From Eledone cirrhosa (taxonomy: Eukaryota), in the NCBI GenBank assembly GCA_964016885.1, contig OZ024741.1, positions 70,990,001-71,054,000 on the forward strand: DNA of 64,000 nt, in the 5' to 3' direction. Both the position numbers and the translations under genes were made by a program. Under the pieces are notes generated by a model that made no database searches, was not told the origin of the DNA, and saw only the letters and a list, made by a program, of their open reading frames with translations. This document shows, in pieces, positions 1-64,000 of this stretch. How positions within the stretch are numbered: position 1 is the stretch's first letter; each line of letters starts with the position of its first letter.

Positions 1-702
1 CAAAAGAGGTTGGGTGATGGACACAATTGAAAGGGCTGAGGTCACAATTTCTTCTTTGACAAATCCCTAATTAAGCCAGTTTCTTTTTAAATGGATGAGA
101 GTGGCAAGCATGATCTAAGTGAAGGGGCCTGCTCTGAGTATGCACCTGTAGATAGGAGGAAGACAAATAAGAGACCCAAATGGTCAGGGTGGTTTTTGTG
201 TGCTTTCTCTACAAGTGTCTTTTGGAAGTCTCCCCTCTATTGAAGGATTTTATTTTGTTTTAATTTCACATGTTTTAGTGTTTGTTATATTTTCACAATA
301 AAACCTACACTGTATTGTCCTGTGTCATTCTCTGCCATCCTTAATGTTTTCTTCTTGTGAACATTTTGTGGTTAATAAAGAAATCATTATTGATAATAAT
401 AACAATATTAATAATAATAATATTGTTGATGCAGTTTTTGTTGTAATCATGGATCTCTTGACAACACCCCCTCCCCCCCTTTCAATGTTTTTCAAAACAT
501 CTCCAAATTATCATTCACATTACTCTCTCTCTTTCTCTTTGTATACATATACATACACCCACACACATGCATATATATATATATATATATACCTTCATAC
601 ATGCACATATACATACATACATACACCTACATATATATACACACACACATATATATATACACCCACACACAACAATATATATATATATATATTTATATAT
701 AT

Positions 703-745
<43 letters not shown>

Positions 746-756
746 CACCCACACAA

Positions 757-792
<36 letters not shown>

Positions 793-830
793 GGGAAGAA
801 GAGACCCCAAAACTATATATATATATATAT

Positions 831-2860
831 ACATGGGAAGAAGAGACCCTACCCCAAGTAAACCCTATAGAGGGACCAGCAGTATAAGTCAGCAGCAGCG
901 TAGTAAGTAAGGCAATCAAAGATATGAAGATGGGGAAGGCAACCGGTCCATCGGGTATAGCTGCCGAGATGCTGAAGGCATCTGGGTCTGTAGGTCACAC
1001 TATAACCACACGTATCATTAACCAGGTAATACTAGAAGGGGCCATACCAAAAGATTGGTGCAGTAGCATCATTGTCAACTGCTACAAAGGCAAAGGCGAT
1101 GCACTAGATAGAGGAAACTATAGAGGTATAAAGTTGATGGACCAGGTCATGAAAGTAACAGAAAGAGTTATAGCACAGCTGATTAGGGACCGGGTGAATA
1201 TAGACGAGATGCAATTTGGGTTTGTACCAGGAAGAAGCACCACTGATGCCCTCTTCCTTGTGAGGCAATTACAGGAAAAGTACCTAGCTAAAAGTAAGCC
1301 ACTCTACTTGGCATTTGTCGACCTTGAGAAAGCCTTTGACAGAGTTCCACGTGCTGTAATCTGGTGGGCTCTTAGAAAACTAGGAGTAGATGAATGGCTT
1401 GTGAAAGCGGTACAAGCCATGTATAGGGAAGCAGTCAGCAAAGTTAGGATTAGCAATGAGTATAGCGAGGAATTTAGCGTACAGGTTGGGGTCCACCAGG
1501 GCTCTGTTCTTAGCCCTCTCCTGTTCATCATAGTCCTGCAGGCAATAACGGAGGAGTTTAAGACCGGATGCCCATGGGAACTCCTGTATGCTGATGAGCT
1601 CGCACTCATAGCTGAATCTATGGTAGAACTAGAGAATAAATTCCAAACCAGGAAGCAGGGACTAGAGAGAAAGGGTCTCAAAGTCAACATGACCAAGACT
1701 AAGGTCCTTGTAAGTAGACGAGAAAACAGAACCCAGATCCCCTCGGAGAAATGGCCTTGCTCAGTATGTAGGAAAGGTGTAGGTAGGAACTCCATTCTCT
1801 GCCCCAAATGCAAACAATGGGTACACAAGAGATGTAGCGGGATCTCAGGAAGCTTAATTAAGAATGTAGGATTCACATGCAGCAGCTGTGCTGAAACAGC
1901 AAGCAGCAAACAGCCACAGGAAACAAGTACCACCAATCTCTGGGAGGGCCCTGTAGAAACAGTAGACAGCTTCTGCTACCTAGGTGACCGAATTAGCAGC
2001 AGAGGTGGGTGTTCAGAAAGTAGAATAACTAGGGTAAGAACGGGATGGAAGAAGTTTAGGGAACTACTACCACTGCTAGCTGCAAAAGGCTTCTCCCTCA
2101 GAATGAAAGGCAGACTGTATGATGCGTGTATCCGAACAGCCATGTTGCATGGTAGTGAGACCTGGGCGCTGAAGGTGGAAGACTTACGTAGATTAGAGAG
2201 AAACGAAGCCTGCATGCTCCGATGGATGTGTAACAGTAATATACGTGAACGACAAAGCATAAATGAATTGAGAGAGAGACTGAGCATAAGAGGAATCAAA
2301 TGCTGTGTGCAGGAGAGGCGGTTGCGCTGGTATGGACATGTGATGCGTATGAAGGATGACAGCTGCATAAAAAGGTGCAGAGCACTAGAAATTGATGGAA
2401 ACCGCGGAGTGGGGAGACCCAAGATGACTTGGGATGCGGTGATAAAAGCCGACCTTACCCAATTACACCTCTCAAAGACAATGACACACGACCGTGACTT
2501 CTGGCGTCACGCAGTAATACAGAGTACCCGACCTCCCATGGGTACATGCTGAAGCATATAAACAATATGCCCCCACACCCCCCACCGCAAGGTGGTCGTG
2601 GAGGTGCCACGGCAAAAAAGCACCCAGCCCACACTGTAAAGTGGACGTGTAGGCGCCACGAAAAAGCACCCAGCACTCACTGTAAATGAGGTTGGTGTTA
2701 GGAAGGGCATCCAGCTGTAGAAATCAAGCCAGATCAGTTCCTGTATGAGCAAGGCATGGTCAGCCGACCAGACACTGCACACAACAGGACAACCCGTCTA
2801 ACCGATGCTAGCGTGGAAGAACGGACGTAAAACGGTGATGATGATGATGATGATGATGAT
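831..2860 (+). mobile_element. 5'-truncated RTE-clade LINE with 3' UTR and (TGA)n tail
   Basis: Carries the RT ORF. The 3' UTR has GGTTGGTGTTAGGAAGGGCATCCAGCTGTAGAAA and a (TGA)n tail at ~2837-2860. Flanking sequence 701-790 recurs at ~2859-2925. Confidence 0.95.
924..2552 (+). pseudogene. RTE LINE reverse transcriptase (partial ORF) with embedded PHD-like finger; catalytic YADD reads YADE
   Basis: Motifs NYRGIKL, QFGFVPGRSTTDA, FVDLEKAFDRV, GVHQGSVLSPLLF, LLYADE, FCYLG, RLRWYGHVMR and GRPKMTW. No endonuclease domain is present. Confidence 0.92.
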
Positions 2861-3476
2861 ACACACACACATATATATATTTATATATATACACCCACAC
2901 AAAACTATATATATATATATATACATACGGAGGTGGGTTCTTCTTACATTCCACCACATTTATTATACATGAACACTATCAGACTCTTAATATCATAATT
3001 GGCATTTATCTGAAGGTTACTGAGTGCAACTTCCTCAGGCTGAGGGAGACAGGGGCAATGTGGGGCATGGATTGTGAGTGTGTGAGTGCAGTTTTGTCTT
3101 TTGTCATTATGACACTTTCAATAAGTAAGTTGGCAAATAATACAAACAGACTACTTTACTTTCTCCTCCACCCAGATTGTTTTATGTTTTCCTTGGTGGT
3201 GGTCATGGTGGCCTCTATGGTGCACACACTCTCCTCTTCCACAATATTATATATAGTATTATATTGATTTTTTTTATTTGTCTATTTTATATTATATTCA
3301 GATGTTTTAATTTTGTTTTCCACATCTCCCTGCTTCTTTCCCTAACTCCTGCCCCACCCCAATTCCATGATCCCCACCCCGTCCCCTTGCCACATCAATA
3401 CCCAACCCCTACCCCAGGCGCCTCTCATACTTTCATCTGAAATCCAATCATTTTAACAATTATTAACCTTCTCTGT

Positions 3477-6400
3477 CAACATCATCACCAGTACCATCAT
3501 CATCACCACCGTCACAAACATCACCAGTACCATCATCATCACCACTGTCACAAACATCACCACTACCATCATCATCATCACCACTGTCACAAACATCACC
3601 ACCACCATCATCACCACCACTGTCACAAACATCACCACTACCATCATCATCATCACCACTGTCACAAACATCACCAGTACCATCATCATCATCACCACTG
3701 TCACAAACATCACCACTACCATCATCATCACCACTGTCACAAACATCACCACTACCATCATCATCACCACTGTCACAAACATCACCAGTACCATCATCAT
3801 CACCACTGTCACAAACATCACCAGTACCATCATCATCACCACTGTCACAAACATCACCACTACCATCATCATCACCACTGTCACAAACATCACCAGTACC
3901 ATCATCATCACCACTGTCACAAACATCACCACTACCATCATCATCACCACTGTCACAAACATCACCACTACCATCATCATCACCACTGTCACAAACATCA
4001 CCACTACCATCATCATCACCACTGTCACAAACATCACCAGTACCATCATCATCACCACTGTCACAAACATCACCACTACCATCATCATCACCACTGTCAC
4101 AAACATCACCACTACCATCATCATCACCACTGTCACAAACATCACCAGTACCATCATCATCACCACTGTCACAAACATCACCAGTACCATCATCATCACC
4201 ACTGTCACAAACATCACCACTACCATCATCATCACCACTGTCACAAACATCACCAGTACCATCATCATCACCACTGTCACAAACATCACCACTACCATCA
4301 TCATCACCACTGTCGCAAACATCACCACTACCATTATCATCACCACTGTCACAAACATCACCACTACCATCATCATCACCACTATCACAAACATCACCAG
4401 TACCATGATCATCACCACTATCACAAACATCACCACTACCATCATCATCACCACTGTCACAAACATCACCAGTACCATCATCATCATCACCACTATCACA
4501 AACATCACCACTACCATCATCATCACCACTGTCACAAACATCACTACTACCATCATCACCACCACTGTCACAAACATCACCAGTACCATCATCATCACCA
4601 CTGTCACAAACATCACCAGTACCATCATCATCACCACTGTCACAAACATCACCAGTACCATCATCATCATCACCACTATCACAAACATCACCACTACCAT
4701 CATCATCACCACCACTGTCACAAACATCACCACTACCATCATCATCACCACCACTGTCACAAACATCACCACTACCATCATCATCATCACCACTGTCACA
4801 AACATCACCAGTACCATCATCATCATCACCACTGTCACAAACATCACCACTACCATCATCATCACCAGTCACAAACATCACCACTACCATCATCATCACC
4901 ACTGTCACAAACATCACCAGTACCATCATCATCACCACTGTCACAAACATCACCAGTACCATCATCATCACCACTGTCACAAACATCACCACTACCATCA
5001 TCATCATCACCACTATCACAAACATCACCAGTACCATGATCATCACCACTGTCACAAACATCACCAGTACCATGATCATCACCACTGTCACAAACATCAC
5101 CAGTACCATCATCATCACCACTGTCACAAACATCACCAGTACCATCATCATCACCACTGTCACAAACATCACCAGTACCATCATCATCACCACTGTCACA
5201 AACATCACCACTACCATCATCATCATCACCACTATCACAAACATCACCAGTACCATGATCATCACCACTGTCACAAACATCACCACTACCATCATCATCA
5301 CCACTGTCACAAACATCACCAGTACCATCATCATCATCACCACTATCACAAACATCACCACTACCATCATCATCACCACTGTCACAAACATCACCACTAC
5401 CATCATCATCATCACCACTGTCACAAACATCACCAGTACCATCATCATCATCACCACTGTCACAAACATCACCACTACCATCATCATCACCAGTCACAAA
5501 CATCACCACTACCATCATCATCACCACTGTCACAAACATCACCACTACCATCATCATCACCACTGTCACAAACATCACCAGTACCATCATCATCATCACC
5601 ACTATCACAAACATCACCACTACCATCATCATCACCACTGTCACAAACATCACCAGTACCATCATCATCATCACCACTATCACAAACATCACCACTACCA
5701 TCATCATCACCACTGTCACAAACATCACCAGTACCATCATCATCATCACCACTATCACAAACATCACCACTACCATCATCATCACCACTGTCACAAACAT
5801 CACCAGTACCATCATCATCATCACCACTATCACAAACATCACCACTACCATCATCATCATCACCACTGTCACAAACATCACCACCACCATCATCATCACC
5901 ACTGTCACAAACATCACCAGTACCATCATCATCATCACCACTATCACAAACATCACCACTACCATCATCATCACCACTGTCACAAACATCACCAGTACCA
6001 TCATCATCATCACCACTATCACAAACATCACCACTACCATCATCATCATCACCACTGTCACAAACATCACCAGTACCATCATCATCATCACCACTATCAC
6101 AAACATCACCACTACCATCATCATCATCACCACTATCACAAACATCACCACTACCATCATCATCATCACCACTGTCACAAACATCACCAGTACCATCATC
6201 ATCATCACCACTATCACAAACATCACCACTACCATCATCATCATCACCACTATCACAAACATCACCAGTACCATCATCATCATCACCACTATCACAAACC
6301 TCACCAGTACCATCATCATCATCACCACTATCACAAACATCACCACTACCATCATCATCACCACTGTCACAAACATCACCAGTACCATCATCATCATCAC

Positions 6401-9400
6401 CACTATCACAAACATCACCACTACCATCATCATCACCACTGTCACAAACATCACCAGTACCATCATCATCACCACTATCACAAACATCACCAGTACCATC
6501 ATCATCACCACTGTCACAAACATCACCAGTACCATCATCATCATCACCACTGTCACAAACATCACCACTACCATCATCATCACCACTGTCACAAACATCA
6601 CCAGTACCATCATCATCATCACCACTATCACAAACATCACCACTACCATCATCATCACCACTGTCACAAACATCACCAGTACCATCATCATCACCACTAT
6701 CACAAACATCACCAGTACCATCATCATCACCACTGTCACAAACATCACCAGTACCATCATCATCATCACCACTATCACAAACATCACCACTACCATCATC
6801 ATCACCACTGTCACAAACATCACCAGTACCATCATCATCACCACTATCACAAACATCACCAGTACCATCATCATCACCACTGTCACAAACATCACCAGTA
6901 CCATCATCATCATCACCACTGTCACAAACATCACCACCACCATCATCACCACTATCACAAACATCACCACCACCATCATCATCACCACTGTCACAAACAT
7001 CACCACTACCATCATCATCACCACTATCACAAACATCACCAGTACCATCATCATCATCACCACTGTCACAAACATCACCACCACCATCATCACCACCACT
7101 ATCACAAACATCACCAGTACCATCATCATCACCACTGTCACAAACATCACCAGTACCATCATCATCATCACCACTGTCACAAACATCACCACCACCATCA
7201 TCACCACCACTATCACAAACATCACCACCACCATCATCACCACCACTATCACAAACATCACCACCACCATCATCATCACCACTATCACAAACATCACCAC
7301 TACCATCATCATCACCACTGTCACAAACATTACCACCACCATCATCACCACCACTATCACAAACATCACCAGTACCATCATCATCACCACTGTCACAAAC
7401 ATCACCAGTACCATCATCATCATCACCACTGTCACAAACATCACCACTACCATCATCATCACCACTATCACAAACATCACCACCACCATCATCATCACCA
7501 CTATCACAAACATCACCAGTACCATCATCATCATCACCACTGTCACAAACATCACCACCACCATCATCACCACCACTATCACAAACATCACCAGTACCAT
7601 CATCATCACCACTGTCACAAACATCACCAGTACCATCATCATCATCACCACTGTCACAAACATCACCACTACCATCATCATCACCACTATCACAAACATA
7701 ACCAGTACCATCATCATCATCACCACTATCACAAACATCACCAGTACCATCATCATCATCACCACTGTCACAAACATCACCACCACCATCATCACCACCA
7801 CTATCACAAACATCACCACCACCATCATCACCACCACTATCACAAACATCACCAGTACCATCATCATCACCACTGTCACAAACATCACCACTACCATCAT
7901 CATCACCACTGTCACAAACATCACCAGTACCATCATCATCATCACCACTGTCACAAACATCACCACCACCATCATCACCACCACTATCACAAACATCACC
8001 ACCACCATCATCACCACCACTATCACAAACATCACCAGTACCATCATCATCACCACTGTCACAAACATCACCACTACCATCATCATCACCACTGTCACAA
8101 ACATCACCAGTACCATCATCATCATCACCACTGTCACAAACATCACCACCACCATCATCACCACCACTATCACAAACATCACCACTACCATCATCATCAC
8201 CACTATCACAAACATCACCAGTACCATCATCATCATCACCACTGTCACAAACATCACCACCACCATCATCACCACCACTATCACAAACATCACCACTACC
8301 ATCATCACCACCACTATCACAAACATAACCAGTACCATCATCATCATCACCACTATCACAAACATCACCAGTACCATCATCATCATCACCACTATCACAA
8401 ACATCACCAGTACCATCATCATCATCACCACTATCACAAACATCACCACTACCATCATCATCACCACTGTCACAAACATCACCAGTACCATCATCATCAT
8501 CACCACTGTCACAAACATCACCACCACCATCATCACCACCACTATCACAAACATCACCACCACCATCATCACCACCACTATCACAAACATAACCAGTACC
8601 ATCATCACCACCACTATCACAAACATAACCAGTACCATCATCATCATCACCACTATCACAAACATCACCAGTACCATCATCATCATCACCACTATCACAA
8701 ACATCACCAGTACCATCATCATCATCACCACTATCACAAACATCACCACTACCATCATCATCACCACTGTCACAAACATCACCAGTACCATCATCATCAT
8801 CACCACTGTCACAAACATCACCACCACCATCATCACCACCACTATCACAAACATCACCACCACCATCATCATCACCACTATCACAAACATAACCAGTACC
8901 ATCATCATCATCACCACTATCACAAACATCACCACTACCATCATCATCACCACTGTCACAAACATCACCACCACCATCATCACCACCACTATCACAAACA
9001 TCACCAGTACCATCATCATCACCACTGTCACAAACATCACCAGTACCATCATCATCATCACCACTATCACAAACATCACCAGTACCATCATCATCACCAC
9101 TGTCACAAACATCACCACTACCATCATCATCATCACCACTATCACAAACATCACCACTACCATCATCATCACCACTGTCACAAACATCACCACCACCATC
9201 ATCACCACCACTATCACAAACATCACCACTACCATCATCATCACCACTGTCACAAACCTCACCAGTACCATCATCATCACCACTGTCACAAACATCACCA
9301 CTACCATCATCATCATCACCACTGTCACAAACATCACCACCACCATCATCATCACCACTGTCACAAACATCACCACCACCATCATCATCACCACTGTCAC

Positions 9401-11850
9401 AAACATCACCACTACCATCATCATCACCACTATCACAAACATCACCAGTACCATCATCATCACCACTGTCACAAACATCACCAGTACCATCATCATCATC
9501 ACCACTATCACAAACATCACCACTACCATCATCATCACCACTGTCACAAACCTCACCAGTACCATCATCATCACCACTGTCACAAACATCACCACTACCA
9601 TCATCATCATCACCACTGTCACAAACATCACCACTACCATCATCATCACCACTGTCACAAACATCACCACCACCATCATCATCACCACTGTCACAAACAT
9701 CACCACTACCATCATCATCACCACTATCACAAACATCACCACCACCATCATCATCACCACTGTCACAAACATCACCACTACCATCATCATCATCACCACT
9801 GTCACAAACATCACCAGTACCATCATCATCATCACCACTATCACAAACATCACCACTACCATCATCATCACCACTGTCACAAACCTCACCAGTACCATCA
9901 TCATCATCACCACTGTCACAAACATCACCACTACCATCATCATCATCACCACTGTCACAAACATCACCAGTACCATCATCATCATCACCACTATCACAAA
10001 CATCACCACTACCATCATCATCACCACTGTCACAAACCTCACCAGTACCATCATCATCATCACCACTGTCACAAACATCACCACTACCATCATCATCATC
10101 ACCACTATCACAAACATCACCAGTACCATCATCATCATCACCACTGTCACAAACATCACCAGTACCATCATCATCATCACCACTATCACAAACATCACCA
10201 GTACCATCATCATCATCACCACTGTCACAAACATCACCAGTACCATCATCATCATCACCACTATCACAAACATCACCAGTACCATCATCATCATCACCAC
10301 TGTCACAAACATCACCACTACCATCATCATCATCACCACTGTCACAAACATCACCAGTACCATCATCATCATCACCACTATCACAAACATCACCAGTACC
10401 ATCATCATCATCACCACTGTCACAAACATCACCAGTACCATCATCATCATCACCACTATCACAAACATCACCAGTACCATCATCATCATCACCACTGTCA
10501 CAAACATCACCACTACCATCATCATCATCACCACTGTCACAAACATCACCAGTACCATCATCATCATCACCACTATCACAAACATCACCAGTACCATCAT
10601 CATCATCACCACTGTCACAAACATCACCAGTACCATCATCATCATCACCACTATCACAAACATCACCAGTACCATCATCATCATCACCACTATCACAAAC
10701 ATCACCAGTACCATCATCATCATCACCACTATCACAAACCTCACCAGTACCATCATCATCATCACCACTGTCACAAACATCACCACTACCATCATCATCA
10801 TCACCACTGTCACAAACATCACCAGTACCATCATCATCATCACCACTGTCACAAACATCACCAGTACCATCATCATCATCACCACTGTCACAAACATCAC
10901 CACTACCATCATCATCACCACTGTCACAAACATCACCACTACCATCATCATCACCACTGTCACAAACATCACCAGTACCATCATCATCATCACCACTATC
11001 ACAAACATCACCAGTACCATCATCATCACCACTGTCACAAACATCATCACCACCACTGTCACAAACATCACCAGTACCATCATCATCATCACCACTGTCA
11101 CAAACATCACCACTACCATCATCATCACCACTGTCACAAACATCATCACCACCACTGTCACAAACATCACCAGTACCATCATCATCATCACCACTGTCAC
11201 AAACATCACCACTACCATCATCATCACCACTGTCACAAACATCATCACCACCACTGTCACAAACATCACCAGTACCATCATCATCATCACCACTGTCACA
11301 AACATCACCACTACCATCATCATCACCACTGTCACAAACATCACCAGTACCATCATCATCATCACCACTGTCACAAACATCACCAGTACCATCATCATCA
11401 TCACCACTGTCACAAACATCACCACCACCATCATCACCACCACTGTCACAAACATCACCACTACCATCATCATCATCACCACTATCACAAACATCACCAG
11501 TACCATCATCATCATCATCACCACTATCACAAACATCACCAGTACCATCATCATCACCACTGTCACAAACATCACCAGTACCATCATCACCACCACTGTC
11601 ACAAACATCACCAGTACCATCATCACCACCACTATCACAAACATCACCAGTACCATCATCATCACCACCACTGTCACAAACATCACCAGTACCACCATCA
11701 ACATCACCACTATCACAAACATCACCAGTACCACCATCAACATCACCACTATCACAAACATCACCAGTACCATCATTGCCACCACTATCACAAACATCAC
11801 CAGTACCACCATCAACATCACCACCACTTTCACAAGCACAACCACTGTAC
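3477..11850. repeat. 8.4 kb minisatellite, 36/39-bp unit ACCACT(G/A)TCACAAACATCACC(AGT/ACT/ACC)ACC(ATC)3-4
   Basis: Directly visible tandem array with degenerate edges. It explains the very long low-complexity ORFs. Confidence 0.98.
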
Positions 11851-12062
11851 CATCTCTGCTATTATCTTCACCCCTCCTACCCACCCTTAATATTGATACA
11901 AATGAGAGAATAAGTCTGTCTGTAATACAACATCTGTTCATTATTCCAGGTTACACTCACCAGAGCTAAAACAAAACAACTTCTACAATCACACAGAAAA
12001 AAGAAGATAGCAAAATATATACATTTCTTTATCTATCTAACCTAACCTGATAAAATAATTGT

Positions 12063-12350
12063 GAAGGTGTTTCCTAGTGGTTAGGATGTTAGACTTGTGA
12101 TCCTAATGCTGTAGGTTCAATTTCTTGACTGAGTGACATGCTGTGTTCTTAAGCAAAACACTTCTTTTCATGTTATTTCAGTTAACTCAGCTGAAAATTA
12201 GTACCAGCAGTAGCTGGGGATTTAACCCTGCAAATGACTGGAATCTGGTTGAGGAGCAAATCTCATACTCCCAGTTGTTTAACATTAATCAAACTAAATT
12301 GAACTCTAGCTGTATGAACCTCCAGGTTTGGAAAAGACAATAACTTTAAC
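12063..12350 (+). mobile_element. tRNA-derived SINE (diverged)
   Basis: A-box-like TAGTGGTTAGG and B-box-like GGTTCAATTTC. Similar to the copy at 22187. Confidence 0.65.
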
Positions 12351-12418
12351 TTAACTTTAAATAAACAATTCAGGGTTTAAGTTCATGATATCAGAAACCA
12401 AGATAAAGTAGAGCCAGA

Positions 12419-12647
12419 TTAACCCTTTAGCATTTACATTACTCTATATTTACTATTATATTTTCACAGTAAACACTTTATTTCACATAATTATTTCACA
12501 TACTATCAAATCTATAAGGTTTTGATATTATTTATTTTGAGAAAAATACCTTAACATCAGTATGAGCAGTTGGTTATGGTTGGTTTGAACAGAAAGAGGT
12601 GAGAGAACTCTGGCTGGATATGGCTGGTTTAAATGCTAAAGGGTCAA
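12419..12647. mobile_element. piggyBac-like MITE
   Basis: TTAA-CCCTTTAGCATTT ... AAATGCTAAAGGG-TCAA: terminal inverted repeats with CCC/GGG ends and a TTAA-like target. Confidence 0.65.
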
Positions 12648-13162
12648 AAAGATATCTAAAGGTCCTGGGCACTGAGAAAGATTATAGTACTCCGATATAA
12701 TGCATATGAAAAAAAAAATTTCAGTATATTGTACAGAAAAAAAACTGTATGAGGCACCTCATGACTTGAGGACATAAGTACATGTTTATTTTGCTTAATG
12801 GTTAATCCAGAGCAAGAATAGATAGATGAATGTGAATACTTTTCTTGAGGCAGAATATACCACCAAATACAGACTAGTTATCAGCAACATTAGAATAAGA
12901 AACATACGGAATCAGAATTACAGAACAATCTGGAGATGTAAGGGGAAGAGGTGGGAACAAAGATCTCTCTGTTAAATAAAGTCAGAATGTGGAGGAAAGC
13001 TGTGCTGGAGAAAACTCATCCAACCAATGCAAGCATTGATAGGTTGACATGATGATGATATTTTACATCTGCTTTTCTATGCTGGCATATATATGTGTGT
13101 GTGAGGAGGGGTGTATGTGTTCATCTGTATGTGTATGTCTCTATACACACACATACACACAA

Positions 13163-13226
<64 letters not shown>

Positions 13227-13438
13227 GAAATAACTTATTCAGGATTAAAATTGTTTCAATCTTTTGGAACCCCCAGAAAAGACTTTGCAAATGATTTCAG
13301 ATGAACAAAACAATTCTAGTCCTGTAGAATTCATTTCTATCGTATTTAAATGTAGTTTTCTTCTGTTTCTCTTCAGAAAATTAGATGAACTGAGAAGAAT
13401 GTTGAACCTTCATATGACGAAACACAACAGAAGAGTCC

Positions 13439-14263
<825 letters not shown>

Positions 14264-14447
14264 AATGAAAGGTATAGAAAGTATTGTAGCAAGAAGCCAA
14301 CAGTATTCCATAATATATATATATATATATATATATAGTAATAATAATAAATTTGAAGACTAAAATCCAAAGAGGGCTCGATAAGGATAAATATATATCA
14401 AATATATAAGAACCCTAGAGCAAATATTTATTAAAATAACAGATTAA

Positions 14448-14498
14448 AGTTTAAGCAAAGAATCGCTGCTTTCACCCTTAACGGGATCTTCTGAAACT
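14448..14498 (-). ncRNA. Hammerhead-like ribozyme variant (CAGAAGA core), left arm
   Basis: Reverse complement reads AGTTT-CAGAAGA-TCCCGTTAAGGGT-GAAA-GCA..TGC-TT-AAACT. Confidence 0.5.
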
Positions 14499-15322
14499 AA
14501 CAAAGTCAATCTGTAAACGCAGAACTGGATATTTCAAAAAACGTTGCAACCGGAGGAAGACAGGAAGACGATACTTTGGTTCGTGGAAACGTTCGCTGGC
14601 TAAGAACGGGAAAAAACGAATATATTACGTCATTAATAGGAGCGGTGAAAAACAATACGCGCAAAGACAGAACCACGTTTATAGTATAATAGAGGTCGTA
14701 GACTAATGTTCTCTTAGGTGGTGCATAGAGACGTTCTCTGGCGATGAACGAAAAAAACGAAGATAATACGTCATATGTGGAGCGTGGAGAACAATAGCAC
14801 GCAAAGACAAAACCACGTAAATTCTAACTAGGAGATCGAATGAATCTACGCTACGGAGTTAAGAACAAAGTAAATAAATACAATACAGAAGTAATAGAAA
14901 TAAATAAATACATACACGCAAACAGAAACGTACATACACAAGCGGAGATTCATTCGGTCTCCTAGTTAGAATTTAGTCTACGACTTCTGCTATACCATTT
15001 ACGTGGTTTTTTCTTTGCGTGCTATTGTTCTCCACGCTCCACATATGACGTATTATCTTCGTTTTTTTTTCGTTCAGCGCCAGAGAACGTCTCTATGCAC
15101 CACCTAAGAGAAAATTAGTCTACGACCTCTATTATACTATAAACGTGGTTCTGTCTTTGCGCGTATTGTTTTTCACCGCTCCTATTAATGACGTATTATA
15201 TTCGTTTTTTCCCGTTCTTAGCCAGCGAACGTTTCCACGAACCAAAGTATCGTCTTCCTGTCTTCCTCCGGTTGCAACGTTTTTTGAAATATCCAGTTCT
15301 GCGTTTACAGATTGACTTTGTT

Positions 15323-15373
15323 AGTTTCAGAAGATCCCGTTAAGGGTGAAAGCAGCAATTCTTTGCTTAAACT
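15323..15373 (+). ncRNA. Hammerhead-like ribozyme variant (CAGAAGA core), right arm
   Basis: Stem I AGTTT/AAACT, core CAGAAGA, stem II CCC/GGG, GAAA, stem III AGCA/TGCT, UH site = UU. Confidence 0.5.
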
Positions 15374-15509
15374 CTAATCTGTTATTTTCATAAATATTAT
15401 ATATATATATATATATTATATATTATATATATATATATTATATATTATATATCTAAGGCGGGTAAAATTCCCGAGATCCATGGACGAGTTCTCTCCAGCG
15501 GTCTCTGTC

Positions 15510-16351
15510 TCTGGACTATCTGGCGGGTTTTCTACAGCTGGATGCCCTTCCTAACACCAACCACATTTACAGTGTGGGGCTGGGAGGTTTTTACCGTGTT
15601 GCCTACACGGCCACATTACAGCGTGAACTGTGTGTTTTTTTGTCGTGACACCTACACGATCTCATTTGTTTCGGCCTGGATGTTGTGGCACCAACATAAC
15701 TTTACATTGAAAGGGGCGGTGTGGATGGGGTGGGGGTGGTGGGACGGGGGTGTATTTTGTTAGAGATGCCTACTGACTGTAGTAGGTTTTACTTTGTATT
15801 TAGGTAAGGCGGGTCTTCTCTATTACTGAGTACCACCAAAGGTCTCGGTCCAGTGACATTGTCTTGGAGAGGTGTAAGCGTGTGAGGTCGGAATTTATCA
15901 TGTCGTCCCAGGTTTTTCTGGGTCTGCCTACTCCGTGGCTACCGTCTATCTTTATTGCCCTGCACTTTGTTATACAGCTGTCGTCATTCATGCGCAACAT
16001 GTGACCATACCAACATAGCCTTCTCTCGAGTAAACAACATCTGATACCTCTTATTTCTAATTTTTTCCTTAGTTCGTTTATGCTTAGCTGTTCACGTATA
16101 TTACTATTACACATCCAGCGGAGCATGCAAGCTTCGTTCCTCTCTAGTCTGCGTATATCCTCTGCACACAATGCCCAGGTCTCACTGCCATGCAGCATTG
16201 CTGTTCGTATGCAGGCATCATACAACCTGCTTTCATTTTTAGGGAGAACCCTTTAGCGGCTAATAGTGGTATAAGCTCTCTGAACTTTTTCCATCCAGTT
16301 CTGACTCTAGCTACTGTACTTTCAGAGCACCCTCCCCCACTGGTGATTTTG

Positions 16352-16352
<1 letters not shown>
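15510..16352 (-). mobile_element. RTE LINE 3' fragment, same subfamily as 37262-40799 and 45221-47058
   Basis: ORF 15800-16225 (MLHGSETWALCAEDIRRLERNE, GRPRKTW) and a 3' UTR nearly identical to 37357-37645. Confidence 0.93.
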
Positions 16353-16416
<64 letters not shown>

Positions 16417-16491
16417 ATTATATATATATATTATATATATATATTATATATATATATTATATATATATATTATATATATATATTATATATA

Positions 16492-16549
<58 letters not shown>

Positions 16550-16688
16550 CCAAAAGTTAAACAAGGTTCATTGATTAATCAATGAATATAGTTTTACAAT
16601 AGATTAGAAGCACTCAACAATAACGTTTTCTGGAGTTATTAATATTAATTCAAAATATTAATAAATATAGACATTCAACGTAATCAAA

Positions 16689-16760
16689 ATATATTTTATT
16701 ATATGTATTTCGAAGGTACTGTGCTGTTTTTTCAGTACGTCCTCATCAGATAAAATATAT
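16689..16760 (-). ncRNA. Type I hammerhead ribozyme
   Basis: ATATATTTTAT-CTGATGA-GGACGTACTG..CAGTACCTTC-GAAA-TACATA-TA-ATAAAATATAT. Confidence 0.8.
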
Positions 16761-16850
16761 AAATTGATGTATGACATACCTCAACTGTGGCAGACTGCCA
16801 AGACTGGAATTGAACCATCAGCACAATTGAGGTATGTCATACATCAATTT

Positions 16851-16922
16851 ATATATTTTATCTGATGAGGGCGTACTGATAAAACAGCACAGTACCTCCG
16901 AAATATATATAATAAAATATAT
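16851..16922 (+). ncRNA. Type I hammerhead ribozyme
   Basis: 11-bp stem I ATATATTTTAT/ATAAAATATAT, CTGATGA at 16862, stem II GGGCGTACTG/CAGTACCTCC, GAAA at 16900, palindromic stem III ATATATAT, predicted cleavage after A16911. Confidence 0.88.
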
Positions 16923-16962
16923 TTTGATTACGTTGAATGTCTATATTTATTAATATTTTGAA

Positions 16963-17013
<51 letters not shown>

Positions 17014-17211
17014 CATACATACATATCATCATCGTTTTTACAACCAATTTTCTATGCTGGCATGGGTTGTATATAGGATGTTTTGAGACAATGTTTTATA
17101 GTCAGACATACATTACGGCAGCAAACCTCGGTGTTGCTTCTTATAACATGCAGGGATATAATGTATCTCATCTAAAAACTGGGATATACACAACATAATA
17201 TCCTGTGTATG

Positions 17212-17253
<42 letters not shown>

Positions 17254-18239
17254 CACACATAAATAAATACAGATACATACAGATACATACATAAACACCA
17301 ATGTTTTGACTTATCACAACACTAATGAGGCAAAATGATTTTCAGAAAATATATATTTTCCTTTCCTTTTTTCTTCCTCTTTACACCCCTACACACTTCC
17401 TTCATCTATCCTTTTCTTCTATCAAAGACATACTTATTCTTTATATTATTTTATTGGTGTCTATCATTATACTGTGGCCAGGCTGTAGTACCACCTTATT
17501 TACTTAGAAGCTGAACGAATATATAAAACTATCCTAGAATTAATGGTTTTCATTTTTTTTTTTTTTTGCATCGCTAATTTCTTATATAAACCTGTCTGGG
17601 AAGTCTTTTGCTTGACAACTCTCTTTATTTCTATCATCACCAATTCTCATTGAAGACACAAGAGAAAAGGAGGAGGAGGCGGCGGAGGAGGAGAAGAAGG
17701 GAAAAGGAAAAGAAAAAGAAAAAGAAAAAGAAAAAGAAAAAGAAGAAGAAGAAGAAGACAGTAGAAGGCAGAGGAGGAAAAAAAGAAAGAGGAAGTTAAA
17801 ATCTATGGTACAGACAATCAAAATCTATTGGACAGACAATCAAATAGGCCTTCTAACAAGATGGCTGTGATAATGAGAAGGAAAGAAAGAATGCAATAAT
17901 CATTGCTAATCAGATTTCAGAGAGAAAATGTTTCCAAACAAACAGTATGCAATTTTGAAACTAAAAGTCAATAAACTGAAAACACAAATGACATATACAT
18001 AGTGTTTAGTGTTCAATCATTGATTAGTTATTGAAAAAAATATAATTTTATTTAATAATTTTTAAACTACTTTTTGGTTTGATTTGCAGTAAAAAAAATA
18101 AATGCTATGTTGAATAGAATGAATAGAAATAGAAAAATAAGGAATCTATATAAAAGGTATACCACTAAATTTATAGCACATCATTTGTACAGAAGATGAA
18201 ATACATAGAAATAAGAAATATAGTGGTAATAATTTCAAA

Positions 18240-18999
18240 CATTACTGATATAACATTATCAACATGGCATTGTCAATACAGCATTACTGTGCAATATTAT
18301 TGACATAGTCTTGTTAACACAGTTTTATTAACAAAGCATTATCAACACGGTGTTGTCAACACAGCATTACTCATGTGACATCATTGACATACTTTTGTCA
18401 ACACAGCATTATTGTCATAGCATTATCAACATGGCCTTGTCAACACAGCATTATTGTCATAGCATTATCAACATGGCCTTGTCAACACAGCATTATTGTC
18501 ATAGCATTATCAACATGGCCTTGTCAACACAGCATTATTGTCATAGCATTATCAACATGGCCTTGTCAACACAGCATTATTGTCATAGCATTATCAACAT
18601 GGCCTTGTCAACACAGCATTATTGTCATAGCATTATCAACATGGCCTTGTCAACACAGCATTATTGTCATAGCATTATCAACATGGCCTTGTCAACACAG
18701 CATTATTGTCATAGCATTATCAACATGGCCTTGTCAACACAGCATTATTGTCATAGCATTATCAACATGGCCTTGTCAACACAGCATTATTGTCATAGCA
18801 TTATCAACATGGCCTTGTCAACACAGCATTATTGTCATAGCATTATCAACATGGCCTTGTCAACACAGCATTATTGTCATAGCATTATCAACATGGCCTT
18901 GTCAACACAGCATTATTGTCATAGCATTATCAACATGGCCTTGTCAACACAGCATTATTGTCATAGCATTATCAACATGGCCTTGTCAACACAGCATTA
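18240..18999. repeat. 42-bp minisatellite (~14.4 identical copies from 18395) preceded by diverged 14-bp monomers
   Basis: Unit TTGTCAACACAGCA-TTATTGTCATAGCA-TTATCAACATGGCC. Confidence 0.97.
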
Positions 19000-19959
19000 A
19001 ACCTTAAGTAAAAAAATAAATAAATAAAAAAATTCAGTGTTCTATGCCAGTGCACAAAAGATTTAAATAATAAATAGATAAGTATAATGAGGAAATTTAA
19101 GACATTTTATTTGTCTTACACAATTTTCAACAGAAGAAACATGAAATAAGGAAAGAATTGCAAGAATTCCGCTTAAGCTCCAAATACATAGAAATATATC
19201 TATATATTACATCTTCAGATGCTAAGAAAACACTTACAGTACTCTTAATACTTAACAGCAGTGATCTTATTGTTGTTGTTGACAGTGTTTAGCTTCAGGT
19301 CAATTTCACTGAGTAAATCTATGAGGAAAAGGTATTTTGTATTTTGAGAGGGTGCCACAATAAAATTCCACAGTGCACTCAGTGGAGTTTTTAGAATGTA
19401 TGTAAGTGAGAATCAAGTCCCTGGTCTGTCTCAGAGGTCAGTAGCTCCAATTAAGTACTGAATCATTCTGTGACAACCCGTCCAGCCCTTGTTAGCAGGG
19501 AAAACAGATGTTAAATGATGATGATGATATATCAAGCACTACATTGTCCAATATATCCTTCATTTACTGCTGTGTTTATCCAGTTAAGAAAGGGTACACC
19601 ATATACCTGTGTGTCATAAAAAGGGCTAATGCTAGAAAGGACATCCAGCCATAAAACATTATCTCAAAAAAGACCCCATGAAGCCTGCTTTAGCAAGGAA
19701 AATGACCTTAAAATGCTTGTTGCATCCTTTAAATCATAGGGTAAGATGTGATTCTGGAAAAGAAGCAAAGATTTGGCTGCTATTTCTAGCTGGTACAGTG
19801 ACCACCAAGAGGCTACCTCTTTGCTCAGTGGACGTGTGTTTAACTCGCTGACAATGTTTGTTTAATTCACTGCTAAGCAATAACTACAATAACTACAATA
19901 ACACCATCACCACTACCACTACTACTAGTAACAACAACAACAACAACAACAACACTACC

Positions 19960-19996
<37 letters not shown>

Positions 19997-21539
19997 ATAT
20001 AACTAAGTACTACAATAACACTTATTATTTGGAATTATTTACTTTGAAGCATCTCAATTACCTCATACTGTCGAAATAACATTCAAAGTAATTCACTTGA
20101 CCGAAACAAATGTCTTCTTATTTGCACACAGATCATAGAAAACAGTGTGTGATCGTCGATAGTGAAAGAATGTGTCTAGTTGCAAAACATGTTCGAAGGA
20201 ATGAAAGAAAGAAAGACCACATGCATAAATATAGCACAGATTCTAATTCTGATGTACAGAATAACGGTCAAAGTAGATTAGTTTCTTTGAAGACAATCTG
20301 GTTAGAATTACAGTTCGGTGAAGTAAGAAGAGTATCCAGACCAATTTCTGTGCTCTCTCTTTGAAATCGGTAAATTAAGCTTCATATAGTCGCCGCCTCA
20401 CTTCAAATGGTTAACAATTGTGGTGACACAAGGTCACCTTTCAATTAGATTTTGGATATTTTCAGCGATAAATTATGACATCTATAAGATAGAATTTCTG
20501 TTTGTTTGCTAATTGGTTTTTGCAATTCTTTGAAATTTCAATTCTATCATCATAGATGTTTATCATACATCATATATTCATTCATGTATGTGTGTATTTA
20601 TGTATATATGAAGAATTCTCTGCCCTACTGTTAAGCTTCTACTGTGTTGATAGCAAATGAGCACACTTTCTATGTAAAATTCAACAGCTATAAGAAAGTT
20701 ATTTTGATTACTAATCGCCTAAGAATTTCTAGAGTGAGAATGTGTAAACATTTTTTTACTAACTTCTGTGACAACTATGCCATCAACATCATCATCATTT
20801 TATGCTGGCATGTGTTGGACAGGTCATCACACTCTGAGATTAGCCAGGTAAATAAAGCATGTATTGCTCATATGACATAGTTTTGGCAAGGCTTCTATTG
20901 ACCATTTTACAGAGTGTACTAAGTGCATTTCATCATGGCATCAGCACTACCTCTTTTGAAAGTAAACTGAGTGGGTCCAAGCACTATCACTTTATAGAGT
21001 GTACTGGGTGCATTTTATCTTGGTACCAGTATAAACTTACTCAACAAATACTGGTGCCAAAAAATAGTATCAAGTGAAATATACACATACACACACGCAT
21101 GCCCACATACATACATACACACAAACACACATGCATGCACACATACATACACAAACACACATGCATGCACACACAGCTCTGTTTCCAACACTAAATATTT
21201 CTGCCACATAATACATAGTATTTTATTAGTCAATCAAAAGCCCTCCACTACCCACACACAAGTGTGTGTGCATGATAGAATCAAGGCATGTTAGGGGAAA
21301 ATGACACCATTGCTAATTTACCACAGATTAACTCGTCTTAATACTCATTGCTAATTTAATTGGTAGCAATCGCATTCATGAACAACACTGTAGTAATCAA
21401 TTTTAATGAAGCTGGGAGGCTTCACATTGCACATGAATGCAATAAACTAAGGAATTATCATTTCAAAGTTTGTTTTTTTGTAGCTTACATTCTTCCAAAT
21501 ACTTAATTAAAAAACATTGATATAACAATGATGATAATA

Positions 21540-22100
21540 ATAATAATGGTTTCTGATTTAGGCACAAGGCCAACAATTTTTTTTTTTGGGGGGGGGGGGG
21601 TCGATGAAATTGACCCCAGTGCTTAAAAGGTATGTTATTTTATCAAACCCTGGAAGAATGAAAGGTAGAGTTGGCCTCAGTGGAATTTGAACTCAGATGT
21701 AAAGGGCTGTAACTAAATGCTGCAAAGCCCTTTGTCCAATGCACTAACAATTCTGCCAATCTATCACCCTTATAATAATAATAATAATAATTGTTTCTAC
21801 TATTGGCACAAGGCCAGCAATTACCCAGTGCATTACTGGTACTTTATTTTATCGACCCCGTAAGGATGAAAAGCAAAGTTAACCTCTGTGGGATTTGAAC
21901 TCAGAATGGCAAGAGCCGTAACTCTATGCGTCAAAGCATGGCGTCCGACCCTCTACCGATACTGCCAATCCACCGCCCTATATCACCCTTAGAATAATTG
22001 TTTCTACTTTAGGCACAAGAACAGCAATTTGAGGGGGAAGGGAAAGTCGATTAAATCGCCACCCTAGTGCATTACTGGTGTCTTATTTATCGACACCAGA
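21540..22100 (-). mobile_element. Cluster of three Nin/Deu-domain-like SINE copies (third is partial)
   Basis: Reverse complement of GAGTTCAAATCC..TTTCATCC..GGGGTCGATAAAATAAAGTACCAG..CCTTGTGCC..AGAAACAATTATT, repeated at ~21548, 21790 and 21995. Confidence 0.8.
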
Positions 22101-22186
22101 TAACATTTAAACAATGTTCTGTCTTTCATAGGTTTATGTGAAACACTCTATAAGGTAATTCATAAATAATATATTAGTGTGTGTCA

Positions 22187-22470
22187 GAAGGTATGTGCCT
22201 TAGTGGTTAGGGTGTTTGTCTCATGATCAGAAGGTCGTGAGTTTGATTCCTGGACCAAGCAGAGTGATGTGTCCTTGAGTATGACGCTTTATTTTCACAT
22301 TGCTCCACTCCGCTCAACTGGCAAAAATGAGTTGTACCTGTGATTGAAGGGGCCAGCCTTGATACACATTGTCACCCAGAATTTCCTTGAGAACTATTTT
22401 AAGAGTGCACATGGCTGTCGAATGCTCAGCCTTATACATGTTAATTTCATGAGCAGGTAATTTTGTTGAT
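22187..22470 (+). mobile_element. tRNA-derived SINE
   Basis: TAGTGGTTAGG A box, GAGTTTGATTCC B box, then a GTGTCCTTGAG body motif. Confidence 0.7.
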
Positions 22471-22789
22471 CACTGAAATACATTCAAAAACAACAAAGAT
22501 CTTGTGTGTGTGTGTGCGTGTGTGTGTGTGTGTGTTTGTGTGTGTGCGTGTGTGCGTGCGTGCGTGCGTGCGTGCGTGCATGCGTGTGTGTGCTTATTAC
22601 ACCGGTATGGACATGTGGTGCATATGGATGATGAACACTGGGTGAAGAAGTGACATGAGCTGCAGTGGAACTTGGGCAGGGTTGATCTCAAAACACTGAA
22701 CCTCTCTCACACACACACATACAGTCGTACATACACACAGGTGTGACACTATTTACTCATCACATTTTCATTTCACCCGATACAATCAA

Positions 22790-23346
22790 CAAGGATCCTG
22801 AATTACTGAATACCATGATAACTGGAAATGAGACACGGTTGTCTCATTTCCAAAATCAAGGTGATGCTGACTGTTTTCTTTTGCTACCAAGGTGTTATGC
22901 ATCATGAATATGCCCTAGAAGGAGAAACAGTTACAAAGGAGTACTCTCAGGAAGTCCCCCATTTCTGTAATGCAATTTGGTGAAGAGAGTGGATCTGTGG
23001 GCCTTGCAAAACTGGCAGATCATCATTAATAATGACAATACTCCAGCTTATTAATCAGTTGATCCAAGGTTTCTTGGCAAAGAAAAGCATTTCACTCATT
23101 CGTTAGGATCTCAAGACATGATTGCTTCTAAAAAAAACTGAGAGGACATCAAGCAAACTGCAAATGGAACATCTGAGAAGCATTCCAGAAGAAACATTCC
23201 AGATGTGCTTCAAATAGTGGAAAGATCATTGAGCTAAGTGTGGAGAGAAACAAGGAACCTACTTCAAAGGGAGTTAGCAATTGAACCCCACCAGGTACTT
23301 ATTTCTTTAACAGCCTAATGTCGGATACTTTTTCAACAGACCTTGT
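22790..23346 (+). mobile_element. Degenerate mariner transposon, 3' part
   Basis: Translated remnants ITGNETR (cf. ITGDETW), KIKVMLTVFF..GVMHHEY..GETVTKEY and NDNTPAY (cf. HDNAPAH). Ends in a TIR-like GGATACTTTTTCAACAGACCTTG-TA. Confidence 0.8.
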
Positions 23347-23478
23347 ATATGTACACATATACATACATGTGTGTGTTCTCATACAGCTATACATATACAT
23401 ACAGTGTATATATATGTACATGCACATATTTACATATACATTTGTATATACATGTGAGCATGTACATCTCTCTCTCTT

Positions 23479-23552
<74 letters not shown>

Positions 23553-25480
23553 GTATGTATGCGCACATATATACATGTGTGTGTGCATTGAATGTTTAAC
23601 ACTGGAAAAATAAGATAGTGAAAGGGCAAACCTATTACATACCAGCATAACAATATCATTTATTGTCAAAGTTAACCTTCCATTTCTTTTATCCAACATC
23701 CTTTATACAATACAGTTGGAAAGTTATGATACAGATGATGGATCATCAGAGATTGTAACACTTAACATTTACTGTTACATATTTGTTATCTTGTAAACAA
23801 CTAATAGTTGATATTACCACTCCACCACACTAAAATAGACCACTGACATCACCATCTCCACCCTCACAACCAATACTACCACCTCACCCCCACACTCACT
23901 ACCAATGCTACCACCCTCACTGCAAAATCTTTCTAAATTCTCACTTATTTTCAAAATTATTTGAAAAATCACAGACAGTATTATATTTCATTAGACATAG
24001 GGTTATGAAAGCTAAACACATTCACTACCGTATTTTTAATGTTTCAATTAATTTTGAAAATATTCAAAATTTTGAAAGAATTTAGTAAAATAACTTTTCC
24101 ATTAGTATACTGGTATTTAGAACATAAATATTTCTTGAATAAAAAATATGATTGAAGGTCTTGATATAAATATGAAAATAAAAAAACAAACAAAAACAGG
24201 CAGTTTTATAGCATACAACCAAGCGTGGGTGGGGTTCAAGCAGGTTGATGTCAAAAGGGTTAAACCAGACATGTTTTGGCAGTAGAGAGATCATAGAAAC
24301 TGGAAGGTCAATGACCAGACATTACAACACATATTGCTACACTCAAGATGAAGTCATTTAGACAGCTACCTTATGTCTACCTCTCTCTCTTGTTACTGTG
24401 TTTCTCTGTGTGCCTGTCTGTCTGACATCTAAACATATCTGGGTGTGTATTTTAACTCTGTACAGATTTCTAAACTATGCAAAGAATTGAAAACTTATGA
24501 TGAATAGATGATGGTGATGGTTATGATGGTTGTAGTGGTGACAAGTGACAATGAGGATTATAATTTAGTTGGAATTCTCTCTCACCCACTCTCTCCCTTT
24601 ATTTGTCTGTCTGACTATCTGACTCTCTTTTTCCCCCTCCCTCACTTTCTGTTCATCATCTTTATTTAGTCAAGCTGGTGATGATGGTGGTGGTGGTGGT
24701 GGTGGTGGTGTTTATCATTGTAATATTGATGATGGTGTTGGTAATAATGATGATGGTGTTGGTAATAATGATGACGGTGGTGGTGATGATGATGATATAT
24801 CAACTTGCTCTATTATTATATATCATAGTGTGTGTATGTTGGGGGGAGGGGGCTTAAAGTTAATTTACCTAGTCATCTAATACCTGTAATATATCAAATA
24901 CACTTCTTGTCAAACACCTTACATTATTATTTATTTCTTTTCTTAGAATGTCTCCTTCTGTTGGTTTTTACATATTTTTTCCCAATATTTCAACATTGAA
25001 ATTACATCAATCCTAGGAGGATCATTCACTGTTCAGTTAGCAATAATTAAAATATGAAAAAATATATCAAGAACACCCCCATACCACTCACACACACCAA
25101 AGAAACACCATAGATAAATAAAAAAAATAGAAACCCCAGAATGCTTCAAAACAAAGTATTGTGGGAGATTTTTTTTATCAATTATGTATTTATTTATTTA
25201 CTATTTCTGGAACAATCTATAGAAAATTGATCTTAATTGAAGATATCAATCATCATTTAATTTCATTAGATAATGTATTTTGTCTTTCAGTCTTTCATTC
25301 CTCCACAATATCAATTTACAGGGAAAGAAGAGAAAGATGAGGACAAACAACAACAATAATAACAAAGGTAAAAAAAATATGGTTGCCATTGACAATGACA
25401 TAGAATTATAATAAATGTGATGTTACTGATAATAATAATGATTTGACATCAACTGCCAGATTGTCTCTCATTATTTTTTT

Positions 25481-25663
25481 GGATTGGCAGTATCAGTAGA
25501 GGGTCGGACGCCATGCTTTCCAGCATAGTTACGCCCCTTTACGGTCTGAGTTCAAATCCTGCCGAGGTTGACTTTGCCTTTCATCCTTATGGGGTCGATA
25601 AAATAAAGTACCAGTAATGCACTGGGTAATTGCTGACCTTGTGCCTAAAGTAGAAACAATTAT
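25481..25663 (+). mobile_element. Nin/Deu-domain-like SINE
   Basis: B box GAGTTCAAATCC, core GCCTTTCATCCTTATGGGGTCGATAAAATAAAGTACCAG, tail AGAAACAATTATT. Confidence 0.85.
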
Positions 25664-25748
25664 TTTTTTCCTTTTGTAATCTTTGTTTCATATATATATA
25701 TATATATATATACAATATTAAATAAATGGAAACTATATTTATAAAACC

Positions 25749-25825
25749 ATATTTATTTCATTATATATATTTCGGGGATATCATATTAACAATATGCTAT
25801 GCCTTCCTCAGACAAAATACAATAT
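25749..25825 (-). ncRNA. Type I hammerhead ribozyme (mirror copy)
   Basis: Reverse complement of 25933-26009. Confidence 0.72.
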
Positions 25826-25932
25826 AAACAGTTTTATAGATAAATAGATTCGACATACCGTTATAACACCGACTTCCATTTGAAGTCGGTGTTATAACGG
25901 TATGTCGAATCTATTTATCTATAAAACTGTTT

Positions 25933-26009
25933 ATATTGTATTTTGTCTGAGGAAGGCATAGCATATTGTTAATATGATATCCCCGAAATATATATAATGA
26001 AATAAATAT
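25933..26009 (+). ncRNA. Type I hammerhead ribozyme
   Basis: ATATTGTATTTTGT-CTGAGGA-AGGCATAGCATATT..AATATGATATCCCC-GAAA-TATATA-TA-ATGAAATAAATAT. The first pair of stem II is mismatched (A-C). Confidence 0.72.
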
Positions 26010-26335
26010 GGTTTTATAAATATAGTTTCCATTTATTTAATATTGTAAATTTACTCCAAATATTTGTCGAGTGCTTTTATATCAGTTATAAATATTTACT
26101 AGTTGTTAACCCAACAATTTTAAATATAACTTTCCATGTATATATATATATATATATATATTTATTGTCATCATTTCAACTTTTCCTGGGTTGAACAAGA
26201 CTTTCTGAGGCAATGTTTTACTGCTGGATGCCCTTCCTGACACCAACCCTTTTAGTCACCTCTTACCACATGCAGGCATACAGTTTGCCTATTTTATACT
26301 GAATAGACATAGCCATATATATGTGTGTGTGGGTA

Positions 26336-26378
<43 letters not shown>

Positions 26379-27695
26379 ATTATTATATGGCTGAGATTAT
26401 TACTCTCTGTTGCTACTTTGAGTTTCATCGATTGTGAGATCAGCAACAAACTGCAAAACTCAGAGTAGAAACAGAGAGTGATCTCAGTAATATAATATAT
26501 ACAGTATACAATAGTATATATTATATATAATATATATATAATATATACTGTATTTCCTACTATTGAGTGCTTTTCCCTCATGTTTGGAAACCAAAATGTA
26601 CAGACATATGTATGATAAAACACACCTAGTACACACTGTAAGGTAGTTGAGGATAGGAAGAGCATCCAGTTGTAGAAACCATGCCAAAATGAGTTGAAAG
26701 GATTCTGCAGGATCTCAAAGGCATATCAATCTCTCTAGTGGTGACAAAACAAAATGCACCAAAGGATAAAAGGACTCATCAGTTGTGTCAAAGGCATGAT
26801 GACCTCCCCAGTGCTGGTACTGTGGTTGCACTCATTCTTTAGAGTGCAGGAACCTATGTAAGCTAGTAGGGGAAATGATGATGAAGACAATGTGCATGTT
26901 TATATTGGTCTCCTGACCAACCTTGCCTCAAGTGGGACAAAACCGTCCAACCTATGCTAGCATGGAAGATGGACATGATGATGATAGGGAGTTACCTGTT
27001 AGACTAGTAAGACCATATTTAGCACTTGGGAAGTAGAGTGCATGTATAGTTAAAAGTTAGTGCCCGATGGCTGAGCTCATGCCATTTCAACATGAGCTCA
27101 GCTGTCAAGTACAAACTTTTAACTATATAGATATATTCTTTTATATACATATATATATACGTTATCATCACCATCATCATATAACAACCATTTCCCTTGT
27201 GTGTGTGCGTGCGTGTGTGTGTGTGATTGCAGTAGACACAGTGATTGTTGTGTAGTTAGAAGATCAATTTGCAACCACCTAGTTCTGAGGTCAATCCCAT
27301 TGTGTAGCTCCTTTGGCCACTGAGGGTTGACCAATACTTTATAGTGTACATAGTAGATGGAAACTGTGGAAGACAGTCAGGCAGGTAGACAGTCAGACAA
27401 GCACAGACAGCTAGGGAGACAGAGCAAGGACAGACAGGTAGACAGACAGACTAGTAGACAGACAGGTAGACAGACAGGTAGATAGACAGATAAAAAGTCA
27501 GATAGACAGGTAGACAGTCATGTAGACAGACAGATAGGTCGACAGTCAGGTAAACAGGCAGGTAAACAGATATTTACAAAAATCAGACAAATAAAAAGAA
27601 GAAATGTAGACAGAAAGAAAAAGAAAGAAAAGAAACTAATTAGGAGAAAAAGAAAGAAAAAGTTGGGAAAAGACTTAAAAGGTAGAACTGTAAGA

Positions 27696-27752
<57 letters not shown>

Positions 27753-27871
27753 CATACAGGTAGTGTGCAGGCAGGCAGACCAACAGATAATGAGCAGAAA
27801 TGTCCAGTGGCAATATGTTTAATTCTTCAGATGACGTAAAAGAAAATTACAAATATATATATATATATATA

Positions 27872-27934
<63 letters not shown>

Positions 27935-28729
27935 GCGTGCGTGCGTGCGTGCGCGCGCGTGTCTGTGTGTGTGTATATATGTGTGTGTGTGTGTGTGTGT
28001 GTACATACATATATCTGAAGACATCACTTAAATCTAATTACACTTTAAGATTTAATGAATTATATCCTCTGAATATCAATGTTTCTGCTTATCTATATAT
28101 CTGAGGTGGAAAATTGCCAGAGTCATATAGAATGCCTTGCAGTATTCATTCCAGCTCATTGCACTCTGAGTTCACTTTACCTTTCATCCTTTTGAAGTTG
28201 ATAAAAAATGTAACTGGCCATTATTAAGGTCAATTCTTCTCCTATATCTCTTTCTCACTATCATTCACTCTCTCCTTCTCTTGAAGAAATTAGCAGTATT
28301 CAAACATGGAGAAGGGATGTGCTTTGCTAGATTTAATAAATGCTCAAGCCATGCTCTATGTTACAGCTCCATACATATATAGATGGTGGTGACACAGAAA
28401 CTGTGCCAGTCACCCTGTAAGATGGGCATGCTGGTGATGCAATGAAAAAGCACCCAGTTCGCCTTGTTATATGGCCATTTTGGTGCCACAATAAAAAGCT
28501 CGGATTCCACAAAGAAGAAGAAGAAAAAGAAGAAGAAGAAGAAGAAAAAGAAAAAGAAAAAGAAAAAGAAAAAGAAAAAGAAAAAGAAAAAGAAGTTGGT
28601 ATAACAGAACAATTGATCTCTTATATAGTGGTGGTGGTGATTTGTCTAATAGTGGTAGCATCTTGAGTGTGTATGAAGAGGGTAGCGTTGATGACTCACT
28701 GGATGGCTATGGTTGGATACTCCTGTGTA

Positions 28730-28777
<48 letters not shown>

Positions 28778-28941
28778 CACACCAGACACCTGCAGCTTCT
28801 GTCTACAAAATACTACTCACAAGGCATTGGTCAACCTGAGTCTATAATACGGGACTGAATTCAGACCAACTGATATTGAATCAAGCACCTTAACACCTAT
28901 TTGAGGGAGATTAATCTTAAATTTCTATTTTTATACATCTA

Positions 28942-29263
28942 TCTATATATAAATTTGAGCAACTTCCGTCCGTCCGTCACACAATGTGTGTGTTTGTGTG
29001 AATGTATGTGTGTGTAAAAGGAAGGAAGGGGATGGTGAAAAAACTTTAGCAAAACAGCGGCTGGCATTCCATTTGCTACGCTGTGTGTGAGTGTGTGTAT
29101 TTTGTGTAAATGTATGTGTATTTATGTGAATGTATGTCTTTGAGTGTGCATTTTTGTGTCTTTGTTTGACGTTTATATTTATATATTCATACATATAAAT
29201 GTATGAATACGCACATACACACACACACAGACATATGCGTCAGTGTGTTGAAAAAGATTCTAG
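28942..29263 (+). mobile_element. Possible non-autonomous Helitron-like relic
   Basis: Begins TCTATATATAAA followed by (CCGT)n, as many short animal Helitrons do. The 3' end is uncertain (CTAG at ~29260). Confidence 0.3.
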
Positions 29264-29964
29264 TTAAATAAATTTTATAATTTATTCAATGTTTTTTCTT
29301 TTTTTATACATTTACTCTTTTCTTTACTCAAATACACAACATTCCAATTTACTACCAGAGGTTTTTTTAATTTCTGCAGGGGGGGGGGGGGGCGTCCACA
29401 GCCCACCACTCACTCACTAAACCAGCAGACAGTCACCCATCAGAAACTTTACATATTCATTTGAACTACTAAAAATAACAGCCAAATCTCCCTCAAATCA
29501 CACACTCAGTCATATAGATTAAGTAAAACACAAATTAGATAATGTAATCCGAGAGACATCATGGCTGGGAAAAAAAAAATCAGTGACAGGATGGTCTACT
29601 AGATCAACATTGACACAGGACAAAACAACATCAACAACAAGCAGCCTGCCAGCCATCCAACCTCCTTTCTTTTCTAAGAAATGAACTCAATTAATACTGC
29701 CTCATCAATATAAATCTCTGTTGGTTGAACAACTAGGTCAGAGTTATCAAACACAATAATCTTATTTTCTCTCTTTCACTCACAGCCTCCGTCTCTCTCA
29801 CTCTCCTCATCTCTCAATATTATATACAAATGGAGCCCATGGGCTGGCCGACCTGTGGTCCTGACGGACAGAATAGAAAAGGCGTTTTCCCAAAGGATTC
29901 CAACTCACGAGGCTCACATCAGCAGGTAGTCAACTCCATGCCAGTGGTGGTGAGTAGGGAGGTG

Positions 29965-30500
29965 GTCCTAGGACCAAGAACACCAGAAGTTGATGGAAGC
30001 TATGGAGTAGGAAAACCTAGGAAGATTTGGGATGAGGTGATAAAAGCTGACATTACACAAATGCACCTCTCAAAGGCAATGACACAGAACCATGATCTCT
30101 GGTGTTATGCAGCGATACAGAAGACCTGCTTTCCCATGTGCACGACTTGAAGCATACATCTAGTATGCACCAACTTGCCCTCGATTACCCCTTCCATACA
30201 TCTCCCACATCATAAGACCCCACTCACGTCATGACATCCCACCCCTCAATCTACCTCCCCAATCCCCATGCAAGTCCTCAGTCCACACTATAAAGTGGTT
30301 GTCTAGATGTCACAACAAAAAGCACCCAGTACACACTGTAAATGTGGTTGACATTAGAAAGTGCATCTAGCTGTAGAAACCAAGCCAAAATCAATTCAGT
30401 ATGAGCAAGACATGGTTATCTGACCTGGCTTGTCTCACAATGATGGGACAACTTGTCTAACCCATGCTAGCATGGAAAATGGATGTTAAATGATGATGAT
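29965..30500 (+). mobile_element. Old RTE LINE 3' fragment
   Basis: EVDGSYGVGKPRKIWDEVIKAD..HLSKAMT, 3' UTR motif and (TGA)n tail. Confidence 0.85.
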
Positions 30501-31383
30501 ATATATATCAACACACATTCACCAACTAATGCATATACATACTCACTATCTCCCCAACATACAGACAAATAAACATATGTACAAACACACACAAACACAG
30601 TAACATACACATTCACCAACCATAACACACACATACCTACACCAACAATTACACACACTATAACAACCATATGCACACACACACACTATGGATAACACAA
30701 ACTTACCAATACTTACACACATACACCAACACATCAAGACGTGTGCGTGTGCGCGTGTGTGTGTGTGTGTAGTTAGACGGAAACATATGTTTCATGAGCA
30801 TGTAAATCAACTTGAGAAGCTTATTCTTGATTTATTGTTTTAATTACCTCCACTTCTCCTTCAGCATCGCTAACATTTACAGCTTCTTTTCTGTCCATAA
30901 TCTAGTGGGTAATTCCAATAAATTAACCATTTGATGATGATGATGATGATGTGTACAGAATTTAGTACATACCTCTTTAACCCTTCCGCATCAATGCTAT
31001 ACACACTCTTTCAATTAATTAATGAAGAATTTTGAGGGATTTACAAAAATTATTAATTATTTCATTACTAAGATAGTAACTTAATGTATGGCTCTTATAA
31101 AAAAAAAATAAAAAAAATGTTGGGAGAGTTAAATTTAAATAGTAACCCTTTAAAATGTTTTTTTATTTTTTCATAGAAACAGAGCTGGTTTGTGCCAAGT
31201 TGATATGAAAAGGGTGAAAAGAAAATGTGTGATGTTGGGGGATGCTGAGGATGTGAAGAGCTGTGTATGTGTGTGTGTATATATGTATGTAGGTGAGTAT
31301 ATATATATATTCCTGCGATTTCAAGCATTAACCTAATATATTCCTTCCATATACTGTTCCGATTGTGTTATTTCTGTTTACCT

Positions 31384-31415
<32 letters not shown>

Positions 31416-31585
31416 CATACATACATACATACATACATACATACATAAGTGTGCGTGTGTGTAAGCATGCATGTATGTAAGTATGTATTTATGTGTATGT
31501 ATTTATGTGAATGTAAATATGTATGACTGGGCATGTATTGGATGAGTATGATTGTGTGTGTGTTTATATATATATATATATATAT

Positions 31586-32731
31586 GGTGGTCCTTAAGGA
31601 AATTTAGGTGTAGAAGAATGGCTTGTGAGACCGGTGCAAGCCATGTACAGGGAAGCTGTCAGTAAAATGAGACTAGGAAGCAACTTTAGTGAGGAATTAA
31701 AGGTACAGGTAAGAGTTCATCAGGATTCAGTTCTTAGCCCACTGCTATTCATCATAGTTCTCCAGGCCATAACAGAGGTGTTTAAAACTGTCTATCCATT
31801 GGAAATTCTCTATGTCGATGATTTGATCCTTATAGCTGAATCCATAAAAGAACTAGAAAATAAGTTCCGATTATGAAAGCAGAATTTAGAATCAAAATGT
31901 CTGAGAGTAAACTTAGTCAAAACTAAAGTGTTAGAAAGTAGGAAAGAAGATAGGACTCTGATCCCTTCAGGGAAGTGGCTCTGCTCAATATGTAGAAAAG
32001 GGGTAGGCATAAACTCCATATGGTGTACACAATGTAAATCTTGGGTACATAAGAGATGCAGTGGGATAACAGGTAGACTAACAGGAAGGGAAAACTTTGA
32101 TATAAACCTCTTCAAGTCACAGTAAAGGTCCATAGAAGTGGTTGACAGCTTCTATCTAGTGGGCTTAATCAGCAGTGGAGGAGGGTGCTCTGAGAGCATA
32201 ATAGCTTGAATAAGGATAGGATGGAAGAAGTTTAGAGAGCTACACCCAGAGTTGACAACAGAAGGTTTCCCCCTACATACAAAAGGACAGCTGTATAATG
32301 CCTGTGTGCGAAGTGTGATGCTGCATGGCAGAGGACATGCATAGACTGAAGAGAAATGAAGCAACCATGTTTTGTTGGATGTGCAACGTAAATGTAAGAG
32401 AAAAGCAGAGCTTGGATGAACTGAGAGAGAAGCTGGGTCAAAGAGGAATCTGAGGTGGTGTACAGGAGAGAACACTGCATTGGTACGGACATGTGCTGGT
32501 CATGGATAATGATCAATGGGGAAAGAGGTGCCAGGAAATGTCAGTGGATGGAAGCAGCAGTAGAGGTAGACTGAGAAAGACTTGGGCAGAGGTAGTGTAA
32601 GCTGACCTCAAATCGCTGAGACTCACAGAGTAGATGTCAAAGAAACGCAGCAAGTGGAGAGATGTTGTGCTGAAAAGGACCAGTCCAACCCATGCAAGCA
32701 TGGAAAAACAGACATAAAAATGATGATGATG
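31586..32731 (+). mobile_element. Degenerate RTE LINE (older subfamily) with PHD-like finger remnant
   Basis: VHQDSVLSPLLF, LYVDDL and WLCSICRKGVGINSIWCTQCKSWVHKRC, with multiple stops and a (TGA)n tail. Confidence 0.9.
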
Positions 32732-32751
32732 GCACACATATATATATATAG

Positions 32752-32782
<31 letters not shown>

Positions 32783-33463
32783 CCATCATCATCATTTTTA
32801 TGTTTCCCACATGCTTCTCCCCCATATATATATATATATGGGGGAGAAGCATGTGGTGTGGACGGGGAAGAGAACATTTAGAATTTCTGCATTAATTAAA
32901 AGCAAGTATTTCAAAACTTAATGAAATACAAAGAAATCAAAGATTAAAAACAAACCAAACAACCACTGCAGGCACCATCACTGCCAACACTGCCATCCCT
33001 GCCACCACCATCCTCTTGCCCCCTAACATTGCCCCCCCCCCCCCCCCAATTACCACTGCTGCTGGCTGCAGCCACCATCACCCTCCCCTCCCTCCTTCTC
33101 CAAGCCTTGTTTTTCCCCAATAAATATTTCCAAATGAAATTCTCAACATATGTCATATGATTAAATATTAATGAACTGAACTGATGTGTGTGTGTGTTTG
33201 TGTGTGCGTGTATGTCGTATATGTATAGTGTTTTAAATAACACTATACTTAAAACATCCAAACATTAACTGAAGGAGTACTCAATACATGTGGATAGTGT
33301 GTGTGTGTGTTTGTGTGTATTAGGATGAAAGCAAAAATTGTTTGTTTAAACCTTTAATCTGTGTTAATAAATATTCACTCTAAGGGTTTATATATATATA
33401 AATATATATATATTTATTTATATATATATATATTGAAAGGATATATATATATATATATTGAAA

Positions 33464-33509
<46 letters not shown>

Positions 33510-33536
33510 TTATATATATATATATATATTGAAAGG

Positions 33537-33574
<38 letters not shown>

Positions 33575-35163
33575 ATTGAAAGAATATATATATATATATA
33601 TATAAAACACTTTTGAGTTCTTTCTGGATTTTGATCTTTGTATCTATTATCATTAATTTAATGTGAGAGTGTGTGTTTATGTGTGTGTGTGCATGTGAGA
33701 AAGTGTGTGTATGCGAATGTGAAAGTGCATGTGTGTGCGTATGTGTGTGAATATGTATTTCTGCAGCAAATACATTAGCTTTCTAAGTTGTTATCATGTT
33801 CTCTTTGTAGTTTGTTTTCTATGGAGAAGAGGGTGGTGGCGCAGTGAGAAGGTGTGTTTGTCCCCACCCCCATAATTTTCTATAGAGTGGTGGAGATGGG
33901 AGGAGGAGAGAGAAGGTTTGTGTGATCCCCACCCACAATATTTCTGTTGTTGTTCCATGTCTTCCTTAGACTTTCAGGGTGAGAGTTGTAGATTAGTGCA
34001 ACCATATGTCATATAATTAACACTAAACTAATTAAAACCTTTCTTGTATGTATATATTGGGTGGTAATGATAGTGGTGGTTCTGGTGAAGTGGTGGTGGT
34101 GGTGTTGCTGGTAGCGGTGCTGCTGAAGAGATGATTATTGATGGTGGTGAAGACGGTGGTGGTTATGATTGTAGTGGTGATGGTAGTGGTGGTGGTCCTG
34201 GTTGAGGTGGTGGTGGTAGTGGTGGTGGTGTTTCTGCTGCTGCTGCTTATGGTGGTAGCAATGGTGGTTATGAGGGTGATGGTTTTCTCGGAGATAGTAA
34301 AGATGGTGGTGGTGAGGATGACAATGGTGAAGGTGATAGCAGTTATGATGGTGGTGGTGGCACTGATGATGATGAAGGTCTTATAGAAAATAGACTCCCT
34401 TTTGAAATAAATACTCCATTATTTATTTTATTTATATATCTATTTATCTATTTATTTATTTTACACTTGTACAGATGCTGTAAAAATTCTCTATCCACTT
34501 CAAAATACCCCTACCCTAATTTCCATACTTCCTCACTCAACTTTCATACACCTACCCTTTCTTCCATGCCCCAACTCCCATACATACACCCATATTTCCC
34601 TACCTCCATTCTTGCTTACATACACCCTCTTCAAAATACCACCACCCTCACTTCCATACACCCACCTCTGTTCTATACACACACCTCTCCCTAACCTGAC
34701 ATACACATCATGGTAGCAAATTGGCAAAGTCATAGAGCATAAGTCAAAATGCTTTGCAGTATTTGTTCTGGCTCGATGCGCTTCCAGTTCAAATACTATG
34801 GCATTCAACTTTACTTTTCATCCTTTTGGAATCAATAAAATAAAGTACCAGACCAAACAAGAGCAGTGGATTGATGGAATTGTTAGAGCACCAGAGAAGA
34901 TGACTTGTGGTGGTATTTATTCCAGCTCTTCGCTTTCTGAGTTCAAATCATACTATAGCTTACTTGGAAAGGAGACTTAATCTGTTGGCCAGTATAACAC
35001 CACCAACAGACCAGAGCAGTGATTTGGCAGAGCATGGGACATTAGTTCCTGCTCTCTATACTCTTGTTTCAAACCCCACTAATGTCAATATTGCCTTTTA
35101 AAGTTAATAAAATACAGTAGCAGTCTAGATTTCCAACAACAACCCTGAATACTGAATTCCATG

Positions 35164-37261
35164 TGTCTAACACCCATGGACATACTTACAAAATCAGAAA
35201 ACAATACAGCTGCCATAATTTTCAGAAACATTTTTTTACATTCAGAGTTGCTGAAGTATGAAACAAACTACCTACATCGATTGTTACCTGTTAAAACATT
35301 GCATCCTTCAAAACTTCCATTCTTCCGAAATTCGCCAACACTACACTGAAATTCCCTCTCCATACACACGGACTGTGCATATATCATGACCTATACACTG
35401 TTCACTTTCCTGACATTTGTACATTATTCTATGTACTATACAAGCACCTTTGATGAGCTGTAGTGCACCTGAGCACTGAACACAATATTTTTTATCAGAC
35501 CAGATTCCTTGTGGTATTTGTTCCAGCCCTTTGCTTTCTGAGTTCAAATCCTGTTATGGCTTAATTGGGTGGTAGATTAACCTTCTCATTACTATACTTC
35601 TAATGAAAGATGCTGCCTATGTTTTTAAATGAATTTGAAAATAGTTAAGAATTGGAAGGGGCTTAATAAAATATCAAACTTTTTCATTATAATGCTGATG
35701 TTTAGAACTTAAAGATTGTTGCATAAAATCATATTGGAAGGTTTTTCTATAAATATATACACTTTTAACCCTTTCATTACCATATTTCTAATGGAAGACA
35801 CTGCCTATGTTTTCAAATAAATTTCAAATAAAGTATTTAGTAAAATAAGTAACTTTCTCATTATATACTGATGTTTGACCTAATTGATACCAACCAGGCT
35901 AGAACTGGCTCTGGTTCTATTTTCAAGTGTCCCTAATTAAATTAAAATCTTCAAACATAATTTTATATAATCTACCCCTTTCTAGAGTTGAACTATATGT
36001 TACATTATTATTATACTAATGAAAGTTCAGAATTTTAGAAAATCCTTCAACATTTTTCATTAATTAATTGAAATAAAGTGTATTTTATTAGAAATATGGT
36101 CACAAAACATCACCTCCAGGCCAGAGCAGTGGAATGTCTTGCTAATGTGGTTTCATGTAGCACAGATTGGTAAGACTTAAATGGTTTGATACATTAAAAC
36201 TATTCCATAAGCCTAAAGAGAGGATAGCAGACTATTATAAATACATGTATACACACATGTATGATGACCAAATGAGGATTATTTTTCAACATGGTCCCTG
36301 GAAAGAAACAATAGTTATTAATAAGAAGGGATGAAATTAAAGCATGCAAGATTTCACAGCTCTAACATCACTCCTTAATAGTCAGCTTATGAACTTTTCA
36401 GCTGAACCTCGTGTATGGTTGTGTGTGTATATATATGTGTGTATGTGTGTATATATACATACATATATGCACACACCCATTACACATGCACACAAATACA
36501 TAGAAACACACACACAAATAATACATATAGACACACATATTTACATACACACACACATGAATATATGCAGATATCATTTACACACGCACATCCTTGACAC
36601 ACAAACAAACACACCGTTTTTACATATACATACACACACACACATACACACTTGAACATATGCAGACAACTTTTACACACACATATATATATATACATAT
36701 GCAGACAACACATATATACATATACACACACTAACACAATTACACAAACACAGACATGCAAACATATATATAGCCAGAAGCATAGATACCAGGATATTCT
36801 ACACACCCACATATATGTGTGTGTGTTTCTATGTATGTGTTTGTGTGTGTGTGTTTCTATGTATGTGTTTGTCTCTGTGTGTTTGTCTATGTGTATCTGT
36901 GCATATGTATATACAGGGTTGGTGGGATTGTTCCTATCTTTCAACAGAAAACATTATTTAAAGGAGTACAGTTACAGCCTCCTCCTGCCCCCCCCCTCCC
37001 CCTCCTCTCTCTCTCACTCTTTCTTTCATCCCTCTCTCATTCTTCCAGCTCTCCTCTGTCTACTCCACATCCTTTTTCAACATCATCAACACTATGACCT
37101 ACTCCTTTAGGAAACTGGAAAAGAGAGAATGGCAAGATGAAATTTTATACATATATGTACATACATACAATATACACACATACATATACATACATACGTA
37201 CATACATACATACGTACGTACGTATAAGTCCTTAACCACTCAGCCATGCCTTATCCAACAT
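35164..37261. repeat. Inverted duplication, left arm outer part (partner 52970-55051)
   Basis: Near-identical reverse complement. Mirrored ORFs appear in the track, e.g. 35341-35547 vs 54667-54873. Confidence 0.96.
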
Positions 37262-40200
37262 CATCATCATCAACGTTTAACGTCCGTGTTCCACGCTTGC
37301 ATGGGTTTGGACGGGGGTTTTCCCACTTGAGGCAAGAGTGATTGTTTTGCTCGCATAGGACTGTCTGGCGGGTTTTCTACAGCTGGATGCCCTTCTTTAC
37401 ATCAACCACATTTACAGTGTGGGGCTGGGAGGTTTTTACCGTGTTGCCTACACGGCCACATTACAGCGTGGACTGTGTGTTTTTTTTGTCGTGACACCTA
37501 CACGATCTCATTTGTTTCGGCCTGGATGTTGTGGCACCAACATAACTTTACATTGAAAGGGGCGGTGTGGATGGGGTAGGGGTGGTGGGACGGGGGTGTA
37601 TTTTGTTAGAGATGCCTACTGACTGTAGGAGGTTTTGCTTTGTATTTAGGTAAGGCGGGTCTTCTCTATTACTGAGTACCGCCAAAGATCTCGGTCCAGT
37701 GACATTGTCTTGGAGAGGTGTAAGTGTGTGAGGTCAGAATTTATCAGGTTGCCCCAGGTTTTTCTGGGTCTGCCTACTCCGTAGCTACCGTCTATCTTTA
37801 TTGCCCTGCACTTTGTTATACAGCTGTCGTCTTTCATGCGCATCACGTGACCATACCAACGTAGCCTTCTCTCGAGTAAACAACATCTGATCCCTCTTAT
37901 TTCTAATTTTTTCCTTAGTTCGTTTATGCTTTGCCGTTCACGTATATTACTATTACACATCTAGCGGAGCATGCAAGCTTCGTTCCTCTCTAGTCTGCGT
38001 ATATCCTCTGCACACAATGCCCAGGTCTCACTGCCATGCAACATTGCTGTTCGTATGCAGGCATCATACAACCTGCCTTTAATTTTTAAGGAGAACCCTT
38101 TAGCGGCTAATAGTGGTATAAGCTCTCTGAACTTTTTCCATCCAGTTCTGACTCTAGCTACTGTACTTTCAGAGCACCCTCCCCCACTGCTGATTTTGTC
38201 ACCCAGGTAACGGAAGCTGTCCACTATTTCTATAGAACCCTCTGCGCAATTGAAAGAGCTAGTATTTTGTGGGCACTTGCTGCTACTTATTGCACCAGAG
38301 CACCGGCCACATGTAAAATCTATGTTCTTAGTTAGCTTACCTGTGATCCCACTACATCTTTTATGCACCCATACTTTGCATTTGGGACATAAAATGGAGT
38401 TTCTACCTACGCCTTTCCTACACACTGAGCATGGCCACTTCCCGGAAGGGACCGCCGCCTTATTTTCTTTCTTACAAACTAGAACTTTAGTCTTAGCCAG
38501 GTTAATTTTAAGGCCTTTTGATTCTAGGCCGTGCTTCCATGCTTGGAATTTCTTCTCTAGCTCGGCCATTGATTCAGCTATGAGTGTTAGGTCATCTGCT
38601 TATAGGCGTTCCCATGGGCAGCCGGTCTTGAACTCCTCTGTTATAGCCTGAAGGGCAATAATAAATAGTAGGGGGCTGAGAACAGAGCCCTGATGGACGC
38701 CAACTTTTACGCTAAACTCTTCACTATATTCGTTGTTAATTCTAACCTTGCTGACTGTTTCTTTATACATGGCTTGTATAGCTCTCACAAGCCATTCGTC
38801 AACACCTAGTTTTCTAAGACCCCACCAGATAATGGAACGGGGGACTTTGTCGAAGGCTTTCTCCAAGTCGACAAAAGCTAAGTATAGGGGTTTACTTTTA
38901 GCTAGGTACTTCTCCTGTAGTTGTCATACAATGAAAAGAGCGTCTGTGGTACTTTTCCCTGACACAAACCCGAACTGCATTTCATCTAGATCAATTCTCT
39001 CTCTGATTAGTTGCGCTATTACTTTTTCCGTGACCTTCATGACCTGGTCGATTAATTTAATGCCTCTATAGTTACTCCTATCTAGGGCATCTCCTTTACC
39101 CTTATAACAGTTAACGATAATGCTGCTACGCCAGTCCTTCGGAACAACCCCATTCTGTACGACTTGGTTAACTATCCAGGTGACCATGGTGTGTCCCACC
39201 GTACCAGATGCCTTCAGCATCTCAGCAACTATTTCCGAAGGCCCAGCCGCCTTACCCGTCTTCATATCTTTGATTGCCTTACTTATTATACTACCTTTGA
39301 CTAACACAGCTGGTCTCTCTATTGGGTCGATGTGGGGGAGACTGTCTTTCTCCCATTTATTCTCCTCATTTAGTAGCCTTTCGTAGTGACACTTCCAAGC
39401 TACCTTCTTATTAGCATCAGTGATGGCAAGTACGCCGTCATCATTAAGTACACACTTCTCCTCGACAATATTACGGTTTTCCTTGACACATTGCCTAGCA
39501 ATCCTGAACACCTCACATTTTTGATCCTCGCGTTGTAGAACATGCTTGAACTTTCTTTCCTCTGCTTCCCTTCTTGCGAAGTACATTTGTCTCCTAGCTT
39601 CCCTCCTGGCCACTTGATAGTCTTCTCTACTTCCCCCATCCCGCCATACTTTCCAAGCCTGCTTTTTGGCCTTAATTGACCCCTCCACCTTACTGTTCCA
39701 CCACCATGTTACTCTCCTCCTGCCTACAGGCCTGCTCCAGCCACAGACTTCATCTGCCGCCATCAGCAGGTTTGCTTTCAGGAATTCCCACTGTTCCTCT
39801 ATATTGTACGACTCTAATTGCTCTTCCTTACTGTCGAAAGCATCAAGTAGTATGCTTTTAAATTTATTTCTGGCTGTGGGGTCCTTTAGCTTCCATATTT
39901 TTCTCCTGAGGATAGTCCTCTTCTGCTGTCTAGTACGTCTCGTCCTGACTATTAGGTCGCTAATTATCAGTCTATGTTGGGAGGTGCATTCTTCATGGGG
40001 GAGGGATTTAGTGTTTACAACAGACACTCTGTCACGTCTTCTGGTAAGGATATAATCTACCTGGCTTGTGTGTTCCCCGATCTATAGGTGATCAGGTGAT
40101 TGTCACATTTTTTTAAGTTAGTGTTACAGATAGTTAGGTTATTTGCGTCACAGAATTCCAGGATTCTGGAGCCTTCCTCATTTCTAGTACCAAACCCATA

Positions 40201-40799
40201 GCCTCCATGGATTTCGTCGTAGCCGTCACAATGTTGTCCAACGTGACCATTTAGGTCGCCTGCAATAATTATATAGTCACTGTCGGTTATTTGGGAGGTA
40301 GTGAGCATCAGTGTCTCATAGAATCTATCTTTTATAGTGCCGGGCAGTCCGGATTGGGGTGCGTACGCAGATATTACTGTCACCGTAGTTCTATTGAGGA
40401 CAAGTCTTATTTTAATTATTCTGTCGTTCACTCTATTTACGTCTATTATCTTATCTGCCCACTTTTCTGCTACCATGATTCCTACTCCACCCAGCCCATT
40501 GTCATTTCCCACCCAGAAAAGCTTATAGCACCATTTTTTACCCACAATGAATCTAGCAGACCCACCCCTCCACCTGGTCTCTTGAATACAACAAACATCG
40601 ACCTCCTTACGTTCAAGCATTTCTACAACCTCGTTAGAGCGACCCTTTAAGATGCCTACATTCATGGTACCAACTCTGGAGTTTGGGATTGCGTTTGGAG
40701 GGTGGGAGCGGTGGGGCGCGGGGGGAGATGGGGTTATGTTAGCCATCCGCGGCCGAAACAAAGAGGAGTGCTCGCATTCTCGTCCATGAGGTGAATTTG
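37262..40799 (-). mobile_element. Near full-length RTE LINE (APE + RT + PHD-like finger), disrupted; TSD TCCAACAT
   Basis: APE motifs GTMNVG, CIQETRW, SAYAPQ and GDLNGHVG, plus RT motifs. One frameshift (~40060) and stops at 38924, 38600 and 37961. TCCAACAT occurs at 37254-37261 and 40800-40807. Confidence 0.96.
37646..40746 (-). pseudogene. RTE endonuclease-reverse transcriptase ORF broken into five pieces
   Basis: ORF fragments 40057-40761, 38924-40027, 38600-38866, 37961-38569 and 37646-37960 are collinear. Confidence 0.93.
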
Positions 40800-40805
40800 T
40801 CCAAC

Positions 40806-40807
<2 letters not shown>

Positions 40808-40848
<41 letters not shown>

Positions 40849-41369
40849 TGGCTAAGTGGTTAAGGAGTTCACTTCACAACCAGTTTGATCTGGACTCAAT
40901 CCCGTTGCATAGCACTTTGGAAAAATATCACGATAGCCTCGAGTTGACTAATGCCGTATGAGTGGAATTTGGTAAACGGAAAATGTGTGCGTGTGCACGC
41001 GCATGTGTGTGTCTGTATGTGTTTACATTTGCGCTTATGTTCTATAACTTAGTGGTTCGGTAAAATAAATACTGGGGTCAGTATGACCAACTAAGTGATG
41101 ACAGTGCTCTAGCATGGTTGTGGTTTACCCACACCACACACATACACACAAGTACACATGCACGTACATATGCACCCTATAGTGTGTGAGGTGAAATGGA
41201 AGATAGATCACAAGGTGGAAAAAAAACTTCCTGATGTTCCAAATAATGATCACAGCTGGACACATTTTTGACATGTAACAAAAGTGTTGAGGAAAGAAAA
41301 AAAATATGAACCAATGAAATAGAAAGTAGTGAAATCAAAATCCTGGGTAGGAAGAGGGTATACAAATGG
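40808..41369. repeat. Inverted duplication, left arm inner part (partner 47355-47933); includes a tRNA-derived SINE at ~40848-41125
   Basis: Near-identical reverse complement of 47355-47933. SINE head TGGCTAAGTGGTTAAGG..GGACTCAATCCC. Confidence 0.94.
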
Positions 41370-41635
41370 AGGTGAGGTTGATAGGGAATGTATACTAGAT
41401 GTTTATTGGAGATATTTCAGTGAGAGTCTATTTTATGTCCCACTGGGCCAACAAGGGAATCTCTACGTGAATGATTCTTAATGTGGGGAGTAACCTCCAC
41501 AGGAGAGGAAATTTGAATATGTTAGTGCGATGGGAGACTGGTAATTTTTTTCTAAATTTTTCATTATATCTTTTTAACACTTATATTGAGATGGTGAGAG
41601 GAGCACATTTTTTGTGGTGTTGTCAGGGTTGGATT

Positions 41636-41920
41636 CATCATCATCATTTTACAACTGTTTTTCCATGCTTACATGGTCTGAAAAAGTTATTTCCAGTTCA
41701 GCCTTCTTTCACTTATAGCATTCCTTCATCCATCTCCTTTGGGAGGTTCAGTGTTTTGAGATCAGCTCTAATCACATCTCTTCAGGTTTTTCTCAGTCTT
41801 CCTCTACTGCAGCTTCCTTCCACTGTTATCTTCTAGCATGTCTTCACCCAGCATTCATCATACATGCGCATCACATGTTCATACCAGTGCAGTCTTTTCT
41901 CTTGCACACTATCTTTGATT
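41636..41920 (-). mobile_element. Old RTE LINE 3' fragment
   Basis: (CAT)n tail and a reverse-strand remnant of RLHWYEHVMRM. Confidence 0.75.
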
Positions 41921-42604
41921 CATAAGGAAATATTTATTAATTATACTATCTTTCTCATTATCAAGCTGATGTTTGGCATATAACCCTTTTTTCTAATGAA
42001 AGCCACAAATAATTTTGAAAATAATCAAGAATTTGGATGGGTTTAGTAATTAATAATTAGTATCATTGGTACAGATGGTGTGCATTTCATGGGTGTGCAT
42101 GTCATGGGTGTTATTTCTACTGTGTATGTGCATGTTTTGTGTATCATTGATGGAAGTATGTGTGTACGTGTATATTAATGCTCATGTATGCGTGTATGTG
42201 GGTGGGTGTTTATGGGTGTTATTAGTGCATGTATAAGTTTGGGTGAGTTTATGTGGTTATTAGTTTGTGTATGTAAATATGTTTATGCATGTGTGCATAA
42301 GCTTGTATGACTGTCTATATCAGTGTGCCTGTGTCCCAAATGAGAAGAGAAATGTAGTTCCCAGAGCTGTGATAAAACTTTACGATGGAATGGTGTGTAG
42401 CCGTTAGTTGTGTGTGCTATTCCAGGAAGTGGCCATATAGGAGTGGGTGGTGGGGTGGCTGTGTGTAGCGCACTAAGAACAAAGTTGGGTGTGTGCTATA
42501 TATATACACACACATACATATATGATATAGGTGATTATAGTGGAGTATTCCACTATTACTTTTGGTAAGGTGAGAAAAGCTCTATGCACACTAAAGTATA
42601 TATA

Positions 42605-42934
42605 TACAGTGTACCCCCAGCATCTTGGCCTCGGTTATTCGCAGAATTTTCCTTAGAAACCAAACTAGTAATTGTTCATGGAAACCACCACATATTCGCA
42701 GAATTGTAAATATCTTCCATGATTTTTTATGGCATTTTTCATGGCAATATATATTTTTCACGCTTTATAACGTTAAATTATTAATAACAATATACCATAT
42801 TTGCCAGCCTATATTTTACGTTATGTTTTGACGTTTAAAGGCATTTTTATGGACCACATCCAATATTCACAGTTTTTCACTCTTCACGGGTGCTCTAGGA
42901 ACATAACCCCCACAAATACCGGGTGACAAATGTA
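42605..42934. mobile_element. pogo/Tigger-like MITE
   Basis: TA-CAGTGTACCC..CTCGGTTATTCGC at the left and CCCCCACAAATACCGGGTGACAAATG-TA at the right: degenerate TIRs with a TA target. Confidence 0.55.
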
Positions 42935-42940
42935 TATTAA

Positions 42941-43099
42941 TTAATACAGATTAAAATTTAAGCAAATAATTTCTTAGCTTAAACTTTAATCTGTACTAAT
43001 AATAAATATTTACTCTACGGATTTATATATACTTATGTATATACTATCCTTATCGAGCCCTCTTTGGATTTTGGTCTTTGTTTTTATTACTACTATAAT
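42941..43099 (+). mobile_element. Short fold-back Penelope-like terminus, same family as 14341-15398
   Basis: Hairpin ACAGATTAAAATTTAAGC/GCTTAAACTTTAATCTGT and tail TATCCTTATCGAGCCCTCTTTGGATTTT matching the reverse complement of 14362-14390. Confidence 0.75.
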
Positions 43100-43108
43100 G
43101 GGACTACC

Positions 43109-43897
43109 TAGTCCACACTGTAAATGTGGTTGGTGCTAGGAAGGACATCGAGTAGCCATAAAAACCCAGCCAAAACATGGTCCAGTATGAGCAATGTATG
43201 GCATGGCCAACAGTGCCAGACTAGCCTCATAAGTGGGACCACCCAGTCCCCCACTATAAAAGCAGTTGGTGTTAGGAAGGGCATCTGGCAGCAGTAAAAA
43301 ACGCAGGCAAAACGAAGTCCCATGTGAGCAAGGTCTGGCATAGCCAACTGGCAAAACCCTCTTCATAAGAGGAGCATGCAGTTCCACACTGTAAACATGA
43401 TTGCTGTTAGGAAGGACACCTAGCCAAGTAACAGTCACATATGAGCAAGGTATGGCACAGCTAATTGGGCAGACTTGCCTCATAACTGAGACCACCCAGT
43501 CACACACTGTAAATGTGGTTGGTGTTAGGAAAGGCATCCAGCAGTCGTAAAAATCCTCAGCCAAAACAGGCCCCACTATGAGCTATGAGCAAGGTTCGAC
43601 GCAACCAACTGGCCAGACCTACCATGTTATCGGTCCACCCAGCTCCCAAATTTTGATCCACTTATGAGCAGGGTACAGCACAACCAATTGGACAAACCCC
43701 TCTCATAACAGGACCAACCAGTTCCACACTGTAAGCGTGGTTGGGGGTTATAAAAGGCATCCAGCTGTAAAAAAAAAAACACAGCCAAAATACAGTTCCA
43801 TTTGAGCAAGGTATGGCATAGTTAAATGATCAGATTTGTATCATAGCATGGACTACCTGTCAGCAAGCATGGAAAATAAGACTTTAAATGGTGATGA

Positions 43898-43900
<3 letters not shown>
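43109..43900 (+). repeat. Tandem array of ~5 diverged RTE 3'-UTR modules
   Basis: CACACTGTAAA..GGTTGGTGTTAGGAAGGGCATC..ATGAGCAAGG recurs at ~43114, 43252, 43385, 43503 and 43726. Confidence 0.8.
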
Positions 43901-43994
<94 letters not shown>

Positions 43995-44873
43995 CCTACT
44001 TCCCCCATCATCATCAGCAAGCTCCATATAGAGTAGGTAGGTAGATATGCTGTATCTCATTTCTATCAGCCTAGAGAGACCAGCCAAGCCAATAAATAGA
44101 ACAATCCTTCTGTTGTGGAAATTTCAATGGGTGCAAGCAATTAAATAATGGGGTGGAGGAACTAGAGCAGGATGGAGGAGGGGAGGGGAAGAGTAATGAT
44201 GGGCAAACATTTTATATAGAATCTGAGTCAGCACTTACACAACAAGTCTTGTTTATGGCCCATTTTAGCCCAATCTATGAATGTCAAAATCATTATAAGA
44301 ACAAAAACTGTTGTTGTTGCTGATGTGATAGTGGTGGTGTTGTTGCGGTGGTGTTGTTGCGGTGGTGGTGTTGCAGTGGTGGTGGTGTTGTGGTGGTGGT
44401 GGTGGTGGTGGTGGTGGTGGTGGCTGTATTGTTGTTCATTATGGAGGTGGTGTTGTGACAATGGCGGTGGTGGTGGCTGTATTGTTGTTCATGGTGGTTG
44501 TTGTGGTGTTGTGGTAGTGGTGGCTGCATTGTTGTTTGTGGTGGTGGTTGTGGTGTTGTTGTGGTAGTGGTGTCTGTATTGTTGTTTGTGGTGGTGGTGG
44601 TGGTGGTGGTTGTGGTGTTGTTGTGGTAGTGGTGTCTGTATTGTTGGTTGTGGTGGTGGTTGTGATGGTGTTGTGGTGGCTGTATTATTGTTTGCAGTGG
44701 TGGTGACTGTGATGATGTTGTTGAGATGATGGCAGTTGTATTGATGTTCATGGTGGTGGTGGTGAAGTTGTTAGTGATTGGTGGTAGTCAGACTGTCAGT
44801 TTGTACTCTCTCTTTCTTGTTAAATTTTAAATCTCTTGTCAACTGTGACATAACAGACTTGACATATAAGCTT

Positions 44874-44946
<73 letters not shown>

Positions 44947-45029
44947 TGCATATAAGTCAACAGGAAAAAATATAAAACAGAGCAATACAATAAAATAATG
45001 GTATATTTGTATAACGCTTAACATGGTTG

Positions 45030-45075
45030 GAAATTTGAATGTTTCTGACACTAGTCCTTCATCAGAGGATAGAAA
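45030..45075 (-). ncRNA. Degenerate minimal hammerhead in an old Penelope-like terminus (~44945-45130)
   Basis: CTGATGA-AG-GAC-TAGT-GTC-A-GAAAC. Downstream sequence resembles that at 57631-57750. Confidence 0.45.
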
Positions 45076-45174
45076 GAAAGAAACAAGGGGTGAAAGAAAA
45101 AAAGGGAAATAGGGAAAGAAGAAAAGAGGAGAAAACACATGAAGTTGCTAAACAACCAGTCGAATACACACACA

Positions 45175-45220
<46 letters not shown>

Positions 45221-45221
<1 letters not shown>

Positions 45222-47058
45222 CCCTAGATAGGAGTAACTATAGAGGCATTAAACTAATCGACCAGGTCATGAAGGTCACGGAAAAAGTAATAGCGCAACT
45301 AATCAGAGAGAGAATTGACCTAGATGAAATGCAGTTCGGGTTTGTGTCAGGCAAAAGTACCACAGACGCTCTTTTCATTGTACGTCAACTACAGGAGAAG
45401 TACCTAGCTAAAGGTAAACCCCTCTACTTAGCTTTTGTCGACTTGGAGAAAGCCTTCGACAGAGTCCCCCGTTCCATTATCTGGTGGGCCCTTAGAAAAC
45501 TAGGTGTCGACGAATGGCTTGTGAGAGCTATACAAGCCATGTATAAAGAAACAGTCAGCAAGGTTAGAATTAACAACGAATATAGTGAAGAGTTTAGCGT
45601 AAAAGTTGGCGTCCATCAGGGCTCTGTTCTCAGCCCCCTACTATTTATTATTGCCCTTCAGGCTATAACAGAGGAGTTCAAGACCGGCTGCCCATGGGAA
45701 CTCCTATACGCAGACGACCTGACACTCATAGCTGAATCAATGGCCGAGCTAGAGAAGAAATTCCAAACATGGAAGCACGGCCTAGAATCAAAAGGCCTTA
45801 AAATTAACCTGGCTAAGACTAAAGTTCTAGTTTGTAGGAAAGAAAATAAGGCGCCGGTCCCTTCCGAGAAATGGCCATGCTCAGTGTGTAGGAAAGGCGT
45901 AGGTAGAAACTCCATTTTATGTCCCAAATGCAAAGTATGCGTGCATAAAAGATGTAGTGGGATCACAGGTAAGCTAACTAAGAACTTAGATTTTACATGT
46001 GGGTGGTGCTCTGGTGCAATAAGTAGCAGCGAGTGCCCACAAAATACTAACTCTTTCAATTGCGCAGAGGGCTCTATAGAAATAGTGGACAGCTTCCGTT
46101 ACCTGGGTGACAAAATCAGCAGTGGGGGAGGGTGCTCCGAAAGTACAGCAGTTAGAGTCAGAACTGGATGGAAAAAGTTCAGAGAGCTTATACCACTATT
46201 AGCCGCTAAAGGTTTTCTCCCTAAAAATGAAAGGCAGGTTGTATGATGCCTGCATACGAACAGCAATGTTGCATGGCAGCGAGACCTGGGCATTGTGCGC
46301 AGAGGATATACGCAGACTAGAGAGGAACGAAGCTTGCATGCTCCGCTGGATGTGTAATAGTAATATACGTGAACGGCAAAGCATAAACGAACTAAGGAAA
46401 AAATTAGAAATAAGAGGGATCAGATGTTGTTTACTCGAGAGAAGGCTACGTTGGTACGGACACGTGATGCGCATGAAAGTCGATAGCTGTATAACAAAGT
46501 GCAGGGCAATAAAGATAGACGGTAGCCACGGAATAGGCAGACCTAGAAAATCCTGGGACGAGCTGATAAACTCCGACCTCACACACTTACACCTCTCCAA
46601 GACAATGTCACTGGACCGAGACCTTTGGCGGTACTCAGTAATAGAGAAGACCCGCCTTAACTAAATACATAGTAAAACCTACTACAGCCAGTAGGCATCT
46701 CTAACAAAATACACCCCCGTCCCACCACCCACACCCCCATCCACACCACCCCCTCCTATGTAAAGTTATGTTGGTGCCGCACCATCCAGGCCGAAACAAA
46801 TGAGATCGTGTAGGTGTCACGACAAAAAAACACACAGTCCACGCTGTAATGTGGCCGTGTAGGCAACACGGTAAAAACCTCCCAGTCCCACACTGTAAAT
46901 GTGGTTGGTGTTAGGAAGGGCATCCAACTGTAGAAAACCTGCCAGACAGTCCTATGCGAGCAAGACAATCACTCTTGCCTCAAGTGGGAATACCCCCGTC
47001 CAAACCCATGCAAGCGTGGAACACGGACGTTAAACGTTGATGATGATGATGATGATGA
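45221..47058 (+). mobile_element. 5'-truncated RTE LINE with intact YADD and one frameshift (~46215)
   Basis: ORFs 45176-46246 and 46227-46664, 3' UTR and (TGA)n tail. Very similar to 37262-39088 in opposite orientation. Confidence 0.95.
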
Positions 47059-47122
47059 TTATATATTAATATATATATGATCATGATGATCATCATTTTA
47101 CGTCCGCTTTTTTCCCTGCTTG

Positions 47123-47170
<48 letters not shown>

Positions 47171-47333
47171 AGCAAATTATAAATGTAAACATGTAAGTAT
47201 GTTTTTGAAACGGTGCGCGAGTTTGAAAATTAGAAATTAGAAATTATAAGCTTTCACCGTATTTTAGACTAAAGAAATTTCTAGCCTGATAGTGGGGTTT
47301 ATAACCCTCGGAGAAATGGAAAAAGATGAGTGT

Positions 47334-47358
47334 TGCCGTACATGGGAGTCGAACCCAT
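47334..47358 (-). pseudogene. tRNA-like 3' half (T arm plus acceptor 3' strand) followed by T5
   Basis: ATGGG-TTCGACT-CCCAT-GTACGGC-A, then TTTTT 9 nt downstream (47320-47324). Confidence 0.55.
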
Positions 47359-47877
47359 TTGTATACCCTCTTCCCACCCAGGATTTTGATTTCACTACTT
47401 TTTATTTCATTGGTTCATATTTTTTTTCTTTCCTCAACACTTTTGTTACATGTCAAAAATGTGTCCAGCTGTGATCATTATTTGGAACATCAGGAAGTTT
47501 TTTTTTTCCACCTTGTGATCTATCTTCCATTTCACCTCACACACTATAGGGTGCATATGTACGTGCATGTGTACTTGTGTGTATGTGTGTGGTGTGGGTA
47601 AACCACAACCATGCTAGAGCACTGTCATCACTTAGTTGGTCATACTGACCCCAGTATTTATTTTACCGAACCACTAAGTTATAGAACATAAGCACAAATG
47701 TAAACACATACAGACACACACATGCGCGTGCACACGCACACATTTTCCGTTTACCAAATTCCACTCATACGGCATTAGTCAACTCAAGGCTATCGTGATA
47801 TTTTTCCAAAGTGCTATGCAACGGGATTGAGTCCAGATCAAACTGGTTGTGAAGTGAACTCCTTAACCACTTAGCCA

Positions 47878-47933
<56 letters not shown>
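47355..47933. repeat. Inverted duplication, right arm inner part
   Basis: Reverse complement of 40808-41369. Confidence 0.94.
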
Positions 47934-47937
<4 letters not shown>

Positions 47938-48477
47938 GCAGTATTAGTTATAGATGTTATCGCCACATTAGCAGGGTGGTAGAATCAGTGGTCGTTAGTT
48001 GCCAGTGTGGTAAGTGATAGTATCCTCGTTGGATTATCTTGTTGACATAGACGTGAGGGAAGGTCCCTCGATCTATTTACCATCTATTTACAATATTCCT
48101 TTCGTCAGGTCGCCAATTCCAGCAGCATGGATTAAAGATGTTATTGAGATGCAAGTGACATAATAACAGCAGAAATTAGAGATGAAATGTTTGTTTATTT
48201 ATATGGTTGAAGTTACAGATACAAAGAGGTTACAATAGGAAATGTGCCATTGCGCCGTTAAGCCGGCGAGGCTAGGGGTGCAATATCTCACTGTTACATT
48301 ATGCGTGTTGCTGGCTTGAAGTTTCCGGTACAAGAGCGAGATTCTTCAAATCTTCGCGGTGAATTTCTTCCTCAGGGCGCGTAGGGATACATCCTCTTCT
48401 ACTGGCGCTGATTGGCTGAACTGAGCCAAATCACGCACAGAGAATGTATGTGAGCCCGCGGAATGTAGGTCACTACA
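47934..48477 (-). repeat. 3' LTR (TGTAGT...CTAAA) with a 173-bp insertion, preceded by a PPT-like GGTTGGAGGTGA
   Basis: Reverse complement of 49230-49585 apart from the insertion. Confidence 0.88.
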
Positions 48478-49229
48478 TCACCTCCAACCAGATTTTCAGC
48501 CGAAAATCGATAACGAAGAAACCAAGGACTCACATATTAAATCAGCAAGAACAAATGCTGAAAGAGCACATCAGTGAAAAAAATAATTGAGCAGAAGGTT
48601 GCATGCAAGAACAAAAAATGAGGCGCTACGGGCCGTGTTGAGCCGCTGTGTCAAATGACCAGTTGTTTTGTTGTTTATACGTGACCGCCAAAGGTCTAAC
48701 AAAAAACGGATAAAGTCTGACATGGGCGAAGTTGCTGTTCTTGCATTAAATGTTAATGGTAAGCATTGTACCAGTAGCTGTGAACGAAGCTATTATGGTA
48801 GTTTACCAGTGCTGGCGAGAAAATGATGGCCCCCAGATGTATTGTCGAATGTGCTGTGGAGCCAGGAAAAAATGGCTGGTTGCTTTGTAAAGAACAAAAG
48901 GCAAGTTTAATTTGTAGGTGGGTTGCAGTGTAAATTCCATAATTCGGGCGAATCCACAGAAGTGGCCGAAATGCTAACAAGTCCAGTTCAATTTGTTGCT
49001 TTCCCAGCGAGTCGGGCAAAAACAACAAGACGGATGGCCGTCATGGACGATCAGTGTGCAACGAGATGCGAAGCTGTTTGAGTTCAGCTGCAATTAGAAT
49101 TCCCGTGTTGCGGTGCCTGTATGAATCCAGTGGATTAAGCTCTGTGAGCTGCTAGCATGTGACAGCATCTCAACCAGGTGAAAAGGGACTCGCAGAATAT
49201 TACGTTTGAAGAACATATACCAACATTCC

Positions 49230-49585
49230 GTGACCTACATTCCGCGGGCTCACATACATTCTCTGTGCGTGATTTGGCTCAGTTCAGCCAATCAGCGCCA
49301 GTAGAAGAGGATGTATCCCTACGCGCCCTGAGGAAGAAATTCACCGCGAAGATTTGAAGAATCTCGCTCTTGTACCGGAAACTTCAAGCCAGCAACACGC
49401 ATAATGTAACAGTGAGATATTGCACCCCTAGCCTCGCCGGCTTAACGGCGCAATGGCACATTTCCTATTGTAACCTCTTTGTATCTGTAACTTCAACCAA
49501 AAAAATAAACGTATATTTCATCTCTAATTTCTGCTGTTATTATGTCACTTGCATCTCGATAACATCTACAACTAATACTGCTAAA
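49230..49585 (+). repeat. 5' LTR lacking its first 4 nt
   Basis: Matches the minus-strand LTR, contains CCAAT and AATAAA, and is followed by the PBS. Confidence 0.88.
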
Positions 49586-49586
49586 G

Positions 49587-49599
49587 TGGTGACCGACGT
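49587..49599 (+). promoter_or_regulatory. Primer binding site, tRNA-Trp-like
   Basis: TGGTGACCGACGT vs TGGTGACCCCGACGT, the complement of the metazoan tRNA-Trp 3' end (2-nt deletion). Confidence 0.7.
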
Positions 49600-50475
49600 A
49601 AGAATTTAACGCAGCCCTTCTTTTTCATCAATTGACCTTTTATTGCCACATTGTCGGCCCTTTTTTTCGCATCTTGCGAAAATAAAAAATAATCCTTTTA
49701 AAATTATCGAAAAATTAGTAGTATTTCATAAACTTTTTGCTACACTCGAGAACAACAACGACAGCAGCATCAGCGACAACATTGTTTAACCACTGACCAA
49801 AACAGGGAATAGTGAGTGGCAGCTTCATAGCCTTACCGACGCAAACCACCACACATCGGAAATATCAAAACGATTCATTCGTGTCGATAATTTAGAGCGA
49901 CTTTTTTTTTTATTCACTTGCATATTCCATTTCCGTTGCCAACTTTTTCGCAACTTACAGAAGAAAAAAGAAAAAAGTGTATTTTTCCAAGGTGGCGTTG
50001 CGTTCCTTCCCAGTTTTGTAACGGACACATATTTTGAATTGCGTATGTGTTCCATGACTGATCAAGAGAGAAGAGACTAAACTTGTTTTTGTGAACATAA
50101 CTGCCCCGCATGGGGATATACATGCCTTACCTTTTTCTAAGGGATTTTTAGCCACTGGCTACCTTTGTTGATATCCAACGCGGATATATTTTTAAAAAAA
50201 AAACATTTTTTTTCTTCCTTTTTTTTTTTTACCTTATTTGATTTGCCTGGTTCGTTGAGGCAACGCGAGGGGACAGACGAAGGAAAAATTTTTTTTTAAA
50301 GATATATATCTGTATTTTATGTATTTTGCATATTTCCTTATGTTTTGAATGTCTGTTTCTTTTTGCCCTTTAACTTTTTCTCAATATTGGCTGTTCTCTT
50401 TTCACTGTACAAGGGTGCATTAATTGCTCTTTCGATATATAGGTATATATATTTGTTTTAATTTTAAAAGTTGAC

Positions 50476-51252
50476 ATGAATGTACCACATTTGCCCGCCT
50501 TTACTGGAAAACCTAAGATGTGGTATGCCCAGTTACAGGCGTATTTTACGGTCTGTAAGACCAAATCTGACCAGCGCCTCGCTGTACTGATTAGCGGCCT
50601 TCCCCCTAATCTAGCAGATTCGGTCCAAGACCTAATTACAGACCCCCCCTCTGACTTGACGTATGAGTTTTTGAAGGGCGAGATTTTGAGGAGGAATTGT
50701 AAGTCGGTAGAGAGTCGTTTTCGGTCACTGATCGAGGACGAACGATTAGGTGACAGGACCCCTACCGCTTTTCTCCGGCATTTGCGGGATTTGAGCGATT
50801 CCCAAGATCAGGATAGCCCTTTCCTGAAGCAATTGTTCTTCTCTCGCCTACCTCAAGAGGTACAGGCGATCCTAGCCCATATGCTAGAGGTGAATACCCT
50901 GGATCACATTGCTGTCTCTGCTGACAAAATTGTAGAGGTGACGAAGAGAGACACTTCGAAGCCAAGGTACGTTGCTTCCTTTTCTCTTCCTCAATCACGC
51001 TCATCAGCGTCTGATGACAAATTAATCACCACTATGGAAGCCATGACTCGTCAAATGGCGGAGTTGTGCACGGAATTCAGGTCCTTTGGACGGCAGAGGA
51101 GCCGTTCTCGACGTTATTCAACTTCTCGCCACCGTAGCCCTTCCAACACACCAGGAACAACATATTGTTATTACCATGAAAGATATGGTAAAAAAGCCGC
51201 CCGTTGTAGGCCTCCTTGTGCTTACAAGGGAAAAGACGACCAGAGTCACTAA
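50476..51252 (+). CDS. gag: Ty3/Gypsy Gag
   Basis: [29 protein letters not shown] and a C-terminal [18 protein letters not shown] knuckle, upstream of pol. Confidence 0.9.
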
Positions 51253-51271
51253 CGGCGGATAGTGCGCTCTG
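51228..51271 (+). promoter_or_regulatory. -1 ribosomal frameshift signal
   Basis: G_GGA_AAA in the gag frame, a 6-nt spacer, then hairpin CAGAG-T-CACTA/TAGTG-CG-CTCTG. pol lies in the -1 frame. Confidence 0.75.
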
Positions 51272-52662
51272 CGAAACAACATCTAACCGCCACTTTTTCA
51301 TTGAGGACCTGCTGTCAGGTAGAGCTTTTCTGGTTGACACAGGTGCAGCTTGTTCCGTATGGCCTGTGTGTTGTATGAAGGAGACTCCCCCTGAGACGCC
51401 TATTGAGTTGCAGGCAGTAAATTGTTCGCCGATTCGAACTTTCGGACAAATCTCGTTACCTTTACAGTTTCGTAATCTGCGGCGCGAGTTTAAATGGATA
51501 TTTACTGTCGCTGCCTTGCCGTATCCGATTCTAGGCACGGATTTTCTCCACCATTTTTCATTGACGGTGGACCTTCGTGGTAAACGCCTAATTGATGGCA
51601 TCACGGGATTAACTGTTGTTGGCAAGGCAGCAGGAGTTCCAACGGTTAGCCCGATATTTTTTCTTGCTAACACCGGTGATCCTTTCCATGCGTTGTTGAA
51701 CTCGTTCCCGCAACTGACACAGGGGAATTTTCGATTTGATGAACCTACTCATACCACGGAGCACTTCATATCTACAACTGGTGCTCCCGTTTTCTCTCGC
51801 CCTCGTCGCTTGCCTCCGGACAAACTCAAAGCAGCACGATCAGAATTTGATCATATGCTGCAAATGGGGATTATTCGTCCGTCCACGAGCCCGTGGGCGT
51901 CCCCATTGCACATGGTACCGAAAGCGAATGGTGATTGGAGACCTACTGGAGATTATCGACGCCTGAATTCGATAACGGTACCGGACCGTTATCCTATCCC
52001 TCATCTGCAACACTTTGCGTCTTCGTTGCAGGGATGCAAGATATTCTCCAAACTGGATTTAATTCGTGCGTACCATCAAATTCCTGTCCATAAAAATGAC
52101 ATTCCAAAAACGGCTATAGTTACGCCATTTGGGTCTTTCGAGTTTTTGACTATGCCGTTCGGATTAAGGAATGCCGCTAGTACTTTTCAGCGGTTTATGG
52201 ATGAGGTTACTCGCGGCCTCGATTTCGTCTATACCTATATTGACGATCTGCTCATTGCTAGTTCTTCTCCAGAGCAGCATACGCAACATTTGAATCTTCT
52301 TTTCCGCCGATTGAAGGCGTATAACGTGCAGCTTAATGCACCCAAATGTGTTTTTGGCGCTGAGTCACTGACTTTCTTGGGTCACGTCATCGATGCTGAC
52401 GGAATTCGACCCCGGCCTGAGCGAGTTAAGGTCATAGAGGATTTGCCTCCACCGACCTCACTACGTCAGTTACGCCAGTTCTTAGGTCTGGTTAACTTTT
52501 ATAGGCGTTTCGTGCCAAATTGTGCCAAGTTGCTTTTCTCCCTGACAGAAATTTAGAAAAATTGTCGGAGGAAGAACAAAGATATTTCTTTGACAGACAC
52601 TCAACTTGCTGATTTTCAGCACGCCAAAACTGTTTTGGCTAATGCTTCGTTACTGACTCATC
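51228..52662 (+). pseudogene. pol: Ty3/Gypsy Pol (protease + RT), stop at 52554-52556, truncated before RNase H and integrase
   Basis: [31 protein letters not shown] and [11 protein letters not shown]. Homology continues past the TAG to 52662. Confidence 0.93.
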
Positions 52663-52879
52663 TATTAGTTGTAGATGTTATCGAGATGCAAGTGACATAA
52701 TAACAGCAGAAATTAGAGATGAAATATACGTTTATTTTTTGTTATAGCACAAACAATGGTGTTGTACAGAGGCAGGTATCTGGCGTGTGATCCGTCGGCT
52801 TTCCAGTGGCTGTCTGTCTTTTCTTTCTGGCGTTCTCAACCGGCGTTGTTCTATCAAGGAGCGTGAGGCGTCTTACTAC

Positions 52880-52880
<1 letters not shown>
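52663..52880 (-). repeat. Variant LTR: different U3 joined to the same R/U5
   Basis: Starts TGTAGT at 52880. Segment 52663-52740 is the reverse complement of ~49501-49578, while 52744-52874 has no match in the other LTRs. Confidence 0.75.
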
Positions 52881-52964
<84 letters not shown>

Positions 52965-52969
52965 TATAT

Positions 52970-55051
52970 ATGTTGGATAAGGCATGGCTGAGTGGTTAAG
53001 GAGTTATACGTACGTTCGTACGTACGTATGTATGTATATGTATGTGTGTATATTGTATGTATGTACATATATGTATAAAATTTCATCTTGCCATTCTCTC
53101 TTTTCCAGTTTCCTAAAGGAGTAGGTCATAGTGTTGAAGATGTTGAAAAATGATGTGGAGTAGACAGAGGAGAGCTGGAAGAATGAGAGAGGGATGAAAG
53201 AAAGAGTGAGAGAGAGAGGAGGGGGAGGGGGGTGCCAGGAGGAGGCTGTAACTGTACTCCTTTAAATAATGTTTTCTGTTGAAAGATAGGAACAATCCCA
53301 CCAACCCTGTATATACATATGCACAGATACACATAGACAAACACACACACACAAACACATACATAGAAACACACACACACAAACACATACATAGAAACAC
53401 ACACACATATATGTGGGTGTGTAGAATATCCTGGTATCTATGCTTCTGGCTATATATATGTTTGCATGTCTGTGTTTGTGTAATTGTGTTAGTGTGTGTA
53501 TATGTATATATGTGTTGTCTGCATATGTATATATATATATGTGTGTGTAAAAGTTGTCTGCATATGTTCAAGTGTGTATGTATATGTAAAAACGGTGTGT
53601 TTTTTTGTGTGTCAAGGATGTGTGTGTGTAAATGATATCTGCATATATTCATGTGTGTGTGTATGTAAATATGTGTGTCTATATGTATTATTTGTGTGTG
53701 TGTTTCTATGTATTTGTGTGCATGTGTAATGGGTGTGTGCATATATGTATATATACACACACACACACACACACATATATATACACACACACCCACACAC
53801 ATACACGAGGTTCAGCTGAAAAGTTCATAAGCTGACTATTAAGGAGTGATGTTAGAGCTGTGAAATCTTGCATGCTTTAATTTCATCCCTTCTTAATAAC
53901 TATTGTTTCTTTCCAGGGACCATGTTGAAAAATAATCCTCATTTGGTCATCATACATGTGTGTATACATGTATTTATAATAGTCTGCTATCCTCTCTTTA
54001 GGCTTATGGAATAGTTTTAATGTATCAAACCATTTAAGTCTTACCATTCTGTGCTACATGAAACCACATTAGCAAGACATTCCACTGCTCTGGCCTGGAG
54101 GTGATGTTTTGTGACCATATTTCTAATAAAATACACTTTATTTCAATTAATTAATGAAAAATGTTGAAGGATTTTCTAAAATTCTGAACTTTCATTAGTA
54201 TAATAATAATGTAACATATAGTTCAACTCTAGAAAGGGGTAGATTATATAAAATTATGTTTGAAGATTTTAATTTAATTAGGGACACTTGAAAATAGAAC
54301 CAGGGCCAGTTCTAGCCTGGTTGGTATCAATTAGGTCAAACATCAGTATATAATGAGAAAGTTACTTATTTTACTAAATACTTTATTTGAAATTTATTTG
54401 AAAACATAGGCAGTGTCTTCCATTAGAAATATGGTAATGAAAGGGTTAAAAGTGTATATATTTATAGAAAAACCTTCCAATATGATTTTATGCAACAATC
54501 TTTAAGTTCTAAACATCAGCATTATAATGAAAAAGTTTGATATTTTATTAAGCCCCTTCCAATTCTTAACTATTTTCAAATTCATTTAAAAACATAGGCA
54601 GCATCTTTCATTAGAAGTATAGTAATGAGAAGGTTAATCTACCACCCAATTAAGCCATAACAGGATTTGAACTCAGAAAGCAAAGAGCTGGAACAAATAC
54701 CACAAGGAATCTGGTCTGATAAAAAATATTGTGTTCAGTGCTCAGGTGCACTACAGCTCATCAAAGGTGCTTGTATAGTACATAGAATAATGTACAAATG
54801 TCAGGAAAGTGAACAGTGTATAGGTCATGATATACGCACAGTACGTGTGTATGGAGGGGGAATTTCAGTGTAGTGTTGGCGAATTTCGGAAGAATGGGAG
54901 TTTTGAAGGATGCAATGTTTTAACAGGTAACAATCGATGCAGGTAGTTTGTTTCATACTTCAGCAACTCTGAATGTAAAAAAAATGTTTCTGAAAATTAT
55001 GGCAGCTGTATTGTTTTCTGATTTTGTAAGTATGTCCATGGGTGTTAGACA
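52970..55051. repeat. Inverted duplication, right arm outer part
   Basis: Reverse complement of 35164-37261. Confidence 0.96.
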
Positions 55052-55179
55052 ATGATTTTAAATTAATATATAACAAATATTGATAATGATTTTAAATTAA
55101 AGTACTTAATTGATTTACCACTGTTTCATTAGACTAACAAGAGTATTCCAATTAAATGTTCTTAAAGTCAACTTTGCAA

Positions 55180-56216
55180 TGACTAAAGTCCTAGTAAGTA
55201 GAAAGGAAAACAGAGACCAGACTTCTTCATGGAAATGAGACCTGGCCACTGTATACAGAGGACCTCCAAAGACTGGAAAGAAATGAAGCTTGCATGCTCC
55301 CCTGGATATGTAATAGTAGTGTGCATGGACAGCAAAATGTCAATGAACTGAGATAGAAACTGGGCATTAGAGGGATCAGATGCAGTGTACAGGAAAGGAA
55401 ATTGCAGTGGTATGGATATGTGATGCATATGGAGGATGACAGCTGCAAAAAAGAAATGCAGTGTACTCAAGTCAATGGAAACTATGAAAGAGGAAAACCT
55501 AGGAAAGCTTGGGATTAACTGATAAAAGGTGACCATGCCCAGTTAAACTTCACAAAGGAGATGACACAGGATCGAGATCTTTGGTGTTATGCTGTAAAAC
55601 CTGCCTTCCCATGTGCACAGGATAAAAAAACACATAGAAGACACTTGTCTGCACCATTCTTCTGCTTTTTACCCCACCCCAGTAATAATAGCCCCCATCT
55701 CCCCAAACCAGCTAAATAACTCCCACACCTCATCCATGTTGAACATGCTTACTTGTCCCCTTCCCCAACCCTCACTCCTGGTACACCTCTCCTGCCAAAA
55801 CACATATTCTAAAAAACCCCGCAAAGTCCACCCAATATAATGATCTGGTGCTACAACAACAAAGCACCCAGTTGATCCTATAAGGCAGTCATATTGTTGA
55901 CATGAAAGACACACCAAGTCCACCCTGTAAGCTGGTTGTGCTGTTGACATGATGAAAAAACACCCAGTCCACCCTGTTAGATGGTTGTTTTGGTGCTGCA
56001 ATAAAAAGCACCCAGTCCACACTAATGCGGTTGGCATTAAGGAAGGGCATCCAACCATAGAAACCAAGCCAAAATTCAGATCAGTTTGAGCAAAACAGGA
56101 TCGAATGACCTGAATTGTCTCATAATGTGACAACCCATCTAACCCATGCAAGCCTGGAAAAATAGATGTTAAATGGTGGCTAGCATAGAAAATGGACATT
56201 AAATGATGATGATGAT
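55180..56216 (+). mobile_element. Old, internally deleted RTE LINE 3' fragment
   Basis: Remnants of RLERNEACML and WYGYVMHM, repeated CACCCAGTCCAC 3'-UTR units and a (TGA)n tail. Confidence 0.85.
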
Positions 56217-57269
56217 AAATATATATGTGTGTGTGTAAATATATATATGTGTAAATATATATATATGTAAATATATATATGTGTAAATATATATATATGT
56301 AAATATATATAAGTGTGTATGTAGATACTTGTAGAACAATTATTTTTTATATTGTCCATAATATAGACATTTTACTTCCAGATTGTTTTGTTGCTGTTGT
56401 TGTTGGTGGTGGTGGTATGGAGGTGTGGCAGTGGTAACAGTAGTAGTAGTAATAGTTGTAGAAGAGTTAAATTCCAATGCTGCTCAGTAAATACTATATA
56501 CTCTCTTCTCATTTACAAATATGTATTGAGGTTTGATGTGGGTAGGATGGCCGGGCTGGTGAGTAGATGGGTTGAATGGGAGAGAGGCTGCTGGGTGATT
56601 AAGTGAATGGATAGTTTGAGAGATGTGTAGGTTGGTAGGGGAGTTGGTTTGTATAGGGTAAAAGAAAAGGAGATGGAAGGAAACAAGGAAGTTGGAAAGG
56701 AAAAGAAAAGAAATATGAGAGAGAGAAAAGAGACAGAGAAGAGAGAGAAGAAAGAAACACAAAAGAAAAAGAATGAATGAAAGAAAGAAAGAAAGAATTT
56801 CTATATGTTGTGCCTGAGTATTAGTTATGATAAGTCACATGACAGGCCAGGCCCATGGATATATAGCAGAAGAAGGTCAAAGGGGAACCTAACTTGCATC
56901 TTCGATAAAGTACATGAAATATAAACTAACAGTCAGCTAATTAATTTTACTGGGAACGAGAGGGGACGGGGAGGGGGGGGGGGCAGAAACAGACAGACAG
57001 ACAGACAGTCAGCTAGTATATCCTCAGTTACCTGTGGAAGGAAGTGGGAGAGGAGAAATGAGGTGTAGGAGTCAGGATATCTAGATCTCACATTTCTTAG
57101 AAGAAACAGACAATCCACTTTCTTTTTGTATTACCTACATTCCCACCTGATTTTTCTCAAGTAACTTGTTCCTTAAGTTTCACATCTGCACAAATCCCAG
57201 ATTTCGTCACCCTTAATTTCAGAGATATCAGATTGTTACTACAACCAGCAAATTATGCACACTACTAAG

Positions 57270-57440
57270 ATTGGCAATATTTGTAGTGCGTCAGACAAAA
57301 ATGTTTTGCAGTATTTAATTAAAACTTTCTGCGTTCTCAGTTTAAATCTTGCCGAGGTCAATTTAGCCTTTCATTCTTCCGAGGTCAATAAAACACCAGT
57401 AAAGTACCAGAGTCGGTATAATCAACTACCCCTTTTCCCT
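57270..57440 (+). mobile_element. Nin/Deu-domain-like SINE (diverged)
   Basis: GCCGAGGTCAATTTAGCCTTTCATTCTTCCGAGGTCAATAAAA. Confidence 0.7.
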
Positions 57441-57619
57441 CAATTACTAACCTTTGATCACAAGTATATGCTAATTGAACTTCCTATAATATAAATGCTC
57501 CTATCAACAGTTTTCCAAGAGATGGTGAAATGAACAGTCCTGCTTTTCTCTCAAAGAATTCTTTTTCATTTCTGGCCTTGCTCACTTTCTGCTGTCTTTC
57601 TATTTCTTCTTTAATTTCT

Positions 57620-57665
57620 CATTTTACTTTCTGATGAAATACTAGCGTCTGAAACATTAAGACTT
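57620..57665 (+). ncRNA. Degenerate minimal hammerhead in an old Penelope-like terminus
   Basis: CTGATGA-AATACTAGCGTCT-GAAACATTAAG, homologous to 45030-45075. Confidence 0.4.
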
Positions 57666-59348
57666 TTCCTACTATATTAAGTATGAAACTAATATACATC
57701 TTCATTGAATTTTATTGTCTTGTATTTTTTCCATTTACTTTTCACTCACACATATATATATATATATGATACATACATAAAATAAATTATCAAAATTTTC
57801 ATTTTGGTCTACTTTCTAACACCATCGACTACTTATTTAAAATTTTGTGCTACTTTTTATAAAATTGACCTGGCAACCCTGTTTAAATACATTAATCTCT
57901 CTCTCTCTCTCTCTTTCATTAGAATAATTTTGAAAATTATAATCCTTCATCTTCCTATAAATACACATATACTTTTATTCTCATCTTACACAGACTTCCT
58001 AATTTCTCAAATTCTATCTACCACAAAGGTGTATCTCTGTAGTCACACAGGAATAGCAAGATATAGCAACAAAAAATGTCTTATATAACATCCTTCAGTC
58101 CTAAAATAGAAAGCCACATTGGATAAGGCGCACTATAGAACAAGGAAAAGACAGGATGGTCACAGTTGAAATGCTTTTCAACATAAGCCAGCTCAATTTG
58201 AGTTGACCTGAGGCTATTCAATAGCAACAAATGATCCCAGAAAAAGAGCAAAATGTAAAATCTATGGTTGTTTACATGACAACTGTTTATCAGACTATCA
58301 ATGTGACGATCAACCCTTTTAAAATGGACTGATTGTTTCATACAACCAGAGATGGGTTTTGGCCAGGTTGGTATCAAAATATTTGTCAGCTCTTACACTA
58401 AATAAATGTAAATATGTCATGTAGAGTTCTTCCATACTCACCACACACAGGGAAGGTGGGAGGAGGGTAGACTGATGACAATCAGCTTCATTTTTTTTTT
58501 TTTTTTTCATGCTCCATTCTGAGATTAAGGAGATCAATATGGTTGATGCTCAATTTGAACATATGGCATTTGGTGTCTACAGAGAGAACCAAGTATTATG
58601 GTGATTGAAAGAGTTGCTGGGTGGATTTGAAAGCATTGATGCTATTGGAGAAAGGCAGTAGAAATTTATTCTGGCACCAAATTTGGTGTCACCGACTGAT
58701 GTACCTTGTGAATAAAATTGAGTAAACAGAAACTACATGGAAGCCCATCAAATGAATTGTAGCTGCAATTTCAAAGGACCAGCCTTATCATATATTGTAT
58801 CATGCTGATTCAGCTTGGAACTTACATTAACATGTAAGTTAATGTAATTGGAACTTACATTACATATACATGTCTGTAGAATACTCAACATTAGTTCATG
58901 AGTTGGATGATCAGTTTATCAAACAACTTAATACTCATCATCAAAATTGATGGAGGAACCATTATAACAGCAATAAGGGAAGATATCATATAAATACCTC
59001 TCTACACCTCATGGTTGTTGATGTTGACAGTGACGTTGTTGATGTTCATGATGATCTTTCTGATGATGATGATGATGATGATGATGCTGATATCGATGGT
59101 GATGTTGTTGATGATGATATTGATGGTGGCGTTATTATGGATGATGTTGATGTTGTTTAGCCTCAAGGCCAACCCTAATTGATCAAAGTTGTCTCAACCA
59201 TGACCATTCCAGTGACCTGGCAACCCTGTTTAAATACATTAATCTCTTTCTCTCTCTCTCTCTTTCATTAGAATAATTTTGAGAATTATAATGAAAAGGT
59301 TAACATATGTCATGAAGTTAATGTCAGCCTGTCTGCCTGTGTCCTCTT

Positions 59349-59472
59349 CATCATCCTTACGGGGGTCGATAAAATAAAGTACCAGTAATGCACTGGAGTC
59401 GATTTAATCAATTTTCCCTTCCCCAAAAATTGCTGGCCTTGTGCCTATAGTAGAAACAATTATTATTATTAT
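59349..59472 (+). mobile_element. Nin/Deu-domain-like SINE, 3' half
   Basis: TCATCCTTACGGGGGTCGATAAAATAAAGTACCAG..CCTTGTGCCTATAGTAGAAACAA(TTA)n. Confidence 0.8.
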
Positions 59473-59904
59473 TCCTTTTTCTCTATTTACTTTAAATGAA
59501 TAAGGAAACACACCACAGGACAGGAAACAAATTAACTTCACAATATCGATATAGCCAGGATAGTTTACCCCATATTAAATATATACCTTTATCAGATAAA
59601 AATAATTTATCAGTTAGCAGGAATAAATAATAAAGCAGCTCAGATATTCTACTTTTCCTTTGGGAATTTTGGAAAGCAACAAAAACTGCCTACGGCTTCT
59701 GTTTGTTCAGGGATTAAAAGTAATAGGCAAAACTTTCTTGTCAGCTCAAGTTTGAAAACGTTTCTTCAGCTGAATCTAAAAATAATTTTATCTTTTTCTT
59801 GCCACAATTTATTATGAAGTGATTCTCTTTTACTTTTCTGTTAGTTTCAGTTATCGGACTGCAGCCATGCTGGGGCACTGCCGTCATGAATTTAGTTGAT
59901 CATA

Positions 59905-60060
59905 TTGGCAGAGTCATTAGAACATCAGATAGAATGCTTTATGGTATTCATTCCGGCTCTCTGCTCTATGAGTTCAAATCCCGCCGAGGTCAACTTTGCC
60001 TTTCATTCTTTCAAGGTCGATAAAAAAAAAAGCACCAGTCTAGTACTGGGGTTGATTCTT
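59905..60060 (+). mobile_element. Nin/Deu-domain-like SINE
   Basis: GAGTTCAAATCCCGCCGAGGTCAACTTTGCCTTTCATTCTTTCAAGGTCGATAAAA. Confidence 0.78.
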
Positions 60061-60695
60061 CTTCTCTCAGGAAAAAAACTGCTTTTCTCAGGCCTGGAGA
60101 GGGATGGCTCTGCCAGGCTTAAGAAGCCCAAGAAATGCTGTATGTCAATACAGCGTCCCTACGACTATCAGGAGTTACGACACCATACCACACCACTGGC
60201 TCCAGAACTTATTTTTGAAGTTTGGTACTTTCTTTTTGTCAAACCACTAAGTTACAGGACATAAACAAACAGTAAACATATACAGACTCACACAGACATC
60301 AACATTCTTTTAAATCTGCTTTTTCATGATGGCATGATATGTGTGTGTGTATGGGGGGGTTACTTATTTCATTGATCTCTATTTGTTAATTTGTCCAATT
60401 GCAAAGTTTCAGAGCATCTACAAACGAAAACAGTTAAGTGGTGTCGATGTCAACACAAACACACACATGGACACATGAACAAACACAAAATACTCAAACA
60501 CAAGCACTGGAACACACATACATATACATCCTTTGTCTCTTTATTAGTGCCATAATAACAAAGAGATACAATATTTATACTCAGCTGCTGTGTTCATACC
60601 TCCAATTATTTGCACATCACATAATGAGGTCTTTTTGGAATACTCATCTACTTGTTCTATATATCAATTCTACCAGTAGTATGTATACACACAGA

Positions 60696-60729
<34 letters not shown>

Positions 60730-60764
60730 CGATATTAATAAATGGAAACTATATTTATAAAACC

Positions 60765-60840
60765 ATATTTATTTCATTATACATATTTCAGGGATACCAC
60801 ATTAAATTATGGTATGCCTTCATCAGACAAAATACAATAT
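60765..60840 (-). ncRNA. Type I hammerhead ribozyme
   Basis: ATATTGTATTTTGT-CTGATGA-AGGCATACCATA/TGTGGTATCCCT-GAAA-TATGTA-TA-ATGAAATAAATAT. Confidence 0.85.
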
Positions 60841-62521
60841 ATAACAGTTTTACAAATAGCTTTGACGTACCCTTTTAAAATACAACCATTAGTTTTGGAG
60901 GCTGTCTGGATAGTGATTTGTTTACATTGTTTTAATAAGTCATAGTGTTAAGCACAATTAGAAAAAGACGGAGAGAAAGAAAAAGAAAAAGACGGAGAGA
61001 GAGAAAAGAACAAAGACGGAGAGAGAGAAAGAAAGAGAAAGAAACCCTGGAGAAATATCGGAGAGAGAGAGAAATGTATGGAGAAAAGAAAGAGATAAAT
61101 ACAGATAGGAGAAAATAAAAAATAAAAAATAAAAAATAAAAAATAAAAAATAAAAAATAAAAAATAAAAAATAAAAAATAAAAAATAAAAAATAAAAAAT
61201 AAAAAAAAATAAATAAAAAATAAAAAATAAAAAATAAAAAATAAAGAAAAGGAAGAAATAAGAGAAACAGGAAAGCAACAGAGGGATATCAAGTCATCAT
61301 ACAGAGAGAGAAACACTCAAGAGAGAGAAATACTATATAGAGAGGGGGGGGGGGGGACAATGAAAATTTTACGTCATGTCATATTAAGTTAAGTTAACAA
61401 TTTATATGAAATGAATAATAAAAATATAAGTATCAATATTCATGAATGGGACATAGATATATAATATGAGAAATTAAACATTGTTCAATAATGACTATAT
61501 GTTTAGTTTAGAAACTTGAGATCAATATACCAAAATCTGAGTTCAAAATATACCCTTGCTATAGAGATCAGTATTTTATGCAAAGACATACAAATATATA
61601 TGTATATATATATATACATAGATACGCATGTCCTGAAAATAGAAATTATGTTTACTCAAGCCAACAATATAGCCATACAAAACGTAAATGATTTCTCTTA
61701 ATCACTGCTATACATTCCTTGTGTTATAAAAATTTCACAGTATATATATACAAATATATACGATTAATATATACGATTACCATTCATGTGCTTAATATTA
61801 TGCATATCTCCAACATACCTCTCAACCAGATAGATATATACACATACGTATATACACACACATATGTATAAATAAATATTTGCGTGCATCGTCATGCATC
61901 ACTCATGTATATATACAGACATATATAGACACAAAAAAAAACCTATAACACTTTTTATGCATGTTAATATACACATATGCATTTGTATAGAGATAATCAA
62001 ATATCAATATATTACTAAAGGATTATAACTTGTAAATATAACCATAACAATATAAATCTAAAATACCAAAGGAATATATTTTGGAAATGTAACTGTATCA
62101 GTATAGACATAAGGAATCTAGAAATATCAAAGCATTAAATATCTTATACTATAGAGTATCTTAAGTTAAAATAATATGTTTTATATATTTATTATAGAAA
62201 TTTATCCTACGTATATCTCAATCAAGATATTGAAAGGGTAGACTTATGAAAGTTATGAGAAGCTATCATAATCAAAACAAATAAATAAAAATGATTTAAA
62301 AGATTTAAAAAACCCAATGATTCTACAGATAACCTTATATTTAGTATAGAAATTTACCTTACGTATATTTTATTTAATACATTGGAAGTATAGACATTTT
62401 AGAGTAGTCTATTATATCCTTGTTTATATTTAGGAAGAAAGTTTAAAAAGAAAAAGGTGAAGGAATCTAATGATTTATCAACAGGTTCCATATATTAACT
62501 AAAATTGCTTAATTAATTATA

Positions 62522-64000
62522 CTACATTTTAAATTTATATTTATATTTAAACGTTGAGTTCAATCTATGTCTGCAGCAACTGAATAAATTGTTCCTTAGA
62601 TTAAGGGAATTTTTGGACTTTAATATAAAGAATATTTCTTCAATACAAAGACCACAATTCTCTGAAGAGGAATTAAAAGGAGTAGCTTTTGAAATAATAT
62701 TCCAATTCATCGAATATTTAATATTATCTCGTTTTAGGTCCCATAGTAGGCTAGATAGCGAAGTTGAAGATTTTTTGTTTGGATCTGTGAAAGAATTCTT
62801 ATGATTATTGAAGCGAAATTTAAATTCTGTAGAGGTGGAACCAACATAGTTAAATGAATTTAAATTAGTGTTAACATTACAATTGTACACTACATTTTTA
62901 GCTAAGCAGTTGTTGTTTAACGGACAGTTAGATTTATTTCTACAGTTACAGTTATATAATTGAATATTGTTTGGGTTATTATTGGTATTTTGGTTAGGTT
63001 TTAAATTCCTATTATTAATTCTATTAATATTTTGTGCTAAATTTTTGGTGGACGAGTAAGTTAATTTTATAGTGTGTCTATTAAAAATTGAGTAATATTT
63101 ATGTGTTCTAGGGAAGCGTGTGTCAAGAGCTTTAAAGAATAGTTTAGCAATAGGGGTTTTAATATTTAGAGAGAAAGGGGGAGCAAACCATAATATATTT
63201 CTAGTTCTATTTCTTTTTCTGCTTTTGGAATTATTGTAATGTTTTCTACTATAGTTGTTAAAGTTGTTACCGTAATTGAAATTGTTATTATTTTGGTTAG
63301 TTTGCTTATTATTATTATTATCGATGTATTTAATTTTATTTCTATATCCAGCTCTACCTAACGCTTCGTTGTAATACTGCGCTTTTTCATCAAATATATT
63401 TTTATTAGATGAAATTCTTGAAATTCGTTCTTGAACAGAGTTCACTATAGTATTTTTAACAGATCTGGGGTGATTAGAGTTAAAGTTGACATAATTCAAG
63501 TTCTCATTTAGTTTGTGAAATGGATAGTGAAGACATGTGTTGAGATTTAGTGTTACATCAAGAAAATTGACTATTCTATGGTTATTCTCTATTTCTATTT
63601 TTAGATTAAGGTAATTAAAAAATTGTATAATTTGTTTTCTTTTTCTATTTAGTTCACAGCTATTATTTTCTATAAGTAAAAGCATGTCATCCCGAAATAA
63701 TCCTCCGGTTACACCTGGTATTTTTCTATGTAGCGAATTAATTATAAATAGGCCCACAAGGTCCGTTACCTGAGCTGAGTCTGATGATCCCATAGTTATG
63801 TCGAAATTATTATTTCTATCTGCTCTAGTCCAGAGTTGGTTATTAAATTCTATCAATGTTTTCCTTGCCGATAATATAATGTGCATTTCATTGCTAGTTA
63901 GGTCAGTATGTTTAAATGCGTAATTTAGTGCCTTATTCAGTAGATTAGGAGTGATAGATGAATAGTAGTTAGCAATATCCAGCTGAATAAACTTATTATT
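62522..64000 (-). CDS. Penelope-like RT + C-terminal GIY-YIG endonuclease (5' partial, open to window edge)
   Basis: The frame stays open upstream of 63886 (FIQLDIANYYSSIT). Motifs ITMGSSDSAQVTDLVG, GLFRDD, VNFLDVTL, SNHP, CNCRNKSNCPL, VVY..YVG..RFNNH, CGLCIEE and CRH. Confidence 0.93.
   Translation of the reverse strand, partial: NNKFIQLDIANYYSSITPNLLNKALNYAFKHTDLTSNEMHIILSARKTLIEFNNQLWTRADRNNNFDITMGSSDSAQVTDLVGLFIINSLHRKIPGVTGGLFRDDMLLLIENNSCELNRKRKQIIQFFNYLNLKIEIENNHRIVNFLDVTLNLNTCLHYPFHKLNENLNYVNFNSNHPRSVKNTIVNSVQERISRISSNKNIFDEKAQYYNEALGRAGYRNKIKYIDNNNNKQTNQNNNNFNYGNNFNNYSRKHYNNSKSRKRNRTRNILWFAPPFSLNIKTPIAKLFFKALDTRFPRTHKYYSIFNRHTIKLTYSSTKNLAQNINRINNRNLKPNQNTNNNPNNIQLYNCNCRNKSNCPLNNNCLAKNVVYNCNVNTNLNSFNYVGSTSTEFKFRFNNHKNSFTDPNKKSSTSLSSLLWDLKRDNIKYSMNWNIISKATPFNSSSENCGLCIEEIFFILKSKNSLNLRNNLFSCCRHRLNSTFKYKYKFKM

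Follow-up and report, generated by a model that had tools for sequence, protein, structure and literature searches.

The window analysed here is a stretch of 64,000 nucleotides from Eledone cirrhosa (GCA_964016885.1, OZ024741.1:70990001-71054000). It holds palindromic units at 14.3, 16.5 and 25.7 kb, an old single arm, a short stub and part of an ORF-bearing element at 60.7 kb (Table 1). A first-pass annotation had described the three units as pairs of inverted arms, one abutting the TA repeats and its partner carrying a tail; the inverted arms were found at these places, and the flush and tailed ends are borne out, with a tail of ~85–95 nt. The arms are identical at 393/400 positions in unit 1 (14423-14822 vs 14997-15398), 145/150 in unit 2 (16640-16789 vs 16822-16971) and 166/166 in unit 3 (25711-25876 vs 25882-26047). 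Tailed and flush arms overlap by 3 nt in unit 1 and by 4 nt in unit 3. The 5′ start of the unit 2 flush arm coincides with an initiator-like site (16794) preceded by a G. The stub at 42941-43099, once counted as a fourth such unit, is palindromic and tailed, but it is without a hammerhead (its fold-back point falls inside helix III) and does not lie in a TA tract. The 60.7 kb element extends ~840 nt beyond the window, where it is closed by a short inverted tailed arm.

Table 1. Features of the palindromic units and related elements in the 64-kb window.
Feature	Position	Strand	Details
Unit 1 (family U1), tailed arm	14334..14946	(-)	5′ end ~546 nt upstream of flush point
Unit 1, tail	14334..14422	(-)	
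Unit 1, bulged hairpin motif (family U1)	14373..14421	(-)	behind first end point
Unit 1, flush arm	14944..15398	(+)	5′ end ~455 nt upstream of flush point
Unit 1, hammerhead-like fold	15307..15382	(+)	variant core CAGAAGA (15328-15334); mirror copy in left arm
Unit 1, initiator-like run-off site	15323		inside hammerhead-like fold of flush arm
Unit 2 (family U2), tailed arm	16545..16789	(-)	core 16749; hairpin motif 16609-16636; tail 16545-16639
Unit 2, flush arm	16793..16971	(+)	hammerhead 16852-16921
Unit 3 (family U3), flush arm	25711..25885	(-)	hammerhead core 25811
Unit 3, tailed arm	25882..26139	(+)	core 25947; hairpin motif 26053-26075; tail 26048-26139
Old U1 tailed arm	33322..33649	(+)	TA-interrupted; ~78% identical
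U1 stub (83%)	42941..43099	(+)	30-nt inverted flush arm plus tailed arm; hairpin motif 43012-43061
Hydra-clade element, long flush arm	60728..64000	(-)	hammerhead core 60826; 3′ UTR; RT-EN frame 62522-64000

The units had been read as inverted, 5′-truncated ends of Penelope-like elements (PLEs) with type I hammerheads, which is right, and as members of a single family that the 60.7 kb element had seeded, which is not. The 25.7 kb arm is indeed homologous to the 3′ end of that element (86% over ~160 nt); instead of one family, however, there are three plus a sister subfamily. The 60.7 kb element stands as sister to U3, with 82% identity over the ORF, and the family proteins are ~39% and ~45–55% identical to its protein. 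Judged from these sequences, the three units are assigned to three separate Hydra-clade PLE families with thousands of copies in a genome of 3.0 Gb.

The ORF domains of the U3, 60.7 kb and U1 frames were judged by motifs against the alignments in Craig et al. 2021 (PMC8557442), and Pfam matched no family for the Hydra proteins of these elements. A single ORF (737 aa in a tandem U3 monomer) carries the RT followed by a C-terminal GIY-YIG-type endonuclease. RWR and DKT motifs are present in U3 and U1, and the 60.7 kb copy has DKT and is truncated before RWR. The CxCX5C linker occurs as CNCRNKSNC, CNCRKRVDC, CNCRDRSKC and CNCRRKSEC, the CxxC and CxH motifs are present and CCHH is absent. The Hydra clade, as characterized in the relevant sections of PMC8557442, likewise combines RW-basic, DKT, CxCX5C and CxxC/CxH motifs, no CCHH, a canonical hammerhead (here in U3 and U2 but not in U1), a (TA)n target, an inverted 5′-truncated copy and a one-sided tail; U2 too shows the features given in section 11 of that paper. 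Among 31 printed tail ends, 28 enter TA and the other 3 continue as a tandem element. Three points differ from the clade as described there: the tail is ~90 nt here vs 30–40, monomers are 3.3–3.9 kb vs <3 kb, and one family has a fixed variant hammerhead core. In tandem copies the tail continues through the 5′ leader to the ATG, and so is the start of the next monomer. Non-LTR retrozymes, as defined in the portion of 10.64898/2026.07.22.740005 consulted, consist of head-to-tail tandem monomers with a hammerhead in each; this class was rejected, since the units here are head-to-head and isolated. The inverted pLTR plus tail is already published, and the cassettes are a known kind of insertion product, formed by new Hydra families.

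The annotation also placed a hammerhead reading outward in each arm. This holds with canonical cores at 16862(+)/16749(-) and 25947(+)/25811(-), but in the 14.3 kb unit the helices surround the core CAGAAGA. The division runs through the families: the core is canonical in 207/208 U3 arms and 83/95 U2 arms, and CAGAAGA in 87/89 U1 arms. An Rfam scan listed 120 matches at E ≤ 1, none of them to a hammerhead. The putative fold is instead supported by covariation: in an alignment of 16 sequences hand-picked from these loci, 8 of 9 helix II pairs have changed on both sides and 93.8% of cells are paired. Isolated hammerheads fold weakly as single strands (z from -2.6 to +0.8), and these values were not used as support. 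The type I fold with a long helix II and a short palindromic helix III resembles the metazoan PLE hammerheads treated in Cervera and De la Peña 2014 (PMC4209133), where opposite-strand pairs 100–700 bp apart are already reported. In the same account, ribozymes with a 2-bp palindromic helix III need a second sense copy; helix III here is of this 2-bp type, and the ribozymes are classed as dimer-dependent.

Counted with exact patterns for the two kinds of 3′ end, flush ends number 1,122 in U3 and 12,630 in U1, and tailed ends 1,186 and 12,003, respectively (reversed controls: 0). The arms end at two fixed 3′ points ~90 nt apart, and an inverted unit has one of each: 95 of 96 units over the three families pair a tailed with a flush end. 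For U3, pairing was scored on the first 92 flush and 100 tailed matches listed, all on one chromosome, in which outward-facing clusters were tail plus flush in 58/59 cases, tail plus tail once and flush plus flush never. All 30 U1 loci examined (29 scored, one with a mutated tail) and all 7 U2 loci examined were tail plus flush. The two-armed build is not universal. In the same U3 sample, 61 matches stood single and 3 clusters ran in the same direction; a closer look at 20 of the singles showed a clear inverted partner of the opposite type for 12 but not for 8, and one cluster, as noted, joined two tails. A fourth, short family, found through the hairpin motif described below, shares the tail-plus-flush build, with an inverted flush arm beside 12/34 tailed arms.

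How the two arms relate to each other was assessed in 57 U3 units, with arm lengths read by hand. The longer arm, by a margin of >20 nt, is the flush one in 19 units and the tailed one in 13, with the remaining 25 near equal; some tailed arms (L177, L180, L182, L201) stop short of the flush point. Both arms carry the same haplotype in 47/52 pairs vs 6.9 expected, so both were copied from a single RNA or a single source. Copying of a single strand folded back on itself, either as cDNA snap-back or as self-priming on antisense RNA, would also give arms of a common haplotype, as well as the 25 near-symmetric units and the small palindromes at some junctions. Such a copy must lie within its template arm, though, and this is violated in 19 of the 57 units, the 60.7 kb element included: each arm has sequence absent from the other (up to >4 kb), so neither was copied from its partner. 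Since either arm may be the longer one, simple fold-back is excluded; it is contradicted as a general route, may account for some symmetric units, and overall has little probability as the explanation. An assembly fold-back artefact was rejected as well, because the arms differ in length while the outer point is fixed, and many have diverged.

Junctions, roughly scored in 56 units, were blunt in 5, overlapping in 25 and with inserted letters in 26. Some of the inserted-letter junctions represent subfamily differences. Palindrome centres differ from locus to locus, even between 99%-identical copies, and with fold-back points varying in this way the cassettes are insertion products rather than units copied whole. 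The opposite reading, palindromes spreading as non-autonomous elements (MITE- or retrozyme-like), draws on the many units of similar length near 430 nt and on two loci with one centre in common. However, the run-off site described below accounts for the length peak, and the two loci (L129/L232) belong to a subfamily whose own junctions vary, for which reason their shared centre was rejected as a unit copied whole. No identical loop and junction common to a family of loci was seen, and we give this reading the smallest probability of those considered. The suggestion in the first-pass annotation of non-autonomous mobile units thus fails for whole palindromes and survives for something else: short single-arm RNAs appear, from their sequences, to be mobilised in trans, for example a 39-copy U3 derivative that lacks the hammerhead core and still builds the same units.

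Random truncation points, which the annotation associated with inert by-products, were not what we found: truncations concentrate at an initiator-like site. Of the U2 arms, 299 start exactly at the A of the initiator-like TCACT and 227 run on (a control C showed 5 point changes). A G precedes this A in 51 of the first 100 U2 matches listed (hand count), and a G precedes the corresponding U3 site in 23/48. In samples of short arms chosen by their 3′ ends, 35/78 U3 arms have their ends in the 14 nt from the site onward, compared with 4 in the 14 nt preceding it (a few duplicates included), and for 28/81 U1 arms the end lies no more than 12 nt from a TTAGTT site. An extra G was seen in 6/8 U1 arms exactly at TTAGTT vs 9/52 elsewhere; for roughly half of the extra Gs viewed, the partner arm could have been the template. 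In L1, an extra G is described as the mark of capped run-off copies (PMC11702581, in the part consulted), TCACT has been noted in the rotifer pLTR (sections of PMC3846280), and an internal promoter is reported for Penelope (sections of PMC2377424). A pile-up at the ribozyme cleavage site was absent in the same arms (≤1/81 in U1, 0/78 in U3). As the arms span the ribozyme and show no pile-up at its cut site, the template was likely uncleaved. The cleavage-and-circle model, as presented in PMC4209133, instead predicts ends at the cleavage site.

A bulged hairpin motif, RCTC-Y...R-TY-GAGY-RCT, sits 2–7 nt behind both end points in all three families. It occurs exactly twice per monomer in the 3.9 kb U3 and the 3.3 kb U1. 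The pattern itself was derived from U1 and U3, which makes a comparison with shuffled sequence circular; a second copy was then predicted for U2 and located in a tandem U2 copy. In a set of 140 distinct motifs that are nonetheless related, the outer pair reads A-T in 98, G-C in 35 and mixed in 7, and the inner pair C-G in 69 and T-A in 51, a pattern of covariation that marks the motif as a candidate RNA stem with a variable upper helix. By eye, the published consensus of Hydra-1_Ajap has two motif copies ~60 nt apart, ahead of the ATG, Hydra-2_Ajap and Hydra-2_Amil have one copy each, behind the hammerhead, and Hydra-1_Crog and Hydra-1_Obim match in part; the Hydra-1_Amil consensus ends before the motif position. 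Hydra-1_Ajap is a published sea-cucumber element.

The motif bears on a different account of the two end points, in which the tail end is the start of both cDNAs, one arm is later cut at the flush point by the endonuclease, the resulting end is joined to the TA tract, and the motif serves as a DNA recognition site. Resolution by the endonuclease has been put forward for the tail (PMC8557442, in its discussion of these structures), the Penelope endonuclease is cited as needing the tail to recognise its own DNA (in the corresponding part of PMC11167929), and the same one-of-each pattern is predicted. Against this, the motif covaries as an RNA stem would, its second copy lies past the tail end and is missing from inserted tails, and the in vitro starts reported in PMC11167929 map to both tail boundaries. 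We regard this account as unlikely, if still the strongest competitor.

Taken together, the cassettes are single Hydra-clade PLE insertions in (TA)n, with a tailed and a flush copy joined head-to-head, and were probably made by two target-primed reverse transcriptions of one RNA. The RT-endonuclease would bind both hairpins and cut both strands of the TA tract; each DNA end would then be primed at a different start point on the same RNA, and the two cDNAs would be united by end joining. Where priming occurred near the mRNA 5′ end, the cDNA would run off at the capped start, giving palindromes of 250–450 nt. The hammerheads would be passengers, copied from an uncleaved template and locked off in read-through transcripts. 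Going one step further, the two hairpins may position the subunits of a dimeric RT-endonuclease so that one capped, uncleaved RNA serves as template at both cut ends, with the tail as the spacing between the hairpins; we consider the chances of this about balanced. Just as evenly poised is what it would entail: an inverted pLTR as the normal product, a ribozyme dispensable for insertion and any short RNA with two such hairpins as a mobile passenger.

In vitro work on a relative, Poseidon PAc (Frangieh et al. 2024, PMC11167929), agrees with much of this in the results consulted: two internal start sites bound the tail, both strands are cut and extended, ribozyme activity is dispensable and the RT-endonuclease is a predicted dimer. 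Those results name no repeated hairpin and assign no strand to the start sites, which did not differ between strands, a point against the proposed reading; the one-of-each rule, like the other evidence given here, is genomic. Each start point here also has a 2–4 nt AT match to the target, unlike in Poseidon PAc. The Adineta vaga Penelope (Arkhipova et al. 2013, PMC3846280, in the sections seen) shares head-to-head pLTRs with a tail on one and TCACT in the pLTR; self-priming on an antisense template is favoured there, against which the arm lengths found here argue. L1 twin priming, as set out in the part of PMC11702581 cited above, shares a second priming from the other DNA end, an end-joined junction and a run-off extra G. 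Its second priming site is variable and its two parts barely overlap, whereas here the site is fixed and both arms copy one stretch.

A function for the cassettes themselves had also been put forward, as selected modules for double-stranded RNA (siRNA or ADAR substrates) or for strand-independent cleavage. Read-through RNA would give a near-perfect hairpin of 150–400 bp, and copies number in the thousands. The insertion route already accounts for the structure, however, and mutations build up in the arms without sign of paired repair. Nor do folding models leave room for the contest between hairpin formation and self-cleavage that the annotation envisaged: the hairpin is favoured over the hammerhead by 77–108 kcal/mol, and with the ribozymes facing outward, transcription always passes through the antisense arm before it reaches the sense one. 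The predicted hammerhead pair probability is 0.000 in whole or nascent palindrome transcripts, and in single arms the hammerhead costs only 5–13 kcal/mol. Modelled folding thus excludes self-cleavage, strand-independent or otherwise, in the full palindrome, and the palindromic helix III would in any case require the second sense copy described in PMC4209133. Selected modules of either kind are very improbable, more so than fold-back copying, while double-stranded or small RNAs as incidental by-products of the palindromes are possible on these models.

The origin of the inverted and tail structures is called open in PMC8557442, which in the sections on the Hydra clade describes neither a pairing rule nor a hairpin motif nor a run-off site. 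In the open literature searched, bioRxiv supplements apart, we likewise found no mention of the pairing rule, the independent lengths and shared haplotype of the arms, the run-off site with its extra G or the twin hairpin. Seen as modules of host function, the cassettes are ordinary. Their value lies in the young copies, which in their thousands give a rule of one tail, one flush end and one RNA, and in the hairpin, a candidate cis signal that is testable in the existing in vitro system. They also bear on the role of the hammerhead, given that the core is non-canonical in a family with >12,000 exact end matches and that a coreless derivative still spreads. Copying from two start points onto both cut ends would explain the inverted repeats and one-sided tails of PLEs.

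In the Penelope-like family U1 (more than 12,000 exact end matches), the run-off site, an initiator-like site where many arms stop, lies within helix I of the variant hammerhead, 5 nt before the variant core (for example, site and core together at 15323-15334 of the window).

Two short elements stand beside the families U1-U3. The first (L293-L304; 39 matches genome-wide, exact or with one mismatch) derives from the family U3 and carries, in place of the hammerhead 5′ half, approximately 100 nt of other sequence with a fixed 5′ end of its own. No ORF was seen in this element, and it still forms units consisting of a tailed and a flush arm. The second is a fourth short family sited in TA tracts (L008, L053, L101, L109, L114, L164 and others), with arms of about 60 nt, a tail of 80 nt and, 5 nt behind the flush point, the same bulged hairpin as in the U1-U3 families. 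A canonical hammerhead core was absent from the stretches of this family that were examined, and no parent element was found. Hydra units are also inserted in the TA flanks of units from other families, resulting in nested clusters of different families (L091, L099, L104, L232 and L388).

Other retroelements and repeats in the window
Feature	Position	Details
RTE-like non-LTR retrotransposon copy	888-2552	RVT_1 and PHD domain matches
RTE-like non-LTR retrotransposon copy	37573-41369	
RTE-like non-LTR retrotransposon copy	45222-47920	
LTR-retroelement-like region	48121-52556	
Its gag and protease-RT frames	50443-52556	DUF7041 and RVT_1 matches
Inverted pair in this region	48121-49582	353 nt
CAT/CAC-rich repeat array	3300-11900	About 8.5 kb; repeats of 36-39 nt each
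Inverted duplication	35231-37216 and 53007-54983	About 2 kb; 98-99% identity

Some of the RTE-like copies form long inverted pairs, and several frames are open in the CAT/CAC-rich array. The two copies of the inverted duplication lie 16-17 kb apart.

Follow-up and report, generated by a model that had tools for sequence, protein, structure and literature searches.

Putative hammerhead ribozymes with a conserved stem II mismatch in Hydra-type Penelope-like elements of Eledone cirrhosa

The window, i.e., the whole 64-kb stretch of Eledone cirrhosa DNA that was analyzed, contains at 3441-11969 a tandem satellite of ~ 8.5 kb, built from CATCACCA.../GTCACAAA-type units. The satellite has no stop codons in any of the six frames, and its long "ORFs" are repeat artefacts. 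Non-LTR retrotransposon fragments are located at 888-2552(+), 37961-38599(-), 40057-40851(-), 45152-46246(+), and 51210-52556(+); they encode RVT_1 with a PHD finger, and an Exo_endo_phos endonuclease. A DUF7041 match lies at 50443-51252. Two head-to-head pairs of short element ends, family A (16640..16971) and family B (25705..26138), and one copy of a Hydra-type Penelope-like element (PLE; 60730..64000, minus strand), which is cut by the window end, carry the hammerhead motifs described here.

A motif scan identified five hammerhead motif copies in the window, at 16749(-), 16862(+), 25811(-), 25947(+), and 60826(-). The same five were recovered at E ≤ 5e-13 with a covariance model of 52 genomic copies, together with one marginal match (E 0.68), and the pattern CTGATGA-N15-45-CGAAA was found twice in the window versus 0.14 expected. 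The first-pass annotation had listed four of these ribozymes; all four stem II sequences that it quoted are present, while the fifth copy, the inverted twin at 25811(-), had been omitted. Every copy consists of the hammerhead core, a stem I of 8–11 bp, a stem II of 10–11 bp and an 8-nt palindromic stem III. The conserved core positions, i.e., C3 U4 G5 A6 N7 G8 A9, G12 A13 A14, A15.1-U16.1 and H17 (not G), are found in 5/5 copies, as is a C.C opposition at the fourth pair of stem II (10.4/11.4).

The 16.9 kb copy is a type I hammerhead motif on the plus strand (16851..16922) that forms the right arm of family A and scores 80.3 bits with the covariance model. The 11-nt 5' strand of stem I (16851-16861) is followed by the CUGAUGA core (16862-16868) and by the stem II hairpin (16869..16899), which has 10 positions, 9 of them paired, and an 11-nt loop. 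Within the hairpin, the 5' strand GGGCGUACUG (16869-16878), the loop (16879-16889) and the 3' strand CAGUACCUCC (16890-16899) place C10.4 at 16872 opposite C11.4 at 16896, a mismatch seen in the sequence, the alignment and the RNAalifold structure. The GAAA core (16900-16903) leads into the palindromic stem III AUAUAUAU, which runs from A15.1 to U16.1 (16903..16910) and is supported by sequence, palindrome covariation and cofolding. A17 (16911) and the complementary 11-nt 3' strand of stem I (16912-16922) complete the motif. We infer a putative self-cleavage directly after A17, the predicted site lying between 16911 and 16912.

The left arm of family A (16689..16760, minus strand), identified by scan, fold and covariance model, has stem II GGACGUACUG/CAGUACCUUC and stem III AUACAUAU. 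Family B has the core CUGAGGA in its left arm (25754..25819, minus strand; scan and covariance model), and in its right arm (25939..26004, plus strand) C10.4 corresponds to 25957 and C11.4 to 25981. The remaining copy, assigned to a B-like family by scan, fold and covariance model (60770..60834, minus strand), has stem II AGGCAUACCAU/GUGGUAUCCCU with the C.C at pair 4 and stem III AUAUGUAU. The sequence following GAAA is TATATATA in three window copies, TACATATA at 16.7 kb and TATGTATA at 60.8 kb. The statement that all copies keep pairing holds in part: in the 25.8 and 25.9 kb copies the C.C at pair 4 is accompanied by A.C at pair 1 (10.1/11.1) and G.A at pair 8 (10.8/11.8).

Folding of the 16.9 kb copy returned stem I and stem II at -13 kcal/mol, and a 1x1 internal loop in stem II was present in the single-copy folds at 16.9, 16.7, and 60.8 kb (z -2.7, -3.1, and -2.1, respectively). 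For the 25.9 kb copy, the hammerhead is not the minimum-energy structure (z 0.07). Rfam gave no match at gathering score in the whole window, and none of its hammerhead families matched 16600-17000 even at E ≤ 10. It did return miRNA-like matches to the long inverted repeat, led by MIR6140 with 76.7 bits versus a gathering score of 140; these arise because the two inverted-repeat arms pair with each other.

Comparison of the arms indicated that the family A pair consists of two 5'-truncated element ends, with 150-nt arms (16640-16789(-) and 16822-16971(+)) that are 97% complementary and separated by a 32-nt spacer (16790-16821). The 172-nt arms of family B (25705-25876(-) and 25882-26053(+)) are 99% complementary across a 5-nt spacer. 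Each pair carries a tail on one side only: in family A this is a 3' tail of about 90–95 nt on the left arm (16550..16639, minus strand), conserved among copies, and in family B it spans 26054-26138. The outer ends of both pairs adjoin the (TA)n microsatellite target, which flanks family A at 16499..16544 and 16970-17009 and is also found at 25691-25712, 26139-26160, and about 60713-60729. When the ends of 33 family A copies were surveyed (4 overlapping loci were dropped), 15 ended 54–73 nt past the predicted cut site, 14 carried the conserved tail and 4 had other flanks; in 13 of the 14 tailed copies (TA)n begins 147–185 nt past the cut site. Six inverted pairs in family A have one short end and one long, tailed end, and head-to-head truncated pairs with a one-sided tail make up many of the insertions. 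Within the family A tail, a patch of 7–10 nt at about 16617-16629, between ...CTCCAGAAA and GTTGAGTGCTT..., differs in nearly every copy; it is seen at the same place in L002, L004, L007, L008, L012, L019, L022, and L027, and looks like a junction made afresh at each insertion. The family B tail has a comparable GAGTGCTT motif.

Both families are numerous in the genome. The family A arm gave 909 first-look candidates, and identity among the 57 scored matches was 86–100%; the family B arm gave 847, with all 56 scored matches being 98–100% identical. Family B, with its CUGAGGA core, is the most abundant, youngest and most uniform family, 47 of 103 motif instances being identical (loci L031-L060). 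Among the sequencing runs listed for its 349-nt element, none is an RNA run; the four that are listed come from a single study, have no recorded kind and are stored as contigs. Its ORFs are intact elsewhere (L142) despite the extra mismatches and a minimum-energy fold that is not a hammerhead. These two properties of the family suggest that ribozyme function may be dispensable, and, as far as structure prediction goes, the family may be able to spread without ribozyme activity.

The motif at 60.8 kb differs from the paired copies in its surroundings. Based on tblastn and ORF motifs, the element at 60730..64000 comprises, in the minus direction, the C-terminal 492 aa of a reverse transcriptase (RT)-endonuclease ORF (62522-64000), ~ 1.7 kb of non-coding sequence and the hammerhead, and it ends with a 48-nt 3' end adjoining (TA)n. 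By this arrangement, a Hydra-type element with an ORF extending beyond the window has the motif as its predicted 3' hammerhead. The window ORF is 80% identical (tblastn) over residues 259-736 to P0001, a 745-aa ORF that lies 1.5 kb upstream of a motif elsewhere. The same order of ORF and motif on one strand is found in L142, L144, and L181. Two long inverted copies are present in L142, each consisting of an ORF, ~ 1.5 kb and the motif with (TA)n, while in L141 two tandem motifs 3890 nt apart surround an ORF and define a unit of ~ 3.9 kb. Longer copies of family B have at least 1.5 kb of sequence in common upstream of the motif.

No Pfam match at E ≤ 0.01 was obtained for P0001 or 12 homologues, and a PDB sequence search with the P0001-family profile returned no matches. 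P0001 matches PLE ORFs by BLASTP (E 1e-7), and its family profile matches Pfam-positive RT + GIY-YIG ORFs from this genome with a probability of 97.8% (E 1e-12, 573 columns). In P0001 and the window ORF we read SDKTNN, RIRWRAF, CNCRDRSKC, CDLC, CKH, and GIY-YIG at the C-terminus, with a single Cys between (V)VY and YVG and no CxxC inside the GIY-YIG core; P0001 has RWR where the consensus of its family profile has RWK. The available portion of Craig et al. 2021 (PMC8557442) gives as traits of the Hydra clade DKT instead of DKG, RWK, a CxCX5C linker, absence of CCHH in the endonuclease, CxxC, CxH, a C-terminal GIY-YIG, insertion in (TA)n and a length of < 3 kb. From its predicted protein motifs and (TA)n target, the host can be assigned to the Hydra clade, only the unit length departing. 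A Neptune-like host was dropped on this motif list. Hammerheads of Naiad elements overlooked by earlier descriptors were ruled out, the ORF order being RT followed by endonuclease.

The relation between the mismatch and the host protein was followed at further loci. At L108, a family whose stem III is AUGCGCAU and whose mismatch is C.U is found ~ 1 kb downstream of a Hydra-like ORF with only 38–52% identity to P0001, so the mismatch spans deep protein divergence. Another hammerhead class, located 290 nt upstream of a further Hydra-like ORF (L136), is free of the mismatch, which the protein family in itself therefore does not require. Judged from these sequences, the mismatch is a mark of a sub-lineage and not of the whole Hydra clade. 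Among 30 GIY-YIG loci with 1.5-kb flanks, we found one copy of the window subtype and one truncated look-alike; the ORFs at these loci are those of other PLE lineages, whose hammerheads have a short stem II. One short class, UUGCGAAAGCAU with stem III AGUACU, is located ~ 385 nt downstream of Pfam-positive RT + GIY-YIG ORFs. A genome-wide search with the GIY-YIG family gave 10,596 first-look candidates, and all 150 that were scored exceeded the cut-off. The 3.0-Gb genome is very rich in Penelope-like elements.

The conservation of the mismatch was examined in a sample of 864 kb, consisting of sixteen stretches of 50 kb each, taken from 15 contigs at arbitrary round-number positions, and the window. 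The scan required the core (CTGANGA, 8–60 nt, GAAA, 1–14 nt ending in U, a non-G base) and a stem I of at least 5 bp, and left stem II unconstrained. It identified 93 hammerhead motifs, in comparison to one in the reversed sequence. With classes sorted by stem III alone, 63 of the 93 belong to the window subtype, with stem III AUAUAUAU in 31 copies, AUAUGUAU in 14, AUGCGCAU in 12 and single variants in 6. At pair 10.4/11.4, these 63 copies have C.C (48), C.U (14) or C.A (1), and none is paired. The proposal that the C.C is conserved in a larger set thus needs rewording: C10.4 is constant and pair 4 is never paired, but the partner is U in 14/63 and A in 1/63, so that the conserved feature is C10.4 opposite a non-G base. 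Helix II of the subtype spans 8–16 positions and the stem II spacer is 20–36 nt. The 63 copies fall into ~ 8 related sequence groups, which implies few independent retentions of the mismatch.

The remaining 30 motifs are other hammerhead classes in which position 4 is mostly paired or the stem is shorter. At least two such classes exist in the genome (L101, L136, L160, L180, L094, L095, and L099), one of them having A.G at 10.1/11.1 and stem III ACCNNNGGU. Locus L143 contains, at its positions 5357-7461(-), a retrozyme-like tandem array of another hammerhead class, whose units are spaced 524–1052 nt apart, mostly ~ 528, and each combine a (TA)n tract with a short-stem-II hammerhead (UAGCUAACAAGCUU, stem III ACUAGU). 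In metagenomes, the pattern CTGATGA-N24-40-GAAATATATATAAT was found at 45 loci, all of them chance matches with a stem I of 0–1 bp and no stem II. Outside the window, the sample contains 58 copies of the subtype in 800 kb, which extrapolates to roughly 200,000 in the 3.0-Gb genome. Copies in such numbers would stay unannotated, since the Rfam models miss the subtype entirely and published descriptors appear to permit only stem II spacers shorter than the 20–36 nt found here.

For the covariation analysis, 52 distinct sequences were aligned with gaps confined to loop 2. Paired cells amounted to 90.5%, in comparison to 75.6% in shuffles, and the observed value was reached in 0/500 shuffles; the covariation score was 0.548 versus 0.258 shuffled (0/500) and 0.085–0.225 when partners were slid. 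Changes on both sides were found in stem II (8 of 9 pairs), stem I (6 of 8) and the stem III palindrome (2 of 4). Pair 10.4/11.4 (column 19/48) is paired in 0/52 sequences, and RNAalifold, run independently, leaves the same column unpaired, (((.((((((...)))))).))). Covariation around a fixed mismatch, as the first-pass annotation had proposed, is borne out by these values. Other stem II positions are 83–100% paired (93.4% of cells overall), with transversion-type swaps at pairs 3, 8, 9, and 10. Only R-Y occurs at pair 5 and only Y-R at pair 6, and 51/52 sequences have A-U at pair 7; loop 2 is free in both length and sequence. Pair 10.1/11.1 is G-C in 12/52, A-U in 26 and G-U in 9, and none of the 52 aligned sequences has an extra nucleotide between A9 and 10.1. 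Of stem I, 94% is paired, and its 8–11 bp are free of bulges and loops. A C-R-Y-A / U-R-Y-Y block is common to all groups and stem I is the same in most, indicating that the groups are homologous; the mismatch is kept in a group that has stem I ACUGC/GCAGU in place of UAUUUUAU/AUAAAAUA.

Stem III had been suggested to pair either with a second copy or with the (TA)n target. It cannot fold back into a 4-bp hairpin, as a hairpin loop of 2 nt is impossible, and would therefore pair in trans, using a second copy. In 12 of the 52 sequences both inner stem III pairs have changed from A-U to G-C (AUAUAUAU to AUGCGCAU) with the palindrome preserved, and this covariation supports pairing with a second copy. 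Cofolding of two 16.9 kb motifs predicted an 8-bp intermolecular helix at -32.2 kcal/mol versus 2 x -13.0 kcal/mol. The suggestion of pairing with the target found no support: none of the 35 copies with GAAA(TA)4 continues into a longer (TA)n. Sister families with the GC-containing stem III AUGCGCAU likewise insert in (TA)n. The palindrome covariation fits predicted dimer formation and not pairing with (TA)n. A transcript through an inverted pair would carry one sense hammerhead only, so a dimer would have to come from two RNAs or from tandem copies like those of L141.

To our knowledge, Penelope-like elements always carry hammerheads. We propose that the motifs are type I hammerheads with a palindromic stem III, located in the 3' region of Hydra-clade PLEs in (TA)n, whose paired (dimer) form would self-cleave the element RNA. 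The pair-4 mismatch would be kept by selection and, in what is the weakest step, would be where the RT-endonuclease protein of the element itself docks. Taken as a whole, dimer-cutting PLE hammerheads with a mismatch selected as the docking point of this protein are an explanation that we favor tentatively and rate somewhat short of probable. That the mismatch is selected at all is, on the alignment, quite probable. It is taken as selected because the paired stem II is under selection, transversion swaps have occurred, and a repair takes a single C-to-G change, of which none was seen; the swaps at pairs 3, 8, 9, and 10 imply that there was time enough for such a repair. The mismatch is also kept where the proteins are only ~ 38–52% (L108) or 80% (window) identical to P0001.

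The free loop 2, the replaceable stem I without a bulge and the constrained pairs 5–7 would suit a sequence- and shape-specific ligand better than a loop-to-bulge contact. Docking of the protein is preferred because hammerhead cutting was protein-dependent in the sole PLE reconstituted so far. The C.Y mismatch and pairs 5–7 may be a handle by which the Hydra-clade protein seizes its own RNA, with the hammerhead being protein-dependent and a site of RNP assembly; this specific form of the proposal is possible, although we regard it as doubtful. If true, a protein-dependent hammerhead would explain the poor unaided cutting of PLE hammerheads. A mismatch that acts through RNA alone, as a hinge or docking site placed roughly at the start of loop 2 in canonical metazoan hammerheads, which lets stem II contact stem I and speeds cleavage at low magnesium, is slightly more doubtful still. 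The canonical type I helix II has 4 bp and a loop that contacts helix I (PMC4209133), the irregularity here lies at pair 4, pairs 5–7 are constrained, and a bulge interrupts helix II halfway along in D. virilis PLE hammerheads (PMC4209133), all of which would agree with a hinge. However, stem I is 94% paired and without bulge or loop, so the known loop-to-bulge RNA contact lacks a partner, and the mismatch was kept after stem I was replaced, which argues against any co-varying, base-specific partner within stem I.

Two further readings appear to us unlikely, and equally so. The mismatch could be a brake or switch that weakens stem II, leaving the monomer uncut and restricting cleavage to multimeric transcripts or RNPs, in line with the poor in vitro cutting of PLE hammerheads (PMC4209133). 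The monomer is already inactive by the design of stem III (cofold; PMC4209133), as such a switch would have it; against it, the stem beyond the mismatch has a stable 6–12 bp, the 16.7, 16.9, and 60.8 kb copies still fold the hammerhead stems, and the constraint on pairs 5–7 is left unexplained. Alternatively, the mismatch could be ancestral and unselected, persisting since only transversions repair it and the families are young. The C.C is beyond repair by transition, which slows neutral loss, all groups are homologous with a shared block and mostly the same stem I, and many copies are 95–99% identical; the R-Y and Y-R limits at pairs 5 and 6 could likewise reflect transition-only evolution. 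Such inheritance is hard to reconcile with the double changes, including transversion swaps, which show that pairing is selected, so that repair would be favored if stability alone mattered, or with associated proteins that have diverged to ~ 40–50% identity. It is extremely improbable that the motifs are chance matches or non-ribozyme hairpins such as miRNA-like inverted repeats. The Rfam searches, with their miRNA-like matches and their lack of a hammerhead family at E ≤ 10, might be read in this way, but the miRNA-like matches follow from arm–arm pairing, 93 motifs stand against 1 in the reversed control, the 45 metagenome pattern matches have no stems, and all 11 core bases coincide with three co-varying helices. 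One unpaired position in an otherwise freely co-varying stem offers a precise and cheap handle for one-base repairs, with and without the ORF protein.

The subtype resembles the minimal hammerheads of metazoan PLEs (Cervera and De la Pena 2014, PMC4209133) in being type I, with a very short palindromic helix III that implies dimers, a helix II longer than canonical, a location in the terminal repeats of the element, opposite-strand pairs 100–700 bp apart, and many families per genome with compensatory changes. The published consensus, CUGANGA-H-G10.1...C11.1-GAAA, has an extra nucleotide after A9 and a continuous helix II of 4–8 bp; helix II of PLE hammerheads was described as "larger than usual", at 7–8 bp, and these hammerheads cut poorly in vitro (PMC4209133). 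In contrast, the subtype lacks the extra nucleotide, has a helix II of 8–16 positions with a fixed C.Y at pair 4, and departs from the G10.1-C11.1 trait, G-C being present in 12/52 only. No mismatch at pair 4 was seen on reading through the 56 published PLE motifs of Fig. S3 as text (PMC4209133), and literature searches turned up no description of a stem II mismatch in PLE hammerheads.

As far as the available portion of Craig et al. 2021 (PMC8557442) goes, Hydra-clade hammerheads share with the subtype the protein motifs, the (TA)n target and a location near the 3' end, and published PLEs, like the window pairs, include inverted 5'-truncated copies with a one-sided tail. Its File S2 has 26 Hydra-clade rows with a listed stem II of 3–7 nt, i.e., up to 8 pairs with the closing pair, and no unpaired pair 4 was seen in those rows. 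Stem III is given there as 3–4 bp with a 1–3 nt loop, in contrast to the 8-nt palindrome found here, and the unit of ~ 3.9 kb compares with < 3 kb. Poseidon PAc of Anolis carolinensis, from what is accessible of PMC11167929, is likewise a PLE with a hammerhead and a genomic "tail" signature; its reverse transcription is initiated internally, which the window pairs fit, and its hammerhead cuts only when the protein of the element is present, the cutting being dispensable for insertion in vitro. PAc differs in belonging to another PLE clade and in a hammerhead that overlaps the start of the ORF, and that part of the source describes no stem II mismatch. Non-LTR retrozymes, in the accessible parts of PMC7229834 and bioRxiv 10.64898/2026.07.22.740005, are similar in having type I hammerheads in non-coding repeats that are probably mobilized by PLEs; they are direct tandem repeats that give rise to circular RNAs, in contrast to the inverted, 5'-truncated ends of coding elements in the window. 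A non-LTR retrozyme was rejected for the window copies: instead of direct tandem repeats, they form inverted pairs or mark where a coding element ends. From these comparisons of predicted structures, both the ribozyme and its host element are of known kinds, and the subtype is a variant specific to its lineage.
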